Part shown: piece by piece, positions 1 through 64,000 of the stretch
Numbering within the stretch: the stretch's first letter is position 1
Layout of the letters: each line of letters opens with the position of its first letter
IMG/VR virus record: IMGVR_UViG_3300045988_168162
Coordinates: 1 to 64,000 of that record
Strand: one strand, 5' to 3'
Source of the DNA: a virus
Length of the DNA stretch: 64,000 nucleotides
The notes under the pieces: model-generated
Database searches by the model: none
What the model saw: the letters and a program-made list of their open reading frames with translations, nothing else
Told to the model about the DNA's origin: nothing
Program-made: the position numbers and the translations under genes

Positions 1-16
1 TTTCAAAACTTCCATT

Positions 17-241
17 TTATTCTCCTTTAAGAGTGGCTTTGGTGGTGTCGGATGCGGAGTAGATGATGGATTTATCAAGGCAATCTACGACGCCGACAGT
101 TGGAACGTTCGTTATGGTGGGTCTGCCAACCGGGTTGTAAGGGTTATACATCCCATTATGGTTGACAGGATCTTCCTCAATGGTAGTTTTCTTGATGAGC
201 TTTCCGTTGGTGTCGTACTCCTCGATGATGGTTTTCTTCAT
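17..241 (-). CDS. hypothetical protein (74 aa)
   Basis: Minus-strand ORF directly abutting the next gene (241/242). No recognisable motif. Confidence 0.4.
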   Translation of the reverse strand: MKKTIIEEYDTNGKLIKKTTIEEDPVNHNGMYNPYNPVGRPTITNVPTVGVVDCLDKSIIYSASDTTKATLKGE

Positions 242-430
242 TTACTGCTCCTTATAATACAGTCCGCAGTGGCAGACGCCGGATTTCTGCTCACGAAACT
301 CTTTACACATACACTTAGTTTCCGGCGTATGGGTGAGACGGCAGGGGCAGTAGCCATCATTGGTCTTGATAGAATCACGGAACTCTTTTACCTCATCATC
401 CGTCCACGACGGGTTGGTTTTGATTCTCAT
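242..430 (-). CDS. ferredoxin:thioredoxin-reductase catalytic-chain-like Cys-rich protein (62 aa)
   Basis: Cys pattern CPC-x9-CMC-x10-CHC (GYCPCR..CMCKEF..VCHCGLY) resembles the FTR catalytic subunit CPC/CPC/CHC signature. 4-nt overlap with nrdG. Confidence 0.55.
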   Translation of the reverse strand: MRIKTNPSWTDDEVKEFRDSIKTNDGYCPCRLTHTPETKCMCKEFREQKSGVCHCGLYYKEQ

Positions 431-942
431 TTATACTCCTTCTTGAACAGGTAATTGGCAGGCTCGTACTGCGCGTTGTGATAGCCGCCTTGTACCTTTT
501 TATAGAACACCTGATTGGTGGTGGGACTATCCAGTCCGCCACATTCTTTGATGTATGGGCCAACCTTGACATAATCGAACAGGGACATGTTGGCGGCAAA
601 GTTTCTTTCTGGAATCAGCGCTACGAACTCGTCCAGTATACAGCCGGAATAAACACAGGTTTTGAGGTGATTCTCGTGGCAAAACTGTGCCAGTTGCATA
701 AGCTCCAAAATGTTCTGGTCGCCGCCCATAAAGCAGACGCAGGTGATAAGACCGTCATACTTTTGAATTAGCTTTGGCAGGTCTTGCGCTGCTGGACTGC
801 CGCTGTACTCCCACAGAAACTTGGAATGGCAGTCTGGACAGTGATGCTGGCAGCCGGTGATTTCCAGCACAAGGCTTGTCTCGCCGGGGACCTCCTGAAA
901 TGTAACATCATAGTGGCTGTACAAAAGCGGTTTATTTTGCAT
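427..942 (-). CDS. nrdG: anaerobic ribonucleotide reductase activating protein
   Basis: Radical-SAM-type cluster ITGCQHHCPDCHS in a ~170 aa protein immediately downstream of nrdD. Start placed at MQNKPLL (ATG 942); the longer track ORF would overlap nrdD by 90 nt. Confidence 0.85.
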   Translation of the reverse strand: MQNKPLLYSHYDVTFQEVPGETSLVLEITGCQHHCPDCHSKFLWEYSGSPAAQDLPKLIQKYDGLITCVCFMGGDQNILELMQLAQFCHENHLKTCVYSGCILDEFVALIPERNFAANMSLFDYVKVGPYIKECGGLDSPTTNQVFYKKVQGGYHNAQYEPANYLFKKEYK

Positions 943-2767
943 AATAGCGCTTCGCAGCCTCCTTCTGACGTGCCTCGGAGAAGCTGGAGACACGCTTAAG
1001 GTAACCGATGACACGGGTAGCATAGTCTAAATTCTCGCTGCCGCACTTTTGGCACTTGCGCAGATGATGCTTGGAGATATGGCCGCAGTCATTGCAGATG
1101 GTGTTAGGCACATTTACCGTCCAATAGGGGCAGCCGGTCTTGATCGCCACGTTGAGCAGGTTGTGGTACTGTTCCTTGGTGAGGTGCTCCTCCAGATTCA
1201 GGTGCAGAGCACTGCCGCCATCGAGATACTGGGTCATTTTAGAGCCATGGAGCATAAACTTATCCAGTGGCTTGGTAGTATCCTCGACCACATAGAAGTA
1301 GCTGTTGTAGCAGTCACGCGGGACGACAAAGCCATCCTGCTTATCCCACTTGGCATTCTTTACGCCGAGATTTTCAGCGGGGACGTACTCGGTATTGAAC
1401 ATCAAATCATCGGTCTTTGCGGCCTTGTTTTCGTCGTAGATGACCTTAAGCACGGAGTTGGTGAAGTTTACATAATTCTCATCGTCCGGCGAGATGGTGT
1501 AGCCCAGGAACTCGCAGCCCTCGACATAGCCATTGATGCCGATGGTAAGGAACTGTTTTTCCAGCGAGATATAGCCAGCATTATAGATTGGCAGCAGACC
1601 GGCCTTGAGTTCCTCTTTGAGGATTTCGTTCCATGCTTTGAGGTAGACGTGGATATCGCGTACCTGTTCACGGACAACCTCGCAGATGTCACGGTTTTCC
1701 TTTACGGCGGTCTGAATCAGGCGGTTCATATTGATGGTGATAACGCCCTTGGAGCCAGTAGACACGCCGCCAGCGCCCAGAGTATAGCTGAAGGTGTTAT
1801 CCTGCAGCTCGTTACGCAGGCGGCAGCAGGAAGCCAGAGAATCGACACTGCCCGAGCGGTAGATAAAGAAGCTGTGACCTTTGGCAAGCATCTCAGCGGC
1901 GAAATCTGCCCATTCCTTATCGACATAATCCGTACCGTCATCCAGCAGGTTCAAAGTCTCGACAGGGAAGGTAAGAATCTTCTTCAGGCGCTCCTGATTG
2001 AGCCAGTTCATAAAACGTTTCTGGAGCCAAGAGACAGACTCCCACTGCATTTCGGTGCCGTCAGGGAATACAAAATCCTCAAACATGCCATTGAAATAAG
2101 GTGCGTCAAAGTATGCACAGTTCCAGAAGATGGACTGGAAATTGCGGGCTGCTGCAGGCTGGTTGAGCGAATAGACGACCTGCTCAAAATGGTCGGTAAT
2201 TACCTTGTCAATGGTGCGCTTGCGTGTGGACATATCCACGACATCATCGGCATGCTGGTAGTAGTCATTGCCGTAGTCCTTACGGATGAAATAGTCCATG
2301 TAAGCGATAAATTCCGGCGTAGAAACAGCGCCAGCAAACTGGGATGCAATGGCAAAGCAGAGGTTGATGAACTCCCCGCAGAAGGAATCGAGATTATGCG
2401 GGGCACAGGAGCCGCCGCCGATGCTCTCCAGACCGTTGTATAGGAACGGGTACATGGTGATGCTGGTGCAGTAGGGGAGCAGCGGATTAGTTTCGTCATG
2501 GCGGTAGATGAAGTGGTGGTCGAGCTGGTAGATGTACTTGTCGGCGTATTCCTGCCCAGCCATCTCCTTAATCTTCTTCCACATGCGCAGGCGGTTGACA
2601 CCGATGCCGTCCTTTTTGTACAGCTCGCCGGTGAGCGTGGTTACATTCTTGCTCTCGACATTGGCGTTGGCATCCACCTTGCTGCCGGTTGCTGCGTTGG
2701 TAGACTCTGCATATTCTTTGATATAGTCCAGATAGGGCTGATATTTCTCGTACTGCTCGATAGCCAT
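932..2767 (-). CDS. nrdD: anaerobic (class III) ribonucleoside-triphosphate reductase
   Basis: 611 aa. C-terminal Zn ribbon CNDCGH..CQKCGS followed by glycyl-radical motif TRVIGYL. Paired with nrdG. Confidence 0.93.
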   Translation of the reverse strand: MAIEQYEKYQPYLDYIKEYAESTNAATGSKVDANANVESKNVTTLTGELYKKDGIGVNRLRMWKKIKEMAGQEYADKYIYQLDHHFIYRHDETNPLLPYCTSITMYPFLYNGLESIGGGSCAPHNLDSFCGEFINLCFAIASQFAGAVSTPEFIAYMDYFIRKDYGNDYYQHADDVVDMSTRKRTIDKVITDHFEQVVYSLNQPAAARNFQSIFWNCAYFDAPYFNGMFEDFVFPDGTEMQWESVSWLQKRFMNWLNQERLKKILTFPVETLNLLDDGTDYVDKEWADFAAEMLAKGHSFFIYRSGSVDSLASCCRLRNELQDNTFSYTLGAGGVSTGSKGVITINMNRLIQTAVKENRDICEVVREQVRDIHVYLKAWNEILKEELKAGLLPIYNAGYISLEKQFLTIGINGYVEGCEFLGYTISPDDENYVNFTNSVLKVIYDENKAAKTDDLMFNTEYVPAENLGVKNAKWDKQDGFVVPRDCYNSYFYVVEDTTKPLDKFMLHGSKMTQYLDGGSALHLNLEEHLTKEQYHNLLNVAIKTGCPYWTVNVPNTICNDCGHISKHHLRKCQKCGSENLDYATRVIGYLKRVSSFSEARQKEAAKRYYAK

Positions 2768-2970
2768 TACATACCTCCTACGATCTTCATTGCTTCCTTG
2801 AATCCATACTGTTTGTTGCCAATCTGGAGTACCGGCATCATATCCATGCCCATCTCCAGCATTTTGTTTTTGTCCGTAAACTCCGTATATTGGACGTTCT
2901 TTTCCTTGAGCTTATCGGCAAGGATGGTACAGCGCGGACAATGCGTTGTGTAGAGAATTACATTTTCCAT
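2767..2970 (-). CDS. glutaredoxin/NrdH-like redoxin (67 aa)
   Basis: N-terminal CPRC redox motif (LYTTHCPRCTIL), thioredoxin-fold size, start/stop overlap with nrdD. Confidence 0.75.
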   Translation of the reverse strand: MENVILYTTHCPRCTILADKLKEKNVQYTEFTDKNKMLEMGMDMMPVLQIGNKQYGFKEAMKIVGGM

Positions 2971-2976
2971 AAGCTA

Positions 2977-3303
2977 TTACTTCTCCTGCTTTTTAAGCGT
3001 GGCTGCCTTGACTTTGTCGTCGCTGATGGTGTAATTCACATCGTATGTGCTGACCGTAATCTCCTCGGCCTTCTGATCCTGCTTGATACGCTCAATTTTG
3101 CGGTTGAGATACCATGCGGCCTTTTCGAGGTCCTGCAGGGCGGAGTTACCGGCCTTAAGACCGGCACGGCAGATATACTTGACGGTGTTGCCGAGGTGGA
3201 AGCCAAGACCCCATGCCTCAATCACCTTGATGGTTTCGTATGTATCATCAGCGCCACCGTAGTAATCCGGGTGGTCAACTGCATTAGAAAGTGTTTTTGC
3301 CAT
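2977..3303 (-). CDS. DUF3310 (SaV-like) protein
   Basis: HPDYYGG .. IEAWGLGFHLGNTVKYICRAG .. DLEKAAWYL signature. Start at MAKTLS preceded by AAAGGAGG. Confidence 0.7.
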   Translation of the reverse strand: MAKTLSNAVDHPDYYGGADDTYETIKVIEAWGLGFHLGNTVKYICRAGLKAGNSALQDLEKAAWYLNRKIERIKQDQKAEEITVSTYDVNYTISDDKVKAATLKKQEK

Positions 3304-3314
3304 AAAGACCTCCT

Positions 3315-3809
3315 TTATGCGTATAGGAAACAACTGAGGACCCAACCGAAGAAGAGTCCGAACAGGGGTGGGATAAACTCGCTGGCAGCTGCCATAATGG
3401 CGAAGTACACGGAATCCGGCATGTTGTATTTATCGGCATCCGTAAAATCGCCGTCTACCATCTTGTGCAGATAATTAGCGCATGGGTCATTTAACTCGAT
3501 GCGGCCAAAATTCGTGCGCAGCATCTGGAACGCGAATACCAGGCAATAGCCCTGCAGCCAGGTGATGGTATGAAACCCGGCCAGCGAGACAAACCAGTTC
3601 CAATACTGGGCAATGACATAGCCCCACAGTGGGATGGACAGAATCATAATGCCGAGCCAGATAGCCTTATACTTAGCCCGGTGGCCGATTACTTTTACAT
3701 CATCCCGCAGTTTGACCTTGAGGGCTTCATACTCTAAGTAGAGTTTTGCGGTTTCCGGGTCCATGGTATCGGCAACATTGTCAATGTAAGATTGTTCTTC
3801 CGGGGTCAT
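3315..3809 (-). CDS. integral membrane protein (164 aa)
   Basis: Several hydrophobic helices (IWLGIMILSIPLWGYVIAQYW, GYCLVFAFQML, FIPPLFGLFFGWVLSCFLY). Confidence 0.5.
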   Translation of the reverse strand: MTPEEQSYIDNVADTMDPETAKLYLEYEALKVKLRDDVKVIGHRAKYKAIWLGIMILSIPLWGYVIAQYWNWFVSLAGFHTITWLQGYCLVFAFQMLRTNFGRIELNDPCANYLHKMVDGDFTDADKYNMPDSVYFAIMAAASEFIPPLFGLFFGWVLSCFLYA

Positions 3810-4426
3810 TCAATCACCTCGATATCGTTAAAGATTTCAGGATAGACGTCCTGCAGCTCGTGCAGGACGGGGATCATCAGTTCTCGGATAGCAGGGTGGG
3901 CATCCTTGGCGGTGCGCAGGCGCAGGACCTCATGCCACTCGCGCAGGTTCCAGGTACAGACGATCTCGGTTTTTAGGCACAAGGGCAGGACATCACGGGC
4001 TTGCTCCGGGGTGGCACCATTTTTCAGCATGTCCAAATAACACTGTTCCGCTTGCCAACAAGCATCTACCACATCTTTCATCACGATTCCTGTATAACCG
4101 TGGTTGATGATTGTAATTCCGTTATCGAATTTATCCTTGCTGTAATTGCAGTAGCGGGTGGACTCCTGCGCGTAGGAACCGATGCGATGACGGACGATCT
4201 CATTGGCGACACCGCGGTCTGTGATGAATTTGATAGACAGGCTGATATGTTCGATCATGGCATAGTGGTGGTTCTTACAGAGCATTGCGACCATTTTTGC
4301 ATCACTGCCCGGCTTGATGGCACCCTCGCTTTTATAACAGGTACGGGCGATCTGCTCGATACGCGGGAGCGTTACATCACGGTTGAGCGGTGTGATCCAC
4401 TCATGGGATTGCTGTACGATTTTCAA
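3806..4426 (-). CDS. thyX: flavin-dependent thymidylate synthase
   Basis: RHRIGSYAQESTRY matches the ThyX RHRxxSxxxxSxRY motif. TTG start overlapping the upstream stop. Confidence 0.9.
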   Translation of the reverse strand: MKIVQQSHEWITPLNRDVTLPRIEQIARTCYKSEGAIKPGSDAKMVAMLCKNHHYAMIEHISLSIKFITDRGVANEIVRHRIGSYAQESTRYCNYSKDKFDNGITIINHGYTGIVMKDVVDACWQAEQCYLDMLKNGATPEQARDVLPLCLKTEIVCTWNLREWHEVLRLRTAKDAHPAIRELMIPVLHELQDVYPEIFNDIEVIE

Positions 4427-4674
4427 TCTTCGATCTCCTCTTTTCTGGGTTTATAACAGGTACATGTCACTGGGTAGCTATACTGGTCGTATTCTAATGG
4501 GCAAGACTTAGTCGCTACGCGGAGGCCATTACCGTCAATGGCAATACAGTGTTCGCATGTAGTACACATGTCCGTTCCGGTTTTATCTCCCTTTTTATAG
4601 GTAAGCATCTCGAACAGGAGACGGCCTATAACAGCGCCAGAAAAGCATAGAGTCAAACTTAGAATCAGTTCCAT
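4423..4674 (-). CDS. small Cys-rich membrane-anchored protein
   Basis: N-terminal hydrophobic helix, then CTTCEHC .. C .. CTC cysteines. ATG 4674 lies 8 nt after AAGGAG. Confidence 0.45.
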   Translation of the reverse strand: MELILSLTLCFSGAVIGRLLFEMLTYKKGDKTGTDMCTTCEHCIAIDGNGLRVATKSCPLEYDQYSYPVTCTCYKPRKEEIED

Positions 4675-4676
4675 GC

Positions 4677-4877
4677 TCACTTCTCCTTGATATAGTTCTT
4701 ACATGGTTCCCGGCGGGCGAAAGCTTGGCGCTGGGCAGGGGATAGGTCATTATAATTAAAGGTGCGAACCGGCTTACAGTTGGCATCGTAGGCACGGCAC
4801 ATCACGTTGAGTTCTTCGCGTGACCGCTCCTTACGATTCAGTTCGCGGTGGTTTAGAAATGCCAAGTGAGGAATCAC
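4677..4877 (-). CDS. hypothetical protein (start uncertain, GTG 4877 or TTG 4865)
   Basis: ORF in the co-directional array. GGAGTGAT SD overlaps the upstream stop. Confidence 0.4.
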   Translation of the reverse strand: MIPHLAFLNHRELNRKERSREELNVMCRAYDANCKPVRTFNYNDLSPAQRQAFARREPCKNYIKEK

Positions 4878-5083
4878 TCCTTTATCTTTTGATAGACCGT
4901 ATAGGCGTGGTTTTTTAAATCGATAGGTAGAAAAATAAGGCGGCCAGCCAGAAGAACGAAGTATCCGATTTGCAGACTGGTGCAGACCTCGTAATCATGA
5001 CCGCACAGGAGGGCGATACCGGTATCGGGGTAGTTCTCGTTCATATGTACCATATCAATGGGCTTAGGTTTTCTTGGAAACAT
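4874..5083 (-). CDS. hypothetical protein (start uncertain)
   Basis: ORF from the track, trimmed to the internal ATG (MFPRKPKP) to limit overlap with the upstream gene. Confidence 0.3.
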   Translation of the reverse strand: MFPRKPKPIDMVHMNENYPDTGIALLCGHDYEVCTSLQIGYFVLLAGRLIFLPIDLKNHAYTVYQKIKE

Positions 5084-5288
5084 CCGGGGCGAAAACCTCC
5101 TTATCAAAATTTGGGTCTTTACTGGTCTTGGTCTTTTTCCAGGCTGTGCCATCCGGCATGAATAACGAAAATGAACCCGGCGGGTTGGTTTCTGTTACGA
5201 TAGCCAAGATCTCCTTGGTGCCGTTTGGCTTAGTATGGAAATATTGCAGGCAGACCCGCTGGCCTTTGGGCGGCTTAAACTCTTTCAT
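5064..5288 (-). CDS. hypothetical protein (74 aa)
   Basis: Start at MKEFKPP (ATG 5288) with GGAGAT SD, 2 nt after the upstream stop. The longer track ORF overlaps the upstream gene. Confidence 0.45.
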   Translation of the reverse strand: MKEFKPPKGQRVCLQYFHTKPNGTKEILAIVTETNPPGSFSLFMPDGTAWKKTKTSKDPNFDKEVFAPDVSKKT

Positions 5289-5290
5289 GG

Positions 5291-5803
5291 TCAGATCTCC
5301 TTGAGAGCCTCGATCATCTCGCGGTAGAGAACATCGTAGATGAGCCTGGCCGTGGTATCTGGATGACACATGAGGATTTGACTGTCATAGCGGGCCATCC
5401 AGGTGGTCATGCTGGCCGTCAGAGCGTTGGGTTTCATTTGACTGCGGTACTGGCCGGTGTAAGCTTTTTCCCAAGTAGCTTGTTCTACCAGCAGATAGAG
5501 TTTGGCATCTGCGGCCTGGGCACGCTCGAACTCACGCTTGAAGCGGTCGCGGCTGGTGGATAGATTGCCAGCCAATTCGGTCAAATTCTGTTTACGCTCA
5601 ATACAGGCTTTATCGGCCAGACTAAACGTGACACCGCTTGGTAGCTCGCACTGGGCGGAATAATCACCAAAATCCAGTTTCGTCTTAATAACCGGGCAGC
5701 CAAACTTACAGATACGAGCACGGTATTTCTCGGTATCATGCTCACGGCTGTCTACCAGGATGGTGAAGCTTTTGAGACAGTCTTTTACGGATTGTGAATC
5801 GAT
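5291..5803 (-). CDS. ERCC4/Mus81-Hef-type nuclease (170 aa), apparent ATC start
   Basis: ILVDSREH .. GDYS .. IERKQNLTELAGNL .. RFKRE is the ERCC4 nuclease core (DxRE, GDY, ERK). The frame is open up to 5803 with no ATG/GTG/TTG. AGGAGGTGATTTT precedes ATC at 5803. Confidence 0.6.
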   Translation of the reverse strand: MDSQSVKDCLKSFTILVDSREHDTEKYRARICKFGCPVIKTKLDFGDYSAQCELPSGVTFSLADKACIERKQNLTELAGNLSTSRDRFKREFERAQAADAKLYLLVEQATWEKAYTGQYRSQMKPNALTASMTTWMARYDSQILMCHPDTTARLIYDVLYREMIEALKEI

Positions 5804-5814
5804 AAAATCACCTC

Positions 5815-5973
5815 CTATCCAACCTGGTATAGTGCATAGGTCAGCACGCCAAGGGCGGCGATCTGAACGAGCGATGCAATGATGATGACTGCGTTGCGCT
5901 CAGTATGATGCTGCCAGATGAAGCTGCCAATGATCATGGCCAGGCCAATAATGACGCATAGATTACTAAAAAT
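5815..5973 (-). CDS. small membrane protein (52 aa), apparent ATT start
   Basis: Two hydrophobic helices (LCVIIGLAMIIGSFIW, VIIIASLVQIAALGVLTYALY). GGAGGTGATTCT precedes ATT at 5973. An internal ATG alternative at 5937 has no SD. Confidence 0.35.
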   Translation of the reverse strand: MFSNLCVIIGLAMIIGSFIWQHHTERNAVIIIASLVQIAALGVLTYALYQVG

Positions 5974-5986
5974 AGAATCACCTCCG

Positions 5987-6163
5987 TCAGATGAGGGACT
6001 GGAAGTTCTCCAGCTGGTAGGTCATGATGGACGACAAGAACAGCAGGTAGCTGAGTATGCCGATCTCTACATATTTATTGTCAGTCCGGAAGCTGATCAG
6101 CATGGCGATGGGAATGGAGAGCAGCTCTGCGAAAAATAGGATGATGTTGAAAATCTGGATCAC
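5987..6163 (-). CDS. small membrane protein (58 aa)
   Basis: Hydrophobic ORF. GTG start forms a GTGA overlap with the dnaE stop. Confidence 0.4.
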   Translation of the reverse strand: MIQIFNIILFFAELLSIPIAMLISFRTDNKYVEIGILSYLLFLSSIMTYQLENFQSLI

Positions 6164-9100
6164 CTCACATGGGAATATCTTGTAAGAAACTCGTTGAAGT
6201 CTGTTGTGGACTGCACCCACTGGTCGCCGTCCTTACTCCATTTACCCTCAGTATGAGTGTCGAGCACCTTGATGATCTCGCCTGGTTCGACAGGGTTATC
6301 GTCGAGGGTGCATGGACGGATCTTATAAGTGATGGTTTCGCCGGAGCAAAGCTGATAGAGGGTGATGTTCTTGTTTTTGTACTTGCCCTCGATAGCGGTG
6401 ACGTAGTGGTAGGTGGTGGCGAGGCGGGGGTTGGTGTATTGAAGGTAGCCGAGGTAGTCACTTTGCGCTTTTAGAATCTGCGTGACGCGAAGCTTTTCGT
6501 CCGGCATGTCGTTCCAGATTTCTTGCAATGCCGCATCGCAATCGAAATTCTTATAAGTTTTAAGCTTGTCTGTTGTCTCTGAATATTTCTTTATGTATTC
6601 GATATAGGGAGAATCAGTATCCTTTGGAAACTGTGTACGCCCATACAGCTGATTGCAGGCATCAATAAATTTAAGAATTTTGTTGCCGCCAGCAAATGGC
6701 GAGAAGTAATCCAGCAGAACAAGCGTTTCGATTTTGGCGGAATTCAGACTGCGAGTGTGCGACATTTCTTTCCAAAGAGAATAAAAATCGTTATACTTGC
6801 CGGTTTGATATAGCTTGTACAGATCATTGGCGCAGCCCTGACTTAGCCCCTTGATGGACAGCAGGGAAGGATCAATAGCGTGATTGGCTTTATCGGCAGT
6901 GAATTTACGATTATCATGCCCCCATTGGATTGGTCCCTCATGGATACCAAAGCCGCGAAGCATTTCGGATTTTAGGGAAGAGACTTTATCCTTTTTGCCC
7001 TTGTTAGAGAAATGCTGGAGACAGACCTCATAAAATTCATAGGGATAAGTAGCCTTTTGCCAGGCATTGTAAAGGGAATCATAGGCCATACAGCAGCTAT
7101 GGCTGGCATTGAAGGAATAGGCCGTGGCATCACTTATGATTTGCCAAATTTCACCAGAGACTTCTTCGGGAGTTTTACCGGACGTGCATTGACCTTTAAG
7201 CTTTTCGCACATTCCTGTGACAAACTGACTTTTTAGCGGGCGTACTTTTTCTGGATGTTTTTTCGCAATGTCTTTTATAATTCCATAGCAGCGGTCCATC
7301 GGGAATCCTGCAAAATTAAGAACAGACATAAGTTGTTCTTGGGTTAAAATGAAACTATAGGGGAACTCTTCCGTTTGCAAAATGGTATCCAAAGCCGGTA
7401 TTCCGTAAGAAAATGGCTCACGACTTTCAAATTTTGAGTACATAGACTTGAAGCCAGGACGAATAGCCGCGATAAAATTAGCAAGCTCGGAAACATTTTT
7501 TGGTTTATAGCGCAAGAGTTTTTGCGTTGTGGAAGCTCTCTCACATTGATTGACGCCGCAAGTTAAACCTTTAGAATAAATATTCCAGACGTCTGGATTA
7601 TCCTTGACCGCATCTGAAAGCTCATCTACCGTCAAAGGTTTCATTCCGATACGTTTAAAAACTGCATCTGTGAGGGCAACAGTATCAACGATCAGCCAGT
7701 CATTTTTAAGGAACTTGTATTTTTCTGCAACAGCACCATCAACAACAGTGGTGATATATTCCTTCTTGGTCGTTTCGCTCTTACATTTAATGAGGCCAAT
7801 TTGCCGCCGAATAGATCCCGCATAGAGCATATAGGCACAGGGGGCTTTGGATTTGGAAACGATCAATCCCCAATAAACTTCGCTTTTTTTGACGAGATCT
7901 TGGTATTCAGGATCAACATAATCATAGATGTTAATTTCATCTTTTTCGTCATCGTCAGCGTATTTCATGGCCAAGTCATATTTATCAATCTGGTCACTGA
8001 TTTTATTTGCAATTTCAAAATCCAGCTTTTTGGCACGGGCATACATTTTAAATGCTGCCTTCTTTTTCATGGTGCCAAAGGCGATCATGGGATAAGCGTG
8101 GTCTGCACCTAGAATTTCACGCTGGGCACGCTCAAATGGTTCCTGAGCATTGATGTTCTGGTCGATATCTGGAAGGCTATTCGTTTGAATAATTCGAGTT
8201 GTAGACAAGAATCGTTCTGGATATAGTTTGATTGGACTTTTAAAACGATCGACCTTACTGAATCCGCAGAGCGTATTGGTAAAATAACTCACGGCAGAAC
8301 CACGGCCAGTGTTGGTAATAATGCCGCCATACTCGATACCGCGCTTAACGATTTCATAGTCCATCAAAGGATAATCAACCATGCCGGTATCTTTGTAAGT
8401 GTAGACTTCCATTTTGACGCCGTCATAATAGCGCTGATAATCTTCCGGCGGAACATGCTGCATATACTCGCGGAATTTTTTGCTGATGAGTTTATTGTAG
8501 ATATGGAATTTTTCGTCTGGTGTTTTGTCCGGGTAGATGCTGGGAAGTTTACGGTTGGTCTCAAAAACCTCGCTTTGGTAATCCTCGAAATCACAGATCA
8601 AATCAGTATTTTTGATTGCCTTATCTACATCATCAGCAGAAATGATACCCTGTTCGGCAAAGCGTTTGCGGACTGTAACTTCATCTGGGTAGTCCATATA
8701 CCAGCCGTCCTCATCATCGTAATGAGTATTGCTGGCGGCAAGCAGCTCGTCACGTTCAATCGCCTGTTCAGGATAGATGTAATGGCTATCGAGTCCGACA
8801 ATCATCTGGATACCATATTTTTTAGACAGCTCCAGGATTCTGGCATTTAGCCGCTTTTGCTTATCCGTATTGTGTGCTTGGATTTCCAGCATGAAATTAT
8901 CTTTGAAATAGTTATGTAATTTGAGCACCAAATCATCGACATATTCAGGCTCGTATTGCCAGAACGCAACACAGGCGGAAGTTACAAAGACATCATTCTG
9001 CGGTAGAGAAAACAAAAGTTCTTCATCCAGACGGGGGCGGTAGTAGTAGCCATCCTCATTGGCCGTAGACAGAACGTCGTTGATACTCTCGCGGCCATTT

Positions 9101-9372
9101 TCGTTTTTGGCAAGTAATACGATATGGCAGTTCTGCTTATCTTTTTCGTGCCGGTCTTTGACCCAGTAGGCTTCGGTGCCAAAGATGAATTTAAGACCGT
9201 ACTTGATAGCGGTTTCGCGGCATTCGTGATATTTGCCTTGCCAGCCATGTTCAAGAGAACAGAGGATCTTCTGATTAAGTTCTACAGCGCGTTTGGCATA
9301 TTGCTCGTATGTTGCAGGTGAATCAGGAGTATAAATATTGGAACAGCAGGTGTGCTTATGGTAATTCTGAAT
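6160..9372 (-). CDS. dnaE: DNA polymerase III alpha subunit (1070 aa), apparent ATT start
   Basis: N-terminal PHP motif YHKHTCCSNIYTPDS and Pol III alpha size and architecture. In-frame ATT at 9372 follows GGAGGTGATACT. The upstream gene stop TGA sits inside that SD. Confidence 0.88.
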   Translation of the reverse strand: MQNYHKHTCCSNIYTPDSPATYEQYAKRAVELNQKILCSLEHGWQGKYHECRETAIKYGLKFIFGTEAYWVKDRHEKDKQNCHIVLLAKNENGRESINDVLSTANEDGYYYRPRLDEELLFSLPQNDVFVTSACVAFWQYEPEYVDDLVLKLHNYFKDNFMLEIQAHNTDKQKRLNARILELSKKYGIQMIVGLDSHYIYPEQAIERDELLAASNTHYDDEDGWYMDYPDEVTVRKRFAEQGIISADDVDKAIKNTDLICDFEDYQSEVFETNRKLPSIYPDKTPDEKFHIYNKLISKKFREYMQHVPPEDYQRYYDGVKMEVYTYKDTGMVDYPLMDYEIVKRGIEYGGIITNTGRGSAVSYFTNTLCGFSKVDRFKSPIKLYPERFLSTTRIIQTNSLPDIDQNINAQEPFERAQREILGADHAYPMIAFGTMKKKAAFKMYARAKKLDFEIANKISDQIDKYDLAMKYADDDEKDEINIYDYVDPEYQDLVKKSEVYWGLIVSKSKAPCAYMLYAGSIRRQIGLIKCKSETTKKEYITTVVDGAVAEKYKFLKNDWLIVDTVALTDAVFKRIGMKPLTVDELSDAVKDNPDVWNIYSKGLTCGVNQCERASTTQKLLRYKPKNVSELANFIAAIRPGFKSMYSKFESREPFSYGIPALDTILQTEEFPYSFILTQEQLMSVLNFAGFPMDRCYGIIKDIAKKHPEKVRPLKSQFVTGMCEKLKGQCTSGKTPEEVSGEIWQIISDATAYSFNASHSCCMAYDSLYNAWQKATYPYEFYEVCLQHFSNKGKKDKVSSLKSEMLRGFGIHEGPIQWGHDNRKFTADKANHAIDPSLLSIKGLSQGCANDLYKLYQTGKYNDFYSLWKEMSHTRSLNSAKIETLVLLDYFSPFAGGNKILKFIDACNQLYGRTQFPKDTDSPYIEYIKKYSETTDKLKTYKNFDCDAALQEIWNDMPDEKLRVTQILKAQSDYLGYLQYTNPRLATTYHYVTAIEGKYKNKNITLYQLCSGETITYKIRPCTLDDNPVEPGEIIKVLDTHTEGKWSKDGDQWVQSTTDFNEFLTRYSHVR

Positions 9373-9376
9373 AGTA

Positions 9377-9586
9377 TCACCTCCGTTTTTCGTAATATTT
9401 GGCGGCCTCAGTCCTTGTGCGCTGGACGATTTTATCTGTCTCTTTGACATCGCGGCCGGAAGCACATTTGACGCATTTGATACGCCAGTTGCTTTGACCG
9501 GTATAGTGGCGCTCGAAATGGCCGTAACCGACGGGGACAAATTTACCGCAGCAGTAGCAGTAACCTGGGAATTTATTACGGGCCAA
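9377..9586 (-). CDS. zinc-ribbon protein (69 aa)
   Basis: CYCCGK .. CVKCAS cysteine pairs, basic C-terminus, TTG start. Confidence 0.5.
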   Translation of the reverse strand: MARNKFPGYCYCCGKFVPVGYGHFERHYTGQSNWRIKCVKCASGRDVKETDKIVQRTRTEAAKYYEKRR

Positions 9587-9734
9587 TGGTAATCACATCC
9601 TTATCGTTTTTCTTGAAGTTCATCGCATCAGTTACTTCCTCTGCAATTTTGTCAAAGAACTGTTTGGCAAATTCATCGACAGTAACATTTCCGGTAAGAA
9701 TATCACATGGATTCAATATTTTATGCTTGTCCAT
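9576..9734 (-). CDS. hypothetical protein (52 aa, below track cutoff)
   Basis: ATG 9734 (MDKHKILNPCD..) is embedded in the last codons of the upstream gene. Fills an otherwise empty gap. Confidence 0.4.
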   Translation of the reverse strand: MDKHKILNPCDILTGNVTVDEFAKQFFDKIAEEVTDAMNFKKNDKDVITIGP

Positions 9735-9963
9735 AGAGTTCCTCGAAACTAACAGTCGGCTCTACTGTAGTTACTGGCATGTTCCGTGCAAGGAAGTAAT
9801 CGACAGCGTTTAGCGGCACGATATAAGGATCTCCGCCATTAAATTTTGGATACAGGTAGATATATTCAGGATCCAGTGTACCAGCAGCCATATAGCCGTA
9901 CTCTCTGCAGAAGCCTTGCAGTTTATCAATCAAGGCGTCCTTTTCAGCTTTTGAAAGTGTCAT
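9721..9963 (-). CDS. small protein with C-terminal PTVSFEELY tag
   Basis: Ends ..VEPTVSFEELYGQA. Start at MTLSKAE (ATG 9963) inside the tag codons of the upstream gene. Confidence 0.5.
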   Translation of the reverse strand: MTLSKAEKDALIDKLQGFCREYGYMAAGTLDPEYIYLYPKFNGGDPYIVPLNAVDYFLARNMPVTTVEPTVSFEELYGQA

Positions 9964-10240
9964 ACAATTCCTCAAAATCGATAGTTGGGGATTGCAAAGT
10001 TTCTGACTGCGCATAGTCGCTTATATCAGGCTGCACGAACCAGGCTGTCTCGCATTTATTACCAGAATTATCTTGAATAAAAACAGGGCCATACAATGGT
10101 AGGTCGTAATAACCACCGTATCGATCACAATACCAGTCCAGATAATGTTTGACTTCAATAAACCGTTTGGTCGTGTTAATAATGATTTTCTTTCTGAATA
10201 TGTTTTTATCCTGTTCTGCGGTACTATTATTCATGTTCAT
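9944..10240 (-). CDS. small protein with C-terminal PTIDFEELY tag
   Basis: Ends ..QSPTIDFEELYDTFKS. The start ATG lies inside the upstream tag codons. Confidence 0.5.
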   Translation of the reverse strand: MNMNNSTAEQDKNIFRKKIIINTTKRFIEVKHYLDWYCDRYGGYYDLPLYGPVFIQDNSGNKCETAWFVQPDISDYAQSETLQSPTIDFEELYDTFKS

Positions 10241-10436
10241 AGAGTTCCTCGAAACTAACGATGGGCTTAGTCGCCGGAATACTGACAGGTCTTACATCGC
10301 CGTCTTTTGTGTAAACTGGAACCCCTGCAAGCGAAAAAATGTACTTATCCGCCACGCTCATGAGACCGCTTTCTGGTGCGGTGATGTAATATCCGTTTGT
10401 ACATGATGTAGTACTTTTATTAAATATATAGGTCAT
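10227..10436 (-). CDS. small protein with C-terminal PIVSFEELY tag
   Basis: Ends ..TKPIVSFEELYEHE. Confidence 0.5.
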   Translation of the reverse strand: MTYIFNKSTTSCTNGYYITAPESGLMSVADKYIFSLAGVPVYTKDGDVRPVSIPATKPIVSFEELYEHE

Positions 10437-10768
10437 TTTGTTTCCCCGTATAAATCTTGGAAACTGACAGTTGGAACTATTGGCTCGATACTCACCGTAG
10501 ACTGGCCAGGCTTTTCATCCATATGCGCTGCAAACATTTCCATCATTGCTGCCAAAGATTTTCCGCATACTCTGCCGCCGTTAATCATTTTGGTATATTT
10601 AAGTTCCGTGTCATCAACTACAGAAATATGACTTCCATTTTTGAAGTAATAATCACGCGGCACAAGGTAGCCAGCATCAGCAAACCATCTATCGTATCCT
10701 GGGTAAGCCTTATCAAGAGCCTTGATAATGCTTTCGTATTTGGTTTCGGCTATATCATTCCATTCCAT
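10433..10768 (-). CDS. small protein with C-terminal PTVSFQDLY tag
   Basis: Ends ..IVPTVSFQDLYGETK. ATGA-type overlaps on both sides. Confidence 0.55.
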   Translation of the reverse strand: MEWNDIAETKYESIIKALDKAYPGYDRWFADAGYLVPRDYYFKNGSHISVVDDTELKYTKMINGGRVCGKSLAAMMEMFAAHMDEKPGQSTVSIEPIVPTVSFQDLYGETK

Positions 10769-11868
10769 TAGAACAGCTCCTCGTCATCGTCCGGCTTGGA
10801 TGTGTTTGCAGCCAGACGGTCGTTATAATCTTGGATGTAAGGGCAAGTTTTGCGGTGGCCGCACAAGTTATTGCAGAAAAAACTCGTGTTTTTGCCGATC
10901 TCACACGGCTCCCACGGATGCTCTTTGTCGTGTGGCAGGCTTTCGTACAGGTCAGCCGTTTTATTGATGTAATCGAGCGCTTCCTGTTTAAGCTCCTCGG
11001 TGTATGGATAATTGCGCACATAGGGCTTGATGGAAAACTGCTCACGAACGGCGGCTGGGAACTGGTCACCAAGAATATTCGTTTTGGAAAACTCCATCAA
11101 GGCCATCTCGATATCTGCTTCGTCCATGCCGGATTCGCGGCAGGCGGACTCGACAGCATCCTTGATCGTGGCATAGATCTTAGAGCGGTTGACGATGCGG
11201 GTGAGCGGGGTTTTGATTTTGCTGCGCTTGGTTGCGTACCAGTTGAAGTTGATGACCACATATTTAAGCATGATCCAGGCGGTGGACTTGACTTTGTAAC
11301 CGGCCTGTTCGAGAGCCATGCCATAGATCGTCAGCTGGCGCCCGTGTTCAAGGAGGTCTTTCTCGGCATAATTCGAGCTGGTTTTGTAATCCAGAACAGA
11401 GACTTCATTATCATTGCCCCATCTTAAAAGGTCAGCATAACCGCGGATCGCAAGTTTATCGTTGACTTGATAAATCAGTAGCTCTTCTGTTGTGAACTTA
11501 CCTTTTGGACGATAATAGGTTTTACAGAAATGACAAATATCTTCGATGTAACGCCGTCTGATTTCATCCGTGCCGCGAAAATCTTTGGGAAACTCAAGCC
11601 CAAGAGAATCCATCTCTGCAATACCTTTTTCAAAGCGCGGAAGCAATTCTACTTCTGTAATTTTGTCGTTCTCCAACAGTTCAAGGCTGTCATGGCAAAC
11701 AGTTCCTGCCCAGGAATAACAATTGTCGGCACCACGGTCATGGAGTATGTAAGTGCGCCAAGCGGAATATAAACAAGAATTGATGGTTGACATTTTGGAA
11801 TAACTGAGGAGTTCGACACCAGCATCTTTGAGCGCTTGGATTCTTTCGTCTGCACTACGTTGAGACAC
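10768..11868 (-). CDS. PD-(D/E)XK exonuclease, Cas4/RecB-like with C-terminal Cys cluster
   Basis: VLDYKTS nuclease motif, C-terminal CNNLCGHRKTCPY cysteines plus an N-terminal Cys. Acidic tail ..PDDDEELF. Confidence 0.7.
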   Translation of the reverse strand: MSQRSADERIQALKDAGVELLSYSKMSTINSCLYSAWRTYILHDRGADNCYSWAGTVCHDSLELLENDKITEVELLPRFEKGIAEMDSLGLEFPKDFRGTDEIRRRYIEDICHFCKTYYRPKGKFTTEELLIYQVNDKLAIRGYADLLRWGNDNEVSVLDYKTSSNYAEKDLLEHGRQLTIYGMALEQAGYKVKSTAWIMLKYVVINFNWYATKRSKIKTPLTRIVNRSKIYATIKDAVESACRESGMDEADIEMALMEFSKTNILGDQFPAAVREQFSIKPYVRNYPYTEELKQEALDYINKTADLYESLPHDKEHPWEPCEIGKNTSFFCNNLCGHRKTCPYIQDYNDRLAANTSKPDDDEELF

Positions 11869-11880
11869 TAAAAAACCTCC

Positions 11881-12660
11881 TTAATCTGTGATTTCAACAC
11901 TATAAGAAAGCATAGACAAGTAGCATTCTTTAATAATATTTCCTTTTAAATACTCATCCTCCGCCACTCGTTTTATAATGTCTTCTTTATAAGTTTTGTA
12001 AACTTTAAATGCTTGTTCCGGCGTGTTATATGTACCAAGATAATAATTATTCTTATGTAAAAATGGGTCGCTGCACATAGCCATATAGTTATCGTGGTTT
12101 TTAGTTACACCGATTGGCAAATTTCCTCTATTAAGGTCTTTTTTAACAAATAAAGTATTTACATTATTGGGAACCAAGCTACAATTTTTACCCGAATATA
12201 TTTTGTTGCCTTTTCCACCAATGATATCCTTATCGAGACACCAATGGTGTCCACTTTTCCATTTTTCATAATTGGGTTGAGAAGTAATCCATTTATAAAA
12301 ATCTGTAAAACAGACAAAATCATCCGCTACAAATGCATCACTATAAGTGTTGATGTATTTGGTTTTGTAATAATCTGAACACCTATACAGCATGTCCGCC
12401 CATACTTGATACTCCTTTTTGTGAGCATCTTTTGTATAGATACCACCAGGAATCCCTACGCCATAAACATTTGGACGCATTAGATTTTTTACTAAGCCCT
12501 TTTTTAAAGCGCCCAAAGTACATTCACGTATTGATGGATAATTGCCAAGAAACTCGACTTTGGTTTTTGTACGAGTCCCGCCAATTACCTTTGCAACTTC
12601 CCCATTTTTCATTGTGAATGTCTTACCAATATATTCTTCAAAAGGCTTTCTTTCAGCCAT
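11881..12660 (-). CDS. homing-endonuclease-like protein with AP2-type DNA-binding domain
   Basis: YQVWADMLYRC .. LDKDIIGGKGNKIYSGKNCSLVP .. LPIGVTKNHDNYMAMC .. LGTYNTPEQAFKVY. Related in layout to ORF 30438-31019. Lower GC than its neighbours by eye. Confidence 0.55.
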   Translation of the reverse strand: MAERKPFEEYIGKTFTMKNGEVAKVIGGTRTKTKVEFLGNYPSIRECTLGALKKGLVKNLMRPNVYGVGIPGGIYTKDAHKKEYQVWADMLYRCSDYYKTKYINTYSDAFVADDFVCFTDFYKWITSQPNYEKWKSGHHWCLDKDIIGGKGNKIYSGKNCSLVPNNVNTLFVKKDLNRGNLPIGVTKNHDNYMAMCSDPFLHKNNYYLGTYNTPEQAFKVYKTYKEDIIKRVAEDEYLKGNIIKECYLSMLSYSVEITD

Positions 12661-13678
12661 CTAACCACCTCACTTTCGTTTTCATTATTTCAATATAGGC
12701 TTCACGGCCGAGGTCTGCCGGGTTTGCCTTGCTGCCCTTGGGGATGATCTCGCCATCAGCGTCCCATACATAGCCGACCTTGTTTTTAAGGATCTGGTTA
12801 TTCTGGATGAGCTTTTTGGCTTCCTCGCGGACGGCTTCTTCCTCAAGACCTTCGTCCAGGGCAAGAATGACCCGCTTTGGCTGCATGGAATTGATCATGG
12901 CCGCCTGGGCTTTGGAGACATGGCAGCCGCACAGACCAAGTGCGAGGCCGCAGCCTATGGAGTGCATCTGCATGGGAGCCTTTTCACTCTCATACAAGAA
13001 CACGCTTCGGCGCTCGACAATGTGCTGGTAGTTATACTGCAAGCCGAAGAGTGTCTTACTGCGGGAACATGCAACGATAGGAAGCCAACGATCCTCGTGC
13101 GGGCAGTCAGGGTCATTACTGCGCCCCATAATGCCGCAGAGTTCGCCGTTAAAGTTTCGTTCCGGCACGGTAATACGATTGGATGTATCATCATAGCCGA
13201 CCTGGAACAGCTCCTGAGTCTTATAATCAATACCGCTGCGGAAAAACTGGGTGTTCAGCTTGCCGAGATAAGGTTCTAAGGCTTCCTCCGGGATAGAAGG
13301 AACGTCAAAATCGTTCTCATCATCCGGCATCAGAGCCAGATAAAAACCGTGAAACGGATATCTTGTTTTGATAGAGAGAGCACCTTCGTCCAGCCCTAAG
13401 ACCGTGGCAGCGAGCTTGAGGCTATCTGGGAAAGTGCAGTTTAACCGTTTCATGATCAGGGTAAAAATGTCGCCCCGGTCATTGGTAGAGAAGCAGTAGA
13501 AGCGCAGGGTCTCCACATCCAAGACCATAGAGGTAGGATTTTGGCCCTCGGAACGGGAGAAACGGAACTGGCGCTTGGTAGGATTGTAGGATATGGGAAA
13601 GTATTCAAGCGTTTCGAGAATGGTAAAGACCTTATCCTCGTCGCCTGCGATTTCCTGATGGAGAAGTGCCGCGTTCAT
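12653..13678 (-). CDS. DNA primase (Toprim, DnaG-like)
   Basis: Toprim core VFLYESEKAPMQMHS .. ILALDEGLEEEA. Adjacent to the helicase. Confidence 0.7.
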   Translation of the reverse strand: MNAALLHQEIAGDEDKVFTILETLEYFPISYNPTKRQFRFSRSEGQNPTSMVLDVETLRFYCFSTNDRGDIFTLIMKRLNCTFPDSLKLAATVLGLDEGALSIKTRYPFHGFYLALMPDDENDFDVPSIPEEALEPYLGKLNTQFFRSGIDYKTQELFQVGYDDTSNRITVPERNFNGELCGIMGRSNDPDCPHEDRWLPIVACSRSKTLFGLQYNYQHIVERRSVFLYESEKAPMQMHSIGCGLALGLCGCHVSKAQAAMINSMQPKRVILALDEGLEEEAVREEAKKLIQNNQILKNKVGYVWDADGEIIPKGSKANPADLGREAYIEIMKTKVRWLDG

Positions 13679-13693
13679 GTGGCAGCACCTCCT

Positions 13694-15121
13694 TTAACGC
13701 GCCAGGGCAATGTGGTCGTCCCGGATTTTGCAGTAACCGATTTCGCGCCAGCGGTTCCAGGTGAAATCAACTTCATAGAGGAACTGCTGATTATCCTCGT
13801 CGTTACGGGTTTTATCCAGAAAGGCGACTATGTACTTTTTGGTTTTATCGAGAGTAATCGGAGTGGTGAACTTTTCCCAGGTGCCATCGGCGTTTTTACC
13901 GCGGGTATAGGCGCGGCAGTCGTAACGCTCGCCGGTATATTCATCCTCCCAGAGAGGACGCATATAGAGCATCTCGGAAAAGACCTCTTTGATCTGTTTG
14001 GAGTTGGAGAGGCAGGTAGCATCCAGGAAGCGTTTATCCTTGGCATACAGGGCCAACTGGTAGGTACAGACAACGGCCACATTCTCCCGGCTGGCAGTCT
14101 GGAAGACTTTGCGGCTGGCCTGCAATAGCTGGCGGTACATCTCCATATTGGAATCATCATCCGATTTCATTGTGTCCCAGAGGAACAGCTGAAAATCGAG
14201 CTTGGAATATTTACGAATGGTTTTGCAGACGCGGGCGGTATCGTTATCAAACATTTTAACGAACTTGATATTGCCCTTATATTTCTGCTGCGTGATCTCA
14301 GCAGCCTTGGCAAGAATTTCATTTTGCTCTTGGCTGAAATTGCCGGTTTTAAGGCGCTTGCGGGTCAGCTTCCAGTAATTGAGATCATGCGTGAGTACAT
14401 GGACAAGCTGAAGCTGCTTATAGGCTTGGATCTGCATCTCGTTGGAGATAATGCAGCACTTGATGCCGGACTCGGCCATAGGAAGGATAAGGTTCTCGAA
14501 CACGAAGCTGGTTTTGCCGGTGCCGGAGAAGCCGCCGAACATAGTCAAATCGCCTTTGGGGATGCCCAGGGTAGCATAATTCATGCGCGGGCAGTTTTTG
14601 CCGTAAGGAAGCCCCTGGGATGTGCCCTTATTCAGCTCGGCAATGAACGAGTTATCGCAGTAGACATCCTCGACTTTCATATCCTTGGCAGTGCTGATGC
14701 TGATTTTATTGAGTTCCAGATCAAAGTAATCATAAACATCAGCGCTGGAGCGGTCATCGAACTTGGAGACATCGCTGAACGAATCAAAGAAGCTGCCGCA
14801 GAGATCAGAAAGCAGATTCAGCTTGACGATCTTATCGAAGTAGCCCTCGACATTATCGGGGTTGACGAGCTTGCGCATATCCTCGACATTTTTATAGCCT
14901 TTCAGCTCCAGGAATTTTGTGCGAAGCTCCGGCTTATCGTTGGTATACTCGTTGACCGTGACGTGATCGAAGGACTTATAACCGGCATCGTACATGGCGC
15001 GGCCGAGATTGAAGTAGAACTTGGCGTCCTTGGTTTTGATAGTTTCATCCTTGCCAGTATTCAGGCGGGCGTAATCATCATAGAGAAGCGGCTCGATCCA
15101 GAGACACATGACAAAGGGCAT
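13694..15121 (-). CDS. replicative DNA helicase (DnaB-like)
   Basis: Walker A GFSGTGKTSF within a RecA-fold C-terminal domain, about 475 aa, next to the primase. Confidence 0.8.
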   Translation of the reverse strand: MPFVMCLWIEPLLYDDYARLNTGKDETIKTKDAKFYFNLGRAMYDAGYKSFDHVTVNEYTNDKPELRTKFLELKGYKNVEDMRKLVNPDNVEGYFDKIVKLNLLSDLCGSFFDSFSDVSKFDDRSSADVYDYFDLELNKISISTAKDMKVEDVYCDNSFIAELNKGTSQGLPYGKNCPRMNYATLGIPKGDLTMFGGFSGTGKTSFVFENLILPMAESGIKCCIISNEMQIQAYKQLQLVHVLTHDLNYWKLTRKRLKTGNFSQEQNEILAKAAEITQQKYKGNIKFVKMFDNDTARVCKTIRKYSKLDFQLFLWDTMKSDDDSNMEMYRQLLQASRKVFQTASRENVAVVCTYQLALYAKDKRFLDATCLSNSKQIKEVFSEMLYMRPLWEDEYTGERYDCRAYTRGKNADGTWEKFTTPITLDKTKKYIVAFLDKTRNDEDNQQFLYEVDFTWNRWREIGYCKIRDDHIALAR

Positions 15122-15188
15122 CTCGACTTGCTCACGACCGGCATTGATTTTGGATAGGCATTTTTCTAACTCGATAGCACATCACCCC

Positions 15189-15737
15189 TTATTCATCATC
15201 GTCATCTTGGAAGAAAGACAGATCGCGGCTGGGTTTGGCGGCGTAGCCGACATCGGCAAAATTTGTGGTATCTTCGGCATTAAATTGCCTTTCTTGCCGC
15301 TGGATTCCCGCCTCGGCACTTTCGCGGCGCTTTTTGGCTTTATAGACATCGTTGATATGGTTTTTGACGACAGCCATAATGTAAGAAGCCCGATGATATT
15401 CACTGGAAAAAGATTTGGTGCGCATGGCATTCTCCAACTGTGGTTTACACTGCTCCAGCGTTTCGAGGATGGTTTCATTGCCATAAAACGAAAGCTGTTT
15501 GATGGAGCGTGTAATGCTGGTGGGGAATACCATTGACGGATCGAACGCCAGAATGTCGTGAATAATATCCATAATGCTTTTGTAAACCTCGGCATCATGG
15601 GTGCGCTGTTTATAGAGCGCCTCGGACTTATAGTAATGACCGTCGGGAGCTTTGAAGAAGGTAAGGCTTGTACCGCGCTCGCCAGTGACGAAGCACTTGA
15701 CGGGGCGGCCTTTTGGCGCAGGAGTTTGTTTTGCCAT
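15189..15737 (-). CDS. hypothetical protein (replication module; acidic C-terminus)
   Basis: Start at MAKQT. Ends ..LSFFQDDDDE. No clear motif. Confidence 0.45.
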   Translation of the reverse strand: MAKQTPAPKGRPVKCFVTGERGTSLTFFKAPDGHYYKSEALYKQRTHDAEVYKSIMDIIHDILAFDPSMVFPTSITRSIKQLSFYGNETILETLEQCKPQLENAMRTKSFSSEYHRASYIMAVVKNHINDVYKAKKRRESAEAGIQRQERQFNAEDTTNFADVGYAAKPSRDLSFFQDDDDE

Positions 15738-15749
15738 GCGCACCACACT

Positions 15750-16856
15750 TTACGCCGTAAACAGAGAAGCGATCTGCTTGAGGGTCTGGATAGGCAGGTC
15801 AGGATCAGAGAACTTGGCATAGCCTGCGCCGTTCAGCATCGTTTTGGCCTGGGACTTGAGATCTGCATCCGCAGTGGAGAAGCCAGCCTGAATGGTGGAG
15901 ATGAATTCGTCACGAGATTCTTCGTCAACCTCTGCCTGGCGTGCAACCTTATCACGGGAACGAGAAACATCGGCCTGCTTGTCCATCTCCGCCTGTTCCT
16001 TTTTGACGGTCTTTTCAAAATCAGCATCCGTCATCTTTTTGGTGGTACTGGAGGATTTGACGCCCTGTTTGAATGCCTCGATGAATTCTTTGGGGTCAAG
16101 ACCAATTGTGTCCGGTAAATCATTAAAGCGAGAGCCAGCATCAATGGTAGACGTACCGCGCAGATGGAACACACGCTTTTCGTCCGCAATCTTGCCGCCG
16201 TTGATATTGCGCTCTAGAGTACCGACAATGACCATCTGAGCATTATCAGCAATAGCGCTGTACGTGCGGTCCTGCATCAAATTCGTCAGCTGTTCGTATT
16301 TTTCGCCAGTCAGAGGATCAGTGCGCTCCTTGAACTTGGTATGAGTAAGAATGAAAACTGCAATACCTGCACGATACAGACGGGTAAGCTGATCCTGAAT
16401 CAGTTTCACGAGACGCTCAGGACCGCGATTATAACCGCCCCATGCTTCCAGCAGAGACTTGCAATTCTTGCCAGTTTCCTTACGACAAATACGCAGTGTT
16501 TCTGCGGCAGCGATATCATACAGAGTATCGAAAGTGTCGAAGCAAACGCCCTTGATGCCGTACTCCTTATTGTTATCGATCAGATCATCAATAATCTGAA
16601 CAAGGCCGCGGTGATCTGTCTCTTCGTCATACTCGGAATCCCATTCAAGAGCTTCTTCGACCTGCAGATTATCAAGTGCATGGAATCCAGATTCAGTGCC
16701 GCAGGAAATCAGAAGTCCCTTGGACGCATCACCCCATGCTTCGACAACGAAATTGCGCCACCATGTTGTTTTTCCGAATTTTCGCGGGGAAAGAATCAGA
16801 TACGGTGCCTGATAACTGCCAAAATCACATTTGACAGTGTTCATCTTAAATGCCAT
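15750..16856 (-). CDS. AAA_24/Sak4-like RecA-fold ATPase
   Basis: Walker A SPRKFGKTT, Walker B-like GVCFDTFD, ILTHTK sensor region. Position typical for a phage recombination ATPase. Confidence 0.65.
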   Translation of the reverse strand: MAFKMNTVKCDFGSYQAPYLILSPRKFGKTTWWRNFVVEAWGDASKGLLISCGTESGFHALDNLQVEEALEWDSEYDEETDHRGLVQIIDDLIDNNKEYGIKGVCFDTFDTLYDIAAAETLRICRKETGKNCKSLLEAWGGYNRGPERLVKLIQDQLTRLYRAGIAVFILTHTKFKERTDPLTGEKYEQLTNLMQDRTYSAIADNAQMVIVGTLERNINGGKIADEKRVFHLRGTSTIDAGSRFNDLPDTIGLDPKEFIEAFKQGVKSSSTTKKMTDADFEKTVKKEQAEMDKQADVSRSRDKVARQAEVDEESRDEFISTIQAGFSTADADLKSQAKTMLNGAGYAKFSDPDLPIQTLKQIASLFTA

Positions 16857-16871
16857 GTAAAAACTCCTTTA

Positions 16872-17978
16872 TTAGAAATATTCCTCTTCATCGGCAGCAG
16901 CTTTTGTTTCGGTGACCTCGAAAGGCAGGTCGTCCTTTGCCTTGGGCTTGGCAGCGTTCTTTTCCATGTCGTCGATAGATTCATCCTTGGTGGGGACATA
17001 AATCTCGTCCTCAAACTCGGAGATCTTATAGCCGGTATCAACAGGGCCATTGGCATAGGTTTCCTTGGCGTAAGGCTCATTGAAGCGCAGCTCGGAAATG
17101 CGGTCGCCAAAGATCTGGCCGCGGGGACGGAAATCATCGAGAGTCTTTTCGCCCAGCTCGATCAGCTTCTTTTGGAGCTTCGTCAACTGAGACTCGTCAA
17201 ATTCGACCTCTTGAGCGCCATTGACAATGCGGACATCCCACATCATGGTTTCAGGCGTCTTGGCCTTGGTGTCGATCAGTTCATTACGGCACTCGAACTG
17301 GCCCTTCTGCTTGGCATCGTCCATGTTAAAAGCATTCGTATTGAACACAACGGTCAGCGGCAGGTACTTGCAGGGATTCTCCTTGTCAATATACTGAGGA
17401 ACATAGCCGTTGACGTAGATCTTGCCGGTCTCTTTAAGATCGGACTTATCCACACAATCCTTCCAGTAGGTGAGCGGGACCATGATAGACAGCTTCTTTT
17501 TATCCTTATCGCGGCGCATCCAGACACCATCAATATTGAAATTACGGCGCAGGACGCCCTTGTTGTCATAGCGGACACTCATATTGCCGGTGACGCGGAT
17601 ATCCTGCTTATAATCGCGCAGTTCATCGGCCAGGTACTGAATAAAATCGTACTCGGTAATGAACTCCTTGATCTCGTCATCCTCGGTACCGACATTGGTG
17701 CGGAACTTGCGGTAACGGGCGACCTTTGCGACCACATCAGGGTCTTTGCGGTCAGCCCAGTCAACATCCATAGCCTGATTGTCAGAATTATAGGTATGGA
17801 TCGTGTCGCGGATAGAACCGTAAAGGCCGCAGAACTCCATATTCGTGCCGACCTTGACGCCGAAATTGAGGCGGACAGCCTTGGCACCGTACTGAGTGGT
17901 GCTTTCGGTCAGGAAATTCTTGCCGACAGACGGAGCGCCGGTAAATGTAAAACGGATGTTCGTATTCTGTTTTGCCAT
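16872..17978 (-). CDS. hypothetical protein with acidic-aromatic C-terminal tail (possible ssDNA-binding protein)
   Basis: Ends ..AAADEEEYF, like SSB / T7 gp2.5-type tails. Strong SD and conserved promoter-like motif upstream. Function inferred only. Confidence 0.4.
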   Translation of the reverse strand: MAKQNTNIRFTFTGAPSVGKNFLTESTTQYGAKAVRLNFGVKVGTNMEFCGLYGSIRDTIHTYNSDNQAMDVDWADRKDPDVVAKVARYRKFRTNVGTEDDEIKEFITEYDFIQYLADELRDYKQDIRVTGNMSVRYDNKGVLRRNFNIDGVWMRRDKDKKKLSIMVPLTYWKDCVDKSDLKETGKIYVNGYVPQYIDKENPCKYLPLTVVFNTNAFNMDDAKQKGQFECRNELIDTKAKTPETMMWDVRIVNGAQEVEFDESQLTKLQKKLIELGEKTLDDFRPRGQIFGDRISELRFNEPYAKETYANGPVDTGYKISEFEDEIYVPTKDESIDDMEKNAAKPKAKDDLPFEVTETKAAADEEEYF

Positions 17979-18000
17979 GTAAAAACTCCTTTAAATTAAA

Positions 18001-18030
18001 TTTACGTGCCGTTAATTGTTGGGCGAAAAA
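18001..18030 (-). promoter_or_regulatory. conserved promoter-like motif (TTCGCC-N16-GTAAAT with TTAACGGCAC spacer)
   Basis: Minus-sense TTCGCCCAACAATTAACGGCACGTAAAT lies about 30 nt upstream of ORF 16872-17978. The same core recurs at 35542, 61688 and 61779, and inverted at 37263. Confidence 0.5.
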
Positions 18031-18032
18031 AT

Positions 18033-18311
18033 TTATGAATACAACGGCGAATTGCCATCGCAATCATCAGTAAAAGCATCATCATCGCAGTCATCATCGC
18101 CATAAAGCAGGTCTTCATTAAACTGGACGATGGGGGAGACCTCGCACAAGCTGGCCATGGTCTCGGCAATCGTATCGACACAATCGTTGCAGATGGTCAT
18201 ATCGAACAGATCGCCATCATGCTTGGAACCATAGCCGAAGCGGAATTGAGTGCGCAGGCCATAACCTTCGAGATCAGGGAATACACGTTTGCACTTGTTG
18301 CAGATAAACAT
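18033..18311 (-). CDS. zinc-ribbon protein
   Basis: CNKCKR .. CNDCVD pairs, acidic C-terminus. Start at MFICNKC. Confidence 0.45.
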   Translation of the reverse strand: MFICNKCKRVFPDLEGYGLRTQFRFGYGSKHDGDLFDMTICNDCVDTIAETMASLCEVSPIVQFNEDLLYGDDDCDDDAFTDDCDGNSPLYS

Positions 18312-18333
18312 TTGAAATCCTCCTGAAAAAATA

Positions 18334-18567
18334 CTATTTGAGACGCAGCGCATTGCGTACTGCGAAAAGTTCTTCTGGCGTAGTTGTGATGATGCGGATT
18401 TTACGATTGTAGTCGAGGCTCATCAGGCTGAGCAGACTTTTGGCATTGGCCTGACTGCCGTTGGAATCTATGACCTGAACGTCGATACATTCCTGAGCGA
18501 CGGCCTGCAGGCGCTGACACTGGGCGAAGTAATCGATCTTGGTGATAAAATCATACTGGCCGCTCAT
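18334..18567 (-). CDS. HPr/Crh-like domain protein lacking His15
   Basis: VIDSNGSQANAKSLLSLMSL aligns with the HPr Ser46 region (G-K-x-x-x-A-K-S-l). No His at the N-terminal phosphorylation position. Confidence 0.45.
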   Translation of the reverse strand: MSGQYDFITKIDYFAQCQRLQAVAQECIDVQVIDSNGSQANAKSLLSLMSLDYNRKIRIITTTPEELFAVRNALRLK

Positions 18568-20810
18568 ACAGGTTCACCTCTCTCTGCAAAGAACTGCTTG
18601 CGCAGGGTGATGATGTCATAGCCGCGCTGCTGTTTGTAGTTGCGGAAGTTTTCATCCTGGTTATATTTTTCGCGCAGGAAGCCATAGAAAGCATTCTCGA
18701 CTGCGTCCGTAAGCTGGGCGGTATTTTGGATATAGCCCCAGCGGCGGACAGAATCTGCCACACTGCGCATATGCTTCCATTTGGAGTAGTAATCCGTTTT
18801 GAGCTTGGTCATGAAACCTGCTGCATCCTCGAACACGAAGCCCTCGATATATTCATTCCCATATTTATAGCCGGGCATGCTGGCTTTCGTGTAGAAGTCC
18901 AGGAACTCCTGCCAGGTGTTGAGCGTAGCTACATGCTCCTTGACGGCCAGGAAGAAATCTGCATCATTCTCGGCCAGTTCCTTATAGGGCGTTTTACTGA
19001 ATTTGATCTGATTCTTGACCTTGTCCAAAAGAACCAGATGCTGCGAATTGTACTCGATAATATGCGGATCTTTTACCGGGTCAATGACCTCGTACAGATA
19101 GGTGCTGTCAGAGTCACGCAGGGTCTCTTTGACGCGATTCCAGTTATAGGAATCCTTTTCATACCAGGTCTCGGTAAAGATGTGACGGAAATTCTCGGCA
19201 TAGTCGCCGCCGATGGAACCCTTGGAGCAGAAACGCAGGTCATCGTTGTCAGCATCGTAGCTGAGCAGACCCAGATAGCCGTTCTCTTTACGGTAAACTT
19301 CCACCGGGAATTTCAAATTGGCCTTGAGGTAATCCAGGCTCGTTGTAGCGTGGATGCGCCGCAGCTCATCAATGCGGAAGAACTTTTCATAGCCGCGAGC
19401 TACGATCTTATCCTTGGCTGTATCGATAAACAGGCCGCGGGCAAGAGTTGTGCGCTCGTTCCAGTGCGCATGTTTGAACGCCTGACTGGTGAAGTTGAAG
19501 GCGGAGATATTGCCGAATTTGGATTCCCGCACGTCCGGGTCTTTGCGAAGAGCCTCGACCAGATCAGCGACCGGCGTATCGTGTTTGATCTCCAGCGGCT
19601 TTTCCTCTGGCTTGCGGAATACAGTATTGGGCGTTTCGTGCTGGATGGTATTGCCAAAAGCAAGCTCCACACCGCGCAGGCAGCCGCCAAATTCAATATG
19701 TCCCTCCAGCAGACAACACTTGGAATTATCCGGTAGGATGGGGTAATCCTGGATGTTGCGGTGACCGAAGATATGGATGGTATCGGAATCATGCCAGGAA
19801 TCGATAATGCCCGGCAGGTCCTCGTATTTGCCGACACCGTGGACCATCTGATGCGTAGGAATTTTGATAAGGGCCAGCGGGTCTTTTGTATCAAACTTGG
19901 CAATACCTCCATGGCAAACGAAATAGTCCTGACCTTGGAAATTGAAATAGGCACACTGATGAAGGCGCTGATACAGACGGCTGACGGCCTTTTTATCAAT
20001 ACCGGCTGCGTCCAGTTCTTTGCGGGTGAACTGCTCAAAATCGCGGCTGTTGGCGTTTTGTTCATGCGACCATTTATAGAGCCAGCGCTCGTGGTTGCCT
20101 TCCAGCAGGATCACATTGGGTTTGTCCATGATGGAGAGAAGAAACTGAACGACCTGAACATTTTCAAGGCCGCGGTCAATATAATCGCCGCAGAAGATGT
20201 ACATTTTATCGTCCTGGATACCGCCGATATCGGACAGATACTGTTGCAGACATGTATTGCAGCCGTGAATATCGCCGATTACATGAACTGCCTTGTACTG
20301 ATCAAGGTTCGATTTCTTATAGGAAATTTCTGCAATGGCGTTATCCCGTGTAAGGACCTTGATGCCTGCCGGGATCTTTTGCGTGGCAAAACGGGCGTAC
20401 ATTTTATCAATGACGAATTCCGGCACCTGTTTCATGGGCAGACGGCTTGCATTGCGGCGCTTACATTCCGCAATAGGCAGATTCGTCATATCCACCACGT
20501 AGATGCGGTAGCGGTACTGTTTGGCGAGTGCCTTGTAGCGATTCATCTCAGATGTTTTGGAATTGGTGGCGTCAATGACCGTGAAGCAGCCGTTCTGCAT
20601 ACGGGTTTCGAGCATCTTGAACAGCGTTTCCCAGACGAGTTTATCCTGCTTTTGGCTGATCGTCAGGCTGCCATTTGTTGCCTGGATAGGAGAGGAACAC
20701 TGCATGCGGATTTCATCGGCACTGAGGGCGTACTGCTCCAGCCCATAATTTTTTATGTAGGTGGACTTGCCGCAGCCGGGAGCGCCGCGGAAGAGAAGAA
20801 GCGTTCTCAT
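18564..20810 (-). CDS. polynucleotide kinase-phosphatase-ligase (Pnkp-type RNA repair enzyme)
   Basis: N-terminal P-loop kinase GAPGCGKST. Central calcineurin-type phosphoesterase GDIHGC .. GDYIDRG .. GNHE. C-terminal ligase-like domain with YRKENGYLG (K-x-x-G). Confidence 0.8.
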   Translation of the reverse strand: MRTLLLFRGAPGCGKSTYIKNYGLEQYALSADEIRMQCSSPIQATNGSLTISQKQDKLVWETLFKMLETRMQNGCFTVIDATNSKTSEMNRYKALAKQYRYRIYVVDMTNLPIAECKRRNASRLPMKQVPEFVIDKMYARFATQKIPAGIKVLTRDNAIAEISYKKSNLDQYKAVHVIGDIHGCNTCLQQYLSDIGGIQDDKMYIFCGDYIDRGLENVQVVQFLLSIMDKPNVILLEGNHERWLYKWSHEQNANSRDFEQFTRKELDAAGIDKKAVSRLYQRLHQCAYFNFQGQDYFVCHGGIAKFDTKDPLALIKIPTHQMVHGVGKYEDLPGIIDSWHDSDTIHIFGHRNIQDYPILPDNSKCCLLEGHIEFGGCLRGVELAFGNTIQHETPNTVFRKPEEKPLEIKHDTPVADLVEALRKDPDVRESKFGNISAFNFTSQAFKHAHWNERTTLARGLFIDTAKDKIVARGYEKFFRIDELRRIHATTSLDYLKANLKFPVEVYRKENGYLGLLSYDADNDDLRFCSKGSIGGDYAENFRHIFTETWYEKDSYNWNRVKETLRDSDSTYLYEVIDPVKDPHIIEYNSQHLVLLDKVKNQIKFSKTPYKELAENDADFFLAVKEHVATLNTWQEFLDFYTKASMPGYKYGNEYIEGFVFEDAAGFMTKLKTDYYSKWKHMRSVADSVRRWGYIQNTAQLTDAVENAFYGFLREKYNQDENFRNYKQQRGYDIITLRKQFFAERGEPV

Positions 20811-20900
20811 TTATTCCACCTCGCAGTCATCTCTATAGCGTTTCTTTTTGACAAGACGAACTTTGTCGCCTTTTTTGAATCTGGTGGTTACCAATAAACA

Positions 20901-21266
20901 TCACTCCTTCAAATAAAAATCAGTTAAATCATCGACAAATTTGGCGAGGTAGCCGCAGCCGCGACCCGGGGAAGAACGGAATATCTTAGCCCCTTTGGGA
21001 ATATCAGGTTCATGAGAGAGCCACCAGACATTATCTATACGGCCACAGATGGTGCAGTAGTTGATTTTGGCGAACCAGAGAAACTCTTTGCCGCTGACGG
21101 GACTTTTATAATGATCCTCAGCATAGGCGATCTCGTAGGTATGCTTATGGTCAGTCTTACTGCGATGGGGCTTGCGCTTGCGGGTGGCTTTGATTTGCAC
21201 TTCGTCGAACTCGGATTCCATGACAGTGTTTTCATGCATGGTGTAGGGAGTATTAAGCGTTTTCAT
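20901..21266 (-). CDS. hypothetical protein (121 aa)
   Basis: ORF in the array. Single CTICG motif. Confidence 0.45.
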   Translation of the reverse strand: MKTLNTPYTMHENTVMESEFDEVQIKATRKRKPHRSKTDHKHTYEIAYAEDHYKSPVSGKEFLWFAKINYCTICGRIDNVWWLSHEPDIPKGAKIFRSSPGRGCGYLAKFVDDLTDFYLKE

Positions 21267-21296
21267 CTGATAGCGTCACCTCAATTGTTATATGAA

Positions 21297-21659
21297 TCAA
21301 TTGCCTTGTGTAACAGAGCCGGAGTCTGCATCTGGGTAATAAGTGAACCAGTCGCCGATTTCATAGGAATCATATACATCCTTAGAGACCTCAAAAGAAT
21401 TTGTTCTGCGCTCATCATCGACCATGCAGCTGATATAGAGAACATATTTATCATCCTCGTAAGAGGTATGAGGGATGTTTATAATGGTTACACGGCCGTT
21501 GATATACATACTCTGCGGAATGATATAGGTACTTGTATGAGCCGGTGTAAACTCTTTATCGTAAATCGTCCCTTCGGTAATAGGCTCTGCGCAGGCAGAC
21601 AGAAGCAGGGTACAGACCATAGCAATCGCCACAAAAGCAGACTTCCAGATTCGTTTCAT
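21297..21659 (-). CDS. lipoprotein
   Basis: Signal peptide with lipobox (VCTLLLSAC). Confidence 0.6.
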   Translation of the reverse strand: MKRIWKSAFVAIAMVCTLLLSACAEPITEGTIYDKEFTPAHTSTYIIPQSMYINGRVTIINIPHTSYEDDKYVLYISCMVDDERRTNSFEVSKDVYDSYEIGDWFTYYPDADSGSVTQGN

Positions 21660-21662
21660 AGT

Positions 21663-21779
21663 TCAATCATCCTTTTTATGAAGATGTGTTTTAATGCCGA
21701 TAGCGGCATCGGTGACAAGTCCCGCGATAAAACAGCCTACGAGCAGCGCTGCGAAAACAGGAATGGAGAGGATAATCAT
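21663..21779 (-). CDS. small single-pass membrane protein (38 aa)
   Basis: MIILSIPVFAALLVGCFIAGLV.. fills the gap between two genes. Below the track cutoff. Confidence 0.3.
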   Translation of the reverse strand: MIILSIPVFAALLVGCFIAGLVTDAAIGIKTHLHKKDD

Positions 21780-21787
21780 TTCATGCC

Positions 21788-23350
21788 TCAATTCTCGATC
21801 ATCTTGAACATGACATCGGTGCGGCGGTTAGCAATCTTACCTTCCTCGGTATTGGGGTCACCGATCATCTTGGTATTGCCATTACCGATGACAACGATGC
21901 GGCTGCCATCAATGCCCTGGCTGGTCAGGTAGTTGGCCACGGTCTGAGCGCGGGAGTAGGAGAGCTGCTTGCCGGCTTCGCTTTCCTCGCCGACCTGGTT
22001 GATGTTGCCCTCAATCTGGATAATAGCGCCGTCCAGAGTTTTGGCGATTTCAACAAATTCATTGAGGGTAGAGGCGGCTTCGGCCTGATCCAGGAACTTG
22101 GCGGTATCGGGTACGAAGTTGACAGTGCAGGATTTTGTCAGCATAGAAGAGTAGTCCACAGCGGCGGTTTTCTGTTCCTGGGTGACTTCGACCTTGTTCG
22201 TGACAGCGGTATTGGACTTGTACTTATCGGCCAGAGCTTCCAGATAGGTGGTATCGAAAATCGTATTGACAGCATCACGATCCACGGTTTCGCCCAGAGA
22301 CTCCCAGATGGTACACATATCGTTGTAGGTCTGATGGGCGGTATCAGTCAGGATATCCATGTTATCGGCCCAGTTGGCGAGCTTGGCATGGTCACAGTCG
22401 GCAGCGATAGAGGTATCATCCGCGGTAGAGTACATGGGCATGACCTTGCGAATAGAGTCAAAATCGGTCTTATAAATGCTCTCAGCCTGCAGGACACCAT
22501 CGATGAACTTGGAGACGGTGTCGGGGTGGGCGGCAGCCCAATCGGCATCAAAGACAATGCCGTCCATGATCAGAGTAGAGGATGCGGTGGTATCAAAGAC
22601 GATGACAGAATTGGTGGATTCCTCGGCCTGGGAGAGGTACGGTTCCCAGGTAGCGGCGACATCGATCTGACCGGCAAAGAAAGCCTTGGCGGCATCATCC
22701 GGGGTATCGAACATAATCAGGTTATCGAGGATCTTCTGCTGGTCGGCGGCGCTGAGGTCGGATTTCTGGACAAACCAGGTAACCAGGGTTTCGGCCTCGG
22801 AGAAAGAGGGGACTCCGATGCGGGCATTAGGCCAGGTGGAAATATCAGCAAAATTCGTGCTGGCAATGATACCGTCACCACCATAGGAATAGTTGGTATA
22901 GAACGGCATAATGACATTCTTACCGGCTTCCTTGAATTTCTGGCTGAGGAAAGCAACACGGTTGGTGGTGTAACCTGCGGCCTGCAAGTCGCCGGAGATC
23001 AGGGCGTTGGAGGACTGTGTGGCATCATTGATGATATTGATGTTGACCTTGATGCCGAGCTGGTCGAAGATAGAGCCGGGCTGAGTTGTCAGGCCCCCAC
23101 ATGCGTCTACCAGACTCTTCCAGCCTACCCACTCATCCAGAGACAGGTTGATGGTATCGTCATCGGTCTTAGCAGCGGCAGGCTTGGAGTCATTTTTGGT
23201 AGTGGTGCTGACAGCATTGGTGCTGGCGGCGTGGTTAGGGGCAAGATCATTTTCGATAATGCCAGATTTGAAAACGGCGAAAACGGCGATTGCCAGGACC
23301 AGAACCAGGCAAAGGATCTTAGCTGCAGGGGTCAAACGAAAGCGTTTCAT
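21788..23350 (-). CDS. ABC-transporter substrate-binding protein (NMT1/SsuA-like) fused to OmpA-like domain
   Basis: N-terminal anchor helix and an NMT1/SsuA-type binding region. C-terminal OmpA/MotB motif SYSRAQTVANYL .. NRRTDV. Confidence 0.65.
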   Translation of the reverse strand: MKRFRLTPAAKILCLVLVLAIAVFAVFKSGIIENDLAPNHAASTNAVSTTTKNDSKPAAAKTDDDTINLSLDEWVGWKSLVDACGGLTTQPGSIFDQLGIKVNINIINDATQSSNALISGDLQAAGYTTNRVAFLSQKFKEAGKNVIMPFYTNYSYGGDGIIASTNFADISTWPNARIGVPSFSEAETLVTWFVQKSDLSAADQQKILDNLIMFDTPDDAAKAFFAGQIDVAATWEPYLSQAEESTNSVIVFDTTASSTLIMDGIVFDADWAAAHPDTVSKFIDGVLQAESIYKTDFDSIRKVMPMYSTADDTSIAADCDHAKLANWADNMDILTDTAHQTYNDMCTIWESLGETVDRDAVNTIFDTTYLEALADKYKSNTAVTNKVEVTQEQKTAAVDYSSMLTKSCTVNFVPDTAKFLDQAEAASTLNEFVEIAKTLDGAIIQIEGNINQVGEESEAGKQLSYSRAQTVANYLTSQGIDGSRIVVIGNGNTKMIGDPNTEEGKIANRRTDVMFKMIEN

Positions 23351-23361
23351 TATGTATCTCC

Positions 23362-24171
23362 TTAGTGTTTTTCTTTCTGTTTAGGGGTGACAAATTCAAT
23401 AGTGGGACGTTTAGTGCTACTGGGGAGCGAAACTGGACTGCGCAGGGAATCGAGGAAATCATTAACAGCGTAGTCATCGCTCTTTTCATCGGCACGGGCG
23501 ATACGAGTATTGAGCTTGGCCTCATGCACAATGCGGGAGCCGGCAGCACGCTCAGAACCGGCCTTGACTTCTTCATCGATGGCACCGAGCAGGCGCTTGG
23601 AAGCTGAATCGCGGCGAAGTTCATCGAGATCATCATAGGCAGCCTCAACATCACGGTTGGTTTTGAGCTGTTCGACAACCAGATTCTTTTTGGCGCGGAT
23701 GTCTTTGAGTTCTTTCTCCCGCTGGGTGAAGATGTCCCGCGCCTGGGCCACAGCGGGGGTGAGCTGGTTGACGGTGTCGGCATACTGTTTGGCGACGAGA
23801 ATGGAATCCTGGCGTTTCTCGGCGTAGACACGGGCGGTGGCTTCATCGCCGCGAGACATAGCTGTGCGGGCTTTGGATTCATACTCCTGCACCTCGCGAT
23901 TGGCTTTATCCCGTGCTTTGATAGCGGTTTCCAGACGGCCTGTCATACGCTTGAGGGCATCGGAGGCTTTATTGTATTTATCCTCGGCTTCCTCGATGGC
24001 TTTGGAATAGATAGCCGCGGCGCCCTCGGGCGTTTTGGCTGTATCTTCGACAAAGAGGTTGAGAAAGCCGCCCAGCAGAACACCGAGTTTTTTGCGAAAC
24101 TCCAGGAAGAGGAGCAGGACAGCCGCCGCGCCGCCGACACCACAGAGGATCAGCAGATTACTGAGCGGCAT
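23362..24171 (-). CDS. PspA/IM30-like coiled-coil protein with N-terminal TM helix
   Basis: TM helix LILCGVGGAAAVLLLF, then a long heptad-rich region resembling PspA/LiaH (AIYSKAIEEAEDKYNKA .. RVYAEKRQ). Confidence 0.55.
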   Translation of the reverse strand: MPLSNLLILCGVGGAAAVLLLFLEFRKKLGVLLGGFLNLFVEDTAKTPEGAAAIYSKAIEEAEDKYNKASDALKRMTGRLETAIKARDKANREVQEYESKARTAMSRGDEATARVYAEKRQDSILVAKQYADTVNQLTPAVAQARDIFTQREKELKDIRAKKNLVVEQLKTNRDVEAAYDDLDELRRDSASKRLLGAIDEEVKAGSERAAGSRIVHEAKLNTRIARADEKSDDYAVNDFLDSLRSPVSLPSSTKRPTIEFVTPKQKEKH

Positions 24172-24721
24172 CAGGAGTCACCTCCGTGGCACCGATAAAT
24201 GCAAGGGTGGAATTGATCTTGGCGATTTCATCCTGAACCGCGGTGGAGAGCATATCGCCGTTCTGCACGAGCTGCTGGATAGCTTCTTTATTGGCCTGGA
24301 TCTTGGCTTCGTAATCTTTGATTTCCTCCAGCAGAGCAGTGCGCTTATTCTCGTAATCCTGCATGGTGGCGTTGAACGTATCAGAAAGCAAAGCTTTACG
24401 GCGGTCAGAATCATCCTGGATACTCTGAATAGAGATGCCAAGAGTGCCCAGCAGATTGACGATGATGGTCTTGGAAGTCTTTTCCGGAGTTTCCGGCGGG
24501 ATGGTGGCCAGCAGTTCGTTGACTTTATAGACCGAGGTAGAAGCATCGGTCAGGTCGTTAGCCGCGTAAATTTGTGGAATAATATCGTTTGCTGCAGCAT
24601 CCGGCGAAACAGTGGCCGGTTCTGCAGACGGGGCGACATCAAACGAGAAATTGAGATTGGGTTCTTCTTCCGGCTGGGTAGGGACAGATTCGACGAGACC
24701 TATTTTTTCAAAGAAATTCAT
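24158..24721 (-). CDS. hypothetical acidic coiled-coil protein
   Basis: ORF overlapping the PspA-like gene start by 14 nt. No motif. Confidence 0.45.
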   Translation of the reverse strand: MNFFEKIGLVESVPTQPEEEPNLNFSFDVAPSAEPATVSPDAAANDIIPQIYAANDLTDASTSVYKVNELLATIPPETPEKTSKTIIVNLLGTLGISIQSIQDDSDRRKALLSDTFNATMQDYENKRTALLEEIKDYEAKIQANKEAIQQLVQNGDMLSTAVQDEIAKINSTLAFIGATEVTPDAAQ

Positions 24722-24730
24722 AGTTCCTCC

Positions 24731-25303
24731 TTAAAATGTAAGAATTGTATCGCACATCAGCTTGGCTTCGACCTGACTGTGTGTTACTAAGAGAATTGTG
24801 TTTTGCAGCGCCTTATGCTGTCGAAGCACGAGTGCCTGCATGGCGGCGCGTGTGGATTCATCGAGAGCGGATAGTGGTTCGTCCATAAGTAAGATTTGCG
24901 GCTTTAGATAAAGGACGCGGGCAAGGCTGAGGCGCTGCTGTTCGCCGCCGGAAAGCTGGCGGGGGTAATCATTTTGATGAGAAAGAAGACCAACGGCGGC
25001 AAGCATTTCACGAGCAAGGGTTGGCTTTTGCGGTTTGTGCTGGATCTTATCGCAGATAAGAACGTTATCGAGACAAGTGAGCCAATCGAAATTTGTGTTG
25101 TGCTGGCACATCATAGTGACCGGGGCGCTTGCCTGGAAACTGCCAGAGAATGGTTGGATAACGCCGCACAAGGTTTTGAACAATGTAGTCTTGCCTTTGC
25201 CGGAGGGAGCCATGATGCCGGTGATAGAACCATCGAAGCTGCCGGATACAGGGCCGAGCAGAGGGGTATCATAGCCGACAGTGAGTTCATGCAGTGTGAG
25301 CAT
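24731..25303 (-). CDS. ABC transporter ATP-binding protein
   Basis: Walker A PSGKGKTT, signature LSGGEQQR, Walker B LLMDEPLSALD. Confidence 0.85.
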   Translation of the reverse strand: MLTLHELTVGYDTPLLGPVSGSFDGSITGIMAPSGKGKTTLFKTLCGVIQPFSGSFQASAPVTMMCQHNTNFDWLTCLDNVLICDKIQHKPQKPTLAREMLAAVGLLSHQNDYPRQLSGGEQQRLSLARVLYLKPQILLMDEPLSALDESTRAAMQALVLRQHKALQNTILLVTHSQVEAKLMCDTILTF

Positions 25304-26042
25304 CTTGGAACCTCCAGGAGAAAAAATGACGGATCAGTTTATTGGCCAGCCAGTCAAAGGCCATGCTGACAAGGATAATGGTGAGAATACCGGCAAAGGA
25401 AATGGCGGTGCGGCCGCGAGCGGTACTGGTATAGATGATATAGCCGATACCGTATTTGGCATTGATCTGTTCGCAGACGGCGATGTAAGTCCAGCCGATA
25501 CCATACATCATGGTGAAGGTTTGCAGGATACTGGGCAGGGTGCTGGGCAGCAGAACCATAGTAAGAATCTGGAAGCGATTCATGCCGAGAGTGCGGGCAG
25601 TAAGCATCAAATCCGGGCTGACTTCTTGAAAGGCGAGAACAACACTGGGCAGCATGTAGACGAAGGTTGCCAGAAACAGGAAACTGATCTTCATCTGTTC
25701 GCCGATACCAAACCACAAAATCAATAGCGGGTAAAAAGCTGTGATGGGCAGAAAACGCATGAGGTTGGTAATGGGTAAGATTATTGCCTTAGCCGTAGAC
25801 GAGTAAAAGACCAGCATGCCGAGGGGCAAACTGACTGCAGCGGCAAGCAGGCTGGCGGCTGTAATGCGCCAAAAAGAATAAACAAGACCGTAAACGAGCT
25901 GGCCGTTTGTAAGAAGGGAAACAAATTCATCCAGAACGCTGGCGGGGCTGGGCACAAACAGCGGAGAGACGGCCATGGAAGCGAGCTGCCAGAGAATAAG
26001 AACCAGGGCAAGCGGCAGAACGGTCTTGATTTTAGGTTTCAT
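25287..26042 (-). CDS. ABC transporter permease (SsuC/TauC-like)
   Basis: About 6 TM helices and an EAA-type loop (ARTLGMNRFQILTMVLLPSTLP). Overlaps the ATPase gene. Confidence 0.8.
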   Translation of the reverse strand: MKPKIKTVLPLALVLILWQLASMAVSPLFVPSPASVLDEFVSLLTNGQLVYGLVYSFWRITAASLLAAAVSLPLGMLVFYSSTAKAIILPITNLMRFLPITAFYPLLILWFGIGEQMKISFLFLATFVYMLPSVVLAFQEVSPDLMLTARTLGMNRFQILTMVLLPSTLPSILQTFTMMYGIGWTYIAVCEQINAKYGIGYIIYTSTARGRTAISFAGILTIILVSMAFDWLANKLIRHFFSWRFQDAHTA

Positions 26043-26226
26043 CGTCCACCTCGGTATCCAGTTTCTCTCGCTTTTGCTTTCTGCGATAATTGCGGGTAAG
26101 CGAGTCTTTTATCCATTTCTTACGCTTTGAATTTGCAATAAGACCATACCACCGACACTCTGCCAACTGCCACTCGAAATCCCATGCTTTGCCATCTCTA
26201 CATTTTTTATGTGCGGATTTTTTCAT
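26032..26226 (-). CDS. small basic protein
   Basis: Lys/Arg-rich 64 aa ORF overlapping the permease start. Confidence 0.4.
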   Translation of the reverse strand: MKKSAHKKCRDGKAWDFEWQLAECRWYGLIANSKRKKWIKDSLTRNYRRKQKREKLDTEVDDET

Positions 26227-26310
26227 TGCGATTTACCTCATATAATCTATTAAAAACAGGACATTTGCGCACAGTGCCCTGGGATTGGCTGAAAAATGGG
26301 TATAAGAAAT

Positions 26311-26354
26311 ACACCCTACCGAAAAAACCGGGTTTCGGCAGTGTGATAGGGTGT
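26311..26354 (-). terminator. stem-loop, probable intrinsic terminator
   Basis: ACACCCTA..TAGGGTGT outer stem enclosing CCGAAA..TTTCGG, followed in minus sense by a U-rich tract. Lies downstream of ORF 26374-26538. Confidence 0.45.
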
Positions 26355-26373
26355 ATAAGTTATGAGTTATTCG

Positions 26374-26538
26374 TTATCTTGTTGCGGCGGGGAATAGCTG
26401 CATCAATTCAGCCGGACGAATGGGGACACCACGAATGGTGGCCGCGCCGCCTTTCAGTTCGTAATCAATATGCAGCTTATTACAAACCTCGATAGCGATT
26501 TCGGTTGCGGACTTGCCTGTGTTTAGAAAATCATCCAT
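26374..26538 (-). CDS. hypothetical protein (54 aa)
   Basis: Start at MDDFLNTG (ATG 26538) with AGGTGATACAC SD that contains the upstream stop. Confidence 0.4.
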   Translation of the reverse strand: MDDFLNTGKSATEIAIEVCNKLHIDYELKGGAATIRGVPIRPAELMQLFPAATR

Positions 26539-26543
26539 GTGTA

Positions 26544-27080
26544 TCACCTGTTCAAATCTATATCCAGGGCGAGACATTCATCCATCCAGGTGACGATATC
26601 GCGGTTGAATACCTCGCGGGCATAATCATCGGGATAGGTAAGGCGAAACCAATCCTGCTTAGCCCGGATCTGCTGCTTGATCCCGGACGTATCATAGCCG
26701 GAATATTTCTCAGCCAAGATCAAGAAGCGCGGGATATTCCAGCCCCAGATATACTCGTTGTAGGGGATAGGGAAGAAGCTATCATCGTCAGAGACTGGGA
26801 ACGGCTTTACGCCCTTATAGCGAATAAACAGAAAATCATCCTTGAACATATGATTGGTAAACAGGTTGGGACGATAACATAGTTCCTCGATCCCTTTAGC
26901 GCAGAGAAAGCCGTCCTTATAGCCGTAATATGATCCTCTCAGATACCATGGCGGCATATCATGAACTGTCAGCTTGGTCTTGTAGCGGCCATTGCTGTAC
27001 AAAACGGATTCGTCCGCTGGTGCTGGTGTTGCAAGACTATACTTACCGCAGGAGTAATAGTTGGCGTGCAGACGGCTCAT
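26544..27080 (-). CDS. hypothetical protein (178 aa)
   Basis: ORF in the array. No motif recognised. Confidence 0.5.
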   Translation of the reverse strand: MSRLHANYYSCGKYSLATPAPADESVLYSNGRYKTKLTVHDMPPWYLRGSYYGYKDGFLCAKGIEELCYRPNLFTNHMFKDDFLFIRYKGVKPFPVSDDDSFFPIPYNEYIWGWNIPRFLILAEKYSGYDTSGIKQQIRAKQDWFRLTYPDDYAREVFNRDIVTWMDECLALDIDLNR

Positions 27081-27460
27081 TCTGCGTCCAGAGCGGCCAG
27101 CTGCGCCTGAATCTCTGCCTCCGACATATCATAGAGTGCCTGATTCTGTTTCTTGGCGAGGACTTCGAGCAACTGCTGGCGGCGTTCGGCATTCTCGCGG
27201 GCGGTCTGGGCCTTAGCCTTATCCGCCAGCTTGACGGAGACGATATGCTTGACGATCTCGATCTTGTTGGAAAGTTCATTCTGCTCGGTGGTCTTGGTGC
27301 CAAGCAGGGATTCCTCGCCGGTGGTCTTGAATTCTTTATTAAGGGTCTTGAAGATACTGTCAAGGTTCTGAACGTTCAGATCCCACAGATCCTCGGTGCT
27401 GATCCAGCCCTTGAAGGGGAAACGGTACTTATTGCGGGTTGCGATTTCAAACAGTTCCAT
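27077..27460 (-). CDS. hypothetical protein (127 aa)
   Basis: ORF with an ATGA-type overlap to the next gene. Confidence 0.5.
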   Translation of the reverse strand: MELFEIATRNKYRFPFKGWISTEDLWDLNVQNLDSIFKTLNKEFKTTGEESLLGTKTTEQNELSNKIEIVKHIVSVKLADKAKAQTARENAERRQQLLEVLAKKQNQALYDMSEAEIQAQLAALDAE

Positions 27461-27482
27461 AGTGTTTACCTCTTTCTGTGAT

Positions 27483-29537
27483 TTAAATTACGACCTTGAG
27501 CACGCGCTCGGTCTGACCTTTTACTTTGACGACAAAGGAATCGTGGCGGGTGGCGGAGAAGCCAACGCCGGAGAGCTGGTCGTCGACAGGCTGCACGGAC
27601 ATCTGAGAGCCGAGGGCTTCAAAGACGCGCTTGTGGGTCAGCAGCTCCTGCTTGATAAATTCATTGTAGAAGCCATTGAGCTTGTCCGGGTTCTGACAGC
27701 CCTTGAGCATGAAGAAATAGTGGCGATTGCCGATACCGGTCTGTTCGTCCCAATAGTTGGGGGAGTACATGGCAACGCTGACGGGGACAAACTGATTCGT
27801 GCTGATGTTCCAAATATTGCGGCTGGAGATATTGCTTTTGAGTTCGTCCTTGATGGTGAACTTGCCGTCCTTGAGAGTGACGGTGGCCACGGGGACATTC
27901 GTGCCGGTAGAAATCGGGTGGCGGTATTCATACTGATGGACCTCACCGTTGGCTTCGATCTCAGCGATAAAGCCGTTGTTTCCTGTGCGGCTGGCAAAGC
28001 AGTGGACATAGAATTTATAATCACCATCGGCCATCTTCTGCAGCATGGGCCAGGTGATATTTTCAACGGCAGGAACATTCTTGCTGGGGTGCGTAATATC
28101 AACATCCAGATTGCCGCCGGTAGAACTGAAGTGATTGCCATACCAGATATGATCAACAGGGGTACTGCAGTGTGCATCTTCATCCGAACGGTCCCAGTTA
28201 TCAGGTTCATCGTTCCACTGGATAGAGAAGCGGAGAACGCCATCGACCTTGCCGCCTGCACGCTTGACATTCTCGCGGATATCGGAATCAGCCAGATTGC
28301 CCGTGTAGGCCCATGCGAAAGCGTTATCCCATTTGAACATCGTTTTGGCGCCGTGATTGACAGGGGCGGTCAGCGAGACCATGTTCTTGGAAAAGCGGTT
28401 TTCCATGAACAACTCCAGCTCCCTGGCGATGGGCAGGACATCCGAGATGAATTTATCAATACCAATCTCCTCTACATGGGAGAATCGTTTTGGATCAATG
28501 GCAACCTGCTGTTCCATAGCGGCAAATGGGTCTGCGGCTGCACCGTTCATACGCATGACGGCATCGCGGTTGGCAAAGAGAATATTGTTGACGCTGATAT
28601 CATCGAGACGGGCAAAGCGGCGGGGCAGGGAATCCATATAACCGAGTTCCGTGACGGTTTTCTTGGCATCCTCAAGCATTCGTTTTGTGAAGATAGCCTT
28701 GGGACGCTTATAGTTGGCAGGGGCGACCACGCGCTCATAAGCAGTTACAGCAGCGTTGAGATCCTTGCCGTCTGACAAGTCAATAAGCAGTGTGCCGATG
28801 CTGGTATTGCGGATGCGTGCGAGAGCTGGGTTCATTTTGATGACATCGACCCAAGATTGCAGCTCTTTCTGCCCTGCGGTCATAGCGTTGTACTTCTCCT
28901 GATAGGAGGCAAGCTGTTCCAGCTGGGACTTCCACTCGGCACCACGGTAGAGGCTGTTCTGTGCAATGAGTTCCAGTACGGTCTGCGTAGCGTCGAGCGT
29001 CAGTTCACTCATGGAGCGCAGGAATACATTGCGGTCATCCCGGATACGGGCAGTTTCCGCGTTGATGTCGCGGGTGGTGTAAGCGCAGCGCGGTGTATTG
29101 ACGAAGAAATGATTCCATGTCAGAACCTTGTTGCTGTTTTCATCCCGCTCATAGCTGCTGGCGGTGCCGACGGTAGGCTCATGAGTCAGAAAAACATCCT
29201 TGATAGGCTTAGACTTGACATAGACGGAGAGGGCATCGACAACAGGCTGATAACATTCCGGCGAGGTGGTGTCAAAGTCCCAGATGGTTTCGATTCGGTT
29301 ATCACGAATAGCGACCACACCGCCCATCGTTTTAATGAAATGACGGCAGTAGGAGCAGTCAAATTCACGCCGGACACGATAAACGGGGTTTGTACCGGCA
29401 GGGAAGGAATCGAGATAAAGGTTCCAAAGTACATCCGGGTCGAAATCGACACGGTAAAGGGCGGCGGCGTCCTTGGTCATGGAATCAAAATGAGCCATGA
29501 ATTTGTGGTGAAATGAGTGGAATGACATGATAGCCAT
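27483..29537 (-). CDS. large hypothetical protein (684 aa)
   Basis: Long uninterrupted ORF with an SD. Single CSYCRHF motif. No family recognised. Confidence 0.6.
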   Translation of the reverse strand: MAIMSFHSFHHKFMAHFDSMTKDAAALYRVDFDPDVLWNLYLDSFPAGTNPVYRVRREFDCSYCRHFIKTMGGVVAIRDNRIETIWDFDTTSPECYQPVVDALSVYVKSKPIKDVFLTHEPTVGTASSYERDENSNKVLTWNHFFVNTPRCAYTTRDINAETARIRDDRNVFLRSMSELTLDATQTVLELIAQNSLYRGAEWKSQLEQLASYQEKYNAMTAGQKELQSWVDVIKMNPALARIRNTSIGTLLIDLSDGKDLNAAVTAYERVVAPANYKRPKAIFTKRMLEDAKKTVTELGYMDSLPRRFARLDDISVNNILFANRDAVMRMNGAAADPFAAMEQQVAIDPKRFSHVEEIGIDKFISDVLPIARELELFMENRFSKNMVSLTAPVNHGAKTMFKWDNAFAWAYTGNLADSDIRENVKRAGGKVDGVLRFSIQWNDEPDNWDRSDEDAHCSTPVDHIWYGNHFSSTGGNLDVDITHPSKNVPAVENITWPMLQKMADGDYKFYVHCFASRTGNNGFIAEIEANGEVHQYEYRHPISTGTNVPVATVTLKDGKFTIKDELKSNISSRNIWNISTNQFVPVSVAMYSPNYWDEQTGIGNRHYFFMLKGCQNPDKLNGFYNEFIKQELLTHKRVFEALGSQMSVQPVDDQLSGVGFSATRHDSFVVKVKGQTERVLKVVI

Positions 29538-29709
29538 AAGCGGTCTCCTTTTAAAAATGTTTAATGTAACAATTGTTTTGTGCGAGGACTAAATCATCTC
29601 GTGTCTCCTGTTAAAACTCTTGGGTGGTAAACGCGCTTGGGTTGCATGTCTGATACGATGCGTATACGGCCGAGGGCGGCAGACAGTTGGTGGATTGCCT
29701 TTGGACACC

Positions 29710-30075
29710 TCACAGAACACGCGGATAGTAGCGCCGGTTGTGTTGGGCTTTATCGATCTTGCGGAGCTTGCCGACCAGCTCGGACAGTTCGCGGACGGCT
29801 TTTACATTATCAACGTCCTGCAGATAGTCTTTGATGGGCTGCATCCGCTCGATTTCATCCTTCATCATACGGCGAGTGGCGCGACACTCCTTGAGCTGCT
29901 TGGCCAGCTTGACCATTTCGACAGCGTCCAGAGATTCAAGCTCAAGCCTATGTAATAAATCCTGGGTAATGAGGTCTTGCTCTTTGACACCGGCCACGTT
30001 GACCTGATAGCGCATATCAAGATTTTGAAACAGCTGAACGGTTTGGGACAGGGAATCTGCTGCGGACGAGTCCAA
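29710..30075 (-). CDS. hypothetical coiled-coil protein
   Basis: ORF preceded by AAAGGAGTGAT. Confidence 0.45.
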   Translation of the reverse strand: MDSSAADSLSQTVQLFQNLDMRYQVNVAGVKEQDLITQDLLHRLELESLDAVEMVKLAKQLKECRATRRMMKDEIERMQPIKDYLQDVDNVKAVRELSELVGKLRKIDKAQHNRRYYPRVL

Positions 30076-30164
30076 GATAAATCACTCCTTTAAAATTATT
30101 TTTTTTTGATTGGCGCACAAAAGCGAGCTGCCCATCCCTGAGCGAGCTTTTTAGGTTTGCATTT

Positions 30165-30241
30165 GGTAACAAATTCATTAACTCGGATATGACCTGAGTT
30201 CGTTTTGCCGGGCTTAGATGGTTCCCCACAAAGGGTGACAC
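30165..30241 (-). ncRNA. copy A of a conserved structured-RNA module (4 copies in the window)
   Basis: GGTAACAAATTC + hairpin with invariant CGGATATGACCTG core and covarying outer stem + second hairpin + GGGTGACAC. Lies about 80 nt from tRNA-Thr. Strand inferred, not proven. Confidence 0.5.
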
Positions 30242-30321
30242 ATCGTGGCTGCCGACCACTATGTACTACGCCATTTGCTGTCTGCCGAAGCGGACGGAGA
30301 AATATGGATGACGAATCATCC

Positions 30322-30396
30322 TGGTGCTGGATGCAGGCTACGATCCCGCCTTGCCGGAGTACAAAACCGGGGTTCTACCAAATGAACTAATCCAGC
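30322..30396 (-). tRNA. tRNA-Thr (UGU)
   Basis: Cloverleaf read by eye: acceptor GCTGGAT/ATCCAGC, D arm GTTC/GAAC, anticodon loop TTTGTAC, encoded CCA. T-loop is ATCGTAG (non-canonical). Confidence 0.7.
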
Positions 30397-30403
30397 ATAT
30401 AAA

Positions 30404-30423
30404 CCTCAGATTTGCCGCTGAGG
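30404..30423 (-). terminator. intrinsic terminator after ORF 30438-31019
   Basis: CCTCAG-N8-CTGAGG hairpin followed in minus sense by TTTAT. Confidence 0.5.
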
Positions 30424-30437
30424 AGCCGGTATGTAAA

Positions 30438-31019
30438 TTAAGAGCGTTTATCGAGAACTTTCTCGTCCATGTAAGCATCGATCATTCGTTGCGTTTCTTC
30501 ATACGTGTGCTCACGGGCGTAACGGTTTACGTAGTTGATGCCGACACCCATGATCCTGGCAGCCTCGCGCCCAGTGACAGGAATCCTGTAATAATGTGTG
30601 GTGGATTTATGCTTTGAGTTGAGCCGCGTTGGAATCCAACGGCAATTCTCTGGGCAGTAATCCTTAGAAGAATCAATACGGTCAATGGACAGACCGGGTT
30701 TATACCCGTTTTGTAAAGACCAGAAAATAAATTCATCCGGGTGATAGAGCCATTCATCACAAATTCGGATGCCTTTTGCGCCATAGAATTTATAATCAGA
30801 TGCAGAAGTATCGTAACATCGGTCTTTCATTTTTAAGAAAGTTTTGGTAAGATGAGAATTTGAGACAGATGCTTTGGCAGCATGAATCGTAGGAAATCCA
30901 AAACGATCATAATGCGGGCATGTGTCATTTTTTAAATAATGAAAGTCACCAATAGACCGAATTGTTTTTGTGCCGCAGTAGACGCACTCGCCAACATAAA
31001 GTGTCCGATTGTTTTGCAC
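30438..31019 (-). CDS. homing-endonuclease-like protein (HNH/AP2-related family)
   Basis: MKDRCYD..YKFYGAKGIRICDEW .. F..W .. GYKPGLSIDRIDSSKDYCPENCRWIP, a pattern common in free-standing phage endonucleases. C-terminal HTH-like GREAARIMGVGINYV. Confidence 0.6.
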   Translation of the reverse strand: MQNNRTLYVGECVYCGTKTIRSIGDFHYLKNDTCPHYDRFGFPTIHAAKASVSNSHLTKTFLKMKDRCYDTSASDYKFYGAKGIRICDEWLYHPDEFIFWSLQNGYKPGLSIDRIDSSKDYCPENCRWIPTRLNSKHKSTTHYYRIPVTGREAARIMGVGINYVNRYAREHTYEETQRMIDAYMDEKVLDKRS

Positions 31020-31119
31020 AGATTTATCTATGATTTTGTAAGGACCACAGCGCTCGCCAATATGATTTGTTTTTATTGGAAATCACCTCTTTGAAAAGAA
31101 GACCGAATAGCATTTTAAG

Positions 31120-31193
31120 TGTTCCCGGTGGAAGTCGAATCCACAAATAACAGAACCTAAATCTGCCGCGTCTGCCAATTGAGCCACGGGAAC
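31120..31193 (-). tRNA. tRNA-like gene, anticodon UAG (Leu) but short variable arm and weak D stem
   Basis: Acceptor GTTCCCG/CGGGAAC, anticodon arm GCAGA-TTTAGGT-TCTGT, good T arm GTGGA-TTCGACT-TCCAC, A73. The D stem has only 2 clean pairs. Confidence 0.4.
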
Positions 31194-31469
31194 ATGGCAG
31201 GCTTCCCGCATAGATTATCGAATCACTATCGTCACCGTCATGACCTTCACCATACCATCTTTGCACCGACAACTAGCATTGGCACTAAGCATGTAGGAAG
31301 TGATTTGTTTTCAGCGGACATTGTCATTCTGGGTGAGGCTATCCCATGCGCTCTCACATCGTTCGGGCGCTACCCGACCTCTGGATAAACCAGGCTGGCT
31401 CGAACAGTCACAAACGGGGTCAAAGCCCGTTGCTCTTACCATTAGGGGCGAAAGCTCATTATAAATTGA

Positions 31470-33008
31470 TTATACGAATAAAATACCCGTATTTTTTGCA
31501 ACAAACCTGCACTTTCCTGCTGCAATTTTATTTGTATTTGTATCATAGTACGTTGTTGCTTTTCCATTTCGAGAAGATACAATCCCTTGCATTATATGAA
31601 TTTGCTTTTTGACAAGAAAAATACTTCCTGGATAATTACGGTTCGGATTCCTGTATGTTTGATGATGTTTTTCAACTTTTAGTTTGCAAACAGTATTTTG
31701 ATTTTTTTTACGAAATTCTTCCAAACTATCTACAACCTGTTCAACAGCCTTATGCCGATTAAATGCTACTTTTTTACCATTGAACGTATATATGCGACTC
31801 ATGTTTGCATTATTTAACGCCCTCCTATCGTGACGACGGAACTGTTTAAGTTCATACGGTGCACGACTGTTGATTGTACTATCACAAACATCGTTAGGCA
31901 AAACAGAACAGGCAATGCAATAGGCATCGAGCCAGTGGTCTTTGCTTATACCGTGTGCTGCACGGTAATCGTAGGTGCTTTTTCCCGTTGTTACGAAAAA
32001 GTGCTTTTGAAAAAGAGAACTTAATTCTTTCGTCAGTGCCGGAATGATTTGATTCAATACACTCAAAGCACCATATTTTTTATTGAGTCCTGTTTTCTTT
32101 TTGGCGAGTTTTTCTTGCCATGCAGTATCCTTATGTACGAGGTTATGATGCTTTGCGCATAAGCCAACGATATTGGCAATTGTGTTGCTGCCATTTTTAT
32201 GTTGCGGTACTACATGATGGTAATGTTCAATAGGTTTCTTACAAAACAAGCAGTGCTGTTCCTGCATTTCAGAAACAGCGCTCTCAAGATCCCCTTTTTG
32301 ATAGAGTGGACCCTGTTGGTACTGCCACTTCTTGATAACGGGATTATCAAGCTGCATGAAAGCAAATTTGTTAACCTCAAGCACAACATCACTGATGGGA
32401 AGGAATTTTTGAATTTTCTTAACCAAGTTGATGTGTGTTTTGAGCAACTGATTTGCAGTAGGCGTAAGCCAGCCTTCCGGTCTTGTGCGATTGTTGAACT
32501 TTGCTTCTTTGTTCTTGATGCCAATGCAAAGGACTTCTTTCTCGCAACCCGGAAGATGGCGCTTAATGACGCCAATTTCTTTTGCACGCTTGCTGACGCT
32601 GCCATTTTGGGCAGTGTCTTGCTTCACGCACTTTTTAGAAATAGTGCCATTGGCTTTTGCTCTCCGCTGACGACGGCATCGTCTACCATTGGTACGTCTT
32701 GCACGGCGGGAATCCTTACGCTTTTTCATCAATTTCGGAATTTCCTTGTTACGGGTTTCCAGATGTGCGGTAAAGACTGCCGTGCCGTCCGTTTTAACAA
32801 CAGCAACACCGATATTGGTTCTGCCGGGGTCGATGCCCAAGTAAAGCGGTTGCACCACATCGTCAGTTTCATACAACAGTTGAATGGTAAACGGCTTTGT
32901 TCTTACGGCTCGTGCTTTCTGCTCTTTAAGAAGATGGCGTACATGCCCACAGCGAGTCGTAGGCATTAAAGGTTTACCGTCTTTATTAAGCACATATACA
33001 GTGGACAT
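31470..33008 (-). CDS. iscB: IscB RNA-guided nuclease (512 aa)
   Basis: PLMP motif (DGKPLMPT), RuvC-I LGIDPGRTNIG, Arg-rich bridge helix RRARRTNGRRCRRQRR, HNH (CLFCKK..HHVVP..N..LCAKHHNLVH), RuvC-III DHWLDAYC. ATG 33008 follows AAAGGAGG. Confidence 0.85.
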   Translation of the reverse strand: MSTVYVLNKDGKPLMPTTRCGHVRHLLKEQKARAVRTKPFTIQLLYETDDVVQPLYLGIDPGRTNIGVAVVKTDGTAVFTAHLETRNKEIPKLMKKRKDSRRARRTNGRRCRRQRRAKANGTISKKCVKQDTAQNGSVSKRAKEIGVIKRHLPGCEKEVLCIGIKNKEAKFNNRTRPEGWLTPTANQLLKTHINLVKKIQKFLPISDVVLEVNKFAFMQLDNPVIKKWQYQQGPLYQKGDLESAVSEMQEQHCLFCKKPIEHYHHVVPQHKNGSNTIANIVGLCAKHHNLVHKDTAWQEKLAKKKTGLNKKYGALSVLNQIIPALTKELSSLFQKHFFVTTGKSTYDYRAAHGISKDHWLDAYCIACSVLPNDVCDSTINSRAPYELKQFRRHDRRALNNANMSRIYTFNGKKVAFNRHKAVEQVVDSLEEFRKKNQNTVCKLKVEKHHQTYRNPNRNYPGSIFLVKKQIHIMQGIVSSRNGKATTYYDTNTNKIAAGKCRFVAKNTGILFV

Positions 33009-33240
33009 ATACGCCACCTCCTTTACGATAAGTCTCCCCTGCCGAAGCGGGAGGTTATGTTTCCCTTGGCTAGGTAGCAGCTTAGTAGTGTTGCAAGCTG
33101 GGAAAACCTGCAAGTACATCTGCTATCTTGATGTACAAAAGTACATCTGCCTGTGATATTGAAGGAACTTAGTGGAATGATATTATTTTATTAAAGTTCT
33201 TCAATACCCTACGACGATGTGCCGTTTCGGAAACCCGGAT
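33009..33240 (-). ncRNA. candidate IscB omega-RNA (HEARO-like) scaffold
   Basis: 232-nt non-coding leader immediately 5' of iscB with several hairpins (GATGTAC-TTTT-GTACATC; TAGCAG..CTGCTA; CTCCCGC-TTCG-GCAGGGGAG). The position matches known IscB omega-RNAs. Boundaries unknown. Confidence 0.45.
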
Positions 33241-33317
33241 GGAACTGGAGGGCCTCGAACCCAAAATCATAATCCCAGTTATGAGCTGGACGCACTAACC
33301 ATTTGTGCTACAGTTCC
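33240..33317 (-). tRNA. tRNA-Met/Ile2-type (CAU)
   Basis: Acceptor GGAACTG/CAGTTCC, D arm GCAC/GTGC, anticodon loop CTCATAA. The T stem is weak (3 clean pairs) and the variable region is 9 nt. Confidence 0.55.
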
Positions 33318-33409
33318 TTATAAAATGGTTCCGTTTTTATCCTTAACGGTTTCCGTAACAGATAAGTAAGAATGAAACAAATATAGAAGGAGGGGGATAC
33401 CAGCCCCCA

Positions 33410-33485
33410 TGGTCGAATAGGCGAAACTCGAATTCGCGGCCTCTTGCTCCCAGGGCAAGCGTTCTACCAGCTGAACTACTACTCG
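33410..33485 (-). tRNA. tRNA-Pro (UGG)
   Basis: All four stems are clean (CGAGTAG/CTATTCG, GTTC/GAAC, CTTGC/GCAAG, GCGAA/TTCGC), encoded CCA. The anticodon loop CCTGGGA has C at position 33. Confidence 0.8.
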
Positions 33486-34030
33486 ATAATAAGAGAGAAC
33501 CTACCCCTGGATGACTCGAACGTCCGTTTTCAGCCTGCGCTGCTGTCCTTGCCTATTAGACGAAGCGGCAAGCTCTCTCTGAATTGGATTGAAAGTGTTT
33601 TCTTCTTGGCTCCCATTTCTATAGCCAGGATTCCGATAGTGGCGAACTATCCTAGGTGTTGGTTTATCTGCTAATGTTTACAGACTCTATAGCAGACCAC
33701 ATGCGAGTGGTGAAACCTTTGGCACCTGCCGGTTATCTGCAGGCACACGCTTTCAATCTTGGCGGGGCACTATCCCCAGCCTGTTGGTGGGACCTGGACC
33801 TTGCGGCCAGCCCCCGAGTTGTGCGAGACCTAGATCTGAGCGAGGCGAATCCTGCCTTTGCCGTTTGGCATCTCGCGGTAACGGAACCTGAATTCATGCG
33901 GATTTCACTGGGCGATATCTAATAAATAGACACCGAAACCGTTCATCATCCGAAGCAGCTGGATTCCGTTTTGCCCTGATTCCGGCTTTCGGCAGGTGAT
34001 CGGCCTGCTATAGAACCAGGGCAATGGTGC
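33486..34030 (-). ncRNA. long structured non-coding region between tRNA-Pro and RNA module B
   Basis: No credible ORF. Many local and long-range helices, e.g. 33971-33978/34017-34024 (8 bp), a GNRA-capped hairpin at 33794-33810, and a tRNA T-arm-like GGACG-TTCGAGT-CATCC at 33509-33525. Confidence 0.4.
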
Positions 34031-34319
34031 GGAATGAATCTTGACCAGACAGCCCGCGATTGGTATGTATAATGCAATGGGTGTGGCGCATGGTCTGGGT
34101 GACAAATTTGAACACTCGGATATGACCTGAGTGTGGCGCGTGTTGCAAGGGAATTCTCGTGCCTGGAGGCAGCTGCACATTTCGATTATACTGACAAAGT
34201 AGTGGCATAATCCACTGGACAACCTGGGCCGTGACTGTCATTAACCCTTGGCAGAAACCAGGTATTACTTTCGCGAGAATCCTGTGGCGCTGCTGTGCGC
34301 TGTTGGTAAGATTCATTCC
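34031..34319 (-). ncRNA. copy B of the conserved structured-RNA module, closed by a 12-bp helix
   Basis: GGAATGAATCTT (34031-34042) pairs with AAGATTCATTCC (34308-34319). The conserved module GGGTGACAAATTTGAACACTCGGATATGACCTGAGTG lies at 34097-34133. Abuts tRNA-Gly. Confidence 0.5.
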
Positions 34320-34321
34320 GT

Positions 34322-34396
34322 TGGAGCGGCTGAGGGGCGTCGAACCCCCGTCCCCAGCTTGGAAGGCTGGTATACTGGCCGTTGTACGACAGCCGC
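34322..34396 (-). tRNA. tRNA-Gly (UCC)
   Basis: Acceptor GCGGCTG/CAGCCGC, anticodon arm CCAGC-CTTCCAA-GCTGG, T arm GGGGG-TTCGACG-CCCCT, encoded CCA. Confidence 0.85.
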
Positions 34397-34576
34397 ATAA
34401 TAGGGCGGATTATTTTTACATGCTACCGCCTTCGCATGTTGCCCATATACCAGCCTTGAGGACAGCGAACTGTCGCACAGCCGGACATATGACCTTGTAC
34501 CAAGGATTTTTAAGAAACGTTGAGCGTGTGAACCGTAATCATTAAGCGTTGACGAAAAATAAACTTTGAATCTTGA

Positions 34577-34604
34577 GCGTTAAGCTGTTAGCGTTGAGCT
34601 GTTA
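34577..34604. repeat. tandem 14-mer GCGTT(A/G)AGCTGTTA x2, with related AGCGTTGA/GAGCGTG half-sites from 34519
   Basis: Direct reading of 34519-34606 in a 440-nt non-coding gap. Confidence 0.6.
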
Positions 34605-34838
34605 GCTTTCCCATCAATTGTCTTCGTTGGGCTGCGGGCTTCACAAGTATCCGCAGCACGATCAATAATGACAACGAAGACCGTCTTTTCAGCAATCATA
34701 ATTTTAATGATATGGCAGAGTTCCAGATTTCAGTTTCAACTCAGTCCTGAACCCCAAGGGGACGGAGCGGCTGTGATTTATCGCTTTCGATATACAGGCA
34801 AGATCTATTTAATAACGAGTGTTAAGCTCGGAAGGATA

Positions 34839-35501
34839 TCAGTATTCGATGGTGATGGTTGTGGTGGCGTTGGAGACCGAGAGGGCAGCATCCAGATCGT
34901 TCTGGAAGGTGGTTACCATAGTCTCCAGCTCCTCGATGCGGGACGAGATCGTCTGCTTGTTCTGCTTCAGGCCATCGAAAACCTCGTAGGTATTGGCCTT
35001 GACGTAGGCTTCGCGGGCAGCTTCGACCTCTTTGGGATCGGCCGCCTTGGCCGCCTTATCGCCGCCGTACAGAGATGCGATATAGGAATCCGTGCGCTTA
35101 TCCAGCGTGGCGTTTTCATCCTCGACTTCCGATACGGCGTTGCTGTACTGGTAGCGCAGCTGGTTGAGCAGGTCTTTATACGGCTGGTAGCCAACCTGTT
35201 TCATAACGATAGCCTCGGCCACGGTCATGGTTTTATCGCCGACCTGGATCTTGGTGGTGGCGTTGGATACGGGGATGGCCATTTTAATGGCGTTGCGGCG
35301 ATGGATCAGCTCACTGATTTTATCGTAGGCGGAGACTGCCTTTGCGGTGAACTCTTCTGTGGGCTGACCGAGCAGCTTTTTGGCATTCATCTTGGCGCTC
35401 ATGCAGAAGTTGGCTTCACCAATGGCCTTGCCGATGCGCTTATCAATGGTTTTGAGCTCGACAAGGGCGCGGTGGATGGTCATGGTTTCGGTAGTGGACA
35501 T
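34839..35501 (-). CDS. hypothetical protein (220 aa), probably highly expressed
   Basis: Strong SD (AAGGAGGTCC) and a conserved promoter-like motif upstream. Coiled-coil-rich. No family recognised. Confidence 0.55.
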   Translation of the reverse strand: MSTTETMTIHRALVELKTIDKRIGKAIGEANFCMSAKMNAKKLLGQPTEEFTAKAVSAYDKISELIHRRNAIKMAIPVSNATTKIQVGDKTMTVAEAIVMKQVGYQPYKDLLNQLRYQYSNAVSEVEDENATLDKRTDSYIASLYGGDKAAKAADPKEVEAAREAYVKANTYEVFDGLKQNKQTISSRIEELETMVTTFQNDLDAALSVSNATTTITIEY

Positions 35502-35541
35502 GGGAAGGACCTCCTTGAAGTTTGAAATTTTATGGTTTATG

Positions 35542-35567
35542 TTTATGTGCCGTTAATTCTTGACGGC
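35542..35567 (-). promoter_or_regulatory. conserved promoter-like motif (TTAACGGCAC core)
   Basis: Minus-sense GCCGTCAAGAATTAACGGCACATAAA lies about 40 nt upstream of ORF 34839-35501. Confidence 0.5.
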
Positions 35568-35575
35568 TTAAATAT

Positions 35576-35606
35576 CCCGGCCTGTATGACCGGGGTATTT
35601 TTTATT
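35576..35606. terminator. hairpin CCCGG-N9-CCGGG with T-run, possible bidirectional terminator
   Basis: Sits immediately 3' of ORF 35602-36693. The U-tract is stronger on the plus strand. Confidence 0.4.
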
Positions 35607-36693
35607 GGTCGCTGATTTCACACCAACGATAATAATTGATAGTGCAAAGGCGTTTATTGCAAGTGGAAACGTAGGAATCTGCAATTGCTTTTGCCTCTTC
35701 AGGCGGAAGATTCTCTTTTTTTAAACGATAGAATATCCCGCTTAACATGATGGTTTCAGGGGTAAGTGTTTTGCTGCGGAACGGAGAATCCGACGGCAAT
35801 CTTTCCTGATGGGGTTTCATATTGCGGCTAAACGTATGCAGATATTCAAGACGTGTGCCATTTTTAGCTTTGTTCTCTGCACGATCCGACTTGATATTAC
35901 TTCTTGCTTTTACGACACGGCGAAGAATGTAGTCGGTTTCATCGTCGCAATATCTTAACACAGTGGGAGTATAAGTGCCATCGTTACGCGGAGATTTATA
36001 GAGACCGTTACAAGTATCTGACACAATGGCCAGTTTTATTGTGCGTAAGAAATCTGCATCCGTGATACTGATGCTATGACCATTATACTGGATATACGCG
36101 GGGCTGTTTTCTGTCTTATCGTGAAAATCCTTATGAGTCATATTCTCGATTTCATTACGTGAGAAACCGATCCACAGTAAGACAAGGCTGGCAGCCAGGT
36201 GAATATACGTATCATTGGGGAATACCGCGAAACAGAAATCTTTAAATTCCTGCTCAGAAAAGAACATGGAATGACGATAATCTTCATCTGACTGAAATAC
36301 CAACTTATTGCCGATTACTGGCTTTTTGGTAGCATTGCCATCGCGGAGCATTTTTGTTCTGAAATAGATATCTTGTAGTGGATGCTGATTGCAGACAGCG
36401 TTAGGCACATAACCGGAAGAAGAGAGCCAATCAAGATACTGACGCATGGAGTTAATATAATAAATCAAGGAACGGTATTTCTCTGAATTTGTTTCTTTTA
36501 CAATAGCAGAATAGGAAAAATATTGTTCCAGACATTGCTCGACCTGGGAAGGTGTGAGATCTTGAAATGGGCACTGGACCTGCTTTTCAAAAAGAGCAAT
36601 TACTTTATTGATATATTTTTTAGTTGCGATGGTGGTGGTCTTATTATATTGATCGATATAGGAAATATGCGCGGAATCGTTTTGAGTTGCCAT
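35602..36693 (-). CDS. tyrosine recombinase/integrase-like protein (degenerate)
   Basis: SAM-like N-terminal region. Box I-like LLWIGFSRNEIENMTHKDF (candidate Arg). LHTFSRN and GIFYRL near the C-terminus. Confidence 0.45.
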   Translation of the reverse strand: MATQNDSAHISYIDQYNKTTTIATKKYINKVIALFEKQVQCPFQDLTPSQVEQCLEQYFSYSAIVKETNSEKYRSLIYYINSMRQYLDWLSSSGYVPNAVCNQHPLQDIYFRTKMLRDGNATKKPVIGNKLVFQSDEDYRHSMFFSEQEFKDFCFAVFPNDTYIHLAASLVLLWIGFSRNEIENMTHKDFHDKTENSPAYIQYNGHSISITDADFLRTIKLAIVSDTCNGLYKSPRNDGTYTPTVLRYCDDETDYILRRVVKARSNIKSDRAENKAKNGTRLEYLHTFSRNMKPHQERLPSDSPFRSKTLTPETIMLSGIFYRLKKENLPPEEAKAIADSYVSTCNKRLCTINYYRWCEISDQ

Positions 36694-36751
36694 AGTAGGC
36701 CCACCTTTCTATAGTATTATTTTACACTATGTAGGTGGGCTTTTCAAGCCC

Positions 36752-37177
36752 TTAGCAGGGAATCGCTACTTGCTCAGACTGTGGAGCCGGCATATTAGAA
36801 ATGATCATGAAAGGATTTTGTGCGAGGATAGCCGGGATGACACGCTGCCAATTTTCGTTTGTGAAATAGCCAATCGGCTCAGACAATTGAGAATGCAGCA
36901 GCACATCGCGGCTTTCCACGACCAGGGTGGAATCATAGATAAGGCCATCCACTTCTGCCGCGGCAAAATCTACGTGAGCAGGATTGCGGCGGCCAAAGCG
37001 CTTTGTTGTGAAAGGAATCACCTCGCACTGGCCGGAGAAGCGGTTGTAGCGATTGTTGCTGATGACCAGATAGGGGTGAAGACCAACATACTTGTGAGTC
37101 GGGCTGGGGGTGCCCTGTTCGACGTACCCCAGCCGGATCTCTCCCAATTTAGGGATCGAAGTGCCGGGTGTAAACAT
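36752..37177 (-). CDS. MazF/PemK-family endoribonuclease toxin-like protein
   Basis: GEIRLGYV .. HPYLVISNNRYNRFSGQCEVIPFTTK .. GLIYDSTLVVESRDVL pattern of the PemK/MazF fold. Confidence 0.65.
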   Translation of the reverse strand: MFTPGTSIPKLGEIRLGYVEQGTPSPTHKYVGLHPYLVISNNRYNRFSGQCEVIPFTTKRFGRRNPAHVDFAAAEVDGLIYDSTLVVESRDVLLHSQLSEPIGYFTNENWQRVIPAILAQNPFMIISNMPAPQSEQVAIPC

Positions 37178-37262
37178 AGGTTTAAATTCCTCCTTAAAGG
37201 ATATTCAGTAGGATTTTGGGTGCTTGCTTTGTTTTTTCTTACTGTAGCTATAGTATAGCATA

Positions 37263-37283
37263 GTTTTAACGGCACGTCAATAG
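37263..37283 (+). promoter_or_regulatory. inverted copy of the TTAACGGCAC promoter-like motif
   Basis: GTTTTAACGGCACGTCAATAG read on the plus strand, in the MazF / ORF 37299 intergenic gap. Confidence 0.3.
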
Positions 37284-37298
37284 CTTTTTGAAAAAAAT

Positions 37299-37604
37299 TT
37301 ATGCCATGGTAATGCGGAACGCCATGCCATGGGACAGCACTTGAAGTGCCACGCAAGAGGGGGTGGAGCCAAGCTCATATTCAACCTTAACAGCAGGGCC
37401 CTCGATACAAAAAGAAGCGGTATCGTTTACAAGATCCAACTGTTTTACGGTTCCGCCTGATTTATAAAGGGAAAGAGAAGCGCTGTTAAAACGGATCGTC
37501 AGGCCAGTTCGTCCATCAGGGCTATAATGATGTACGCTGATCGCATTGTACTGGCGAAAGATACTGGCAAGCTCCTGAAGCGTGATGGTTTTAGATTGCG
37601 GCAT
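37299..37604 (-). CDS. hypothetical protein (101 aa)
   Basis: Start at MPQSKTITL. Located upstream of the MazF-like gene (121-nt gap). Confidence 0.4.
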   Translation of the reverse strand: MPQSKTITLQELASIFRQYNAISVHHYSPDGRTGLTIRFNSASLSLYKSGGTVKQLDLVNDTASFCIEGPAVKVEYELGSTPSCVALQVLSHGMAFRITMA

Positions 37605-37840
37605 GAAATTTCTCCTCCTCTTTGCCTGGATGTCCGAATTATAGGACACACTATATTGTATAATACTGTTATGTAAAGAAAGCACCCGCTGCCAGGCCCC
37701 TCATCCTGGCAACAACCGGCAACAACGATACAACCAACTGTTGTGTTTTGAATCTAGTATACACCAATCATTTCCAGATTGCAATAGGGAACCGGTAGCA
37801 ATTGGTTGCTCCTACTGAGATTTGAACGGAGGCATGTAGT

Positions 37841-38056
37841 ATGGTAAATGTTGGAAGCAAAATCAAATTATGGCGGACAAACCGCGGAATCAACCAGAAA
37901 CAGATGGCTGCCTTGACCGGGTTTAGTTTGCGGGCGCTGCAAGGATGGGAAAGAGGGGAGACATCACCCAGCCTGGACGCCGTAGTAGCACTGGCACTGG
38001 CTATGAACGTTACGGCGGATTGGTTGCTTGGGCTGGACGAAGATCAGAAGTCCTGA
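37841..38056 (+). CDS. XRE-family HTH transcriptional regulator
   Basis: HTH_3 pattern RGINQKQMAALTGFSLRALQGWERGETSPS. The only convincing plus-strand gene. Confidence 0.75.
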   Translation: MVNVGSKIKLWRTNRGINQKQMAALTGFSLRALQGWERGETSPSLDAVVALALAMNVTADWLLGLDEDQKS

Positions 38057-38310
38057 AGTGCGGAGATCATTTCGCGCAGATCGTCGACCATGTTGGCAAG
38101 GTCATCCTTTTGTTCTTCCAGCGTGCCGATTCCTTCTTCCATTTCGATACCGCGGTCAGACTGCTGCAAAGATTCCGGCATGTTATCAAAGGCTTCGGAT
38201 TCATCATCATAGATTTGTTCGAGCAGGATCTGCTGTTCTTCGAGTGCGTCAGCAATAGTGCCTAGCCGTTTTGCGACGGACTTGAGCTGCTTACGACGAT
38301 CGTTATTCAT
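38044..38310 (-). CDS. hypothetical acidic protein (88 aa)
   Basis: ORF convergent with the XRE gene, overlapping it by 13 nt. Confidence 0.5.
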   Translation of the reverse strand: MNNDRRKQLKSVAKRLGTIADALEEQQILLEQIYDDESEAFDNMPESLQQSDRGIEMEEGIGTLEEQKDDLANMVDDLREMISALQDF

Positions 38311-38325
38311 AATAGACCTTCCTTA

Positions 38326-39792
38326 TTATAATAGGGGAGCATTGTGCTCCTGCATAAAAAGTTCTGCGTTTCGGCGCAGGAGACAGGGATCATTTTGGAA
38401 CTTGCCATCTACCACGCATTGCAGAAGATGGTTAAAGCATTGGCCGAACAAAGGGCCAGGACGATAGCCCATCTCCATAAGATCATGACCATTGATGTGC
38501 AGGTCCTGGATGGAGAGCTTGCGCCCCTCGAAAATTGCGATAGCGAGATACAGGTATGTGATTTCGGCCTTGCGCATAGCGTTCATAGTGCCAAACTTGG
38601 TATAATCGACACCGTGGGCGTAGAGATCAGCAAAACGGACAGCCATAAGCAGCTGGGCATTGACAGGACCAAGAGCGGCCAGCAGACGATTGGCACAGCG
38701 GACGGTGGGTTCAAATTGGCGGTCGTGGTTTTTGATGAGCAGGACGATCCGTTCCCGTTCCGCGTTAGAAAACTTGAGGCGGCGAAGAATGTCATCGGCA
38801 AGTTCGGCACTTTTTTCAGCATGGCCGTAAAAGTGGCCGGTGCCGCCATCATCGACCGTATAGCATACTGGTTTGGCAATATCATGCAAAAGCATCGTTA
38901 TGCAGAGCTCGAACCAGTGAGCGTGGATAGCAGCGGTAAACTCGGGGAGTTTTTGGGTGACGCTCTTCAGTTCCACGACAGACTTTAGAATATGATCTTG
39001 CACGGTGTAGATATGATAGGGACTGTGCTGCTGAAAATCACGACTGAGATAAAGTTCCGGGATAATTTCTTCCAGTACGTCGATATAATCGAAAAGAAGC
39101 AGACTGAAATCATCGTGCTCATAGCTGGAGGTGAAGATTTTGCGGAGTTCGGACTGTACACGTTCGGCGGAAAGACCGACAAGCATCTGAACATTCGCAT
39201 GAATTGCTGCTTCGGTTTGTACATCGATCGTCAAATCATAGCTGACGGCAAAGCGCAGGGCACGTAAGATACGCAGAGGGTCCTCCTGGAAGCGTTTGTT
39301 AGGGTCACCAACGCATTTGATGAAATTGCTGCACATATCCGCATAGCCTTTAAAGGGGTCGACGATCCCAATCGTGTAAGTGCCTTCTTGGGATGCATCA
39401 TCATTCGGTAAAATTCTGCCAGCGATGGCATTCATGGTGAAATCACGGCGGGCAAGATCTTCTGTGATATCATCGACAAACTCGACCGTATCAGGATGGC
39501 GGTGGTCTTTGTAAATGCCGTCTTTACGCATGGTTGTGACTTCGTACTGGCCGTCCGGCATGATAACTGTAACAGTGCCATGCTTGATGCCGGTATCAAT
39601 GGTAGGAGAGAAGAGAGATTTTACCGTGGTTGGGTCGGCCTGGGTGACAACATCATAATCGTGCGGTGTTTTATCGAATAGAATGTCCCGCATACAGCCA
39701 CCAACAAGGTAGGTTTTATAACCGGCACCTTCTAACTGGAGGACAAGGGTAACAAGATCATGCGGCAGGGGGATACCTTGTAGTACAGGCAT
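38326..39792 (-). CDS. cca: tRNA nucleotidyltransferase (CCA-adding enzyme) with HD-like region
   Basis: Head-domain motif LVGGCMRDILFDKTPHDYDV, RRDFTMNA, and a later LLHDIAKP HD-type motif. Confidence 0.8.
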   Translation of the reverse strand: MPVLQGIPLPHDLVTLVLQLEGAGYKTYLVGGCMRDILFDKTPHDYDVVTQADPTTVKSLFSPTIDTGIKHGTVTVIMPDGQYEVTTMRKDGIYKDHRHPDTVEFVDDITEDLARRDFTMNAIAGRILPNDDASQEGTYTIGIVDPFKGYADMCSNFIKCVGDPNKRFQEDPLRILRALRFAVSYDLTIDVQTEAAIHANVQMLVGLSAERVQSELRKIFTSSYEHDDFSLLLFDYIDVLEEIIPELYLSRDFQQHSPYHIYTVQDHILKSVVELKSVTQKLPEFTAAIHAHWFELCITMLLHDIAKPVCYTVDDGGTGHFYGHAEKSAELADDILRRLKFSNAERERIVLLIKNHDRQFEPTVRCANRLLAALGPVNAQLLMAVRFADLYAHGVDYTKFGTMNAMRKAEITYLYLAIAIFEGRKLSIQDLHINGHDLMEMGYRPGPLFGQCFNHLLQCVVDGKFQNDPCLLRRNAELFMQEHNAPLL

Positions 39793-40798
39793 GGTAGTTT
39801 ACCTCCATAACGAGTTCTTCTACCCGTTTATAATCCGAGGTTTTGGGGAGCATGGTGTTGGCTTTGTCATATTGCAGGCGCTTTTCATACTGATCGATGA
39901 GATCGAAAAACTCCTGGTAGTAAGTGCCGTCCGGCTTTTGGAACTTACCGGCGCGGATCTCCAAGAGGAAATCGCGGTCGTTTTCGCGGTAGGTGTTGAT
40001 CTCGCCTTTTTCAAGAATATCAAAGCACATGAGATAAAGCCAGACCAGGTGCATGGCGTGCTTATTCAGATGCAGATCATCCTTTTTGCTGTTGCGCTTT
40101 CCGAGCTTGGCGTACTGGCCGATGACCGTGCCGAGATCAGAATTCATTTCCTTAAAGCTGCGGAGTGGATAATGTTTAAGGTCGCAGTCAATGAAGATTT
40201 CTGTCTCCATGCCCTCTGTTACGCCTTTGTCAATATATAGGTGAACGGAATCACCAGGGATATCGGCGTGCTGCAAACGGAAGTTTTCAAAGACAGATTT
40301 GCAGGTGCCTAGAATATGGCGCTCTTTTTCATCCTGGTGATAGTGGTCATGTGCCAGGGCATTTTGCAGGCGGCGCAGCTGCTGATTGGCATAACCGCCA
40401 AAAGCGTGGACGGCCGTTTGAGAGAGAAATAGTTTTTTATTTTCAATAAGCATCTGGCCCGCCGGAGTGATGTAAAAATACTGGTCCGGTTTATTGCCGA
40501 GAAGTTCGATCGTGTTGGGATTACAAGAGAGCAGTAGACTGACGAGCTTATTGAAACCGAAGATCGTAGTGTCGGTGCCAGTATCAACACGCTGCTCAAA
40601 ATTAGAGAAACCGAGAATATCCTGCGGGGAGTTCATGGCACAGCCGCGGACATCCACATCCGAACCTTCGACATTGGTGCCATAGGCGTGACTGCCGCCG
40701 AGCGTTAGGAACATAATGTTTTCGCCCAGGTGCGGATCGGTGCGCAAGAAATCATAAGCAGGGGACAAGATCAGGTCATCGAATTCGTTTTGTGTCAT
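39758..40798 (-). CDS. pol-beta-fold nucleotidyltransferase (RlaP-like)
   Basis: GGSHAYGTNVEGSDVDVRG is a minimal G-S .. DxD nucleotidyltransferase motif. Confidence 0.6.
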   Translation of the reverse strand: MTQNEFDDLILSPAYDFLRTDPHLGENIMFLTLGGSHAYGTNVEGSDVDVRGCAMNSPQDILGFSNFEQRVDTGTDTTIFGFNKLVSLLLSCNPNTIELLGNKPDQYFYITPAGQMLIENKKLFLSQTAVHAFGGYANQQLRRLQNALAHDHYHQDEKERHILGTCKSVFENFRLQHADIPGDSVHLYIDKGVTEGMETEIFIDCDLKHYPLRSFKEMNSDLGTVIGQYAKLGKRNSKKDDLHLNKHAMHLVWLYLMCFDILEKGEINTYRENDRDFLLEIRAGKFQKPDGTYYQEFFDLIDQYEKRLQYDKANTMLPKTSDYKRVEELVMEVNYHACTTRYPPAA

Positions 40799-40810
40799 AG
40801 GACCTCCTTA

Positions 40811-41446
40811 TCAATCGAGTAATGCTTTGTCGATGGTTTGGAAATTGGCGCGGTGGATATAGAGCGCACGGCCGTCGATCATGAGTTTGGTTGTCTTGGG
40901 CAGATTTTGACAGACTTCCCAATAGACATTCTCGCCGCTGTAAGCGCAGATGGGATCACCGAGCTGGCTTTGGATAACGACAACAACGGGCTTACCGAAA
41001 GCGTTTTTATAAGAATTGACGGTTTTAGCAATAATAGGGTTCTCACCCAGACTGCCATCGGTCGTGCTGTGAATATCCTGAACCTGAAAGTCAACATCAG
41101 GCTCCAAGCCTTCCTCGGCAAAAATAACGGTGGAGCCGCAGTTATTGATCTGTTTACCATCTACCGTAATGGTAACGACGGACGACATCGTTTTTGTAAC
41201 GCCCCAGCCGCCATCACTGGTGTAGGTGTATTCCTTAACGACGTTGGCGTTCATATCAATTTTTGAACCGGCGACATCCATGAATTCTTCGCCGTCATTG
41301 GTATAGAACTGGCAATTATATGTATGGCCTGTGATGCTGCCATTCATATCATGGACGCCGCTTTCTACGTTGGCGCAGGAAGAGAGGGATGCCGCCAGGA
41401 CGATGACGAGTGCAAGCGATGTGATATGGTGTATTGTCTTTTTCAT
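40811..41446 (-). CDS. lipoprotein
   Basis: Signal peptide with lipobox (LAASLSSC). Confidence 0.6.
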   Translation of the reverse strand: MKKTIHHITSLALVIVLAASLSSCANVESGVHDMNGSITGHTYNCQFYTNDGEEFMDVAGSKIDMNANVVKEYTYTSDGGWGVTKTMSSVVTITVDGKQINNCGSTVIFAEEGLEPDVDFQVQDIHSTTDGSLGENPIIAKTVNSYKNAFGKPVVVVIQSQLGDPICAYSGENVYWEVCQNLPKTTKLMIDGRALYIHRANFQTIDKALLD

Positions 41447-41457
41447 TGTGGGCCTCC

Positions 41458-42423
41458 TTACTGATTGGCGAGAGCGATCAGGGAGTTGCCGCAGGTGATG
41501 CGGTCGGCGTCCTCTTCTTTACTGGGAACAAACACGATGACGTCCCAACCGTCTTTGACGAGTGGCTGCTCGAACTTTTCGTAAACATCAAAATCGGTAA
41601 CGATTTCATAACCTTCGCTGACGGCCTCGACCGTTTCGTGGATGGGGGTGATCTTGACAATACACTTTTCTTTATCGAAGTATTTATTCATCAGATCCAC
41701 ATCGAGATTGTTCTGGGACGTGACAGCGAAGTTAAGGGTGTATTTACGTTTTTTAGGGGCGGGCAATTCTTTGATAATGTTGCTGATCTCCTGCAAAGAA
41801 AGGGAATGGCCGCGGAACATTTCATTGCGGGCGGCTTCATCCAATGTGTTGATGGAGAACTGCAGGCCGAAGCCATCCTCGCCGCCATAAACAGCGCCGG
41901 TACTGACCCATTGGTGCAGGAACTCTTTCAGGTTTTTATTTGCCTTTGGCATCATGGTAGAAACAACAGGATGATAGGTATCGAATTTGATATCGGAATT
42001 ACGGTCTTGCAGCATCCGTGCAATGAGCCTGGCGGACGTGATGACGTTGGGATTGAAAGTCGGTTCACCCATACGGGCGTAGTGAACATTCAATCTGGCG
42101 CCGTTATGGATACCTGACAGAGAGATGGCGGACATGATCTCGGACAAAAGCTCGGCCGTGGTGGCATTACCGTGGAACCCGAGCTTAGGGCAATCGCAGA
42201 AATTACAATTCATCGGGCAGCCCTTCTGACTGGAGACTGTGACGACCAGTTTTTCTTTGATATTCACCGGCTTATGCTCGACTTTTTCGATACGTTTGGT
42301 GTAGCCGAGAAAATCGGCTTTGATATTGTTTTCTTTGCCATAATCACCGACATAGAGATACTCAAGGCAAAGATCTGTATCGGAAATGATTTTGCCGGTG
42401 TGGGTTTGTGTAATCGTTCTCAT
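41458..42423 (-). CDS. RlmN/Cfr-like radical-SAM RNA methyltransferase
   Basis: VTVSSQKGCPMNCNFCDCPKLGFHGN matches the RlmN/Cfr CxxxCxxC region. Conserved C-terminal Cys (RITCGNS). Confidence 0.65.
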   Translation of the reverse strand: MRTITQTHTGKIISDTDLCLEYLYVGDYGKENNIKADFLGYTKRIEKVEHKPVNIKEKLVVTVSSQKGCPMNCNFCDCPKLGFHGNATTAELLSEIMSAISLSGIHNGARLNVHYARMGEPTFNPNVITSARLIARMLQDRNSDIKFDTYHPVVSTMMPKANKNLKEFLHQWVSTGAVYGGEDGFGLQFSINTLDEAARNEMFRGHSLSLQEISNIIKELPAPKKRKYTLNFAVTSQNNLDVDLMNKYFDKEKCIVKITPIHETVEAVSEGYEIVTDFDVYEKFEQPLVKDGWDVIVFVPSKEEDADRITCGNSLIALANQ

Positions 42424-42435
42424 TTTAAAACCTCC

Positions 42436-42813
42436 TTATCTGCGCCGCCGTTTCATCTCAGCAAGCCGTCCATACTCGCAGGAATACCGGAAATCCCAGC
42501 CGCTGATATGGTTGAGGTATCCCTCTGATACGGGAACACCTTCGTCCTCGTAAACATGCTGCCACCAGATCTTTTTGCGTTGCTCCGGCCACATGCCATC
42601 GGTGCCAAGCTGGTTGTACCACTCGCCGCGCTGGTTGTTGTAAGTGCCAGACCATTTGCGACGCACAGCACGAACCTGAGCAGAAACATCATTATCGGTC
42701 TCGCTGGGAATGCCGTAGCCTCCGGTGGAGTTGCTGCGATTCTCCGCGCCCATCATGGCGGCAGAGCCAAACAGGCCAGCGACACCTAACAGAAAAGCAG
42801 TTGCACCTAACAT
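42436..42813 (-). CDS. secreted/membrane-anchored protein, Trp-rich
   Basis: Start at MLGATAFLLGVAGLF after AGGAGTGATCTT. Basic C-terminus. Confidence 0.45.
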   Translation of the reverse strand: MLGATAFLLGVAGLFGSAAMMGAENRSNSTGGYGIPSETDNDVSAQVRAVRRKWSGTYNNQRGEWYNQLGTDGMWPEQRKKIWWQHVYEDEGVPVSEGYLNHISGWDFRYSCEYGRLAEMKRRRR

Positions 42814-42826
42814 AAGATCACTCCTA

Positions 42827-43036
42827 TTAAATTTTTTTAGCACGACAGCGCATGATTTGGATGGCTTGTACGCTGCGGTTTAGTTTTGCGGACAGTTCGC
42901 GGTCTGGAATGGTATGGGAAAGAACCTGTGTGATTTCATGTGCGGTCCAGCCGCGGGGCTCGTACCCTTGGGTTTGCCGGTAATTATTGCGGCGATAGGT
43001 ATTTTTGGCTTCGTTATCTAATGTACTTCTTATGAT
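42827..43036 (-). CDS. Myb/SANT-like HTH protein (69 aa), apparent ATC/ATA start
   Basis: RGWTAHEITQVLSH..DRELSAKLNRSVQAIQIMR resembles a Myb-type helix-turn-helix. The frame opens right after TGA TGA and holds no ATG/GTG/TTG before the domain. Confidence 0.4.
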   Translation of the reverse strand: MIRSTLDNEAKNTYRRNNYRQTQGYEPRGWTAHEITQVLSHTIPDRELSAKLNRSVQAIQIMRCRAKKI

Positions 43037-43039
43037 TCA

Positions 43040-43432
43040 TCATATCCTTTCAGGCACAGGCTGCATGGTATCAATCAGATCATCCAGATCCATATTGACA
43101 ATGGCTGCGAACATATTGGCAGCTGCAATGCCGCTGTTGTGTCCCACATCCATTACGGCTGCGTAACCGGTATTAGCCACAGAGCGTCCCAAGGTTTCAT
43201 CGGTAACAGAATCCTCGTACATGGTTTCGGAAATACGAAAGCCAAGTTCCTCTTGCAGTTCTGGAATACGAGCAATAACGGCCAGCTTTTGCGCAGTGCT
43301 CTGATTGGTAAACGGAACAAGTTCATGGTCACAGTCGATACAGTTTGGCCGCTGATAAAGACCTGTACCAACATAGATCTGCTTACGGCCACAGTCAGGA
43401 CAGGTAAGCACATACCACGGGGTGTCGTTCAT
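43040..43432 (-). CDS. zinc-ribbon protein (130 aa)
   Basis: CPDCGRK .. CIDCDHE. Start at MNDTPWY with AAAGGA SD. The longer track ORF overlaps the upstream gene. Confidence 0.5.
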   Translation of the reverse strand: MNDTPWYVLTCPDCGRKQIYVGTGLYQRPNCIDCDHELVPFTNQSTAQKLAVIARIPELQEELGFRISETMYEDSVTDETLGRSVANTGYAAVMDVGHNSGIAAANMFAAIVNMDLDDLIDTMQPVPERI

Positions 43433-43445
43433 AAGGATCATCCTT

Positions 43446-43787
43446 TCATTCCTTGATAATAAGAGCGCAGCTGCCGATGCGGTTGATGAAATCCTCGCCG
43501 TAGGTTTTATACAGCTCTTCAAAATCAGGGGTGTAGATGACATCATCGACATCGTGGAAATACTGGGCGAGCAGCTCGGCCATATCAACATCGGTAAGAC
43601 CGTAAAACTCATTGGTGAGGAACAGCTGGCCCAAGAGATTGCCGACTTCTTCAAACGGCGGGCCAAACTTGTCCAGCGAAATGTAATCGATATACTCGCC
43701 GTCGGAATCATAGAATTTGAGACGATCAGATTCCTCGGCGTTATTGGCGGACAGGAACTGGTTAGAAAATGAAAGAGATACGGACAT
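43446..43787 (-). CDS. hypothetical acidic protein
   Basis: ORF in a tight array. Confidence 0.45.
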   Translation of the reverse strand: MSVSLSFSNQFLSANNAEESDRLKFYDSDGEYIDYISLDKFGPPFEEVGNLLGQLFLTNEFYGLTDVDMAELLAQYFHDVDDVIYTPDFEELYKTYGEDFINRIGSCALIIKE

Positions 43788-43789
43788 AA

Positions 43790-43954
43790 TTATTCCTCCT
43801 GTACAGGATGCAGGTCAATATGCCAGCCGTCATCTTCTTTGGTGCAGATGACACGGTCGATCAGTTGGCCGCCAACCGTCATAGCGATGGTCTCGCCCTT
43901 ACTTGGCAGACCATTGACGAGTTGTTTGAAATCTTTAAATGTAAAGGGAATCAT
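43790..43954 (-). CDS. hypothetical protein (54 aa, below track cutoff)
   Basis: MIPFTFKDFKQLV.. fills the gap. Its stop abuts the next start. Confidence 0.35.
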   Translation of the reverse strand: MIPFTFKDFKQLVNGLPSKGETIAMTVGGQLIDRVICTKEDDGWHIDLHPVQEE

Positions 43955-43956
43955 GG

Positions 43957-44292
43957 TTAGTCCTCAACTTTTACTTCTTCAACGCGGAACTCAGCAAAGG
44001 CATACAGGCCGCCAATTTCATTTCGATTCGGATCTGTGACCGTCATGCGGCTCCAATGGTAATCATCCGTCGGATCATCGGTTTCCTGATAATCAAACTT
44101 GAGCTGGCTGTTTTTGACTTCACAGTTTTGACGATACGAGTACATTTCCATTTCACCATAAGCAATAGCAGAATCGCGGTCAGGAAAGAAATGCACGTCT
44201 GTATTGATCTCGACAAGGTCGGCCATATCTGTAATCCAACCAGGGGTGTAGCTGTCAACACAGTGGTTGAGCGTTAATGTATAATACATCAC
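43957..44292 (-). CDS. hypothetical acidic protein
   Basis: ORF in a tight array. Confidence 0.45.
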   Translation of the reverse strand: MMYYTLTLNHCVDSYTPGWITDMADLVEINTDVHFFPDRDSAIAYGEMEMYSYRQNCEVKNSQLKFDYQETDDPTDDYHWSRMTVTDPNRNEIGGLYAFAEFRVEEVKVED

Positions 44293-44303
44293 AACATCTC
44301 CTT

Positions 44304-44891
44304 TTAATTAAGGCATCCATAGAGCGGGTTCTTATCGCCGTACCAATAGGCATCATCGGTGAAGACGGAGGTTTCTTCTTTGTCGTCCCAATCAATGATG
44401 TCATCGGCATTGATGCATGGATAGGTCCCGCCATCAATGGTGACTGTTTCATTTTCGAGCTGGGCATCCTCGCCGGGGCAGCCTGCGCAGCCGATGTTGA
44501 ATACACGGTGTGTGAAAAGATCGACTTTGCAGGGGGAATCGAAATAGGAGCCGTCGTCCCAGTTGGAGGTAAAGGTGGCGTCCACGATCTGGGAGCTAGT
44601 GGTAAACAGGGGTTCATCTAGCGGCTTATGGTTGAACAGCTTGCTAAAGACATTGTTGTACTGCTCGTCCTTGAAGTGTTCGCCGTCATCAGTTTCTTGT
44701 GGATATTCAAATTCACCCTGAAATTCAGCCTGGTCGCCAATTTCATCGAAAATGGCAATGATGCCCTGCAGCATATTGTCGAGATCGCCGTTATGATATG
44801 TATCGAAAAACTTGTCCGTCAGTTCAACCAGAAGCATTTTTTGCTGGTAGAAAGATACTGGATCAAGGTTCAGATTTACAGTAGTATTCAT
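44304..44891 (-). CDS. hypothetical acidic protein
   Basis: Start at MNTTVNL after AAAGAGGTGAACCAT. Confidence 0.45.
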   Translation of the reverse strand: MNTTVNLNLDPVSFYQQKMLLVELTDKFFDTYHNGDLDNMLQGIIAIFDEIGDQAEFQGEFEYPQETDDGEHFKDEQYNNVFSKLFNHKPLDEPLFTTSSQIVDATFTSNWDDGSYFDSPCKVDLFTHRVFNIGCAGCPGEDAQLENETVTIDGGTYPCINADDIIDWDDKEETSVFTDDAYWYGDKNPLYGCLN

Positions 44892-44967
44892 ATGGTTCAC
44901 CTCTTTTACTCCAGCGTGATCTTGACTTGACATTGGTTGTAATTCTTTGACATGGTGCAGAGCCTCC

Positions 44968-45600
44968 TTATTTAAGCGTTTCGTTTACGAAAAAGATGTT
45001 GTTATGTTCGTAGCATTTATGACATGTCAGGCAGTTGCGGGCACCGCAGTTGATTTCGACATTGTGCTGTTTGCTGTACGCCTTATCGTAGACGGTGAAT
45101 ACCTTATCGATCCAGCTGTAGTTGGAGAAATCCTGCGAGACCTGATTGAGGTGGTCGGAGCTGTATACGCAAATCAGATTGTCCGGCTTGCCAAGCTCCT
45201 TAATGGCCTTATCCATGAAAGCTGCGTTCTTCGTCCAGAGAGCGATCGTACACCACGGATTCGCCCTGGCAATGCGGATGTAGTTCTTGGCGTGGGTCAC
45301 ATTGACAAGGTCGCCATGGCTTTCAAACCGGGCAATGCGGCTATTCAGGACGGGCAGCTCGTAAACCTCAAGGTCATGACTGGAAAGGATCTTGGTGTTT
45401 CCTGCATAGCGGTTTCGTGCGGCGGGATAGATGGCCAGACCACGCTTGGCATAGCAGTGTGAGCATACGCTGGTTTCATCCTTGGCACGCTGCTCACAAA
45501 TGGGATTGCAGAGCATACTGGTGGTGATGGTCGGAATGCCATTCATTTTGCCTTGCGGGTGAGAGATAAAAATCTGTTCTATGACACGATCATTTTTCAT
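44968..45600 (-). CDS. Cys-rich hypothetical protein (210 aa)
   Basis: CNPICEQRAKDETSVCSHCY plus a C-terminal CGARNCLTCHKC. Start at MKNDRV after AAAGGA. Confidence 0.5.
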   Translation of the reverse strand: MKNDRVIEQIFISHPQGKMNGIPTITTSMLCNPICEQRAKDETSVCSHCYAKRGLAIYPAARNRYAGNTKILSSHDLEVYELPVLNSRIARFESHGDLVNVTHAKNYIRIARANPWCTIALWTKNAAFMDKAIKELGKPDNLICVYSSDHLNQVSQDFSNYSWIDKVFTVYDKAYSKQHNVEINCGARNCLTCHKCYEHNNIFFVNETLK

Positions 45601-45749
45601 TTTATGTATCCTTTCTTGGCAGCGCACAAGAGCGGATACAATATTCAATTTTTATATCTCACCCTTGGTGGCTGGTATTACAGCATCAGCGCGACGAAAA
45701 GTGGTTGTTTTGTTTCAATCAGGGCAAGGAGATCCATTATGATTCCTCC

Positions 45750-45950
45750 TCACTCATCCATCGGGATGGCATCCGTCACCTCATAGTGGCCGTTTCGCAT
45801 GGAATAGCCAATGTTACTGGCAACATCAGCGCTCATGTTTGCATCACCATTATTCAATGCCTGACTTACCTTTTCGATGGCATCATCAGCGCTCTCAGCA
45901 TCAATGTAGACAGTCGTGGAAACAGAAATGACAACTTTGTAGGTATTCAT
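45750..45950 (-). CDS. hypothetical protein (66 aa)
   Basis: ORF in a tight array with a 4-nt overlap to the upstream gene. Confidence 0.4.
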   Translation of the reverse strand: MNTYKVVISVSTTVYIDAESADDAIEKVSQALNNGDANMSADVASNIGYSMRNGHYEVTDAIPMDE

Positions 45951-46186
45951 AATACACTCTCCTTGAAAAAGCCCCAGTTTGTCATAGTCGATTCGATACG
46001 GTCGGAAAGATCGCCATAATCACAGCCGTAGATGTTTGTATCACTGCAGGATGCATCACCGATGGCATCCATGTCGCGGTCGGGATTGTCGATCTTGACA
46101 CCCTTTTCATCGAGAAAGTCTTCGAAGATGTCAATGATCTGGCCGATAAATTCGAGCTTATCGCTGTTTGTCATATGATATATCAC
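45947..46186 (-). CDS. hypothetical acidic protein (79 aa)
   Basis: ORF in a tight array. Confidence 0.4.
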   Translation of the reverse strand: MIYHMTNSDKLEFIGQIIDIFEDFLDEKGVKIDNPDRDMDAIGDASCSDTNIYGCDYGDLSDRIESTMTNWGFFKESVL

Positions 46187-46248
46187 TCCTTTGTGTAACC
46201 GGTGGCGGTGATTTCATTTTTAAAGTTGATCATTTTCAGAACCTCTTA

Positions 46249-46437
46249 TCAGTCATTCATATATTGGAAGTCGTGAATAATACCGAGCTTGTTTAGAAGA
46301 TCGATTAGGCCATCATGGACCCCTTCAATATAACCAGTATCATAACCAGGGTCAGAAATTTCAAGATTGTCGTCATTGTCTTTGATAAGAGCGGCAACAA
46401 CATTGCGGATTTGTGACGACGTATAGGAATTTTCCAT
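46249..46437 (-). CDS. hypothetical acidic protein (62 aa)
   Basis: ORF in a tight array. Confidence 0.4.
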   Translation of the reverse strand: MENSYTSSQIRNVVAALIKDNDDNLEISDPGYDTGYIEGVHDGLIDLLNKLGIIHDFQYMND

Positions 46438-46455
46438 TTGCAGAACCCCTCCGTT

Positions 46456-46632
46456 TTATTCAACTTCTACCATTTCGAGCAGATCATATGCACTGGAGCC
46501 GTCATCGGTTTCATCGTCAAGGCGCTGAAGCAGCTCTTTCATTGCATCATTTTTATCTTCTGCTGTGACAAGGTAGGTATCGCTAAATTTGCGTTTATTG
46601 TTGTAAACACGACAATCATACAGATGTCTCAT
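46456..46632 (-). CDS. hypothetical protein (58 aa, below track cutoff)
   Basis: MRHLYDCRVYNNKRKF.. fills the gap, with a 4-nt overlap to the upstream stop. Confidence 0.35.
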   Translation of the reverse strand: MRHLYDCRVYNNKRKFSDTYLVTAEDKNDAMKELLQRLDDETDDGSSAYDLLEMVEVE

Positions 46633-46823
46633 ACTTCGTCATGCTCCTTTGCGACAAGTTTCTGCAGCTTTTCATACAGTTTGCTGCAGGCATTAGCTCG
46701 CTGCTTTGCCAACTTGGCCTCTCCGCCTTCAAGTGTGCTTGCATATTCCTCGAAGTTTTCGCGGTTGGCTTCCAAGGCATCAATAATGGTCCAGAGTTGA
46801 TTATCAGTTAAAGTGATTTTCAT
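46629..46823 (-). CDS. hypothetical protein (64 aa)
   Basis: Start at MKITLTD after GGAGGTGTAACC. Confidence 0.45.
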   Translation of the reverse strand: MKITLTDNQLWTIIDALEANRENFEEYASTLEGGEAKLAKQRANACSKLYEKLQKLVAKEHDEV

Positions 46824-46836
46824 GGTTACACCTCCG

Positions 46837-47055
46837 TCAATGCCAGTCGTGGGAATTAAATTCTTCGATTGCACGGTCAAGCTCGTCACAATCATTTGAA
46901 ATGCGTTTTTGATCGTCCAACCACTTAGGAGGAACAACCATATCTTTCCTTTCATTTCTTGTGATTTGTTCTTCTGCAAAACACAGTGATTCGTTTGCGC
47001 GTTCCCGCTCATCAGAAAGAGCCTTATAAATTCGTTGTAAGGTTTTAAAGGTCAT
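46837..47055 (-). CDS. hypothetical protein (72 aa)
   Basis: Start at MTFKTLQ after GAGGTGCGGT. Confidence 0.45.
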   Translation of the reverse strand: MTFKTLQRIYKALSDERERANESLCFAEEQITRNERKDMVVPPKWLDDQKRISNDCDELDRAIEEFNSHDWH

Positions 47056-47082
47056 ACCGCACCTCAATCGAAGCTTTGTTTT

Positions 47083-47355
47083 TTATTCGTCCGTTAAAAT
47101 GATATCTTCGCCAACGACCAGCGAGAGCGGATGAGAATTATAATGATCTGTGATACCCCAGCAGTTATAATACTCGTTATCTTCATCCAGACCAACGCCC
47201 TCATTTACATCATCCAAAATATCTTGCGTAGTTGGAAGTTCGGTTTCGTCGGCAGTATCAATGCCAGCATCCAAAACCTCTTTTCGCTTGGCAGCGCACT
47301 CTGCAATAAAGCGTTTGACAGTCCGATAACCATTGACAGTAAAAACGTATCGCAT
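47083..47355 (-). CDS. hypothetical acidic protein (90 aa)
   Basis: ORF in a tight array. Confidence 0.45.
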   Translation of the reverse strand: MRYVFTVNGYRTVKRFIAECAAKRKEVLDAGIDTADETELPTTQDILDDVNEGVGLDEDNEYYNCWGITDHYNSHPLSLVVGEDIILTDE

Positions 47356-47367
47356 GTTGTACCTCCG

Positions 47368-47754
47368 TCATTGACAAATTTCCCAGCCTTCATCCCACAG
47401 ATAACGTTCTCTAAGCTCACACCAAATCTGTCTTGAAATATCCTTGATCTCTTGATGTACACAGATGTGTTTCCAAATTTCTTTGGTTTCCTCGACTGTG
47501 CGTGGTTCGTAGATGTTGTTGAGCCACTTTGCAATGGTTTCGTTGGTACCATCTGGAAATATAAAGCGCGGTTTGTTTGTGTCATCGGAAATGTAGGACC
47601 CAAACCACCGGTTGAGGGTGCCTTTCGGCGCGGCTTTTTCGCGCTGTTTCAGATCCTTTGTTTTGACACCACCAAAGACGGCGGCGACTGCGCAGACTTC
47701 CTCGTCAAAGCGCGGATAGCTGGCGCTACCGGCATATTCATAACTCATGCCCAT
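47368..47754 (-). CDS. hypothetical protein (128 aa)
   Basis: Start at MGMSYEY after AAAGGGA. Confidence 0.45.
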   Translation of the reverse strand: MGMSYEYAGSASYPRFDEEVCAVAAVFGGVKTKDLKQREKAAPKGTLNRWFGSYISDDTNKPRFIFPDGTNETIAKWLNNIYEPRTVEETKEIWKHICVHQEIKDISRQIWCELRERYLWDEGWEICQ

Positions 47755-47814
47755 AATAGGTTCCCTTTCATCAAACATAAACTTTATTGATTCGCGATTA
47801 ACGTAGTATCGTTG

Positions 47815-48270
47815 TTATTCCTTTTCTACAACTTCTATAATTTTATAAAAGTCTCCATATTCCTTAAAGATACGTTCCTGCTCTGCAGATGCGGCCTCAA
47901 AATCAAACCTTTTTGCAGCAGCAAGGCAAGCTGTATCTGCGCATTCGTCCAAAGAAATATAAAGTGGAACACGGGATGTACGGATGCTTCGCTTAAGAAC
48001 ATATTGAGGTTCATCGATGCTAATACTGAATACAGACCATGTTGTAACATCATTTGCTGGCGTATTTTTTTCTAGTGTGATTTTTAATGTCTGATGGTCA
48101 CTTCTCATACAACAATTGATACCATTTTTAAGGCTATTGTCGAATTCTTTGTTGGCGTCACGAACTGCTGCTTGAAAGCACTCAACATCACTATCAAATG
48201 GGCCAACCACAGTAATATCTGGATCAAAAGAATATGTACACAAGTAATACCATTTACACATAAGTTTCAC
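47815..48270 (-). CDS. hypothetical protein (151 aa)
   Basis: ORF in the array. AT-richer than its neighbours by eye. Confidence 0.45.
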   Translation of the reverse strand: MKLMCKWYYLCTYSFDPDITVVGPFDSDVECFQAAVRDANKEFDNSLKNGINCCMRSDHQTLKITLEKNTPANDVTTWSVFSISIDEPQYVLKRSIRTSRVPLYISLDECADTACLAAAKRFDFEAASAEQERIFKEYGDFYKIIEVVEKE

Positions 48271-48299
48271 CTCATCTTTTCACAAAAATAGAAAACCTA

Positions 48300-48698
48300 T
48301 CAGTCGTAGAAATCTCTCACGATAGTTTCGCACCATTCATCATTCGGGATGCCGTCATCGGCGCTGTCGATGAAAGAGTTGGCAATCGTCTCCGCATCGC
48401 CTTCATCCATGGCACGCTTGATACGATCTTCGATTTCATCTGTAGACCATTCATCATCGTATCTGTATTTGTTTTGGAAGTATTCACGGATGTAATACTT
48501 GGCTTCTTCAGTAGCACGTCGCATGAGTTCATTTTCATGCTCATCTACAACGATAGAATCAAGGTTTGTGAGGACAAGTTCAAAAGATTCAATGCGACCG
48601 AGTTCGTACATTGAAAGAAACTTGTCACCGAGCATCACATAATTGTCCATTTTCTTTTTGCTGGTAGCCAGTAATTCTTCTAAGTTTTTCTTAGTCAT
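48300..48698 (-). CDS. hypothetical acidic protein (132 aa)
   Basis: ORF in the array. Confidence 0.45.
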   Translation of the reverse strand: MTKKNLEELLATSKKKMDNYVMLGDKFLSMYELGRIESFELVLTNLDSIVVDEHENELMRRATEEAKYYIREYFQNKYRYDDEWSTDEIEDRIKRAMDEGDAETIANSFIDSADDGIPNDEWCETIVRDFYD

Positions 48699-48728
48699 AA
48701 ATGTTACCTCAATTCATAAAACGATTTC

Positions 48729-48947
48729 TTAGCGAATGGGGATATTCTTTCTGAGAGAAAAAACGTAAGCAAACTTAGGGTCAAGATCAAAAACGTGGTC
48801 TGTGCGGAACACTTCTTCGGCGTTGTTTTGCAAAACTCGTTTTGCTTTTTCACTGGCTTCCTGTTTGGAGTTGGCGGCAAGAATAACTTCTTCACCATAA
48901 ATTCTTGCGCCGTCATCCATAACACCAACAACTTTGTACCAATTCAT
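48729..48947 (-). CDS. hypothetical protein (72 aa)
   Basis: ORF in the array. Confidence 0.4.
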   Translation of the reverse strand: MNWYKVVGVMDDGARIYGEEVILAANSKQEASEKAKRVLQNNAEEVFRTDHVFDLDPKFAYVFSLRKNIPIR

Positions 48948-48961
48948 GTTGTCACCTTAAC

Positions 48962-49294
48962 TTACTTTTTTACAGCATTCGATAAATGTTCACACAGGGA
49001 ATTAAGCTTCTCGGCCATTTCGTCCGCGTCACGAAGCAAGGTGCGGATACCAGGTGCCTCACGCATATCGACGCAGAAGAGAGCGTGTTCTTCGGGATCG
49101 AAATCTTCAGCGTATTCGTACAGGCTATGTAAAATTTCATCATCGTTGCTGCCATAAAGATAGACAAGGAAATCCTCACCGGCGGGAGACCATGTTTCAA
49201 GTTCAAGACCAATGGGATTTGTATCGTTATCAAAATCGACACTATAGAGCCAACCTTTTTCTTGGATGGCATTAAGTAGAGTATTAGAAAACAT
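48962..49294 (-). CDS. hypothetical acidic protein (110 aa)
   Basis: ORF in the array. Confidence 0.45.
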   Translation of the reverse strand: MFSNTLLNAIQEKGWLYSVDFDNDTNPIGLELETWSPAGEDFLVYLYGSNDDEILHSLYEYAEDFDPEEHALFCVDMREAPGIRTLLRDADEMAEKLNSLCEHLSNAVKK

Positions 49295-49371
49295 TATGCT
49301 CTCCTTTGTTGGTTAAAAATGAATTCTTTTGTACATTGGGCGCCGAGGATATGTATGTGCCACGAGATATT

Positions 49372-49686
49372 TCATTTTACATTCACCTTTAACAGATAAT
49401 TGATGGTGTCTGTTAGATTCTGTACGGAATTGATGCCGTAACCGTAGACACATTCGATTATTGTGTCAGAGCTTCCCTGCACGAGTTCACAGTAGTGTTC
49501 CCACTGGAATGTGCCGTCGTCTTTCATGCAAAGTTCAAAGGAAATGTCGAGCAGGACATCCGGCGTATCGGTGACGAATACCATGGTTCTAGTATCAAAC
49601 CCGGCAGGCATTTCACCTTGGCCGTCCCAGTTTGTGGGATTCATTTCATGCAGAAATGCTTTTGCGATTTCATCAGGCTTCATCAT
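49372..49686 (-). CDS. hypothetical protein (104 aa)
   Basis: Start at MMKPDEI after GGGAGGGA. Confidence 0.45.
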   Translation of the reverse strand: MMKPDEIAKAFLHEMNPTNWDGQGEMPAGFDTRTMVFVTDTPDVLLDISFELCMKDDGTFQWEHYCELVQGSSDTIIECVYGYGINSVQNLTDTINYLLKVNVK

Positions 49687-49706
49687 GCGATTCGTCCCTC
49701 CCAACC

Positions 49707-50105
49707 TTACTGTGAAAGCATATAGCCGCGCTGAAAGTCTACGCAGCGATTCCAGTCCATGACTTCAGAGATGGAATTATCGCCGACTTCATTTTCAAAG
49801 GCACACTCGGCAATGAGCTGGCAATAGTCTGCGACCGACATATCCTTGCCATAAGACTCGACCATAGCCTGGACGGAATCATAGAAGCCGCAGATGGCAG
49901 TCTCGATCTTATCAAGATCCATGGAGCCGACATTGACCGTGGAGTTTGTGACGCAGTAGTCTGAGTCTTCGCGCGGGAGCATATCCATCAACTGGAGTTG
50001 GACAAACTCGTACTCGGTATCCGTGATTTTACGGCAATACTGGGCGCAGGAATCATCGGTAAGGAACCATGGGCCTACGGTGGCGGGCAGAGAGCAGACA
50101 GACAT
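49707..50105 (-). CDS. hypothetical acidic protein (132 aa)
   Basis: ORF in the array. Confidence 0.45.
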   Translation of the reverse strand: MSVCSLPATVGPWFLTDDSCAQYCRKITDTEYEFVQLQLMDMLPREDSDYCVTNSTVNVGSMDLDKIETAICGFYDSVQAMVESYGKDMSVADYCQLIAECAFENEVGDNSISEVMDWNRCVDFQRGYMLSQ

Positions 50106-50107
50106 GG

Positions 50108-50455
50108 TTAATCCTCCAGCGTTTCATCGACAATTTTGTATTTTATAGAGGACGGAAGACCATCGTACTGCGGATGATCAAAGAAAAGATAGGAGAGGAC
50201 ATCTTCCATGATGTATTTCATATTGCCGTTGTTGATATGCTCCATCTCTTTTTCGGAGCACATGTAGGTATCACTATCGCCAGAGATAAAACCACAGTCA
50301 TCTTCAGCATGACCAACAAATTCATCGACAGCGCAATTGATATAACCGGCATAGCCTTCCTCGATATCTTCGGGCAGAAGGTTATCGCCGGTGCCGGGAG
50401 TCAGAGTGACGATATAATTCTTACCGGCATCTTCATCTTTTACATAAACAAGCAT
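50108..50455 (-). CDS. hypothetical acidic protein (115 aa)
   Basis: ORF in the array. Confidence 0.45.
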   Translation of the reverse strand: MLVYVKDEDAGKNYIVTLTPGTGDNLLPEDIEEGYAGYINCAVDEFVGHAEDDCGFISGDSDTYMCSEKEMEHINNGNMKYIMEDVLSYLFFDHPQYDGLPSSIKYKIVDETLED

Positions 50456-50485
50456 TGAGAAACTTCCTTTCTTGAAAAAAATAAA

Positions 50486-50800
50486 TCAGACCATACTGTA
50501 CAGGTCTGCGAATGTAAGAATGGGGTGGACTGCTTCGGCCTGTACCGTGCCGGTAGCACAATCAATTTCTGCTATATCCACCATCATAAGGTGTCCATCC
50601 CAGGTTCTAATCATATATGTTTCACTATAGAGGGAGTTGGCACAATCCATAATAGTAGCCAGGTGGCCATAACGATGTTTATTAGAGCTGAAAGCCCAGA
50701 CTTCACCAATTTTGATATCGCCATGATTATCTTCGCCAAATTCCTTTGCTAGATCATCCCAGCTGCGGAGCTTGACGGTGTCATCGATGTTGTAGGTCAT
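50486..50800 (-). CDS. SH3-like-domain paralog with C-terminal tag (..HPILTFADLYSMV)
   Basis: N-terminal DDTVKLRSWDDLAKEFG module shared with the five upstream paralogs, plus the shared C-terminal motif. Confidence 0.55.
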   Translation of the reverse strand: MTYNIDDTVKLRSWDDLAKEFGEDNHGDIKIGEVWAFSSNKHRYGHLATIMDCANSLYSETYMIRTWDGHLMMVDIAEIDCATGTVQAEAVHPILTFADLYSMV

Positions 50801-50814
50801 AAAATCACCTGCCT

Positions 50815-51393
50815 TTACGGTGTAACAGAAAAGAGATCGTCGAACGAAATGGTGGGGGCGATGATAGTTGCGGAATCCTTAATGACGCAATCAATGCAGT
50901 ATTTGGTGAACTCAAAATATTGGAATGAAAATTCAGGCTCGGGCATATCCTCGACGATAATTCCTTCAATTCTTTCATCACCCTGCTTATAGGTTTTGAT
51001 TTCTTTGATCGTAAGCGGAACATCGACGAAGAATTTAGAAAAATCACCGCTAAGGCAGGTCGGGTTGTCATTCTCGGGGCCCAGGCCGTTCATATTAAAA
51101 TCGGCCTGCATATCAGCCCAGGAGCGAAGCTGAATCCTATCGCCGGGGTAATAGGCTGGTTCCGGCTCGAGCATTTCATCGCCCCAGCTCCAATAACTTA
51201 AATCAGACAAGAAATCTATATAATAACTACATTCATATACACACGTGATTTTGCCCCAGCGGCCGCAATATTCACGCATAGTATCGGTAAATGTCAAGGG
51301 AACCAGAATGTTTCCATATACGTCCATACCATATTCAGCTTCCATATCGTCCCACTGGCGGATACGGACCCAATCGCCTACTTTATGCTGCAT
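50815..51393 (-). CDS. two-module paralog with C-terminal tag (..APTISFDDLFSVTP)
   Basis: GDWVRIRQWDDMEAEYG and a second GDRIQLRSWADMQADF module. Conserved junction AATGTGAGGTGATTTTGT-ATG. Confidence 0.55.
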   Translation of the reverse strand: MQHKVGDWVRIRQWDDMEAEYGMDVYGNILVPLTFTDTMREYCGRWGKITCVYECSYYIDFLSDLSYWSWGDEMLEPEPAYYPGDRIQLRSWADMQADFNMNGLGPENDNPTCLSGDFSKFFVDVPLTIKEIKTYKQGDERIEGIIVEDMPEPEFSFQYFEFTKYCIDCVIKDSATIIAPTISFDDLFSVTP

Positions 51394-51404
51394 ACAAAAT
51401 CACC

Positions 51405-51977
51405 TCACATTGCGGCATCAGAGAAAAGATCGGAAAAAGACAGCGTGGGGACGACTTGCGGTAAAGAGGTTGGCACAGCGTGGCAAAACTCATAGCCAGA
51501 AAAAACATACATTTCGAGGTGTGTGTTCTCTTTACAGAATATATGATAGTGATAAATACCTGCACCTCTGTGCGTTATATCCTTGATCGTGGCAAGGACA
51601 GGATTTTGAAACCTGGATTCAAATTCAGGCTTCGTAAAAAATGTCGGATTTATACTTTTGTCGACCCCATTCATATCGAAATCACGATCCAGTGCGTCCA
51701 TACTGCTGACGATGACCTGATCTCCTACCTGGTAGGGCTCATTTGGTTCCAGCATAGCATCTTTCCAGTACCAATTATTATCGACACCTTTAAAGGAGAT
51801 CCGACAAGCATTGCCCCATATGTCTGTTATTTTGCCCCAGCGGCCGCAGAGCTTTTGCATTTTGGGAGCAAAACAAAATTCATCAACCAGAAGGCAATCA
51901 TGATCATCCTTACGGTATTCTTGACAAAGGTCATCCCATTGGCGAACACGCACCCAGTCACCAATTTTATATTTCAC
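51405..51977 (-). CDS. two-module paralog with C-terminal tag (..VVPTLSFSDLFSDAAM)
   Basis: GDWVRVRQWDDLCQEY and GDQVIVSSMDALDRDF modules. GTG start after GAGGTGATTTTGCC. Confidence 0.55.
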   Translation of the reverse strand: MKYKIGDWVRVRQWDDLCQEYRKDDHDCLLVDEFCFAPKMQKLCGRWGKITDIWGNACRISFKGVDNNWYWKDAMLEPNEPYQVGDQVIVSSMDALDRDFDMNGVDKSINPTFFTKPEFESRFQNPVLATIKDITHRGAGIYHYHIFCKENTHLEMYVFSGYEFCHAVPTSLPQVVPTLSFSDLFSDAAM

Positions 51978-51989
51978 GGCAAAATCACC

Positions 51990-52322
51990 TCACATTGCAA
52001 AAAGTTCTTCAAAGGAGACTGTAGGTTCGACCTGGTCGGAAACAGGATCTAACATATCATCGTTAAAACCCCATAGCATGTAAGATATATCATCGGGAGA
52101 TAAAACATTGCCGTTATCATCCTGTAAATTGTAGCGATTACCAGACCTGCTTACCGTAAAAACCTGGCCGCAATACTTACGCATAGCTGGGTTAAAATAC
52201 AAACCGTTTACATTTGGCCCTGCCATGCTCGGTATCTTTTCATACTGCATAGCCCACTTAGAAACCAGCTCGTCCCAATCCTTGACGCGGACACAATCGC
52301 CGGGTTTGAATTTGTTTTTCAT
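51990..52322 (-). CDS. single-module paralog with C-terminal tag (..VEPTVSFEELFAM)
   Basis: GDCVRVKDWDELVSKW module, YCGQVFTV core, tag. Confidence 0.55.
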   Translation of the reverse strand: MKNKFKPGDCVRVKDWDELVSKWAMQYEKIPSMAGPNVNGLYFNPAMRKYCGQVFTVSRSGNRYNLQDDNGNVLSPDDISYMLWGFNDDMLDPVSDQVEPTVSFEELFAM

Positions 52323-52669
52323 TGCAGTGCCCCTTTGGCAAAAAGTTTTTCAAAAGACAAGGCGGGCTCGATCGCCATAGTAGGGACATCCTCGGCAGGC
52401 TCCAGCATTTTTTCACTGAATGACCATGTTATTTTGAAATCACGAGAGCGAAGAATATCCCCGGCATCGTCTACAAGATTGAAATAATCTCCGCTGTATT
52501 TGCAAATTGTATAAACATGACCGCAATACGGGATCATGCGGGAGTTAAATAAAAGACCGTCGATACGAAATCCGTCTACGACGGGCACCATATCTTTGGC
52601 ATTCTCGCTGATGGCTGTGAGTGCTTCCAAGCTTTTGACACGGACGCGGTCGCCGATACGATAGGGCAT
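52319..52669 (-). CDS. single-module paralog with C-terminal tag (..IEPALSFEKLFAKGALQ)
   Basis: GDRVRVKSLEALTAIS module, YCGHVYTI core, tag. Confidence 0.55.
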   Translation of the reverse strand: MPYRIGDRVRVKSLEALTAISENAKDMVPVVDGFRIDGLLFNSRMIPYCGHVYTICKYSGDYFNLVDDAGDILRSRDFKITWSFSEKMLEPAEDVPTMAIEPALSFEKLFAKGALQ

Positions 52670-52672
52670 GTA

Positions 52673-53296
52673 TCATTCATCCTTTCCAAAAAGTTCTTCA
52701 AAAGAAACAGTGGGCTGTGTGATGATGGACTGGACAAATTTGCTGCAGTAATAAAGCGTGCTGAGGGGAAATTTCCAGGTAGTATCATTCTCGTCCTGCA
52801 GATTGGCAGCAGTAGTGTCGCCATTGCGATCATAACTTATATGAACGATCTGATACTTTTTAAGGCACATCTTTTTCATGCTTCTGGTGATAAAGATGTT
52901 ATTGACCATACAGTCAGGATCAACCAATGTGGCAGGGGGATTTGCCTGGGCAATGATTTCATTCCAGGGACGCACCCAGACGCTGCTGCCTACTGTTACA
53001 GGAACCTCAGAAGCAGGAACGGCTTCGTACAAAAGAGTATCAGAGAAGATCATCTGACCGCCATCTTTGTAGCGGACAACCATGCACGTCATAGGATCAA
53101 TAAGATCATAACGGATGAGGCATGTCCTTGCATGTATCTGCCCAACACGCATAAGACGGCCGCAGTAAGCAGCTTTTTCCTTATTGAAGCTGATACCGTC
53201 CCTTGTATAAAACGCCTCATCGTTACTACGGCCATTTTCCGCGAGGATCGTTTCAAGGCTGCGGACGATGACCCAATCTCCTGCTTTATAACTCAT
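52673..53296 (-). CDS. two-module paralog with C-terminal tag (..TQPTVSFEELFGKDE)
   Basis: Start at MSYKAGDWVIVRS (ATG 53296). Second module SSVWVRPWNEI. Tag present. Confidence 0.55.
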   Translation of the reverse strand: MSYKAGDWVIVRSLETILAENGRSNDEAFYTRDGISFNKEKAAYCGRLMRVGQIHARTCLIRYDLIDPMTCMVVRYKDGGQMIFSDTLLYEAVPASEVPVTVGSSVWVRPWNEIIAQANPPATLVDPDCMVNNIFITRSMKKMCLKKYQIVHISYDRNGDTTAANLQDENDTTWKFPLSTLYYCSKFVQSIITQPTVSFEELFGKDE

Positions 53297-53912
53297 ACAG
53301 CTCCCTCGCTTTTTCTTCCGGAATGATTTCGGCATGGCTGCTGCCAAAGAAAGCCTCAAACATTTCATCGTCGTGATCGGTATGGAAGCCGCTGCAGCTA
53401 TCATGGTATTCCCAGGAACCCGTGTCAGTATCATAGACATAAACATCATAGACGTAGCTGGGACCGGTGAGATAATCATCGTAAGCCCGGATCTCATCCC
53501 GAATCAGCTTCTGTGCAGTCTGCTGCCAGTTTTCATCCGTGCCGAACTGGTCGATCACATTCTGTTTGGTGCAGATGGCGTAACCAATCTGACCGGAATC
53601 CCACTGATCATGATAGGGCAGCACACTGATGGAAATACCGCTGTGCGCATACAGGAACAACGGCAGAGCCACGAACTCCTGACCGATTTCACGGCGGGAA
53701 TCCAGTTCCGTGCGCGGATCATCGCAGGTGATATCGCCCCAGAAATAGCGGTTCTTGGTGGTGACAAGTTCGATCGTGCCGTAATCTTCGTGCGGGTTGA
53801 CGGGGTCGGTATCGTAGCTGGCGGTGACAAAATACAGTTCCCCATCCTTGGTAAGAACATAAATACCATCCATGGTCTGGGTCGTTTTGACCTCGATCGT
53901 AAGAGCGGACAT
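53286..53912 (-). CDS. hypothetical protein (208 aa)
   Basis: Start at MSALTIEV (ATGA-type overlap with the upstream stop). Conserved-looking core YAHSGISISV..WDSGQIGYA. No family assigned. Confidence 0.5.
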   Translation of the reverse strand: MSALTIEVKTTQTMDGIYVLTKDGELYFVTASYDTDPVNPHEDYGTIELVTTKNRYFWGDITCDDPRTELDSRREIGQEFVALPLFLYAHSGISISVLPYHDQWDSGQIGYAICTKQNVIDQFGTDENWQQTAQKLIRDEIRAYDDYLTGPSYVYDVYVYDTDTGSWEYHDSCSGFHTDHDDEMFEAFFGSSHAEIIPEEKARELYEL

Positions 53913-55336
53913 CAGGCTTCCTCCTTTTGGGAGCACTTTGTGACCACGGCATCGGCTGCGAAAACAAACCGGTCGGTCAGAGAATCGCTGTTGATGAAGA
54001 GCTCGCGGCGCAGATTGGCCTTGACGCCGAATTTTTCTTGAAAGGCAGTGAATAACGCGGGCCAATTCGGTTTCATCTCGTCATAGATCAGGTGATAGCT
54101 GGCGGCGCTGTGTGCGGTGCGGTCGTTGGTGACATCGACAACAGACTTGACTGCCGCATCAATACGGCTGCCGTTGTTCGGGTTGGCGGTGGTGGAACGC
54201 AGCCATTTGATCTTGGGCTTGGCGGAAGCTTTCTGCTCCGGCGTTTCCTGCTTAGGGGCTTCATTCCCAAAGCTGTTGGCATCAAACTCGGCCAGACCGT
54301 TTTTATCGTACTTGACCTTGGGGTTATCCTTGACGCAGTGGAGAATGGAATCGTTATAGAAATCCTCCAGCACCGTATCAAAGATCTCGCGCCACTGGCG
54401 GTTGTCCTCGATGGCGGTCATGGTGCTGAAGTTGCCGCCCGTGCGGGGATGCTTGTTCATGTAATCGCGGCGGAGCTGCCATTTGACAAAGCCATACGTC
54501 CTGGTCATTTTGTCGTAAATCAGATTGACGACTTCGCGGGAATCATCATATTTGCCGGGCTGATTGGCAAGGATCTTACGGACAGTGTCATATACTTCGC
54601 CCTTCCACTCGCTGGTGGTAGCGCGGTGCTTGGTCGGCTTGACATGGGGAATCTTGCACTGGGCGCTCTCCGCCTTTTCGTTGGCAGCAGCGGTGAACTC
54701 GGCATCAACAGCGGCGTCATCCGTGGATTGTGACTCGGCGACAGGTTCGTTCTTGGCAGTGAGCATGCGCTGGTTCTGCTCCAGGATATGGTTGGCCAGC
54801 AGGGACATGGTGTTCATCATGGCAGCCATGGCGGTGCGGGAATCCTTCTGATCCTCGATAAAAGACTGGACAAGCGTGTTGGTAGTCTCCTGAGACTTGA
54901 CCAGCGTATCAAACATCAATTTGAAGGTATCATTGCTGACGGCAGTCTGCTGGTCAGGGGCGGCGAGAACGGAGTTGCCGTTATAGAGGGACTCCATCAC
55001 ATTCCAGACAAAGTCCATGAACTTATCGGCTTTATCTTGGCGGGAGAAGCGGCAGATCTCCATGGTGCCACGAAGAGTGTAGACAAAAGTCTCATGATCT
55101 CGACCATCAGCCCCCCTCAAAGTGAGGTAGGCTGACAGGGGATTCAATCTGTCTGCATTTCTCGAATGGATCTGCTGAATAGCGTCATTAGGCTTTGCGT
55201 ATTCAAGGGCAGTCCCAATCTGATTGCGGGTCATATAGAATTCGTTGTCGTTGCCCTGCCAGAAATCACAGGTCAGAGTGCCAAAAGGCTTCTGGGTGGC
55301 GAGGGTGAGAGAAGTAGTTGCGGTAGGCATAATCAT
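53912..55336 (-). CDS. Bro-N/antirepressor-like domain protein (474 aa)
   Basis: N-terminal FGTLTCDFWQGNDNEFYMTRNQIGTALEY resembles the Bro-N/ORF6N module. Start at MIMPTAT after AAAGGAAA. Confidence 0.5.
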   Translation of the reverse strand: MIMPTATTSLTLATQKPFGTLTCDFWQGNDNEFYMTRNQIGTALEYAKPNDAIQQIHSRNADRLNPLSAYLTLRGADGRDHETFVYTLRGTMEICRFSRQDKADKFMDFVWNVMESLYNGNSVLAAPDQQTAVSNDTFKLMFDTLVKSQETTNTLVQSFIEDQKDSRTAMAAMMNTMSLLANHILEQNQRMLTAKNEPVAESQSTDDAAVDAEFTAAANEKAESAQCKIPHVKPTKHRATTSEWKGEVYDTVRKILANQPGKYDDSREVVNLIYDKMTRTYGFVKWQLRRDYMNKHPRTGGNFSTMTAIEDNRQWREIFDTVLEDFYNDSILHCVKDNPKVKYDKNGLAEFDANSFGNEAPKQETPEQKASAKPKIKWLRSTTANPNNGSRIDAAVKSVVDVTNDRTAHSAASYHLIYDEMKPNWPALFTAFQEKFGVKANLRRELFINSDSLTDRFVFAADAVVTKCSQKEEA

Positions 55337-55362
55337 TTTCCTTTCTTTGAAACAGATTTCTT

Positions 55363-55653
55363 TTAGTATTCGTCCGGGAAGAGGACCGTGGTTACGGAAC
55401 GGTCCCACTCGGTGATGATCCAGATGCGCCAATCGGGATGATCGGCGGGGTTATAGACGCTGAACAGGCGATCATTGCCAGAGGTAAGAGCTTCATTATT
55501 GAGCTGGGCATCCTCGGCACAGCAATCACCCCAGTCAGCGTTTTCGTGGCGGGTGATACACTGATACACATAGGTAAAGAAATTACGGTCATCATTCATC
55601 TTGGCGGCGATTTCATCCGTGACTACAAGAGAGCCAAGCTTGAATTTACTCAT
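55363..55653 (-). CDS. conserved plasmid/phage small protein (96 aa)
   Basis: ADWGDCCAEDAQLNNEAL .. RIWIITEWDRSVTTVLFPDEY. I recognise this pattern as a recurrent mobile-element family of unknown function. Confidence 0.5.
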   Translation of the reverse strand: MSKFKLGSLVVTDEIAAKMNDDRNFFTYVYQCITRHENADWGDCCAEDAQLNNEALTSGNDRLFSVYNPADHPDWRIWIITEWDRSVTTVLFPDEY

Positions 55654-55817
55654 ACAGAAGCACTTCCTTTCGGGTTGGCCGCGAAGAACTCATCCTCGGG
55701 GCAGAAGGGGCAATACCAGGAACCGCCGCGGTAGAAAGCGCCGGGTGTGTCCGGCAGACATTCGTAACAGACGGTGCCGTCTACAAAAGCAAGGGTGTAG
55801 GTGATGGATTTCATCAT
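55650..55817 (-). CDS. zinc-ribbon mini-protein (55 aa, below track cutoff)
   Basis: MMKSITYTLAFVDGTVCYEC..WYCPFCPEDE. ATGA overlap with the next gene. AAAGGAAA SD. Confidence 0.4.
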   Translation of the reverse strand: MMKSITYTLAFVDGTVCYECLPDTPGAFYRGGSWYCPFCPEDEFFAANPKGSASV

Positions 55818-55845
55818 TGAATATCATTTCCTTTCTGTGTGGTTT

Positions 55846-56190
55846 TGTGTGATGTAAGCTGATAAGGTGGCTGCCTGGACCAGGAGGTGGTCCCAACTCG
55901 TTATTCAGAAGCTGCTGCTCAATTTTAGGAAGTCCTGGTACGATTTTCTGGGTACGAAGCACTGTTGATTGGACGTGTAAGTGAGCTAATCGCTATGGAC
56001 TCTGACGCTTTTGCCAGTCGTTAGTTGGCAGTAAACTCTGAATCTTCGCTGAAGAATCACTAGGATCGCGATGGCCATCGGCGACTCGCCGATCGTGGTG
56101 GGTGGACTGGGTAACAAATTCATACTCTCGGATATGACCTGAGAGTTTTTGCCTTGAACTACAAAGCAAAAGTAAACCTTACATAACACA
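55846..56190 (-). ncRNA. copy C of the structured-RNA element (345 nt) downstream of the RT gene
   Basis: Closed by a 13-bp inverted repeat with one mismatch (56178-56190 vs 55846-55858). Conserved module at 56109-56146. Same 5' layout as copy D. Confidence 0.55.
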
Positions 56191-56208
56191 GTTTATAGAA
56201 TGTAAAAA

Positions 56209-56382
56209 CATTTCTGCGGCATTACCGAGCGCTCCAGATGGGGGTCTGAAGCGCCGGCAAGAAAGGAAGAAAAAATGAACAAGGGCTGCATGGAATCACC
56301 ACAAACCATGCGCCCGGTGGCCGGACGAACAACCGAAAGAAAGGAAGAAACGGCTGAAGCGCCCGGTAACACCGCAGAAACG
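56209..56382 (-). other. structured spacer between the RT stop and RNA copy C
   Basis: About 24-nt imperfect inverted repeat (56209-56232 vs 56359-56382). It encloses two direct copies each of AAGAAAGGAAGAAA (56259, 56337) and CTGAAGCGCC (56246, 56354). Confidence 0.45.
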
Positions 56383-56398
56383 GCGGGGGAAAACTGAA

Positions 56399-57589
56399 TC
56401 AAGCTGCTTTGGGCTTGAGATCGTCAGAGATACAGGTGAGAAGATCGGCACCATATCTGGCGTTGTACTTTTGGATGACACCGGCAATGGTGGCGGGTTC
56501 TACACTAAGGTAGTAGCTGATATTGCCGCGGAACTTTTGGAGATCCTCTTCGTCCCATTTTTTGCCGTTGCGGCGGTCTTTGAAATAGGTTTCGATGGTA
56601 GCTTTAAGGATTTTGTGGTTTCGATAACCAACGGTAATATCGCCATCCTTATTGAGCATCAGACCGAGCATCCAGTTACGACCGGCGCGGGTGCCGAAGT
56701 GGGTCTTTTCGGTATTCAAGGTAAAGGGAGCATCGAGTTCATGAAGCATGGCGATCAGTTCCCGCTCGACCTTGCGGTAGTTGAAGAAGACCCGGCAGGA
56801 GATATGAATATCATCGGCATAGCGGGTGTAACAGATGCGGTCTGTGATGGGCGTGCCATCTGGGTTGACTTTGCCGCTTTGGAACTGGTTGAGCAGGCGG
56901 GCAAACTTATGGTCGAAGGGAATCATCATGACATTGGTGATGAAAGGGGAGAACGGGGTGCCCTGTGGCAGGCCGTTATTGAGAAACGCCAGGCTTAAAG
57001 CGCGGCGAAGCTCCCTGCGGCCGGTGGGGTCTGCCAGGATCAGGTTGAAGGGATAGATCTCTTCCATCTGTTTGAAGACAAAGTGCGGTGTGGTGGATGG
57101 GAAAAAGCCGTGGAAATCATAATGGCAGAAGTACCAGCTGCGGAACCGCTGATGCTTGATAACGGCATCCTTGGTGGAGCGGCCATTGACATAGGCAAAA
57201 GCGCAGGTGTGGTGGTCGGCAAACATCCAGCCGGACATCATATCCTTGAGCTGAGCCAATGCCTTTTTGAGTTCCGGGTGCGGGGCATCAATGGGACGCA
57301 TCTTGCCGCCGGTCTTTTTCGGGATCTCGAAATGATCGTAGAGTTCCCATTTGTTGGGGTAATCGATCAGATCCTTATAGCAGGTATTGAACATCTTGAG
57401 CTGGCTGATCATGGCGTCCAGGCAAGTGATTTTCATAATGCGCTCAGGAACTTTGTCGCATACAACGGTGCGGGTGGAGCCGTGACCGCCGGAACGTAAG
57501 GAATCCAGCGGAATATCGACACCGAGCATAAGTTCCTCGAACGTGATTTGACGAACGGTTTCGGGGGTATTGTAAGTTATGTATACCAT
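56399..57589 (-). CDS. reverse transcriptase, retron/Abi-like type (396 aa)
   Basis: FEIPKKTGGKMRPIDAP (RT1-2), NGLPQGTPFSPFITN (RT4), YTRYADDIHIS (YADD box in a retron-like context). Start at MVYITYN (ATG 57589). The longer track ORF runs into structured non-coding RNA. Confidence 0.85.
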   Translation of the reverse strand: MVYITYNTPETVRQITFEELMLGVDIPLDSLRSGGHGSTRTVVCDKVPERIMKITCLDAMISQLKMFNTCYKDLIDYPNKWELYDHFEIPKKTGGKMRPIDAPHPELKKALAQLKDMMSGWMFADHHTCAFAYVNGRSTKDAVIKHQRFRSWYFCHYDFHGFFPSTTPHFVFKQMEEIYPFNLILADPTGRRELRRALSLAFLNNGLPQGTPFSPFITNVMMIPFDHKFARLLNQFQSGKVNPDGTPITDRICYTRYADDIHISCRVFFNYRKVERELIAMLHELDAPFTLNTEKTHFGTRAGRNWMLGLMLNKDGDITVGYRNHKILKATIETYFKDRRNGKKWDEEDLQKFRGNISYYLSVEPATIAGVIQKYNARYGADLLTCISDDLKPKAA

Positions 57590-57607
57590 AGTGGTGTACC
57601 TCGATTG

Positions 57608-57944
57608 TGTTTGTGATCTTGAAGGAATGATGCTGATCTTGCGAAGCTGATCAGCTTCCTGGATTAGCTCCATACAGTGGTGGAATTGGCTTAAAACTCC
57701 AATCAGACAACTGACTGATGTCCAATCTGCGGCTGCCAAGTCTATTACATGACCAATCGACATCGATTGCCCGCTAAGTTAGCTTAAAATGCCCTTGATG
57801 TGAGCGGCGGAACTCGGCGATTCTTGTGGCACCCCCAGATGCGCCTGGCGCGTGCCTGCCCGGTCTGGGTAACAAATTCGTACTCTCGGATATGACCTGA
57901 GAGTCGTTGCGATTTACAAAATGCAACGGTAAACATCACAAACA
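57608..57944 (-). ncRNA. copy D of the structured-RNA element (337 nt) immediately upstream of the RT (retron msr-msd-like position)
   Basis: Closed by a perfect 10-bp inverted repeat (57935-57944 vs 57608-57617) that ends 19 nt before the RT ATG. Conserved module at 57867-57904. TATAAT box at about 57968. Confidence 0.55.
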
Positions 57945-57993
57945 AATTTAAATTACAAAGTGTATTATACGGACGATATATTACATAGTGATA

Positions 57994-58677
57994 TTACATG
58001 GCCGTGATAGCTCCTTCCGTGTCGAGATTGAAAGGCGCAACCAGGATCAAATCCTTGATCTTGCCATCCGTGACAAACTTTTGGAAGTTGATAACGGTCA
58101 TGGTGGCAGCCATGCGAACCGTGGGCGCTACACCAAGGACCTCGCCACAGGCGGAACGGGGCACCTCAGCGGTCGCTTCCTCGTGGGTGAAGTTCATACT
58201 GTCGAGCAGTGCTTTCTTGGCCTGCGGGTCACGCCAGTCGGCTGCATAAAGCTGGGCATCAAACAATGCCGTGCGGACATCAAACATCGCCTTGATATTG
58301 GCGTTGTACTGATTGCGCTTGACAATGTCGCGCCGGATCGCAATATCATCCACGGCCAGGAACACATAGCCTGCCAGCGGCTCACCATGCCAGCCATCGG
58401 GTTTGACCTTGACGGTTTCATTACAGGTCAGATTGATATTACCAAGAATATCTCGCAAGGCATCGACCTTTTTCATGCCGACATGGTCATCGAAGAACAT
58501 CTGGTTGACGAGGTTTTTCTCCTCGACCTTGTCCATATCCCAAAGGGTGAACTTGGTGAGACCGTAGCGGGCCAGCAGCTCGGCGATGGTAGAACCGACA
58601 GAACCGCAGCCAATAATGTGAATGGGAGCGGTGATCTTGGCGGGGTCGAAAACCTCGCGGCTCTTATTTAAATTCAT
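57994..58677 (-). CDS. ThiF/MoeB/E1-like adenylyltransferase (227 aa)
   Basis: Rossmann IIGCGSVGS plus DMDKVEEKNLVNQ. Start at MNLNKSRE after AGGAGGTCCCCG. Confidence 0.75.
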   Translation of the reverse strand: MNLNKSREVFDPAKITAPIHIIGCGSVGSTIAELLARYGLTKFTLWDMDKVEEKNLVNQMFFDDHVGMKKVDALRDILGNINLTCNETVKVKPDGWHGEPLAGYVFLAVDDIAIRRDIVKRNQYNANIKAMFDVRTALFDAQLYAADWRDPQAKKALLDSMNFTHEEATAEVPRSACGEVLGVAPTVRMAATMTVINFQKFVTDGKIKDLILVAPFNLDTEGAITAM

Positions 58678-59296
58678 CGGGGACCTCCTGACCGTAGGTG
58701 TACCAATCGTACTGCTTATAGTGGTTGTACTGGTTGAAATAGATGGGCGGCTGAACGACCGGCAGCGATTCGACCTTGACCATGGTTTTGACTTCATCCA
58801 GGAAGGACGGGTCAAAAGTATCGTAGGTAAGAAGAACTTCGTCCTGTTCACGAATCGTGCCATGATCGTAGATGTGGGCTGTGTAGTAGAGATCCTTGTT
58901 CCAGATCATGAAGATATAGAACTGGTTATCCGGGATGTGGCGTTCCTCCTGGCTTTGGATATCCGTACCGGAGGGGTGCGTGTCCATATAGACGTGGCTG
59001 TGACCGTGGTAGTGCAGGTCATCAAAGTTGGGATGCTCAAAGTACCAGCGGCCATATTCCTCCTGATCGACCACCACCGTAGCAGCGGTGACCGTTTGCG
59101 GATAGACCGTGATATCATAGACCTCCCAGCCATCCTGGATGGGGCGGGTAAGACCATGCCAGCCGATTTCGGTGTTATACTCGTTCAGCAGAGCGAGCTG
59201 TTTGTTCCAGGCATTGGCCGTGAAGTGGATATGAATGGGTTTCTTTGCGGGTGCCTTGACGGCGGGGGCCTTTTCATTCGGGCTCGTTTTGGACAT
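58664..59296 (-). CDS. JAB/MPN (JAMM) metalloprotease-like protein
   Basis: EIGWHG .. HSHVYMDTHPSGTD matches E..HxH-x7-S-xx-D. Overlaps the E1-like gene by 14 nt. Confidence 0.75.
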   Translation of the reverse strand: MSKTSPNEKAPAVKAPAKKPIHIHFTANAWNKQLALLNEYNTEIGWHGLTRPIQDGWEVYDITVYPQTVTAATVVVDQEEYGRWYFEHPNFDDLHYHGHSHVYMDTHPSGTDIQSQEERHIPDNQFYIFMIWNKDLYYTAHIYDHGTIREQDEVLLTYDTFDPSFLDEVKTMVKVESLPVVQPPIYFNQYNHYKQYDWYTYGQEVPDEFK

Positions 59297-59299
59297 GGC

Positions 59300-60673
59300 T
59301 TACGCCTCCTTTCCGTTCATTTCATCACAGACGATCTGCATGGCTTCCTTGAATGTGATATCGGTGCCATCTTGCGTGCGGATGACCTTGCCACTGCCGA
59401 GAACCAGCTGCTGCGTAACACGACCCATGGCCCAAGTCTCAGACAGGGACACATTGGATGCGCTTTGCTGCGTGATAGCCAGGGCAGCGATATAATCATG
59501 GTTGCGCTCGGCATCTGCAAGATCGCCTGCATAGCCGCCCAGGCAGGTGGCAAAAGCGATATGCGGGTTATTGATATAGTCCGCAGCAATAGGCTCCATG
59601 GGATCATCGGCTTCCACAGCGTGGACAGCGGCATCTCTGTTGATGATGTAAGTGGCGGCCATCTTGATCGTGAACCGATGATCAACAAAGACAGCGCGGT
59701 AGAACGCGGTCATCTGATCGTTATCATACGGGTTATCGATTTCATGGGAGCCGCGGCCGATGCTGGAATAACCATCGAGAACGTCAGGGTAGTTCAGCAC
59801 ATAAGAATCGACCATGTCCTCATCATAACAGGAGAGGGTGGTGAGCACCGTGTACTGGATATAACCACTGCCGATGCCGATATGATCGATACGGAATCCG
59901 CCGCTGCGCAGGTAATCATAGATTTCCTGGCGAAGCTGATTCGTGTCGGTTTTGCGAAGGTAGGCAATCTTTGCGTTGTACTCTGCAATGAGACGAAGAT
60001 GATCGGAGATGCGGCGCTGGTAGCTCTTGATCTCTTGTTCGGCTTCCTCGATATTGCGGGAGGCGGAGCGGATCTGATCAGCCTGTGCGTTGACGGTGAT
60101 CTCCTGGGCGGCAGAACGATACTCGATCATATCGTAAGCGTACTTAGCGATAAAGGAAGCCGTGGCGTCCCAGAAATCTTTGCGCGATGCTGCGTTATCT
60201 TTTTGACTGATCTTGTAGACCAGCTGAAGCAGCGCGTATTCATCGGGCTGAAGCTTCTGTTCACCCTCGAACAGCCAGGGCAGGAGCATGGGGATGGCAC
60301 TAATCACACGAAGCCAGATCGCATGGCGTGGACGTACCGCCTGGTCAACATTCACGACGGCCCTGCGCTTATCGGGCAGGATAAAGACCTTGCTGTGCTC
60401 CGGGGCGATATAGTTTTCAAGCCGGGTCACACTGGTAAGGTTACTGGTAACAGGGAACGGAACCGTCCTGAGATAAAGGAACTCCGCATCCGTATCACCG
60501 TTATGGCCGTTTTCAAGATGAAGCGTTTCCGTTCTGGGGGCAACCACACACATCCAGACGGCCTGGAGGACGAGCAGATCATCACCGCTGACGGCGTAAT
60601 ACTGGTCACTGGTGAACCGCCCCTGCATGGAGCTTTCAAACGCTTTCGAGAGGATTCTTTCGTTGATTTCCAA
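59300..60673 (-). CDS. hypothetical protein of the E1/JAB cassette (457 aa)
   Basis: Central coiled coil. C-terminal NNPHIAFATCLGG loosely recalls an E2 HPN..C active-site loop (speculative). Confidence 0.5.
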   Translation of the reverse strand: MEINERILSKAFESSMQGRFTSDQYYAVSGDDLLVLQAVWMCVVAPRTETLHLENGHNGDTDAEFLYLRTVPFPVTSNLTSVTRLENYIAPEHSKVFILPDKRRAVVNVDQAVRPRHAIWLRVISAIPMLLPWLFEGEQKLQPDEYALLQLVYKISQKDNAASRKDFWDATASFIAKYAYDMIEYRSAAQEITVNAQADQIRSASRNIEEAEQEIKSYQRRISDHLRLIAEYNAKIAYLRKTDTNQLRQEIYDYLRSGGFRIDHIGIGSGYIQYTVLTTLSCYDEDMVDSYVLNYPDVLDGYSSIGRGSHEIDNPYDNDQMTAFYRAVFVDHRFTIKMAATYIINRDAAVHAVEADDPMEPIAADYINNPHIAFATCLGGYAGDLADAERNHDYIAALAITQQSASNVSLSETWAMGRVTQQLVLGSGKVIRTQDGTDITFKEAMQIVCDEMNGKEA

Positions 60674-60705
60674 AACGGAAACACTCCTTTCTTTAAGCAG
60701 CGGAC

Positions 60706-60978
60706 TTAGCCGCGGCAGGCGTTATCCTGCTTGGGGATGTTGAGCATGTAGAAGCTGGTGGCGGTGTTGATCTTCTCGAAATTATCGGCGAACCAGCGGA
60801 TGGGCTTGTCCAGGTTTTCCTCGCCCAGAGCGATGCCGTTGAAATTCGTCTGGCCGACATGGTAGTCAACGCCGAACTGATCCAGCAGCTGACGGGGCGT
60901 GGTGGTGTCCACAGAGATGGGGGCGGACTCGTGACGATCGAAAGAAGTGCCGACTTTAACCTTGATGATGCTTTCCAT
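60706..60978 (-). CDS. small protein ending in Gly (90 aa), possible beta-grasp/ubiquitin-like partner
   Basis: Start at MESIIKVKVG after AAAGGAGA. Terminal residues ..NACRG. Ubl size and position in the cassette. Fold not verifiable here. Confidence 0.4.
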   Translation of the reverse strand: MESIIKVKVGTSFDRHESAPISVDTTTPRQLLDQFGVDYHVGQTNFNGIALGEENLDKPIRWFADNFEKINTATSFYMLNIPKQDNACRG

Positions 60979-61062
60979 AAAACTTGTCTCCTTTGAAATA
61001 TACATTTATTTTGTGATTTTATACAGTGTTTGTATGCGGGCTTTGGATGTAAAAGAGGGGGA

Positions 61063-61482
61063 TCAGCCCTCTGCGGTGGTGTCCTCGGCGTTGGCTTCAC
61101 CGGTCAGTTCCCGGATGAAGGCGGCCTTGCGATCCTTTTCATTCTGGACAGCGGTGGTGGCGGTGGCCTCGATCTCGTCCAGCTTGGCCTTGGCAGCGCC
61201 GACCTTATCAAAGATCTCGTTCAGCTGCTCATCTGCGGGCTTATTGGTGTCCAGCGTGTAGGTCAGGACGGCCTTGCCATCGCGGGTCTTGTTGGCGAAA
61301 ACGATGCCGTACTGGCTGATGCTGCCCATGGTGCCGCCGGTTTTGACAACGAACTGGACGTCGCCGTCCTTATCCTTGATGGCCAGGGCGTCGGGATTCT
61401 GCTTCTCCAGCAGTTTGATGTCGTCCAGCGACAGGGTGGAGATGAGGTCGAAAGTGGTTGCGTTCAGGGTGATCTTAGACAT
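61063..61482 (-). CDS. hypothetical protein (139 aa), first gene of the E1/JAB cassette
   Basis: ORF with Ala/Lys/Glu-rich C-terminal half. Confidence 0.5.
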   Translation of the reverse strand: MSKITLNATTFDLISTLSLDDIKLLEKQNPDALAIKDKDGDVQFVVKTGGTMGSISQYGIVFANKTRDGKAVLTYTLDTNKPADEQLNEIFDKVGAAKAKLDEIEATATTAVQNEKDRKAAFIRELTGEANAEDTTAEG

Positions 61483-61547
61483 AGTAGTTACTCCTTTGAA
61501 TTTGTTTTGTACGTTAGTACGTTATTGTGTGGATGGCGGATATATCA

Positions 61548-61664
61548 TCAAGACCTTGCGGCCTCGATTTCGTGGTAGGCTTCACGGATGGAATCCGCAG
61601 AGCAAAAGAACTGGCGGTCAAGATAGACTTCATAATGACCGCGGCGGTAATGGATGGTGAACAT
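61548..61664 (-). CDS. mini-ORF (38 aa)
   Basis: MFTIHYRRGHYEVYLDRQFF.. with a GGAGTG SD, directly downstream of the promoter-like motif. Confidence 0.3.
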   Translation of the reverse strand: MFTIHYRRGHYEVYLDRQFFCSADSIREAYHEIEAARS

Positions 61665-61687
61665 AGGCATCACTCCTTTCTGTTGCA

Positions 61688-61716
61688 TTTATGTACCGTT
61701 AAATGTAGGGCGAAAA
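61688..61716 (-). promoter_or_regulatory. conserved promoter-like motif
   Basis: Minus-sense TTCGCCCTACATTTAACGGTACATAAAT. Confidence 0.5.
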
Positions 61717-61778
61717 TTTGGACCTGCTGCGCAATGCAGGTGAGAACACCGACTGCGAGCAGGATCAGACTTGGCTAT

Positions 61779-61806
61779 TCATGCGCCGTTAAATCTTGCC
61801 TAAAGG
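61779..61806 (-). promoter_or_regulatory. conserved promoter-like motif (second tandem copy)
   Basis: Minus-sense TTTAGGCAAGATTTAACGGCGCATGAAT. Confidence 0.4.
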
Positions 61807-61997
61807 ATACCACCGCACCATCGTTTTGTCAAGTGGGGTGGCAAAAGATTGCTTCTTGGTGCGCAAAATATGTGCGGTCTTGCGAAACGGCAGGGTTGGA
61901 CACGAGGCAAAACTACGAAATCCAAAATCGCCTAAGTAGGGGGTAAAGTTGCAGAAAGTGTTAAAGTATATTAGCAGTAATGACATTCGTAAAGTTA

Positions 61998-62076
61998 CTC
62001 CGTAATCCAGTCCTCTCCGAAATCCAGGTCCTTCGAGAACAAGTTCTCTGCGAACCAGTCTTTCTACGAGTCCAGT
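61998..62076. repeat. four iteron-like units C(T/G)(C/A)CG(N)AA(N)CCAGT(C)
   Basis: CTCCGTAATCCAGTC, CTCCGAAATCCAGGTC, CTGCGAACCAGTC and CTACGAGTCCAGT, spaced 16-33 nt apart. Confidence 0.55.
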
Positions 62077-62099
62077 ATTACTACATAACTTTACTCATG

Positions 62100-62560
62100 T
62101 CTTTGCGGCATTGTTCGGGTTTCGTCCTTGTTCGTGTTTGTTCAGGGTTTCGATTTTGTTCTGGTCTCGCAGGGGTCCAGGCTCTAAGAGGTGTCATCGT
62201 ACATAGTGTTCGTCCTTTTCTTGTCATGGTTTACAGGGTGTCATGGGCTTGGTTGTGCCCTTGTTTACGGAAATCGGTCTGAGAGGGCTTGTGCGGGGCT
62301 TGCTTGGTTCGGGAATATAAGCTGTCGGATTTGGTAAAGAACAGCTTGTAAGGCTTGCTAGGTGTCTTGTAGCGTGTCCTTACCAAAATCATGCTCGTGC
62401 TATAAGTGGTTCCGGGCTTCTCAGATCGTCTGTGGGGCGGCTGTGCGGCCTTGTACGGGGGTCACTTGGCTTGGCAGGGTAACTTACTTATGTAAAGGTA
62501 CAGGCTCGCAGAGAGGCTTATTGGCGGGCGTTACATGGTCGGTGCGGAAACGGCATTGGT
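62100..62560. repeat. GT-skewed repeat field (TTGTTC x4, GGTGTCAT x2, GGCTTG x7 or more)
   Basis: No credible ORF on either strand. Short direct repeats read directly. The plus strand is strongly G+T rich. Confidence 0.55.
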
Positions 62561-62617
62561 CTTTTACTATGTAATTTGTAATTGTCGTTTTGCATGTATA
62601 TACACATTTTATGTATA

Positions 62618-62833
62618 TCAGCTGGCAAGGTGGTAGCTGCCGTGCGGGTCGATAAATTCGCTAACATAGAACATCTGCCCGGCATGGAAGAAGAAATCGC
62701 CCCCGCCCTTAGTGCGGCACAGGTGATGGATCTTGTGCTCAGTCAGGCGGCCATTGCGCCAAACGGTCAGCAGGATTCGTTCGTGGTCGCGGCTATGCTG
62801 GATGCGGTAGGTGGTGGAGCCGAGTTTAAGCAT
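62618..62833 (-). CDS. hypothetical protein (71 aa)
   Basis: Start at MLKLGST after AAAGGAGG. Confidence 0.45.
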   Translation of the reverse strand: MLKLGSTTYRIQHSRDHERILLTVWRNGRLTEHKIHHLCRTKGGGDFFFHAGQMFYVSEFIDPHGSYHLAS

Positions 62834-62865
62834 CTGCGATGGCCTCCTTTCAGGCAAGCAAATCA

Positions 62866-63069
62866 TCATTTAGAAATCAATTCAAAGGGCAAATTTTCAG
62901 CGGCCTGGACGCCGTAGGTGAAGCGCAGACCGTTGTGCAGGTTCTGAAATACGAAACGGGACGGAATTAAATCTCCACGCCAAATATCGCTGTTATCCTG
63001 ATAGCCGACGATCTTATAGTGGGTTCGTTTACCTTGGATGCGGACGATCATGCCGGGTTCAAGTTTCAT
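62866..63069 (-). CDS. hypothetical protein (67 aa)
   Basis: Start at MKLEPGM. The longer track ORF overlaps the upstream gene. Confidence 0.4.
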   Translation of the reverse strand: MKLEPGMIVRIQGKRTHYKIVGYQDNSDIWRGDLIPSRFVFQNLHNGLRFTYGVQAAENLPFELISK

Positions 63070-63349
63070 CGTTGACATCATCTCCTTCATCCTCGTCATC
63101 TTTGTCATCCTCGCCGTCATTGTAGCGCTCAAGGGCTTTCCAGTTTTTGAAGCCGAGCAGCTGGGCAATATAGTCATCCTCAAACCAGAACAGGTCGTTG
63201 ATTGCGGTGTCGGTCGGGTTTTCGCCCAGGACTTCCGGTAGCAGGCCATCCAGCCGGTCAAGCTGGTCGGTGGTCAAGTGGTCGATGCGTCCTTTAGCGC
63301 CGGACCAGAATTCAAACTGGCGCAGGGGCTTCTCTACGGTATAGGTCAT
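63059..63349 (-). CDS. hypothetical protein with poly-acidic tail
   Basis: Ends ..DGEDDKDDEDEGDDVNDET. Confidence 0.45.
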   Translation of the reverse strand: MTYTVEKPLRQFEFWSGAKGRIDHLTTDQLDRLDGLLPEVLGENPTDTAINDLFWFEDDYIAQLLGFKNWKALERYNDGEDDKDDEDEGDDVNDET

Positions 63350-63729
63350 GGTGTTCGTTCTCCCCTCTGTGATGTTTTGTCCAATAGGGAACGGCTTTGG
63401 TGGCCGCAGGCATACTCGATCATAACATCGGGGTTACTGCTGTGGCCGTGTGCCCAATCGACCTGGATAAGACCGCGGGTCTCACCGCAAACGGGGCATT
63501 TCATATCGGTCAGGTCATTGTAATACGGTTCGATCTGCACCCAGCCATCCGGGTTGCCGAGAATGACCTGCTCGATGAGGAACTTTTCGACCTCGGATTC
63601 CAGGTAGGGACGGGTTTGGTTGAACAATTTCAATTCCGGGTCATGGCTGAAGCTGCGATTGACATACCGGAACTCAGTGCCAGCCTTAATGCCGGGCAGG
63701 TCTTTGAGCGTGGTAACTTTGTAGATCAT
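63346..63729 (-). CDS. hypothetical protein with Zn-binding-like CPVCG .. H..H motif
   Basis: ORF in the array. KCPVCGETRG .. WAHGHS .. YACGH. Confidence 0.45.
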   Translation of the reverse strand: MIYKVTTLKDLPGIKAGTEFRYVNRSFSHDPELKLFNQTRPYLESEVEKFLIEQVILGNPDGWVQIEPYYNDLTDMKCPVCGETRGLIQVDWAHGHSSNPDVMIEYACGHQSRSLLDKTSQRGERTP

Positions 63730-63778
63730 CTTCTGGCGGAGCCTTCTTTCTCTGACGGAGTCTTAGCTGGCGGCGTCA

Positions 63779-63958
63779 TTATTCATGAGACAGATCGTGC
63801 CAGTACATGACGGCAACCGTGACAAGTGCGGCAACGACCAGAGGGAACACGACCCAGCCGGGCAGGGTAGCGGCCAGCCACAGAATCATGATGAACAGGG
63901 CAAGGACGGCCAGGGTTGCGAGGATGCAGGCCAGGTGGAAAAGCGGTTTGGATTTCAT
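63779..63958 (-). CDS. small two-helix membrane protein (59 aa)
   Basis: Start at MKSKPLF after AAGGAG. Hydrophobic throughout. Confidence 0.4.
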   Translation of the reverse strand: MKSKPLFHLACILATLAVLALFIMILWLAATLPGWVVFPLVVAALVTVAVMYWHDLSHE

Positions 63959-64000
63959 TTCGTGTTCACTCCTTGATTGCTTTATCATAAATTTATTGAT

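What the first reader, a model, noticed from the sequence alone, without database searches (positions are those of the whole stretch)
34031..34319. Copy B of the RNA module: a 289-nt element closed by a perfect 12-bp helix, fused to the 3' side of tRNA-Gly
GGAATGAATCTT (34031) pairs with AAGATTCATTCC (34308) and brackets the conserved module (34097-34133). The helix ends 2 nt from the tRNA-Gly CCA end. Compared with copies C and D, the module sits at the opposite end of the bracketed element, as if permuted. A TATAAT box lies at about 34186 in minus sense. The tight tRNA linkage of copies A and B suggests co-processing by RNase P/Z or tRNA-dependent function.
Basis: seen in the sequence. Interest (0 to 1): 0.6.

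Follow-up and report, generated by a model that had tools for sequence, protein, structure and literature searches.

The report
tRNA-linked retron-type RNA in gut phage
The 291-nt element directly after tRNA-Gly is a real, conserved structured RNA and one of four paralogous retron-type template RNAs of a 147-kb gut phage that encodes one retron reverse transcriptase; this copy sits inside the tRNA operon, so tRNA processing enzymes probably cut it free.

Summary
The inverted repeat is real and is 13 bp perfect (34308-34320 / 34030-34042). It extends to about 22 bp with two bulges, starts 1 nt after the tRNA-Gly CCA, and encloses the conserved hairpin.

A 12-bp repeat alone is not rare: simulations give about 1.6 per window. 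The context is what makes it significant.

- **Same layout in all four copies.** On the transcribed minus strand each reads: helix arm a1, unpaired G, hairpin hp2, hairpin hp1 (loop GGUCAUAUCC), the 12-mer GAAUUUGUUACC, a region I call Y, helix arm a2.
- **Link to the reverse transcriptase.** Copy D lies directly upstream of a retron-type RT. RT relatives down to 44% identity keep this layout with covarying helices.
- **Not permuted.** B has a long, fast-evolving hp2 (about 130 nt) and a short Y (about 45 nt). C and D have the reverse proportions.
- **Conserved in relatives.** In the lineage whose RT is 62% identical, the orthologous element fills the spacer between tRNA-Gly and tRNA-Thr. There 8 of 13 helix pairs changed on both sides.
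- **TATAAT.** It is not conserved.

Best reading: an orphan retron non-coding RNA released by tRNA processing and used in trans by the RT. No expression data could be obtained. The scan had already flagged copies C and D of this genome as a phage retron.

The parts
34322..34396 (-). tRNA-Gly (anticodon UCC) with encoded CCA; its 3' end lies 1 nt from the element
   Evidence: ARAGORN; Rfam tRNA at 56.6 bits
34030..34320 (-). Copy B as a whole: a 291-nt structured RNA read on the minus strand, a1 to a2
   Evidence: Minimum-free-energy fold has z = -3.5 against shuffles. Consensus folds of 3 and of 10 natural variants.
34308..34320 (-). a1: 5' arm of the closing helix (CGGAAUGAAUCUU), 13 bp perfect with a2
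   Evidence: Invariant in 10 variants, apart from one C-A mismatch caused by a G-to-A change in the partner arm a2 of L229. In the ortholog of the 62% lineage, 8 of 13 pairs are changed on both sides.
34030..34042 (-). a2: 3' arm of the closing helix (AAGAUUCAUUCCG)
34299..34307 (-). Inner extension of a1 (ACCAACAGC). It pairs with GCUGU-C-UGGU at 34044-34053 across two bulged C residues.
   Evidence: The inner bulged C (between GCUGU and UGGU) is A in L227 and in the partial copy L230 with no loss of pairing.
34298..34298 (-). Unpaired G directly 3' of the a1 helix; candidate branching or priming guanosine
   Evidence: Read from the sequence. A G stands in the same place in copies A (30266), C (56177) and D (57934), and in the RT-linked RNAs of every RT lineage inspected. 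The function is inferred.
34150..34282 (-). HP2: long irregular hairpin domain closed by GGAUUCUCG / CGAGAAUUC. This is the fast-evolving part of B.
   Evidence: By eye about 70% identical between two allele groups, while the flanks are almost identical. Three compensatory pairs among three sequences. The inner pairing is uncertain: the 10-sequence consensus differs.
34112..34134 (-). hp1: the conserved hairpin (ACACUC-A-GG UCAUAU CC GAGUGU), the core of the 'module'
   Evidence: On 27 distinct copies, 99.1% of cells are paired and 4 of 8 pairs changed on both sides. Model R1 scores 61.6 bits here.
34098..34109 (-). Conserved 12-mer AAAUUUGUCACC (consensus GAAUUUGUUACC), 2 nt after hp1
34054..34097 (-). 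Y: 44-nt stretch between the 12-mer and a2. It is the position homologue of the retron msd (template) region and is nearly invariant within the lineage.
   Evidence: Alignment of 10 variants. The assignment as template is inferred from position.
34185..34190 (-).
   Evidence: It reads AGTAAT in 8 of the 10 distinct sequences of this element. The scan found no minus-strand promoter-like site inside B.
30111..30273 (-). Paralogue A: a1 UGGCGUA (30267-30273), G 30266, hp1 30180-30200, 12-mer 30165-30176, a2 UGCGCCA (30111-30117). It starts 48 nt after tRNA-Thr.
   Evidence: A G-to-A change in relatives turns a U-G pair of the helix into U-A.
55846..56190 (-). Paralogue C: a1 56178-56190, G 56177, hp2 56147-56171, hp1 56124-56146, long variable Y, a2 55846-55858. 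It lies upstream of a 55-aa ORF.
57609..57943 (-). Paralogue D: a1 57935-57943, G 57934, hp2 57906-57927, hp1 57882-57904, 12-mer 57868-57879, about 250-nt Y, a2 57609-57617. It lies immediately upstream of the RT.
56399..57598 (-). Retron-type reverse transcriptase (399 aa from the ATG at 57598)
   Evidence: Pfam RVT_1. PADLOC RT_II-A at 2.6e-45. NCBIfam retron_St85_RT at 172 bits, below the 235-bit cut-off. Most named PDB hits, including the best, are retron RTs, and none bears another family's name.

Best explanation
Copy B is an 'orphan' retron-type non-coding RNA (the msr/msd kind) of a phage-encoded retron.

It is transcribed on the minus strand as part of the tRNA operon, directly 3' of tRNA-Gly. 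I infer that normal tRNA end-processing separates it from the tRNA. In the 62% lineage, RNase P cleavage at the downstream tRNA-Thr would also define its 3' end.

The freed RNA folds so that the 13-22 bp terminal helix (a1/a2) brings the unpaired G at 34298 next to the 3' end of the Y region. The phage RT, encoded about 22 kb away, would recognise hp1 and the adjacent 12-mer, which are shared by all four copies. It would then prime from that G and copy the short Y region into a single-stranded DNA (msDNA) of about 45-55 nt.

- **Shown here:** the RNA-level structure, the paralogy with the RT-adjacent RNA, the conserved tRNA linkage, and the co-variation of hp1 with RT lineage.
- **Inferred:** transcription, processing, RT binding in trans, cDNA synthesis, and any biological role. 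Such roles might be a decoy or sensor DNA, or titration of the RT.
For: 1. **RT identity.** The RT at 56399-57598 matches retron RT profiles, and its PDB relatives are retron RTs.
2. **Retron layout upstream of the RT.** Copy D, directly upstream of the RT, has inverted repeats a1/a2, an unpaired G after a1, two stem-loops, a long template-like region, then the ribosome-binding site and the RT. The same layout stands upstream of RT homologues at 62% and 44-46% identity. Their a1/a2, hp2 and hp1 sequences differ but stay complementary.
3. **hp1 is a real hairpin.** On 27 distinct copies, 99.1% of cells are paired and 4 of 8 pairs changed on both sides. None of 500 shuffles reached the observed covariation score or the percentage paired.
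4. **B shares the core and the order.** It has hp1, the 12-mer, a terminal helix and a G after a1, in the same order as A, C and D.
5. **hp1 tracks the RT lineage.** In a 45% lineage both the RT-linked RNA and two orphan copies 11 kb away carry that lineage's own loop, GGCCAAGCC. Each orphan has its own complementary a1/a2 pair.
6. **The closing helix of B is conserved with covariation.** The ortholog behind tRNA-Gly in the 62% lineage uses AACAGAAUAACUUCAU / AUGAGUUUAUUCUGUU. Eight of 13 pairs are changed on both sides and still pair. One position is U-G in some variants and U-A in others.
7. **The tRNA linkage is conserved.** Every one of the 14 further copies whose 5' end is on the contig starts right after the CCA of tRNA-Gly(tcc); three more are cut at that end. 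In the 62% lineage the element ends 5-6 nt before tRNA-Thr.
8. **Co-transcription is plausible.** The consensus scan found no terminator-like site and no promoter-like site on the minus strand between tRNA-Gly and B.
9. **HP2 keeps pairing through compensatory changes while its sequence diverges**.
Against: - No expression, processing or cDNA evidence.
- B is about 22 kb from the RT, unlike classical retrons, so trans use is an assumption.
- In several genomes of the 62% lineage the B-type hp1 is split by an insertion of about 190 nt while the RT stays intact. There, at least, this copy is dispensable.
- In the 62% ortholog no G directly follows the helix.
- The inner fold of HP2 and Y is not settled: the 3- and 10-sequence consensus folds differ.
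- A 45%-lineage genome has a helix-closed spacer after tRNA-Gly without any recognisable hp1. Structured spacers behind this tRNA may therefore exist independently of the RT.
- The RT scores below NCBIfam's cut-off for the St85 family.
Confidence: 0.6

Rival explanations
1. B is a structured spacer or processing module of the tRNA operon. It might be a stable RNA or an insulator that helps tRNA maturation, or a binding site for some other phage RNA-binding protein. It is not a substrate of the RT. hp1 would then be a shared protein-binding hairpin reused in several transcripts.
For: - A and B lie beside tRNAs, and weaker hp1-like hairpins lie after tRNA-Ile in the 62% lineage.
- A helix-closed spacer without hp1 follows tRNA-Gly in a 45%-lineage genome.
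- B-type hp1 is disrupted in some genomes without loss of the RT.
- From memory: phage T4 also carries stable RNAs of unknown function in its tRNA cluster.
Against: - hp1 plus the 12-mer is the same motif that sits at a fixed place upstream of the RT in every lineage, and it changes together with the RT lineage.
- B also keeps the a1/a2 helix and the following G, which a mere protein-binding hairpin would not need.
Confidence: 0.22
2. B is a decaying, non-functional duplicate of the retron RNA that happened to land next to a tRNA gene.
For: - The hp1 of the B-type copy is interrupted in several 62%-lineage genomes.
- HP2 evolves fast.
- The 12-mer deviates from the consensus in B (AAAUUUGUCACC).
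Against: - The helix, hp1, 12-mer and Y are invariant or nearly so in 10 natural variants, while HP2 diverges by about 30%.
- The closing helix is kept through 8 double changes between lineages.
- HP2 changes are partly compensatory.
- The position right after tRNA-Gly is kept in two lineages whose RTs are only 62% identical.
Confidence: 0.1
3. The 13-bp inverted repeat marks a DNA-level mobile element (MITE-like terminal inverted repeats), or it is a chance repeat, and not an RNA helix.
For: - Perfect terminal inverted repeats around an element of about 290 bp, in several copies.
- Chance 12-mers of this kind occur about 1.6 times per window in simulations.
Against: - No target-site duplication at the ends (sequence).
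- The terminal repeats differ between copies while the interior hairpin is conserved, the opposite of a MITE family.
- U-G to U-A variation fits pairing in the minus-sense RNA only.
- All copies share the direction of transcription.
- Helix covariation across lineages.
Confidence: 0.04

Closest known systems
Retron msr/msd non-coding RNA (retrons of the Ec78/Ec83/St85 RT clade, types I-A and II-A)
   Same: - Terminal inverted repeats a1/a2 with an unpaired G right after a1.
- Stem-loops in the 5' part and a template-like 3' part.
- For copy D, a position immediately upstream of a retron-type RT.
   Different: - B is about 22 kb from the RT and embedded in a tRNA operon.
- One RT is accompanied by four such RNAs.
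- The carrier is a 147-kb phage with terminal repeats, not a bacterial defence island.
- No classical effector gene was identified next to the RT. The neighbours are ThiF/E1-like and JAB-like genes.
- B has an unusually long second hairpin and a short template region.
- msDNA production is untested.
Spacer-derived RNAs of tRNA operons: the 3'ETS-leuZ sponge RNA of E. coli, and the stable 'species 1 and 2' RNAs (rnaC, rnaD) of the phage T4 tRNA cluster. Both are recalled from memory and were not checked here.
   Same: A stable, structured RNA encoded directly beside tRNA genes, co-transcribed with them and released by the tRNA processing enzymes.
   Different: Those RNAs have no link to a reverse transcriptase and share no sequence or fold with B. 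B carries the recognition hairpin of a retron RNA.
Retron-like RTs reported in viral metagenomes (clade RTC3 in PMC13681634)
   Same: That survey notes retron-like RTs in viral contigs, many from digestive systems.
   Different: The passages searched (occurrences of 'retron') mention no associated RNAs, no multiple copies and no tRNA linkage.

Membership tests
Retron non-coding RNA (msr/msd) | Lies immediately upstream of, and on the same strand as, a retron RT | tested here: not met
   B is on the same strand but about 22 kb downstream of the RT. Copy D meets this feature: a2 at 57609-57617, RT start at 57598.
Retron non-coding RNA (msr/msd) | Terminal inverted repeats a1/a2 that form a helix closing the RNA | tested here: met
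   13 bp perfect, about 22 bp with two bulges. Covaries with the 62%-lineage ortholog: 8 of 13 pairs changed on both sides.
Retron non-coding RNA (msr/msd) | Conserved unpaired guanosine at the inner end of a1 (branch or priming site) | tested here: inconclusive
   G34298 follows the extended helix, as in A, C, D and all RT-linked copies inspected. The 62% ortholog has U at that place. Branching itself cannot be tested here.
Retron non-coding RNA (msr/msd) | msr stem-loop(s) specific to the cognate RT | tested here: met
   hp1 plus the 12-mer is shared with the RT-adjacent copy (R1: 61.6 bits for B, 65.8 for D). hp1 covaries, and its loop changes with RT lineage in both linked and orphan copies. 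RT binding is inferred.
Retron non-coding RNA (msr/msd) | The msd region is reverse transcribed into msDNA | not testable with these tools
   No experimental data.
Retron RT (St85 / type II-A family) | Score above the curated family cut-off | tested here: not met
   NF038233 scores 172.2 bits against a cut-off of 235. The best PADLOC model is RT_II-A at 2.6e-45. It is a retron-clade RT but not a member of a named family by that threshold.
Diversity-generating retroelement (template/variable repeats) | DGR-type RT and a TR/VR repeat pair at the 3' end of a target gene | tested here: not met
   The RT matches retron models rather than DGR ones, and it carries QGTPFSP. From my own knowledge that is the retron / group II form of the motif. 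The repeats are the 40-90-nt hairpin module only. The elements are non-coding, because indels between relatives break every frame.
MITE-like mobile element | Terminal inverted repeats shared among copies, plus a target-site duplication | tested here: not met
   The termini differ between copies A-D and between lineages. No duplication flanks B.
Any Rfam family | Match at or near a family's gathering score | tested here: not met
   Only tRNAs and DUF3800-XI (outside B) were found at the gathering threshold and at E <= 1.

The most novel reading that the evidence does not exclude
Large gut phages run a 'one RT, many templates' retron. Several interchangeable template RNAs are scattered over the genome, and some are punctuated by tRNAs so that host RNase P and tRNA 3'-end enzymes excise them. 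Each would give a different small single-stranded DNA during infection, for instance as decoys or sensors in the contest with host defences. B would be the first retron RNA whose ends are made by tRNA processing.
Probability: 0.3. Interest if true: 0.8.

Novelty: new variant of a known kind. Interest (0 to 1): 0.62.

Why it matters
Retrons are known as bacterial defence systems with one RNA next to one RT. Here a widespread family of about 140-150-kb human-gut phages carries a retron-type RT with several paralogous RNAs. One of them is built into a tRNA operon.

If the RT uses these RNAs in trans, three things would follow:
- retron RTs can be multiplexed naturally;
- tRNA processing can supply correctly ended retron RNAs, which is of practical interest for retron-based DNA production and genome editing;
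- phages themselves use msDNA, which bears on the open question of what retron-like RTs do in viruses.

Tried and rejected
- **Rfam.** No family covers B at the gathering threshold or at E <= 1.
- **Terminator reading of the hairpin on the plus strand.** Only copy C has a T run after it.
- **Promoter reading.** The TATAAT inside B is not conserved, and no minus-strand promoter-like site lies in B.
- **DGR reading.** I considered it when the RT and a tail-fibre gene appeared. I rejected it because the RT matches retron models, there are no TR/VR repeats, and the elements are non-coding.
- **MITE or chance repeat.** See the rival explanations.
- **Coding potential.** The 102-aa minus-strand ORF 34008-34316 is broken by indels that are not multiples of three in relatives.
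- **Antisense or guide idea.** blastn-short of all four elements against the phage genome gave only chance-level 10-14-mers.
- **More B-type lineages.**
  - Two IMG/VR pattern scans and one metagenome scan found only the window lineage and the 62% lineage. The other hits of the loose pattern lack the hairpin stem and tRNA neighbours and look like chance.
  - ENA and Logan contigs carrying RTs of 70% and 85% identity could not be searched beyond 10 kb.
  - In a 45%-lineage genome no hp1 was found near tRNAs.
- **MAFFT alignment of the two helix types.** It put the arms out of register, so the pair count was done on an ungapped alignment anchored at the tRNA end.

Full report
**Setting.** The window is the first 64 kb of a single 146,780-bp viral record with direct terminal repeats. 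Almost all genes and all six tRNAs of the window lie on the minus strand. I therefore read the element as minus-sense RNA.

**The observation.**
- GGAATGAATCTT (34031-34042) and its complement (34308-34319) are present, and each occurs only once.
- One more C-G pair makes the repeat 13 bp perfect, at 34030-34042 / 34308-34320.
- In the RNA the helix goes on as ACCA/UGGU and ACAGC/GCUGU across two bulged C residues.
- tRNA-Gly(tcc) ends with its CCA at 34322, so a single nucleotide separates the tRNA from the helix.
- The conserved module is inside: covariance model R1 hits 34090-34137. It has exactly four copies in the genome, all on one strand.
- A caution: a perfect 12-mer inverted repeat with 20-400 nt between its arms is expected about 1.6 times per 64 kb in first-order Markov simulations. 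The repeat alone proves little.

**What the module is.** Read in minus sense it has three parts:
- a hairpin, hp1, with a lower stem of 5-6 bp, one bulged base, a GG/CC upper stem and the loop UCAUAU;
- two spacer bases;
- the 12-mer GAAUUUGUUACC.

On 27 distinct copies from this phage and its relatives, 99.1% of cells are paired and 4 of the 8 pairs show changes on both sides. None of 500 shuffles reached the observed covariation score or the percentage paired.

**Link to a reverse transcriptase.** Copy D lies directly upstream of a 399-aa ORF (56399-57598, minus strand). The evidence that this is a retron-type RT:
- Pfam RVT_1.
- The best PADLOC model is RT_II-A at 2.6e-45.
- NCBIfam retron_St85_RT scores 172 bits, below its cut-off of 235.
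- Most named PDB relatives, including the best, are retron RTs such as Ec83, Ec78, St85 family, Kva2, Ec67 and Ec86, and none bears another family's name.

Copy D has the classical retron layout. In order it reads:
- a1 (57935-57943);
- an unpaired G (57934);
- hp2, hp1 and the 12-mer;
- a region of about 250 nt;
- a2 (57609-57617);
- the ribosome-binding site and the RT.

The RT family is large. A protein search found 1,268 homologues at E <= 1e-20, and 526 viral loci encode a relative. Most sit on gut-phage contigs of about 140-150 kb. I read the 400 nt upstream of the RT in lineages at 62% and 44-46% identity. The layout is the same everywhere, while a1/a2, hp2 and the stem of hp1 differ in sequence but stay complementary. 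Examples of a1/a2 pairs are AUCGUGAU/AUCACGAU, GUUUGUGUU/AACACAAAC and UUUCUGUAAU/AUUACAGAAA. A G always follows a1. This makes the D-type RNA a retron msr/msd-type RNA with good confidence.

**hp1 follows the RT lineage.** In a 45% lineage the RT-linked copy has the loop GGCCAAGCC. Orphan copies about 11 kb away carry the same lineage-specific loop; in the two genomes read in full, two stand in tandem. Their lower stem is compensated (CGUUU/AAACG instead of CACUU/AAGUG). Each has its own complementary a1/a2 pair: AUUGAGAU/AUCUCAAU and AUUUGUGAU/AUCACAAAU. Extra copies that co-vary with the RT are what one expects if hp1 is the RT's recognition element.

**Anatomy of B, and why it is not permuted.** In minus sense B reads, in order:

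| Part | Coordinates | Note |
|---|---|---|
| a1 | 34320-34308 | extension 34307-34299 |
| G | 34298 | unpaired |
| linker | 34283-34297 | 15 nt |
| HP2 | 34282-34150 | closed by GGAUUCUCG/CGAGAAUUC |
| linker | 34135-34149 | 15 nt |
| hp1 | 34134-34112 | |
| spacer | 34110-34111 | UC |
| 12-mer | 34109-34098 | AAAUUUGUCACC |
| Y | 34097-34054 | 44 nt |
| a2 | 34053-34030 | extension plus arm |

. Copies A, C and D have the same order. A and B have a long second hairpin and a short Y (about 45-50 nt). C and D have a short hp2 (22-25 nt) and a long Y (about 250 nt).

**Comparative evidence for B.**
- *Within the lineage.* Ten distinct natural variants come from three IMG/VR relatives and nine metagenome contigs. 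All that reach the 5' end start right after the CCA of tRNA-Gly(tcc).
  - The helix, hp1, 12-mer and Y are invariant or nearly so. There is one C-A mismatch in L229 and a few changes in Y in L227 and L229.
  - HP2 falls into two allele groups that are, by eye, about 70% identical, with further changes concentrated in loops.
  - Among three sequences, three HP2 pairs change on both sides and stay paired. The 10-sequence consensus proposes a partly different inner fold, so only the base helix of HP2 is secure.
  - HP2 alleles and the Y alleles of copy D assort independently among relatives. G012 has the window's D type but the other B type. This points to recombination of modules.
- *Between lineages.* In the 62% lineage the tRNA-Gly(tcc) gene is followed by an orthologous element of about 205 nt. 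In G002 this gene is nearly identical to the window's, differing at a handful of positions when compared by eye.
  - The element has the same hp1 and a similar stretch in front of it (GCAAACGGCUCCACACC).
  - It ends 5-6 nt before tRNA-Thr.
  - Its closing helix is AACAGAAUAACUUCAU / AUGAGUUUAUUCUGUU.
  - Aligned from the tRNA end, 8 of 13 pairs differ on both sides from the window's helix and still pair. One position is U-G in some variants and U-A in others.

**Against an essential role.** In at least two complete genomes of the 62% lineage (G002, G003) the hp1 of the B-type copy is split by an insertion of about 190 nt, flanked by an 8-nt duplication (ATATCCAG). The RT remains intact in those genomes. 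In the 62% ortholog the base after the helix is U, not G. A 45%-lineage genome has a different helix-closed spacer after tRNA-Gly with no hp1.

**Transcription and processing.** This part is inferred. The consensus scan shows no terminator-like and no promoter-like site on the minus strand between tRNA-Gly and B. The nearest upstream promoter-like site is at 34674-34646. The helix abuts the CCA, and in the other lineage it also abuts the 5' end of tRNA-Thr. Release by tRNA end-processing is therefore the simplest route. RNase P at a downstream tRNA is established biochemistry. The enzyme for the 5' side is open, because the CCA is encoded.

**Mechanism proposed.** The excised RNA folds on a1/a2. 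The RT binds hp1 and the 12-mer, primes from the 2'-OH of G34298, copies Y from the a2 side towards the 12-mer, and stops there. The product would be a short branched msDNA. Nothing beyond the RNA architecture is shown. I put 0.6 on 'retron-type RNA that the RT uses or at least binds', and about 0.85 on the weaker claim 'conserved structured RNA paralogous to the RT-linked RNA'.

**Novelty.** Two full-text searches found no description of phage retrons with several RNAs or with tRNA-linked RNAs. A metagenomic survey mentions retron-like RTs in viruses; the passages I searched (occurrences of 'retron') mention no associated RNAs. An earlier follow-up of this scan (e1-3759422) had already read copies C and D of this same genome as a phage retron with several variable template RNAs. 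I reached the same reading before seeing that note. This report adds four points:
- the tRNA-embedded copy;
- its ortholog and helix covariation in a second lineage;
- the common domain order, which removes the permutation idea;
- the co-variation of hp1 with RT lineage.

Noticed in passing
window 33765-33814 (-): Rfam DUF3800-XI RNA motif at 44.3 bits (gathering score 37.8). It lies about 215 nt downstream of B in the same ORF-poor stretch between B and tRNA-Pro, and no DUF3800 gene was seen nearby.
   Followed up: no
window 33960-34029 (-): Right after a2 another conserved long-range helix (UUGCCCUG ... CAGGGCAA) encloses small hairpins. The 545 nt between B and tRNA-Pro look like further structured RNA.
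   Followed up: no
window 34441-34457 vs 34363-34379: The leader upstream of tRNA-Gly is complementary (17 nt, 88%, with a 12-nt perfect core) to the D-arm and anticodon-stem region inside tRNA-Gly. This could form an alternative precursor structure.
   Followed up: no
window 30438-31019 (-) and 31470-33119 (-): An HNH endonuclease gene and an RRXRR+HNH (IscB-like) gene sit between the tRNAs. Copies A and B are 3,933 nt apart here but 1,952 and 2,433 nt apart in two close relatives, and the sequence upstream of tRNA-Thr is replaced there. These genes therefore look like recent insertions into the tRNA array.
   Followed up: partly
L163 2578-2770 (G002) and L165 (G003), 62% lineage: The hp1 hairpin of the B-type copy is split by an insertion of about 190 nt flanked by an 8-nt direct duplication, ATATCCAG. 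The opposite strand of the insert carries the 3' end of a small ORF. Its nature is unknown.
   Followed up: partly
window 57994-58863 (-) and 58664-59296 (-): A ThiF/E1-like gene and a gene with a JAMM/JAB-type motif (HGHSHV...S..D) lie directly upstream of copy D and the RT. ThiF is also next to the RT on contigs whose RTs are 70% and 85% identical.
   Followed up: partly
L233 (G006:C1:61500-68600), minus sense 5974-6240: In a 45%-lineage phage the spacer after tRNA-Gly(tcc) also starts, right after the CCA, with a helix arm (UGCCGCAAGGC). It pairs about 250 nt downstream (GCUUUGCGGCA). No hp1-like hairpin of that lineage is present.
   Followed up: partly
L163 1304-1525 and equivalents in G001-G005: Two weaker hp1-like hairpins (18-24 bits) lie about 150 and 320 nt after a 93-nt tRNA-Ile(tat) call in the 62% lineage, upstream of a gene. 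One of them is followed by AUUACAUUUGUUAC. They may be counterparts of the window's copy A.
   Followed up: partly
window 55650-55817 (-): Copy C is followed by a 55-aa ORF with two Cys pairs (CYEC ... CPFC), where copy D has the RT.
   Followed up: no

Follow-up and report, generated by a model that had tools for sequence, protein, structure and literature searches.

A conserved, portable C-terminal peptide on ten small phage proteins: a possible docking motif

Ten small proteins encoded in a 64,000-nucleotide stretch of viral DNA (the window) share a nine-residue peptide near their C-termini. Six are paralogues with SH3-like modules, encoded together in one array, and the other four lie in a second cluster at 9.7-10.8 kb. 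Selection maintains the peptide, here called the tag, at the protein level; it occurs on different protein bodies, and it has changed in concert across the paralogues of a sister clade. We propose tentatively, with somewhat less than even confidence, that the tag acts as a short linear docking motif and would tether diversifying SH3-like adaptors to one common hub. Portability and concerted evolution are additions to an earlier note on this DNA, which had described a bare tag.

The array consists of six closely packed minus-strand genes at 50486-53296 that encode nine SH3-like module copies. All six reading frames of the earlier note are present, although their strand is minus and the positions it listed are stop-codon ends. 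The C-terminal strings are exactly as it quoted them.

52673..53296, minus strand: p6, 207 aa; two SH3-like modules, tag QPTVSFEELF, then GKDE; tag codons 52688-52717
52319..52669, minus strand: p5, 116 aa; one module, tag EPALSFEKLF, then AKGALQ; tag codons 52340-52369
51990..52322, minus strand: p4, 110 aa; one module, tag EPTVSFEELF, then AM; tag codons 51999-52028
51405..51977, minus strand: p3, 190 aa, GTG start; two modules, tag VPTLSFSDLF, then SDAAM; tag codons 51423-51452
50815..51393, minus strand: p2, 192 aa; two modules, tag APTISFDDLF, then SVTP; tag codons 50830-50859
50486..50800, minus strand: p1, 104 aa; one divergent module, tag HPILTFADLY, then SMV; tag codons 50498-50527

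The start of p6 was set from its orthologues, 75 clusters of which are 207 aa long. The p5 stop and the p4 start overlap (ATGA). Promoters and terminators within the array did not exceed chance counts, so we read the array as one operon. Two-module proteins have a single tag each, at the extreme end.

The array tags follow the consensus P-[TAI]-[VIL]-[ST]-F-x-[DEK]-L-[FY], then 2-6 residues. A matrix scan of all six frames upheld the count of ten tagged proteins in 64 kb, six in the array and four in cluster 1. The ten tags score 24.5-35.5 bits against 15.2 for the next best 10-mer in the six frames of the 64 kb, a gap that is partly circular because the matrix was derived from the same ten tags. 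Each tag lies 2-6 codons upstream of a stop, and none reaches the free C-terminus. A relaxed 6-residue pattern gave 10 C-terminal matches versus 4 elsewhere. When recurrent C-termini were sought de novo, the tag cluster emerged again from the window, but no such cluster emerged from the 313 ORFs of a 176-kb distant relative. The similar string ITFEELM, which had been pointed out near the N-terminus of the RT, does occur there and has a conserved counterpart, MTFEELL, in a sister clade, but it scores only 11 bits on the tag matrix.

The predicted shape of the tag is a short helix. The N-cap residue is always S, T or D, and in AlphaFold models the helix begins right after the conserved Ser (FEELF at residues 104-108 of p4, FSDLF at 181-185 of p3). 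The linker before the tag varies in length, and linker and tag are modelled with low confidence (63-71 in p4, below 50 in p3).

The earlier description of the paralogues as tandem SH3-like proteins agrees with profile matches and with the predicted fold. Pfam SH3_15 (PF18346, the Mind bomb SH3 repeat) matches p3 at 22.1 bits and p2 at 18.0 bits, below the cut-off of 24, and does not match p1, p4, p5 or p6. The homologue P0130 reaches 37 bits, above the cut-off, and the wider module family therefore touches SH3_15. PHROG 7488, of unknown function, matches the N-terminal module only of p3 (E = 5.7e-8) and p2 (E = 2e-3). Pfam, PHROGs and NCBIfam returned nothing for p1, p5, p6 or the cluster-1 proteins. 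The AlphaFold model of p4 has a pLDDT of 85, and its top Foldseek matches in the PDB are the Mind bomb 1 REP structures 4xi6, 4xi7 and 4tse and the SPbeta protein YorP (2heq), with probabilities of 0.97-1.0 but weak E values of 0.045-0.07 and TM scores of 0.41-0.49. In p3, the N-terminal module is modelled at a pLDDT of about 80-89, and residues 170-190 fall below 50. The models suggest an SH3_15/Mind-bomb-REP-like barrel as the probable fold of the module, with SH3_15, Mind bomb REP and YorP as its best profile and fold matches. These known families differ from the array in that the tag is absent from every structural or profile relative inspected, and the window proteins stay under the Pfam cut-off.

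The wider SH3_15-like module is an uncharacterised, very common phage domain, with 2,563 representative clusters at E<=0.001. A module profile built without the tag finds nine copies in the 64-kb window, all in p1-p6, and nothing beyond these six proteins (E<=10). Searching INPHARED phages with the array by blastn gave nothing, a scan of GTDB genomes with p6 gave no relative, and we found no relevant literature on the tag strings, SH3_15 or YorP.

The remaining four carriers, and the remnant of a fifth gene, are situated between the exonuclease and DnaE genes. Their bodies have no detectable similarity to those of the array.

10433..10768, minus strand: c1d, 111 aa, not SH3-like; tag VPTVSFQDLY, then GETK
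10227..10436, minus strand: c1c, 69 aa; tag KPIVSFEELY, then EHE
9944..10240, minus strand: c1b, 98 aa; tag SPTIDFEELY, then DTFKS
9721..9963, minus strand: c1a, 80 aa, start (MTLSKAEKD) set from orthologues; tag EPTVSFEELY, then GQA
9576..9734, minus strand: remnant of a fifth cluster-1 gene, 52 aa; tag lost

Orthologues of the remnant are 126-135 aa long and terminate in KPSVSFEELYKKDVTTIGP. Tagged small genes between exonuclease and DnaE recur in three sub-clades despite gene turnover. In one relative (L016), the c1c slot holds a different body that ends in the tag EPTVSFEELY and then KHE.

The tag is conserved as a peptide. It had been claimed that this conservation is independent of translational signals, and both codon variation and substitution rates bear this out. 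Tag codons differ synonymously among paralogues, including TCN versus AGY for Ser. Between orthologues, pN/pS is 0.19 in the tag and 0.51 in the rest of the protein, a 2.6-fold reduction, while pS is alike in the two (0.177 in the tag, 0.163 in the body). Among the listed homologue clusters, which are orthologues of p2 and p6 only, 119 of 120 keep the tag, and the sole exception is a sequence cut inside it. The tag is thus neither evolving neutrally nor absent from orthologues, either of which the earlier note would have taken as refutation.

If the function were instead nucleic-acid or translational, the tag region could act as a Shine-Dalgarno (SD) or coupling signal, join gene cassettes as a recombination linker, fold as an RNA structure or cause a nascent-peptide pause close to the stop codon. 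In cluster 1, the GAGGAA of the tag does lie 5-6 nt upstream of the next ATG, the array genes are tightly coupled, and the body swap in L016, with tag and tail constant, is what a recombination linker would allow. Nucleotide-level readings were nevertheless rejected because synonymous tag codons vary, and because pS in the tag equals that in the body. The array SD sequences are also placed beyond the tag. The next gene's SD had been said to follow the stop; this holds at p4>p3, p3>p2 and p2>p1, but at p6>p5 and p5>p4 it lies within the 4-6 trailing codons past the tag. At none of the array junctions is it inside the tag. The tag stands 2-6 codons from the stop, or as many as 12 in the sister clade, a spread that would poorly suit a positioned arrest peptide. 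We regard a function of this kind as extremely improbable.

The tag is portable, since most module homologues lack it and different bodies carry it in related phages. Among the 150 best representative module homologues, 15 have the tag and 135 do not. A 116-aa deletion variant of p2 in another relative (L001) retains it. These results also bear on the idea that the tag has no common external receptor but serves a structural role, intramolecular or specific to the family, by packing on the SH3-like barrel or mediating self-association. SH3_15/REP domains do bind peptides (Mind bomb 1 with a Jagged1 peptide, PDB 4xi7), and nine modules and ten tags in the window would permit a multivalent network. 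However, the SH3-like module is missing from four or five carriers, the great majority of module homologues do without the tag, and the linker is variable in length and modelled with low confidence. Such a structural role is quite improbable.

An indication of a single partner comes from a sister clade (L022 and L023), in which 13-14 tagged paralogues end in SFD[DSEQ][LIF][LIM]. The final tag residue is F or Y in 10 of 10 tags in the window and in 0 of 27 in the sister clade. This concerted change from F/Y to L/I/M across paralogues points to one co-evolving receptor, and is what co-evolution with a single receptor predicts. A more specific reading is a lineage-specific address code, in which a hub of phage or host origin would read an F-x-x-L-[F/Y] helix here and F-D-D-L-L in the sister clade, with an expandable adaptor array and orphan proteins clipped on. 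We consider this unlikely. If true, the tags would form a multivalent recruitment platform, which might serve to organise the replication site or to redirect a host machine, and the two clades would offer orthogonal peptide-receptor pairs. To our knowledge, no such recruitment platform has been described for siphoviruses of Bacillota.

Under the broader docking model, a flexible linker would end in the tag, a one-turn amphipathic helix that caps itself, with V, I or L at N', the S, T or D N-cap, and then F-x-[E/D]-L-[F/Y]. Its F/L/F face would plug into a hydrophobic groove of the receptor, probably with basic rims. The SH3-like bodies may serve as fast-evolving binding modules. The array, plus the four unrelated small proteins, would then be an adaptor set linking different ligands or activities to one hub during infection. 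Portability, peptide constraint, the concerted switch, the predicted helix, the link to replication genes and the T4 precedent speak for docking. The acidity of the bodies (pI 4.1-5.5) was counted against it, as was the inferential nature of all the evidence for binding.

The most likely class of receptor, by analogy with the T4 gp45 tool-belt, would be a replication-associated hub, that is, a sliding clamp or another replisome protein. No receptor was found in this analysis. T4 gp43, gp55 and gp33 bind gp45 through interchangeable hydrophobic acidic C-terminal tails on divergent linkers (PMC2988020). The tag resembles these tails as a short hydrophobic acidic C-terminal peptide that occurs on unrelated proteins behind a variable linker. 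The systems differ in that T4 has a tailed polymerase and a phage clamp, whereas DnaE here (6160-9540) ends in TRYSHVR with no tag-like match, and no clamp domain occurs among the window proteins scanned (64 kb of a roughly 146-kb genome). The T4 tails are also found on polymerase and sigma factors, while the carriers here are diversifying small SH3-like proteins.

Clamp-bound peptides are extended; the tag is predicted to be helical. In F-x-x-L-F, the spacing Phi-x-x-Phi-Phi is identical to that of the PIP-box core [ILM]xx[FY][FY] (PMC9690074). The bacterial beta-clamp motif QL[SD]LF, most often found at the C-terminus, finishes in [SD]-L-F (PMC9690074), and two tags end in DDLF or SDLF. The tag differs from QL[SD]LF in having no Gln/Leu at positions 1-2 and one extra residue. 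No tag has the Gln required in QL[SD]LF or Q-x-x-L-x-F, and only the terminal [DE]-L-F is common to both. The missing Gln, the untagged DnaE and the lack of a clamp among the window proteins scanned all count against docking on a clamp.

The C-terminal tips of SSB (DDDIPF) and of T7 gp2.5 and gp4 consist of an acidic run, a hydrophobic residue and Phe, and dock on replisome partners. The phage's exonuclease and SSB-like protein have such tips at their free C-termini (DDDEELF and DEEEYF), and none of the ten tags does. Tips of this kind need a free terminal Phe, whereas the tag is always followed by further residues, and this difference from the exonuclease and SSB-like tips counts against the docking model. 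Acidic -[DE][DE]LF tips occur throughout the exonuclease and SSB-like families; within the exonuclease family, 87 of 96 members end in LF and 66 of 96 in -DLF. Because the tips remain -LF in all homologues seen while the sister-clade tags changed to -LL, tips and tags may have different receptors. The tail of a 368-aa protein (16872-17978) and its position beside an AAA_24 gene suggest that it is SSB-like; considered as a clamp, it had no match among solved structures and was rejected.

Carriers with variable bodies could also be cargo. In this alternative the tag would target proteins to the capsid or signal their packaging by binding the scaffold, portal or capsid interior, and a diversifying set of small anti-host proteins would be packed and injected with the DNA. 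C-terminal cargo tags are known for the HK97 protease and encapsulins. The internal proteins of T4 are highly diverse and have only a terminal address peptide of roughly 10 residues, the CTS, in common (PMC3012670), and a constant terminal peptide on diverse small proteins follows the same logic. A body pN/pS of 0.51 and the turnover in array copy number across clades (4, 6 or 13-14 genes) would fit arms-race cargo. However, in T4 the CTS sits at the N-terminus and the prohead protease removes it, whereas the tag is C-terminal. Its carriers lie in early or replication-type regions, four of them between exonuclease and DnaE, with no structural genes nearby, and they are acidic, whereas packaged DNA-associated proteins are mostly basic. 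On balance we hold capsid targeting to be unlikely.

Alternatively, the tag could be a degron that limits the lifetime of its carriers, or a tether through which they deliver host proteins to a Clp/Lon-type machine in the manner of SspB. SspB-type adaptors combine a binding domain, a flexible linker and a short C-terminal tether, a layout that the array proteins share, and the tag is C-terminal, hydrophobic, exposed in the models and common to unrelated proteins. It is unlike known ClpX, ClpA and Lon tags, which typically have non-polar ends such as LAA. The variable tail of 2-6 residues speaks against recognition of a free C-terminus, and the window showed no protease gene. This makes a role in proteolysis distinctly unlikely.

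T4 uses shared terminal docking peptides to couple replication to late transcription and to load anti-restriction proteins into the head, and we know of few other phage examples. Its clamp-binding tails and its CTS are the known systems that come nearest to the tag. Here, ten functionally uncharacterised proteins bear one tag under strong selection, and the phage belongs to an abundant group assembled from metagenomes. If the docking model is correct, one tag peptide should retrieve the hub, and the hub should explain a block of dark-matter genes. The sister clade's own switch from F/Y to L/I would serve as a control for specificity, and co-variation with that switch would give a signal for a computational search for the receptor.

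Directly upstream of the array is a Bro-N-like gene (53912..55339, minus strand), a candidate partner by position only. All related contigs read have it next to tagged arrays, which in the sister clade lie on both sides of it. Co-occurrence with a ThiF operon or the Bro gene was set aside, since the distant genome MT835469 has almost nothing in common with the window and is uninformative. The array genes were also considered as targets of a diversity-generating retroelement (DGR) and rejected, as no template/variable repeat pair links the nearby RT to gene 3′ ends; repeats within 49-62 kb are confined to the N- and C-termini of the paralogues and a 49-nt pair on either side of the RT gene. A search of IMG/VR for the DNA pattern of the tag found tagged genes only in contigs of the window's clade. 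Five further matches were found; four are at internal positions, and one adjoins a stop, only 12 residues past the stop before it. Judged by DnaE, the closest database record is from human faeces.

Ten proteins in the window end in a short peptide (P-[TAI]-[VIL]-[ST]-F-x-[DEK]-L-[FY] in the six array proteins listed below), always placed 2-6 codons before the stop. Four are the small proteins of cluster 1 (9721-10768), and six are encoded by a tandem array of genes for an SH3-like module:

52673-53296, minus strand, p6, two module copies
52319-52669, minus strand, p5
51990-52322, minus strand, p4
51405-51977, minus strand, p3, two module copies
50815-51393, minus strand, p2, two module copies
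50486-50800, minus strand, p1

The C-terminal strings quoted in the earlier note were exact. Scored with a position matrix over all six frames of the window, the ten tags reach 24.5-35.5 bits and the best other 10-mer 15.2; this separation is partly circular, since the same ten tags went into the matrix. A loose 6-residue pattern has ten C-terminal matches in the window and four elsewhere. When ORF C-termini were clustered blind, the tag group emerged again in the window; the same procedure on a 176-kb distant relative (313 ORFs) gave chance pairs only. A 113-aa ORF at 43446-43787, kept in four related contigs (L001-L004), carries IYTPDFEELY 20 residues ahead of the stop, perhaps as a degenerate tag or an internal one.

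The tag is conserved as a peptide, as the earlier note had proposed. Across the ten tags serine is encoded by TCG, TCT, TCC and AGT, and leucine by five different codons. Between the window and seven related loci, the ratio of nonsynonymous to synonymous differences (pN/pS) is 0.19 in the tag (pS 0.177) and 0.51 in the rest of the proteins (pS 0.163). The amino-acid changes seen in this comparison are I/T, I/V, V/L, T/I, A/T, E/K and E/D, with E/M at the first, variable position. Among the matches listed for orthologues of p2 and p6, 119 of 120 homologue clusters (mutual identity at most 90%) keep the tag, and the protein of the remaining one is truncated inside it. The claim that the next gene's Shine-Dalgarno sequence (SD) lies beyond the stop holds at three array junctions, with a repeated ...TGAGGTGATTTT..., but at two others it falls within the trailing codons. 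Together, these results dispose of three other accounts of why the tag is conserved: a translational coupling signal, an RNA structure and a recombination linker.

The tag is also portable. With it removed, the four cluster-1 proteins resemble neither the module nor one another, and only 15 of the 150 best module homologues bear it. A 116-aa deletion form of p2 in relatives retains the tag, and in one relative a different 68-aa body with the same tag occupies the slot of c1c, a cluster-1 gene. A fifth cluster-1 gene, truncated in the window, is tagged in relatives, and one further sub-clade has a single tagged gene in this position. No tagged genes occur in L024, L025 or Geobacillus virus E3, whose replication modules are more distantly related.

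In a sister clade, L022 and L023, the tag has changed in concert. These contigs have the backbone of the window (ThiF, RT and Bro-N-like genes) and carry 13-14 genes of ~100-135 aa in two arrays, one on each side of the Bro-N-like gene. All their array proteins end P-S-x-[ST]-F-D-[DSEQ]-[LIF]-[LIM], in many cases with [KQ]-G after it. The terminal F/Y is found in 0 of 27, versus 10 of 10 in the window; a third fragment, L021, has mixed endings. Such a coordinated switch, affecting every paralogue in a genome, would be expected if one binding partner co-evolved with the tags.

The array has nine module copies. Pfam gave only sub-threshold matches to SH3_15; p3 matches PHROG 7488 (E 5.7e-8). Among 1.84 billion representative proteins, a profile search found 2,563 module relatives at E<=0.001, typically beginning MKYKVGDKVRVRQWDDM..EFG, many of them multi-module or fused to other regions, and one passes the SH3_15 cut-off. 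The AlphaFold model of p4 (confidence, pLDDT, 85) has as top PDB matches the Mind bomb 1 REP domains and SPbeta YorP, and as top viral matches uncharacterised phage proteins, all with weak E-values. In p3, module 1 is modelled well (pLDDT ~80-89) and module 2 poorly. The proposed label "SH3-like" is therefore reasonable, but these matches do not establish that the module belongs to SH3_15 proper. Intergenic spacing in the array is -4 to +14 nt. Since promoter-like and terminator-like sites are no commoner there than chance, we read it as one operon that continues from two genes upstream, the Bro-N-like gene and one encoding 208 aa. The array itself has no match in INPHARED phages or GTDB genomes; in metagenome assemblies, homologues of its proteins form 235 clusters.

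In both models a one-turn helix begins directly after the conserved serine of the tag (F104-F108 in p4, F181-F185 in p3), preceded by a low-confidence linker. The conserved positions (N' = V/I/L, N-cap = S/T/D, N3 mostly E/D, N4 = L) would make up a capping box and a hydrophobic staple for the helix, which would leave F, L and F/Y on one helix face. The best-supported reading is that the tag would be a docking motif for one common putative receptor, and that the SH3-like bodies would serve as adaptor domains that diversify. Shared terminal address peptides are known in principle; we found no description in the literature of this tag or of the function of the array gene family. The receptor could be a replication-linked hub, as the interval between the exonuclease and DnaE genes repeatedly contains tagged genes, a T4 precedent fits (PMC2988020), and the exonuclease and SSB-like protein of the phage family have acidic -LF tips. 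However, DnaE lacks the tag, no clamp gene was seen among the window proteins scanned, the tag is never at a free C-terminus, and the -LF tips did not track the switch to -LL. By analogy with the T4 CTS (PMC3012670), the tag might instead be a capsid-targeting signal; this and a protease tether are live rivals to the docking motif. The Bro-N-like neighbour is a candidate partner by position only.

The exonuclease (10768-11868) ends DDDEELF and the SSB-like protein (16872-17978) DEEEYF, each directly at the stop. Among exonuclease homologues down to 30% identity, 87 of 96 end -LF (66 of these -DLF), and SSB-like homologues mostly end -[DE][DE]LF. These endings look like docking tips similar to T7 gp2.5 or SSB-Ct, shared throughout the family. 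A YorH-like protein (15189-15746) ends DLSFFQDDDDE, and its orthologues DISDFLFDDEEG or DISSFLDDE; this is a further tail in the replication module that is hydrophobic, acidic and conserved.

The window belongs to a large phage (related contigs ~137-153 kb), with nearly all genes on the minus strand. Among named phages, Geobacillus virus E3 and Bacillus phage Tsamsa are nearest by DnaE (38% identity), and E3 has the same helicase-primase-exonuclease-DnaE order. The window encodes a DnaE-type polymerase, PD-(D/E)XK exonuclease, primase and DnaB-like helicase, NrdD and ThyX, an AAA_24 protein, an RT, and ThiF-like and Bro-N-like proteins, as well as an RNA-repair set (first three entries below) and a transporter-like set (fourth entry); the last entry gives the RT gene:

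18564-20810, Pnkp-type kinase/phosphatase fused to T4-type RNA ligase
38326-39792, CCA-adding enzyme
39758-40798, RlaP-like nucleotidyltransferase
21788-26042, NMT1-type binding protein fused to OmpA-like domain, PspA/IM30 protein, ABC ATPase, permease
56399-57589, minus strand, RT gene, bracketed by two 49-nt repeats

The repeats (56104-56152 and 57862-57910) are direct, 92% identical, and each contains a hairpin. One relative, L004, lacks the RT, which together with the flanking repeats suggests that the gene is an insertable cassette. The ITFEELM reported near its N-terminus is present (57527-57547, residues 15-21) and tag-like, but scores only 11 bits. It is conserved in the sister clade as MTFEELL, with RT motif 1 following ~130 residues downstream. 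At 57994-60673 a ThiF/E1-like gene and two unannotated partners (210 and 457 aa) are kept in both tag-bearing clades. A 549-aa IscB-like protein with RRXRR and HNH domains (31470-33119) lies within a lower-GC patch and adjoins a long non-coding stretch (~33.1-34.6 kb) without a convincing ORF; together they may represent an OMEGA-type element and its guide RNA.

What the first reader, a model, noticed from the sequence alone, without database searches (positions are those of the whole stretch)
55846..57944. Retron-type reverse transcriptase flanked on both sides by paralogous ~340-nt structured RNAs that have two further copies beside tRNA genes
The RT (56399-57589) has the FxIPKK.GG.R, LPQG.P.SP and YTRYADD boxes typical of retron/Abi-like enzymes. 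Immediately upstream lies a 337-nt ORF-free element bracketed by a perfect 10-bp inverted repeat (57935-57944 / 57608-57617). The repeat ends 19 nt before the ATG, which matches the a1/a2 geometry of a retron msr-msd. A G follows the 5' repeat, as at retron branch sites. Downstream lies a second, 345-nt element with the same layout: a 13-bp inverted repeat with one mismatch (56178-56190 / 55846-55858), then G-UUUAC, a covarying hairpin, a hairpin with the invariant CAGGUCAUAUCCG core, and GAAUUUGUUACCCAG. The same module occurs next to tRNA-Thr (30165) and tRNA-Gly (34097). One RT with four cognate-looking RNAs, in what appears to be a phage genome, with elements about twice the usual msr-msd length and no obvious effector gene, does not match any retron, DGR, group II intron or DRT arrangement I know. 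It could be a multi-template RT system or a new RT-RNA anti-defence or regulatory device.
Basis: partly seen in the sequence, partly recalled or inferred. Interest (0 to 1): 0.88.

Follow-up and report, generated by a model that had tools for sequence, protein, structure and literature searches.

The report
Phage retron with several hypervariable template RNAs
A gut phage carries a retron-type reverse transcriptase with several matching RNAs whose template-like middles are about ten times more variable than the surrounding genes, always next to a ubiquitin-like tagging gene set, an arrangement I found described nowhere.

Summary
The RT (56399-57589, minus strand) is a retron-family enzyme. Both flanking elements have the retron ncRNA layout: a terminal inverted repeat, a G directly after the 5' arm, two hairpins and a conserved tail. 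Two further partial copies lie beside tRNA-Thr and tRNA-Gly.

Related loci extend it. All RT relatives of 39% identity or more (over 100 gut-phage and Clostridia MAG loci) have this ncRNA upstream, and its repeat arms and hairpins covary. Several clades add one to three paralogues downstream. Each paralogue carries its own RT clade's version of the module.

- The template-like middle of the RT-flanking RNAs is a sharply bounded hypervariable cassette. Nucleotide diversity there is 0.26-0.41, against 0.02-0.07 in flanking genes. Phages with 0.1% coding divergence differ by 1.4-25% in the cassettes.
- An effector candidate exists. A Ubl-like / 457-aa / JAB / E1(ThiF) cluster sits beside the RT in 107 of 109 family loci, and beside none of 36 ordinary retron RTs.

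Best reading: a phage-borne, multi-template retron variant coupled to ubiquitin-like conjugation. cDNA synthesis and biological role are inferred, not shown. No matching paper was found.

The parts
56399..57589 (-). Retron-family reverse transcriptase, 396 aa
   Evidence: Pfam RVT_1 4e-16. PADLOC RT_II-A 153 bits, RT_I-A 121 bits. NCBIfam retron_St85_RT 172 bits, below its cut-off of 235. The nearest solved structures are retron RTs: 22et, Ec83, Ec78, St85 family.
57608..57944 (-). Upstream msr-msd-like ncRNA (337 nt): a1 57935-57944, G 57934, hairpin 1 57905-57928, hairpin 2 57882-57904, tail 57862-57881, variable cassette 57618-57861, a2 57608-57617
   Evidence: Sequence. Fold z -4.0. Covariance model 93.8 bits. 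Anchored a1/a2 test 4/1000. The orthologous element is present in the family loci examined.
55846..56190 (-). Downstream paralogous ncRNA (345 nt): a1 56178-56190, G 56177, module 56104-56187, variable cassette 55859-56103, a2 55846-55858
   Evidence: Sequence. Fold z -3.4. Covariance model 84.5 bits. Anchored a1/a2 test 1/1000. Downstream copies also occur in L013, L014, L015/L016, the 62% clade and L047-L051.
34030..34320 (-). Partial module copy beside tRNA-Gly: hairpin 2 plus tail at 34092-34135, enclosed by its own 13-bp closing helix (34308-34320 with 34030-34042)
   Evidence: Covariance model 35.0 bits, E 2e-6. Closing helix seen in the MFE fold and in a self-BLAST. tRNA-Gly lies at 34322-34396.
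30159..30234 (-). Partial module copy beside tRNA-Thr (hairpin 2 plus tail), 88 nt after the tRNA and about 85 nt before the next ORF
   Evidence: Covariance model 31.8 bits, E 1e-5. Sequence. Conserved in close relatives L005 and L007.
57994..58677 (-). E1-like adenylating enzyme (ThiF family), 227 aa
   Evidence: Pfam ThiF 1.4e-20. PADLOC CBASS E1-E2 models down to 5e-17. PDB hits UBA5, TcdA, MccB. Present next to the RT in 107 of 109 family loci.
58664..59296 (-). JAB/JAMM-type peptidase candidate, 210 aa
   Evidence: The motif HSHVYMDTHPSGTD (HxHx7SxxD) is read from the translation. PADLOC JAB E 2.6e-4. Present in 107 of 109 family loci.
59300..60673 (-). Conserved 457-aa protein of unknown fold (X457)
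   Evidence: No Pfam, PDB-sequence or PHROGs match. AF2 model pLDDT 79 has no PDB fold match. Its only BFVD match is an uncharacterised gut Siphoviridae protein. Present in 100 of 109 family loci.
60706..60978 (-). Ubiquitin-like (beta-grasp) protein candidate, 90 aa, ending ...KQDNA+CRG
   Evidence: Homologues end in ...DNA*...DNAR or ...DGGRQ. AF2 pLDDT 75. The 12 best Foldseek PDB hits are all ubiquitin-like domains or proteins, as are most of the top 50, including a bacterial E1-E2-Ubl complex, but E-values are weak at 5e-3 to 8e-2. Detected in 73 of 109 family loci.

Best explanation
This is a phage-borne retron variant that has more than one template RNA.

Shown:
- The RT belongs to the retron RT family.
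- The RT has a cognate ~280-345-nt ncRNA directly upstream in essentially every relative examined, plus one to three paralogues downstream or elsewhere in several clades.
- The full copies share this layout: terminal a1/a2 duplex, an unpaired G directly 3' of a1, two covarying hairpins, and a conserved single-stranded tail (GAAUUUGUUACC in this clade).
- All paralogues within one genome carry the module version of their own RT clade.

Inferred by analogy with characterised retrons:
- The RT binds the 5' module (msr).
- The a1/a2 duplex presents the G, whose 2'-OH primes cDNA synthesis.
- The variable 3' two-thirds of the RNA is the template (msd).
- The phage would therefore make two or more different msDNAs from one RT.

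Further features:
- The template-like region is a hypervariable cassette. It changes by point differences and by whole-allele replacement, far faster than the RT, the module or the neighbouring genes.
- The system is genetically coupled to a Ubl-like / X457 / JAB / E1 cluster. I take this to be its effector or regulatory arm, by analogy with Cap2/Cap3 of type II CBASS and with Bil systems.

Most likely role: a conflict system carried by a probably temperate phage, either excluding rival phages or countering host defence. The cassettes would be the part under arms-race selection.
For: RT family:
- Retron HMMs far outscore group II and DRT models.
- The nearest solved structures are retron RTs, aligned over fingers, palm and thumb.

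ncRNA:
- Upstream elements with a1-G-hairpin 1-hairpin 2-tail...a2 occur at 98, 70, 65, 62, 46, 45 and 40-45% RT identity.
- The a1/a2 arms covary: TGTTTGTGAT, TTTTGTGAA, TTTGTTTGAT, GTTTCTGTAAT, ATCGTGAT, AACTTGTAAT, AGGTTGTAAC, TACTGTAAT, CTAATAAA.
- Anchored a1/a2 tests give 0-6/1000 shuffles for most copies.
- In the hairpins, 92.5% of cells pair, against 73% when shuffled and 30-49% when slid. Ten of 14 pairs show compensatory change.

Multiple copies:
- The window has 4.
- The 62% clade has 3 per locus; L013 and L014 have 2; L047-L051 have one upstream plus three tandem downstream. In L047, where the sequence was read, each tandem copy has its own a1/a2 and G.
- Contigs carrying this module type mostly have 2-4 copies.

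Module tracks RT clade:
- Loop GGUCAUAUCC in the window clade, GGUYAUAUCC in the 62% clade, CCGGUAUUACCG in the L047 clade, GGYCAAGCC in the 45% clade.

Hypervariable cassettes:
- Nucleotide diversity is 0.34-0.41 and 0.26-0.33, against 0.02-0.07 in flanking genes and 0.017 in the module.
- Pairs with 2-5 differences in 2821 coding nt have 1.4-5% and 1.5-25% differences in the two cassettes, and 0/172 in the modules.
- The two cassettes assort independently, Spearman 0.03.

Coupled genes:
- ThiF and JAB are present in 107 of 109 loci, X457 in 100 of 109 and the Ubl-like gene in 73 of 109. None is present in 36 loci with RTs of 30% identity or less.
- The association survives rearrangement: in L208 ThiF lies downstream of the RT, and L204 has a 2-kb insertion.
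- An RNase H gene abuts the RT in L198 and L199.

Phage context:
- NrdD, DNA polymerase, DnaB, Pnkp-RNA ligase, tRNAs and Ant/Bro genes.
- 534 relatives in IMG/VR.
Against: - No cDNA, msDNA or RT-RNA binding has been observed. Priming from the G is pure analogy.
- The variable region shows no conserved long msd stem-loop and folds no better than shuffles, z -2.5 to +0.3. At about 240 nt it is longer than classical msd regions.
- The retron-typical RT motifs are altered: 'VTG' reads MLG and 'NAxxH' reads AVIKH. The NCBIfam St85 score is below its cut-off.
- Some paralogues have a closing helix that is not followed by G, or lack hairpin 1. These are type B and type C of the 62% clade and the two tRNA-adjacent copies of the window. 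They may not be primed at all.
- The conserved neighbourhood could partly reflect shared ancestry of related phages rather than function. L212 has the ncRNA and RT without the cluster.
- X457 has no recognisable fold, no E2 was found, and the Ubl assignment rests on weak Foldseek E-values.
Confidence: 0.7

Rival explanations
1. Self-diversifying retroelement. The RT copies the variable region with low fidelity and the cDNA is written back into its own template locus by recombination. The cassettes would then be hypermutated by the system itself, like a DGR whose template and target coincide.
For: - Point differences are enriched 13- to 70-fold in both cassettes of otherwise near-identical phages, with sharp boundaries at the module tail and near a2.
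- The third copy, which lacks a G after its closing helix, is not variable: 25 of 25 copies fall in one cluster.
Against: - Substitutions show no adenine-specific or other clear bias.
- Pairwise identities look two-moded among the pairs listed, at least 92% or about 55-60%. This fits allele swapping by recombination through the conserved flanks at least as well.
- No recombinase is linked, and there is no TR/VR pair in the window.
Confidence: 0.12
2. The repeated elements are a family of phage small RNAs or leader and processing elements that work without the RT, for example in transcript processing next to tRNAs. The RT gene merely sits inside such an RNA-gene cluster.
For: - Copies lie beside tRNA genes in the window, L014 and L047.
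- Two window copies and the type B copies lack the G/a1 geometry.
- A DUF3800-XI RNA lies in the same ORF-poor stretch.
Against: - An element sits immediately upstream of the RT in every family locus examined that has an intergenic gap there, over 40-98% RT identity.
- The module sequence changes together with the RT clade in all paralogues of a genome.
- The 45% clade has one copy per contig in 46 of 47 contigs, at the RT wherever checked.
- No contig was shown to carry the module without the RT.
Confidence: 0.08
3. The RT makes a non-retron product from these RNAs, for example concatemeric or protein-primed cDNA as in the DRT2 and DRT9 systems, rather than branched msDNA.
For: - The template-like region is long and unstructured, unlike a classical msd hairpin.
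- The RT motifs VTG and NAxxH are altered, and there is a 75-aa N-terminal extension.
Against: - DRT models score very low: Drt2 28.8 bits against a cut-off of 390, Drt3a 16 bits.
- The a1/a2 duplex followed by an invariant G in this family is the retron priming geometry.
- No stop-free reading frame is conserved across the cassettes, since they do not even align.
Confidence: 0.08

Closest known systems
Retrons of RT clade 2: types I-A and II-A (Ec78/Eco7, Ec83, St85, Ec73)
   Same: These give the best RT HMM and PDB matches. The ncRNA lies directly upstream of the RT on the same strand, with a1/a2 inverted repeats, a G after the 5' arm and short msr hairpins. Classical E. coli retrons are prophage-associated, all but Retron-Eco5 (PMC7736814).
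   Different: - RT identity is at most 30%.
- The St85 model cut-off is not reached.
- The VTG and NAxxH motifs are altered.
- There are several ncRNAs per RT.
- The template region is about 240 nt without a conserved stem-loop, and it is hypervariable.
- The neighbours are Ubl/JAB/E1, not an ATPase-HNH or nucleoside deoxyribosyltransferase effector.
Stand-alone (msr-msd)-RT cassettes (Ec107 branch of clade 2, and clade 11) in Mestre et al. 2020 (PMC7736814)
   Same: A retron RT plus ncRNA without any of the 13 catalogued effector types.
   Different: Those are single-ncRNA chromosomal cassettes of Gammaproteobacteria and Actinobacteria. Here a specific gene cluster is conserved next to the RT, and the hosts are gut Clostridia phages.
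Engineered retron arrays, 'multitrons' (Gonzalez-Delgado et al. 2023, cited in PMC10849725)
   Same: One RT serves several ncRNAs that share the msr recognition part and differ in the template.
   Different: Those are synthetic. I found no report of a natural array. Weinberg et al. 2017 state that they saw no RT-associated RNA motif on both sides of an RT gene (PMC5737381).
Diversity-generating retroelements of phages
   Same: A phage RT associated with a short, sharply bounded hypervariable tract.
   Different: There is no TR/VR pair, no adenine-specific pattern, the variable tract is non-coding, and the RT is retron-like rather than DGR-like.
Bacterial Ubl conjugation modules: type II CBASS Cap2/Cap3 and Bil/Bub operons
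   Same: An E1-type adenylating enzyme plus a JAB peptidase, plus a small beta-grasp candidate whose conserved C-terminus carries a short removable extension.
   Different: No E2 domain was recognised and there is no CD-NTase. The partner is an RT-ncRNA pair, and the system is phage-encoded.

Membership tests
Retron | RT groups with retron RTs rather than group II, DGR, Abi/UG or CRISPR-associated RTs | tested here: met
   PADLOC RT_II-A 153 bits and RT_I-A 121 bits. NCBIfam retron_St85_RT 172 bits, against group II 64 and Drt2 29. The six best PDB hits are all retron RTs or retron-family polymerases. No phylogenetic tree was built.
Retron | Member of a named retron RT family by curated cut-off (NCBIfam retron_St85_RT, cut-off 235 bits) | tested here: not met
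   172.3 bits is below 235. Identity to the nearest non-family RTs is at most 30%.
Retron | Retron-typical RT motifs NAxxH and VTG (from my knowledge of the retron literature) | tested here: not met
   In the alignment to retron 22et, DNALAH corresponds to DAVIKH and HVTGVTLN to WMLGLMLN.
Retron | Adjacent ncRNA on the RT strand, closed by an a1/a2 inverted repeat with a conserved G immediately 3' of the 5' arm | tested here: met
   Both flanking elements have it. Anchored tests give 4/1000 and 1/1000. The same geometry with covarying arms occurs in all clades.
Retron | Conserved msr hairpins supported by covariation | tested here: met
   92.5% of cells pair, against 73% when shuffled. Ten of 14 pairs show compensatory change. 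Slid controls give 30-49%. The alignment was fitted to the model, so it leans toward the structure.
Retron | msd region forming a long stem-loop | tested here: not met
   RNAalifold finds no consensus structure in the middle 240 nt of 28 orthologues. Single-sequence z-scores range from -2.5 to +0.3.
Retron | Production of branched RNA-DNA (msDNA) primed from the 2'-OH of the G | not testable with these tools
   Needs expression, DBR1 and RNase treatment, and cDNA sequencing.
Retron | Associated effector of one of the 13 catalogued types | tested here: not met
   The neighbours are ThiF/E1, JAB, X457 and a Ubl-like protein. None is among the effector types that I read in excerpts of PMC7736814.
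Diversity-generating retroelement | Template repeat and variable repeat pair with adenine-specific differences | tested here: not met
   The variable regions have no similarity elsewhere in the 64-kb window beyond 16-nt chance or palindrome matches. The substitution spectrum is not A-specific. The rest of the phage genome was not available.
Group II intron | Ribozyme domains flanking the ORF, and a maturase-type RT | tested here: not met
   There are no Rfam intron hits even at E of 10 or less. The group_II_RT_mat model scores 64 bits against a cut-off of 300. The two flanks are paralogues of each other, not 5' and 3' intron halves.
DRT / UG class 2 systems | RT matches DRT models | tested here: not met
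   Drt2 scores 28.8 bits (cut-off 390) and Drt3a 16.1 bits (cut-off 200).
Ubl conjugation operon (Bil/Bub/CBASS type II-like) | E1-type adenylating enzyme | tested here: met
   Pfam ThiF 1.4e-20. PADLOC E1-E2 5e-17, on the nucleotide-binding part only. PDB hits include UBA5.
Ubl conjugation operon (Bil/Bub/CBASS type II-like) | JAB/JAMM peptidase | tested here: met
   HxHx7SxxD motif present. PADLOC JAB E 2.6e-4. No Pfam hit.
Ubl conjugation operon (Bil/Bub/CBASS type II-like) | Beta-grasp Ubl with a conserved small-residue C-terminus | tested here: inconclusive
   The AF2 model has pLDDT 75. The 12 best Foldseek hits are all Ubl domains, but E-values are 5e-3 to 8e-2. The C-terminus is conserved as ...DNA or ...DGG, with or without an extension.
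Ubl conjugation operon (Bil/Bub/CBASS type II-like) | E2-like conjugating enzyme | tested here: not met
   X457 has no Pfam hit, no PDB fold match, and hhalign against UBE2D2 gives probability 0.2%.

The most novel reading that the evidence does not exclude
The hypervariable cassettes are specificity modules. The phage would make a small repertoire of msDNAs, one per ncRNA. Their sequences would be diversified either by RT-dependent write-back or by rapid allele exchange. They would direct or gate the adjacent ubiquitin-like conjugation machinery against rival phages or host defence factors. That would be a nucleic-acid-programmed protein-tagging system encoded by a virus.
Probability: 0.12. 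Interest if true: 0.95.

Novelty: new variant of a known kind. Interest (0 to 1): 0.85.

Why it matters
Retrons are known as one RT, one ncRNA, one effector, encoded by bacteria or their prophages. This would be a widespread gut-phage lineage with over 500 relatives in IMG/VR that departs from that in three ways:
- Natural arrays of template RNAs serve one RT. This is the design that engineers built as 'multitrons'.
- The template region behaves as a localised hypervariable cassette, on timescales where the rest of the locus is unchanged.
- The system is coupled to a ubiquitin-like conjugation gene set, which links two defence themes not previously connected.

It gives testable handles on two open questions: what msDNA sequence is for, and why it varies. 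It also offers compact RTs that naturally accept several templates, which is of direct interest for retron genome editing.

Tried and rejected
- Rfam: at gathering thresholds and at E of 10 or less, nothing matches the elements. Only tRNAs and a DUF3800-XI hit elsewhere were found.
- Phage GenBank collection by DNA: no match. By protein, only one 44% relative, MT835544.
- MAFFT plus RNAalifold on mixed clades mis-registered hairpin 2, because loop lengths differ. I replaced this with a hand-specified structure and a covariance-model alignment.
- Free inverted-repeat searches proved uninformative because the chance baseline is high. I replaced them with an anchored test.
- DGR-like target search within the window: nothing.
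- Cassette sharing between slots or clades at 80% identity or more: none seen.
- X457: no result from Pfam on the whole protein or on halves, PHROGs, PADLOC, PDB sequence search, AF2 with Foldseek against PDB and BFVD, or hhalign against a human E2.
- Sigma-70 and terminator scans around the locus gave no more than chance.
- Group II intron, DGR and DRT readings were rejected (see the membership table).
- Literature searches for phage retrons with several ncRNAs, or for RT with E1/JAB, found no such report. The library lacks most subscription journals.
Full report
**1. What is in the window**

All genes in the region run on the minus strand.

- **RT.** The ORF 56399-57589 encodes a 396-aa RT with FEIPKKTGGKMRPI, LPQGTPFSP and YTRYADD (Pfam RVT_1 4e-16).
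- **Upstream element.** Directly upstream lies a 337-nt element, 57608-57944. Its ends, TGTTTGTGAT and ATCACAAACA, are a perfect 10-bp inverted repeat. The 5' arm is followed by G57934. Then come UUUAC, hairpin 1 (57905-57928), hairpin 2 (57882-57904, with CAGGUCAUAUCCG in it) and the tail ACGAAUUUGUUACCCAGACC. The 3' arm ends 18 nt before the ATG.
- **Downstream element.** After the RT stop and a 208-nt spacer lies a 345-nt paralogue, 55846-56190. It has a 13-bp repeat with one mismatch, G56177, UUUAC, a different hairpin 1, an identical hairpin 2 and the same tail.
- **Folding.** Both elements fold better than shuffles, z -4.0 and -3.4.
- **Covariance model.** A model of the 5' module finds exactly four significant hits in the 64 kb, all on the minus strand. 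The two flanking copies score 93.8 and 84.5 bits. The weaker copies score 35.0 bits (34092-34198, after tRNA-Gly) and 31.8 bits (30159-30234, after tRNA-Thr).
- **Partial copies.** The two weak copies share only hairpin 2 and the tail. The tRNA-Gly copy has its own 13-bp closing helix, which starts two bases after the tRNA 3' end.
- **Known RNA families.** Nothing in Rfam matches any of the elements.

**2. Are the repeats more than chance?**

An unanchored search that allows G-U pairs often finds helices this long by chance. When the 5' arm is required to end exactly at the conserved G and only Watson-Crick pairs count, 4/1000 (upstream) and 1/1000 (downstream) shuffles do as well. Most orthologous and paralogous copies give 0-6/1000. 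The stronger argument is comparative, and follows.

**3. The RT**

- PADLOC's best models are retron RT_II-A (153 bits) and RT_I-A (121 bits).
- NCBIfam gives retron_St85_RT 172 bits (cut-off 235), group II maturase 64 bits and Drt2 29 bits.
- The nearest solved structures are retron RTs (22et, Ec83, Ec78, St85 family), aligned across the whole polymerase and thumb.
- In that alignment the retron 'VTG' reads MLG and 'NAxxH' reads AVIKH. The protein also has a ~75-aa N-terminal extension.
- In one genome per species of GTDB, relatives fall into two groups. One is a family at 35-46% identity in Clostridia MAGs (Oscillospiraceae, Christensenellaceae, Lachnospiraceae and others). The other is ordinary, mainly proteobacterial retron-type RTs at 30% or less.
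- IMG/VR holds at least 534 relatives on contigs of 70-150 kb.
- The RT is therefore a distinct, diverged lineage inside the retron RT family. It is not a member of any named retron type.

**4. The ncRNA is the RT's own**

- Every family locus I read that has an intergenic gap upstream of the RT has the same layout there: a1, G, 3-5 nt, hairpin 1, hairpin 2, tail, then 150-250 nt of variable sequence, and a2 just before the ribosome-binding site. This holds over 40-98% RT identity.
- The arms covary. Examples are TTTTGTGAA/TTCACAAAA, TTTTTTTGTTTGAT/ATCAAACAAAAAAA, GTTTCTGTAAT/ATTACAGAAAC, AACTTGTAAT/ATTACAAGTT, AGGTTGTAAC/GTTACAACCT and CTAATAAA/TTTATTAG.
- I aligned 38 module copies from 15 sources to the model (36 distinct rows counted). 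In these, 92.5% of cells form pairs, against 73% after shuffling (0/500 shuffles as high) and 30-49% when partners are slid. Ten of 14 pairs show compensatory changes.
- The hairpin-2 loop and the tail differ between RT clades but are the same in all paralogues of one genome. This is what is expected if the RT recognises them.

**5. Several RNAs per RT is a lineage trait**

- The 62% clade has three copies per 21-kb locus. These lie upstream of the RT, immediately downstream, and about 3 kb further on.
- L013 (70%) and L014 (65%) have one copy on each side.
- L047-L051 (46%) have one upstream and three in tandem downstream. In L047 each tandem copy has its own a1/a2 (14-18, 10-13 and 12 bp) followed by G, and the array ends at a tRNA-Gln.
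- The 45% clade shows only the upstream copy. One ncRNA upstream is therefore probably ancestral.
- tRNA adjacency is seen in the window clade, L014 and L047, but not in the 62% clade.
- Weinberg et al. 2017 explicitly saw no RT-associated RNA motif on both sides of an RT (PMC5737381).
- I found no paper describing natural multi-ncRNA retrons. Engineered 'retron arrays' do exist.

**6. Hypervariable cassettes (new here)**

Among 27 phages of the 62% clade:

| Region | Mean pairwise identity | Nucleotide diversity |
|---|---|---|
| JAB, ThiF and RT genes | 96-97% (ThiF, RT) | 0.02-0.07 |
| Upstream msr module | 98% | 0.017 |
| Middle of the upstream RNA | 62.5% | 0.34-0.41 |
| Middle of the RT-downstream RNA | 70.6% | 0.26-0.33 |

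- The boundaries are sharp, at the end of the tail and about 25 nt before a2.
- RNAalifold finds no shared structure in the middle.
- The middles fold no better than shuffles and are T-poor.
- The two cassettes vary independently, Spearman 0.03. Among the pairs listed, identities are mostly either 92% or more, or about 55-60%, which indicates discrete alleles. There are about 14 upstream alleles among 30 phages.
- Point change is also concentrated there. L044 and L046 differ at 3 of 2821 coding positions but at 3/218 and 3/202 cassette positions. L037 and L046 differ at 2/2821 coding positions but at 11/218 and 49/200 in the cassettes. In all three of the closest pairs the modules differ at 0/172.
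- The same holds in the window's own clade. The window and L016 share the upstream allele while L015 has another. L015 and L016 share a downstream allele while the window's differs, all at 98% RT identity.
- The third, more distal copy (type B) has a 12-bp closing helix not followed by G, and it is not variable.
- The window's cassettes match nothing else in the 64 kb.

**7. An effector candidate exists**

Upstream of the RT lie five co-directional genes:

- An E1-like ThiF protein, 57994-58677. Pfam scores 1.4e-20, and it hits CBASS E1-E2 models and UBA5, TcdA and MccB in the PDB.
- A 210-aa protein with a JAMM motif HxHx7SxxD. PADLOC JAB scores 2.6e-4.
- A 457-aa protein with no recognisable fold.
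- A ~90-aa protein. Its AF2 model (pLDDT 75) matches almost only ubiquitin-like domains, including a bacterial E1-E2-Ubl complex, though weakly at E 5e-3 to 8e-2. Its homologues end in a conserved ...K-x-D-N-A or ...D-G-G, with or without a few extra residues. This is what a JAB-trimmed, E1-activated Ubl looks like.
- A 139-aa protein of unknown function.

By tblastn, among 109 RT-family loci with at least 4.5 kb upstream, ThiF and JAB are present in 107, X457 in 100 and the Ubl-like gene in 73. None is present in 36 loci of more distant retron RTs. The linkage survives rearrangement in L208 and L204 and very different outer neighbourhoods in L196-L199. In L198 and L199 an RNase H gene overlaps the RT stop. 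No E2 was identified.

**8. Context**

The window is the replication and nucleotide-metabolism arm of a large phage. It carries NrdD, DNA polymerase, DnaB, a Pnkp-RNA ligase fusion, two nucleotidyltransferases (one matching tRNA nucleotidyltransferase families), an HNH endonuclease and six tRNAs. An Ant/Bro-type anti-repressor lies just downstream of the RT locus. A relative, L013, has an integrase nearby. A temperate lifestyle is plausible but not shown.

**9. Interpretation**

- *Shown:* a retron-family RT; a cognate, covarying, a1/a2-closed ncRNA family with one to four members per genome; hypervariable middles; conserved linkage to E1, JAB, a Ubl-like gene and X457.
- *Inferred from characterised retrons:* module binding by the RT, priming at the G, reverse transcription of the cassette, and several msDNAs.
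- *Inferred by analogy with CBASS type II and Bil:* the Ubl machinery is the effector or regulator.
- *Unknown:* the role (excluding rival phages or counter-defence), the cause of hypervariation (allele exchange, selection, or RT-mediated write-back), and the function of the partial copies.

I rate it a new variant of a known kind. It lies inside the retron concept by RT and RNA layout. It lies outside every catalogued type by copy number, cassette behaviour, partner genes and viral carrier.

Noticed in passing
window 33765-33814 (-): There is an Rfam DUF3800-XI RNA hit (44.3 bits, gathering score 37.8). It lies inside the ~800-nt ORF-poor stretch after tRNA-Gly that also holds a module copy. 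No DUF3800 gene was looked for.
   Followed up: no
window 18564-20810 (-), 38326-39792 (-), 39758-40798 (-), tRNAs at 30322-34396: The phage carries an RNA-repair kit: a Pnkp-RNA ligase fusion (phrog_8238, 1e-216), two nucleotidyltransferases (one matching tRNA nucleotidyltransferase families) and six tRNAs. This suggests it meets tRNA-targeting host defences.
   Followed up: partly
window 31470-33119 (-): A 549-aa HNH endonuclease ORF sits between the tRNA-Gln and tRNA-Met genes, possibly a homing endonuclease in the tRNA region.
   Followed up: no
window 57994-61482 (-): A cluster of five co-directional genes (139-aa protein, Ubl-like protein, 457-aa unknown, JAB, E1/ThiF) is conserved with the RT family. 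The 457-aa protein has an N-terminal alpha/beta domain, a 60-residue helix (182-241) and a C-terminal alpha/beta domain with invariant NNPH and Cys377. It has no fold match.
   Followed up: yes
L014 13000-14346 (+): A second, 448-aa RT gene (Pfam RVT_1) lies 1.8 kb downstream of the retron-like RT in this 65%-identity relative. Its class was not determined.
   Followed up: no
L198 7144-7593 and L199 7126-7575 (+): An RNase H (PF00075) gene overlaps the RT stop codon in these relatives, which are known only from metagenome assemblies. This fits a system that makes RNA-DNA hybrids.
   Followed up: partly
L017-L046, RT gene (10001-11191): Among the 62%-clade phages, 67% of pairwise nucleotide differences in the RT gene are C<->T on the coding strand. 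This is an unusually one-sided spectrum.
   Followed up: no
window 57643-57658: A perfect 16-nt palindrome, GAAGCTGATCAGCTTC, lies in the upstream variable cassette.
   Followed up: no
window 56191-56398 (-): The 208-nt spacer between the RT stop and the downstream ncRNA is pyrimidine-rich and repetitive (TTTCTTCCTTTCTTTC, TTTTTTCTTCCTTTCTT). It contains a terminator-like hairpin at 56311-56327. It was not analysed further.
   Followed up: no
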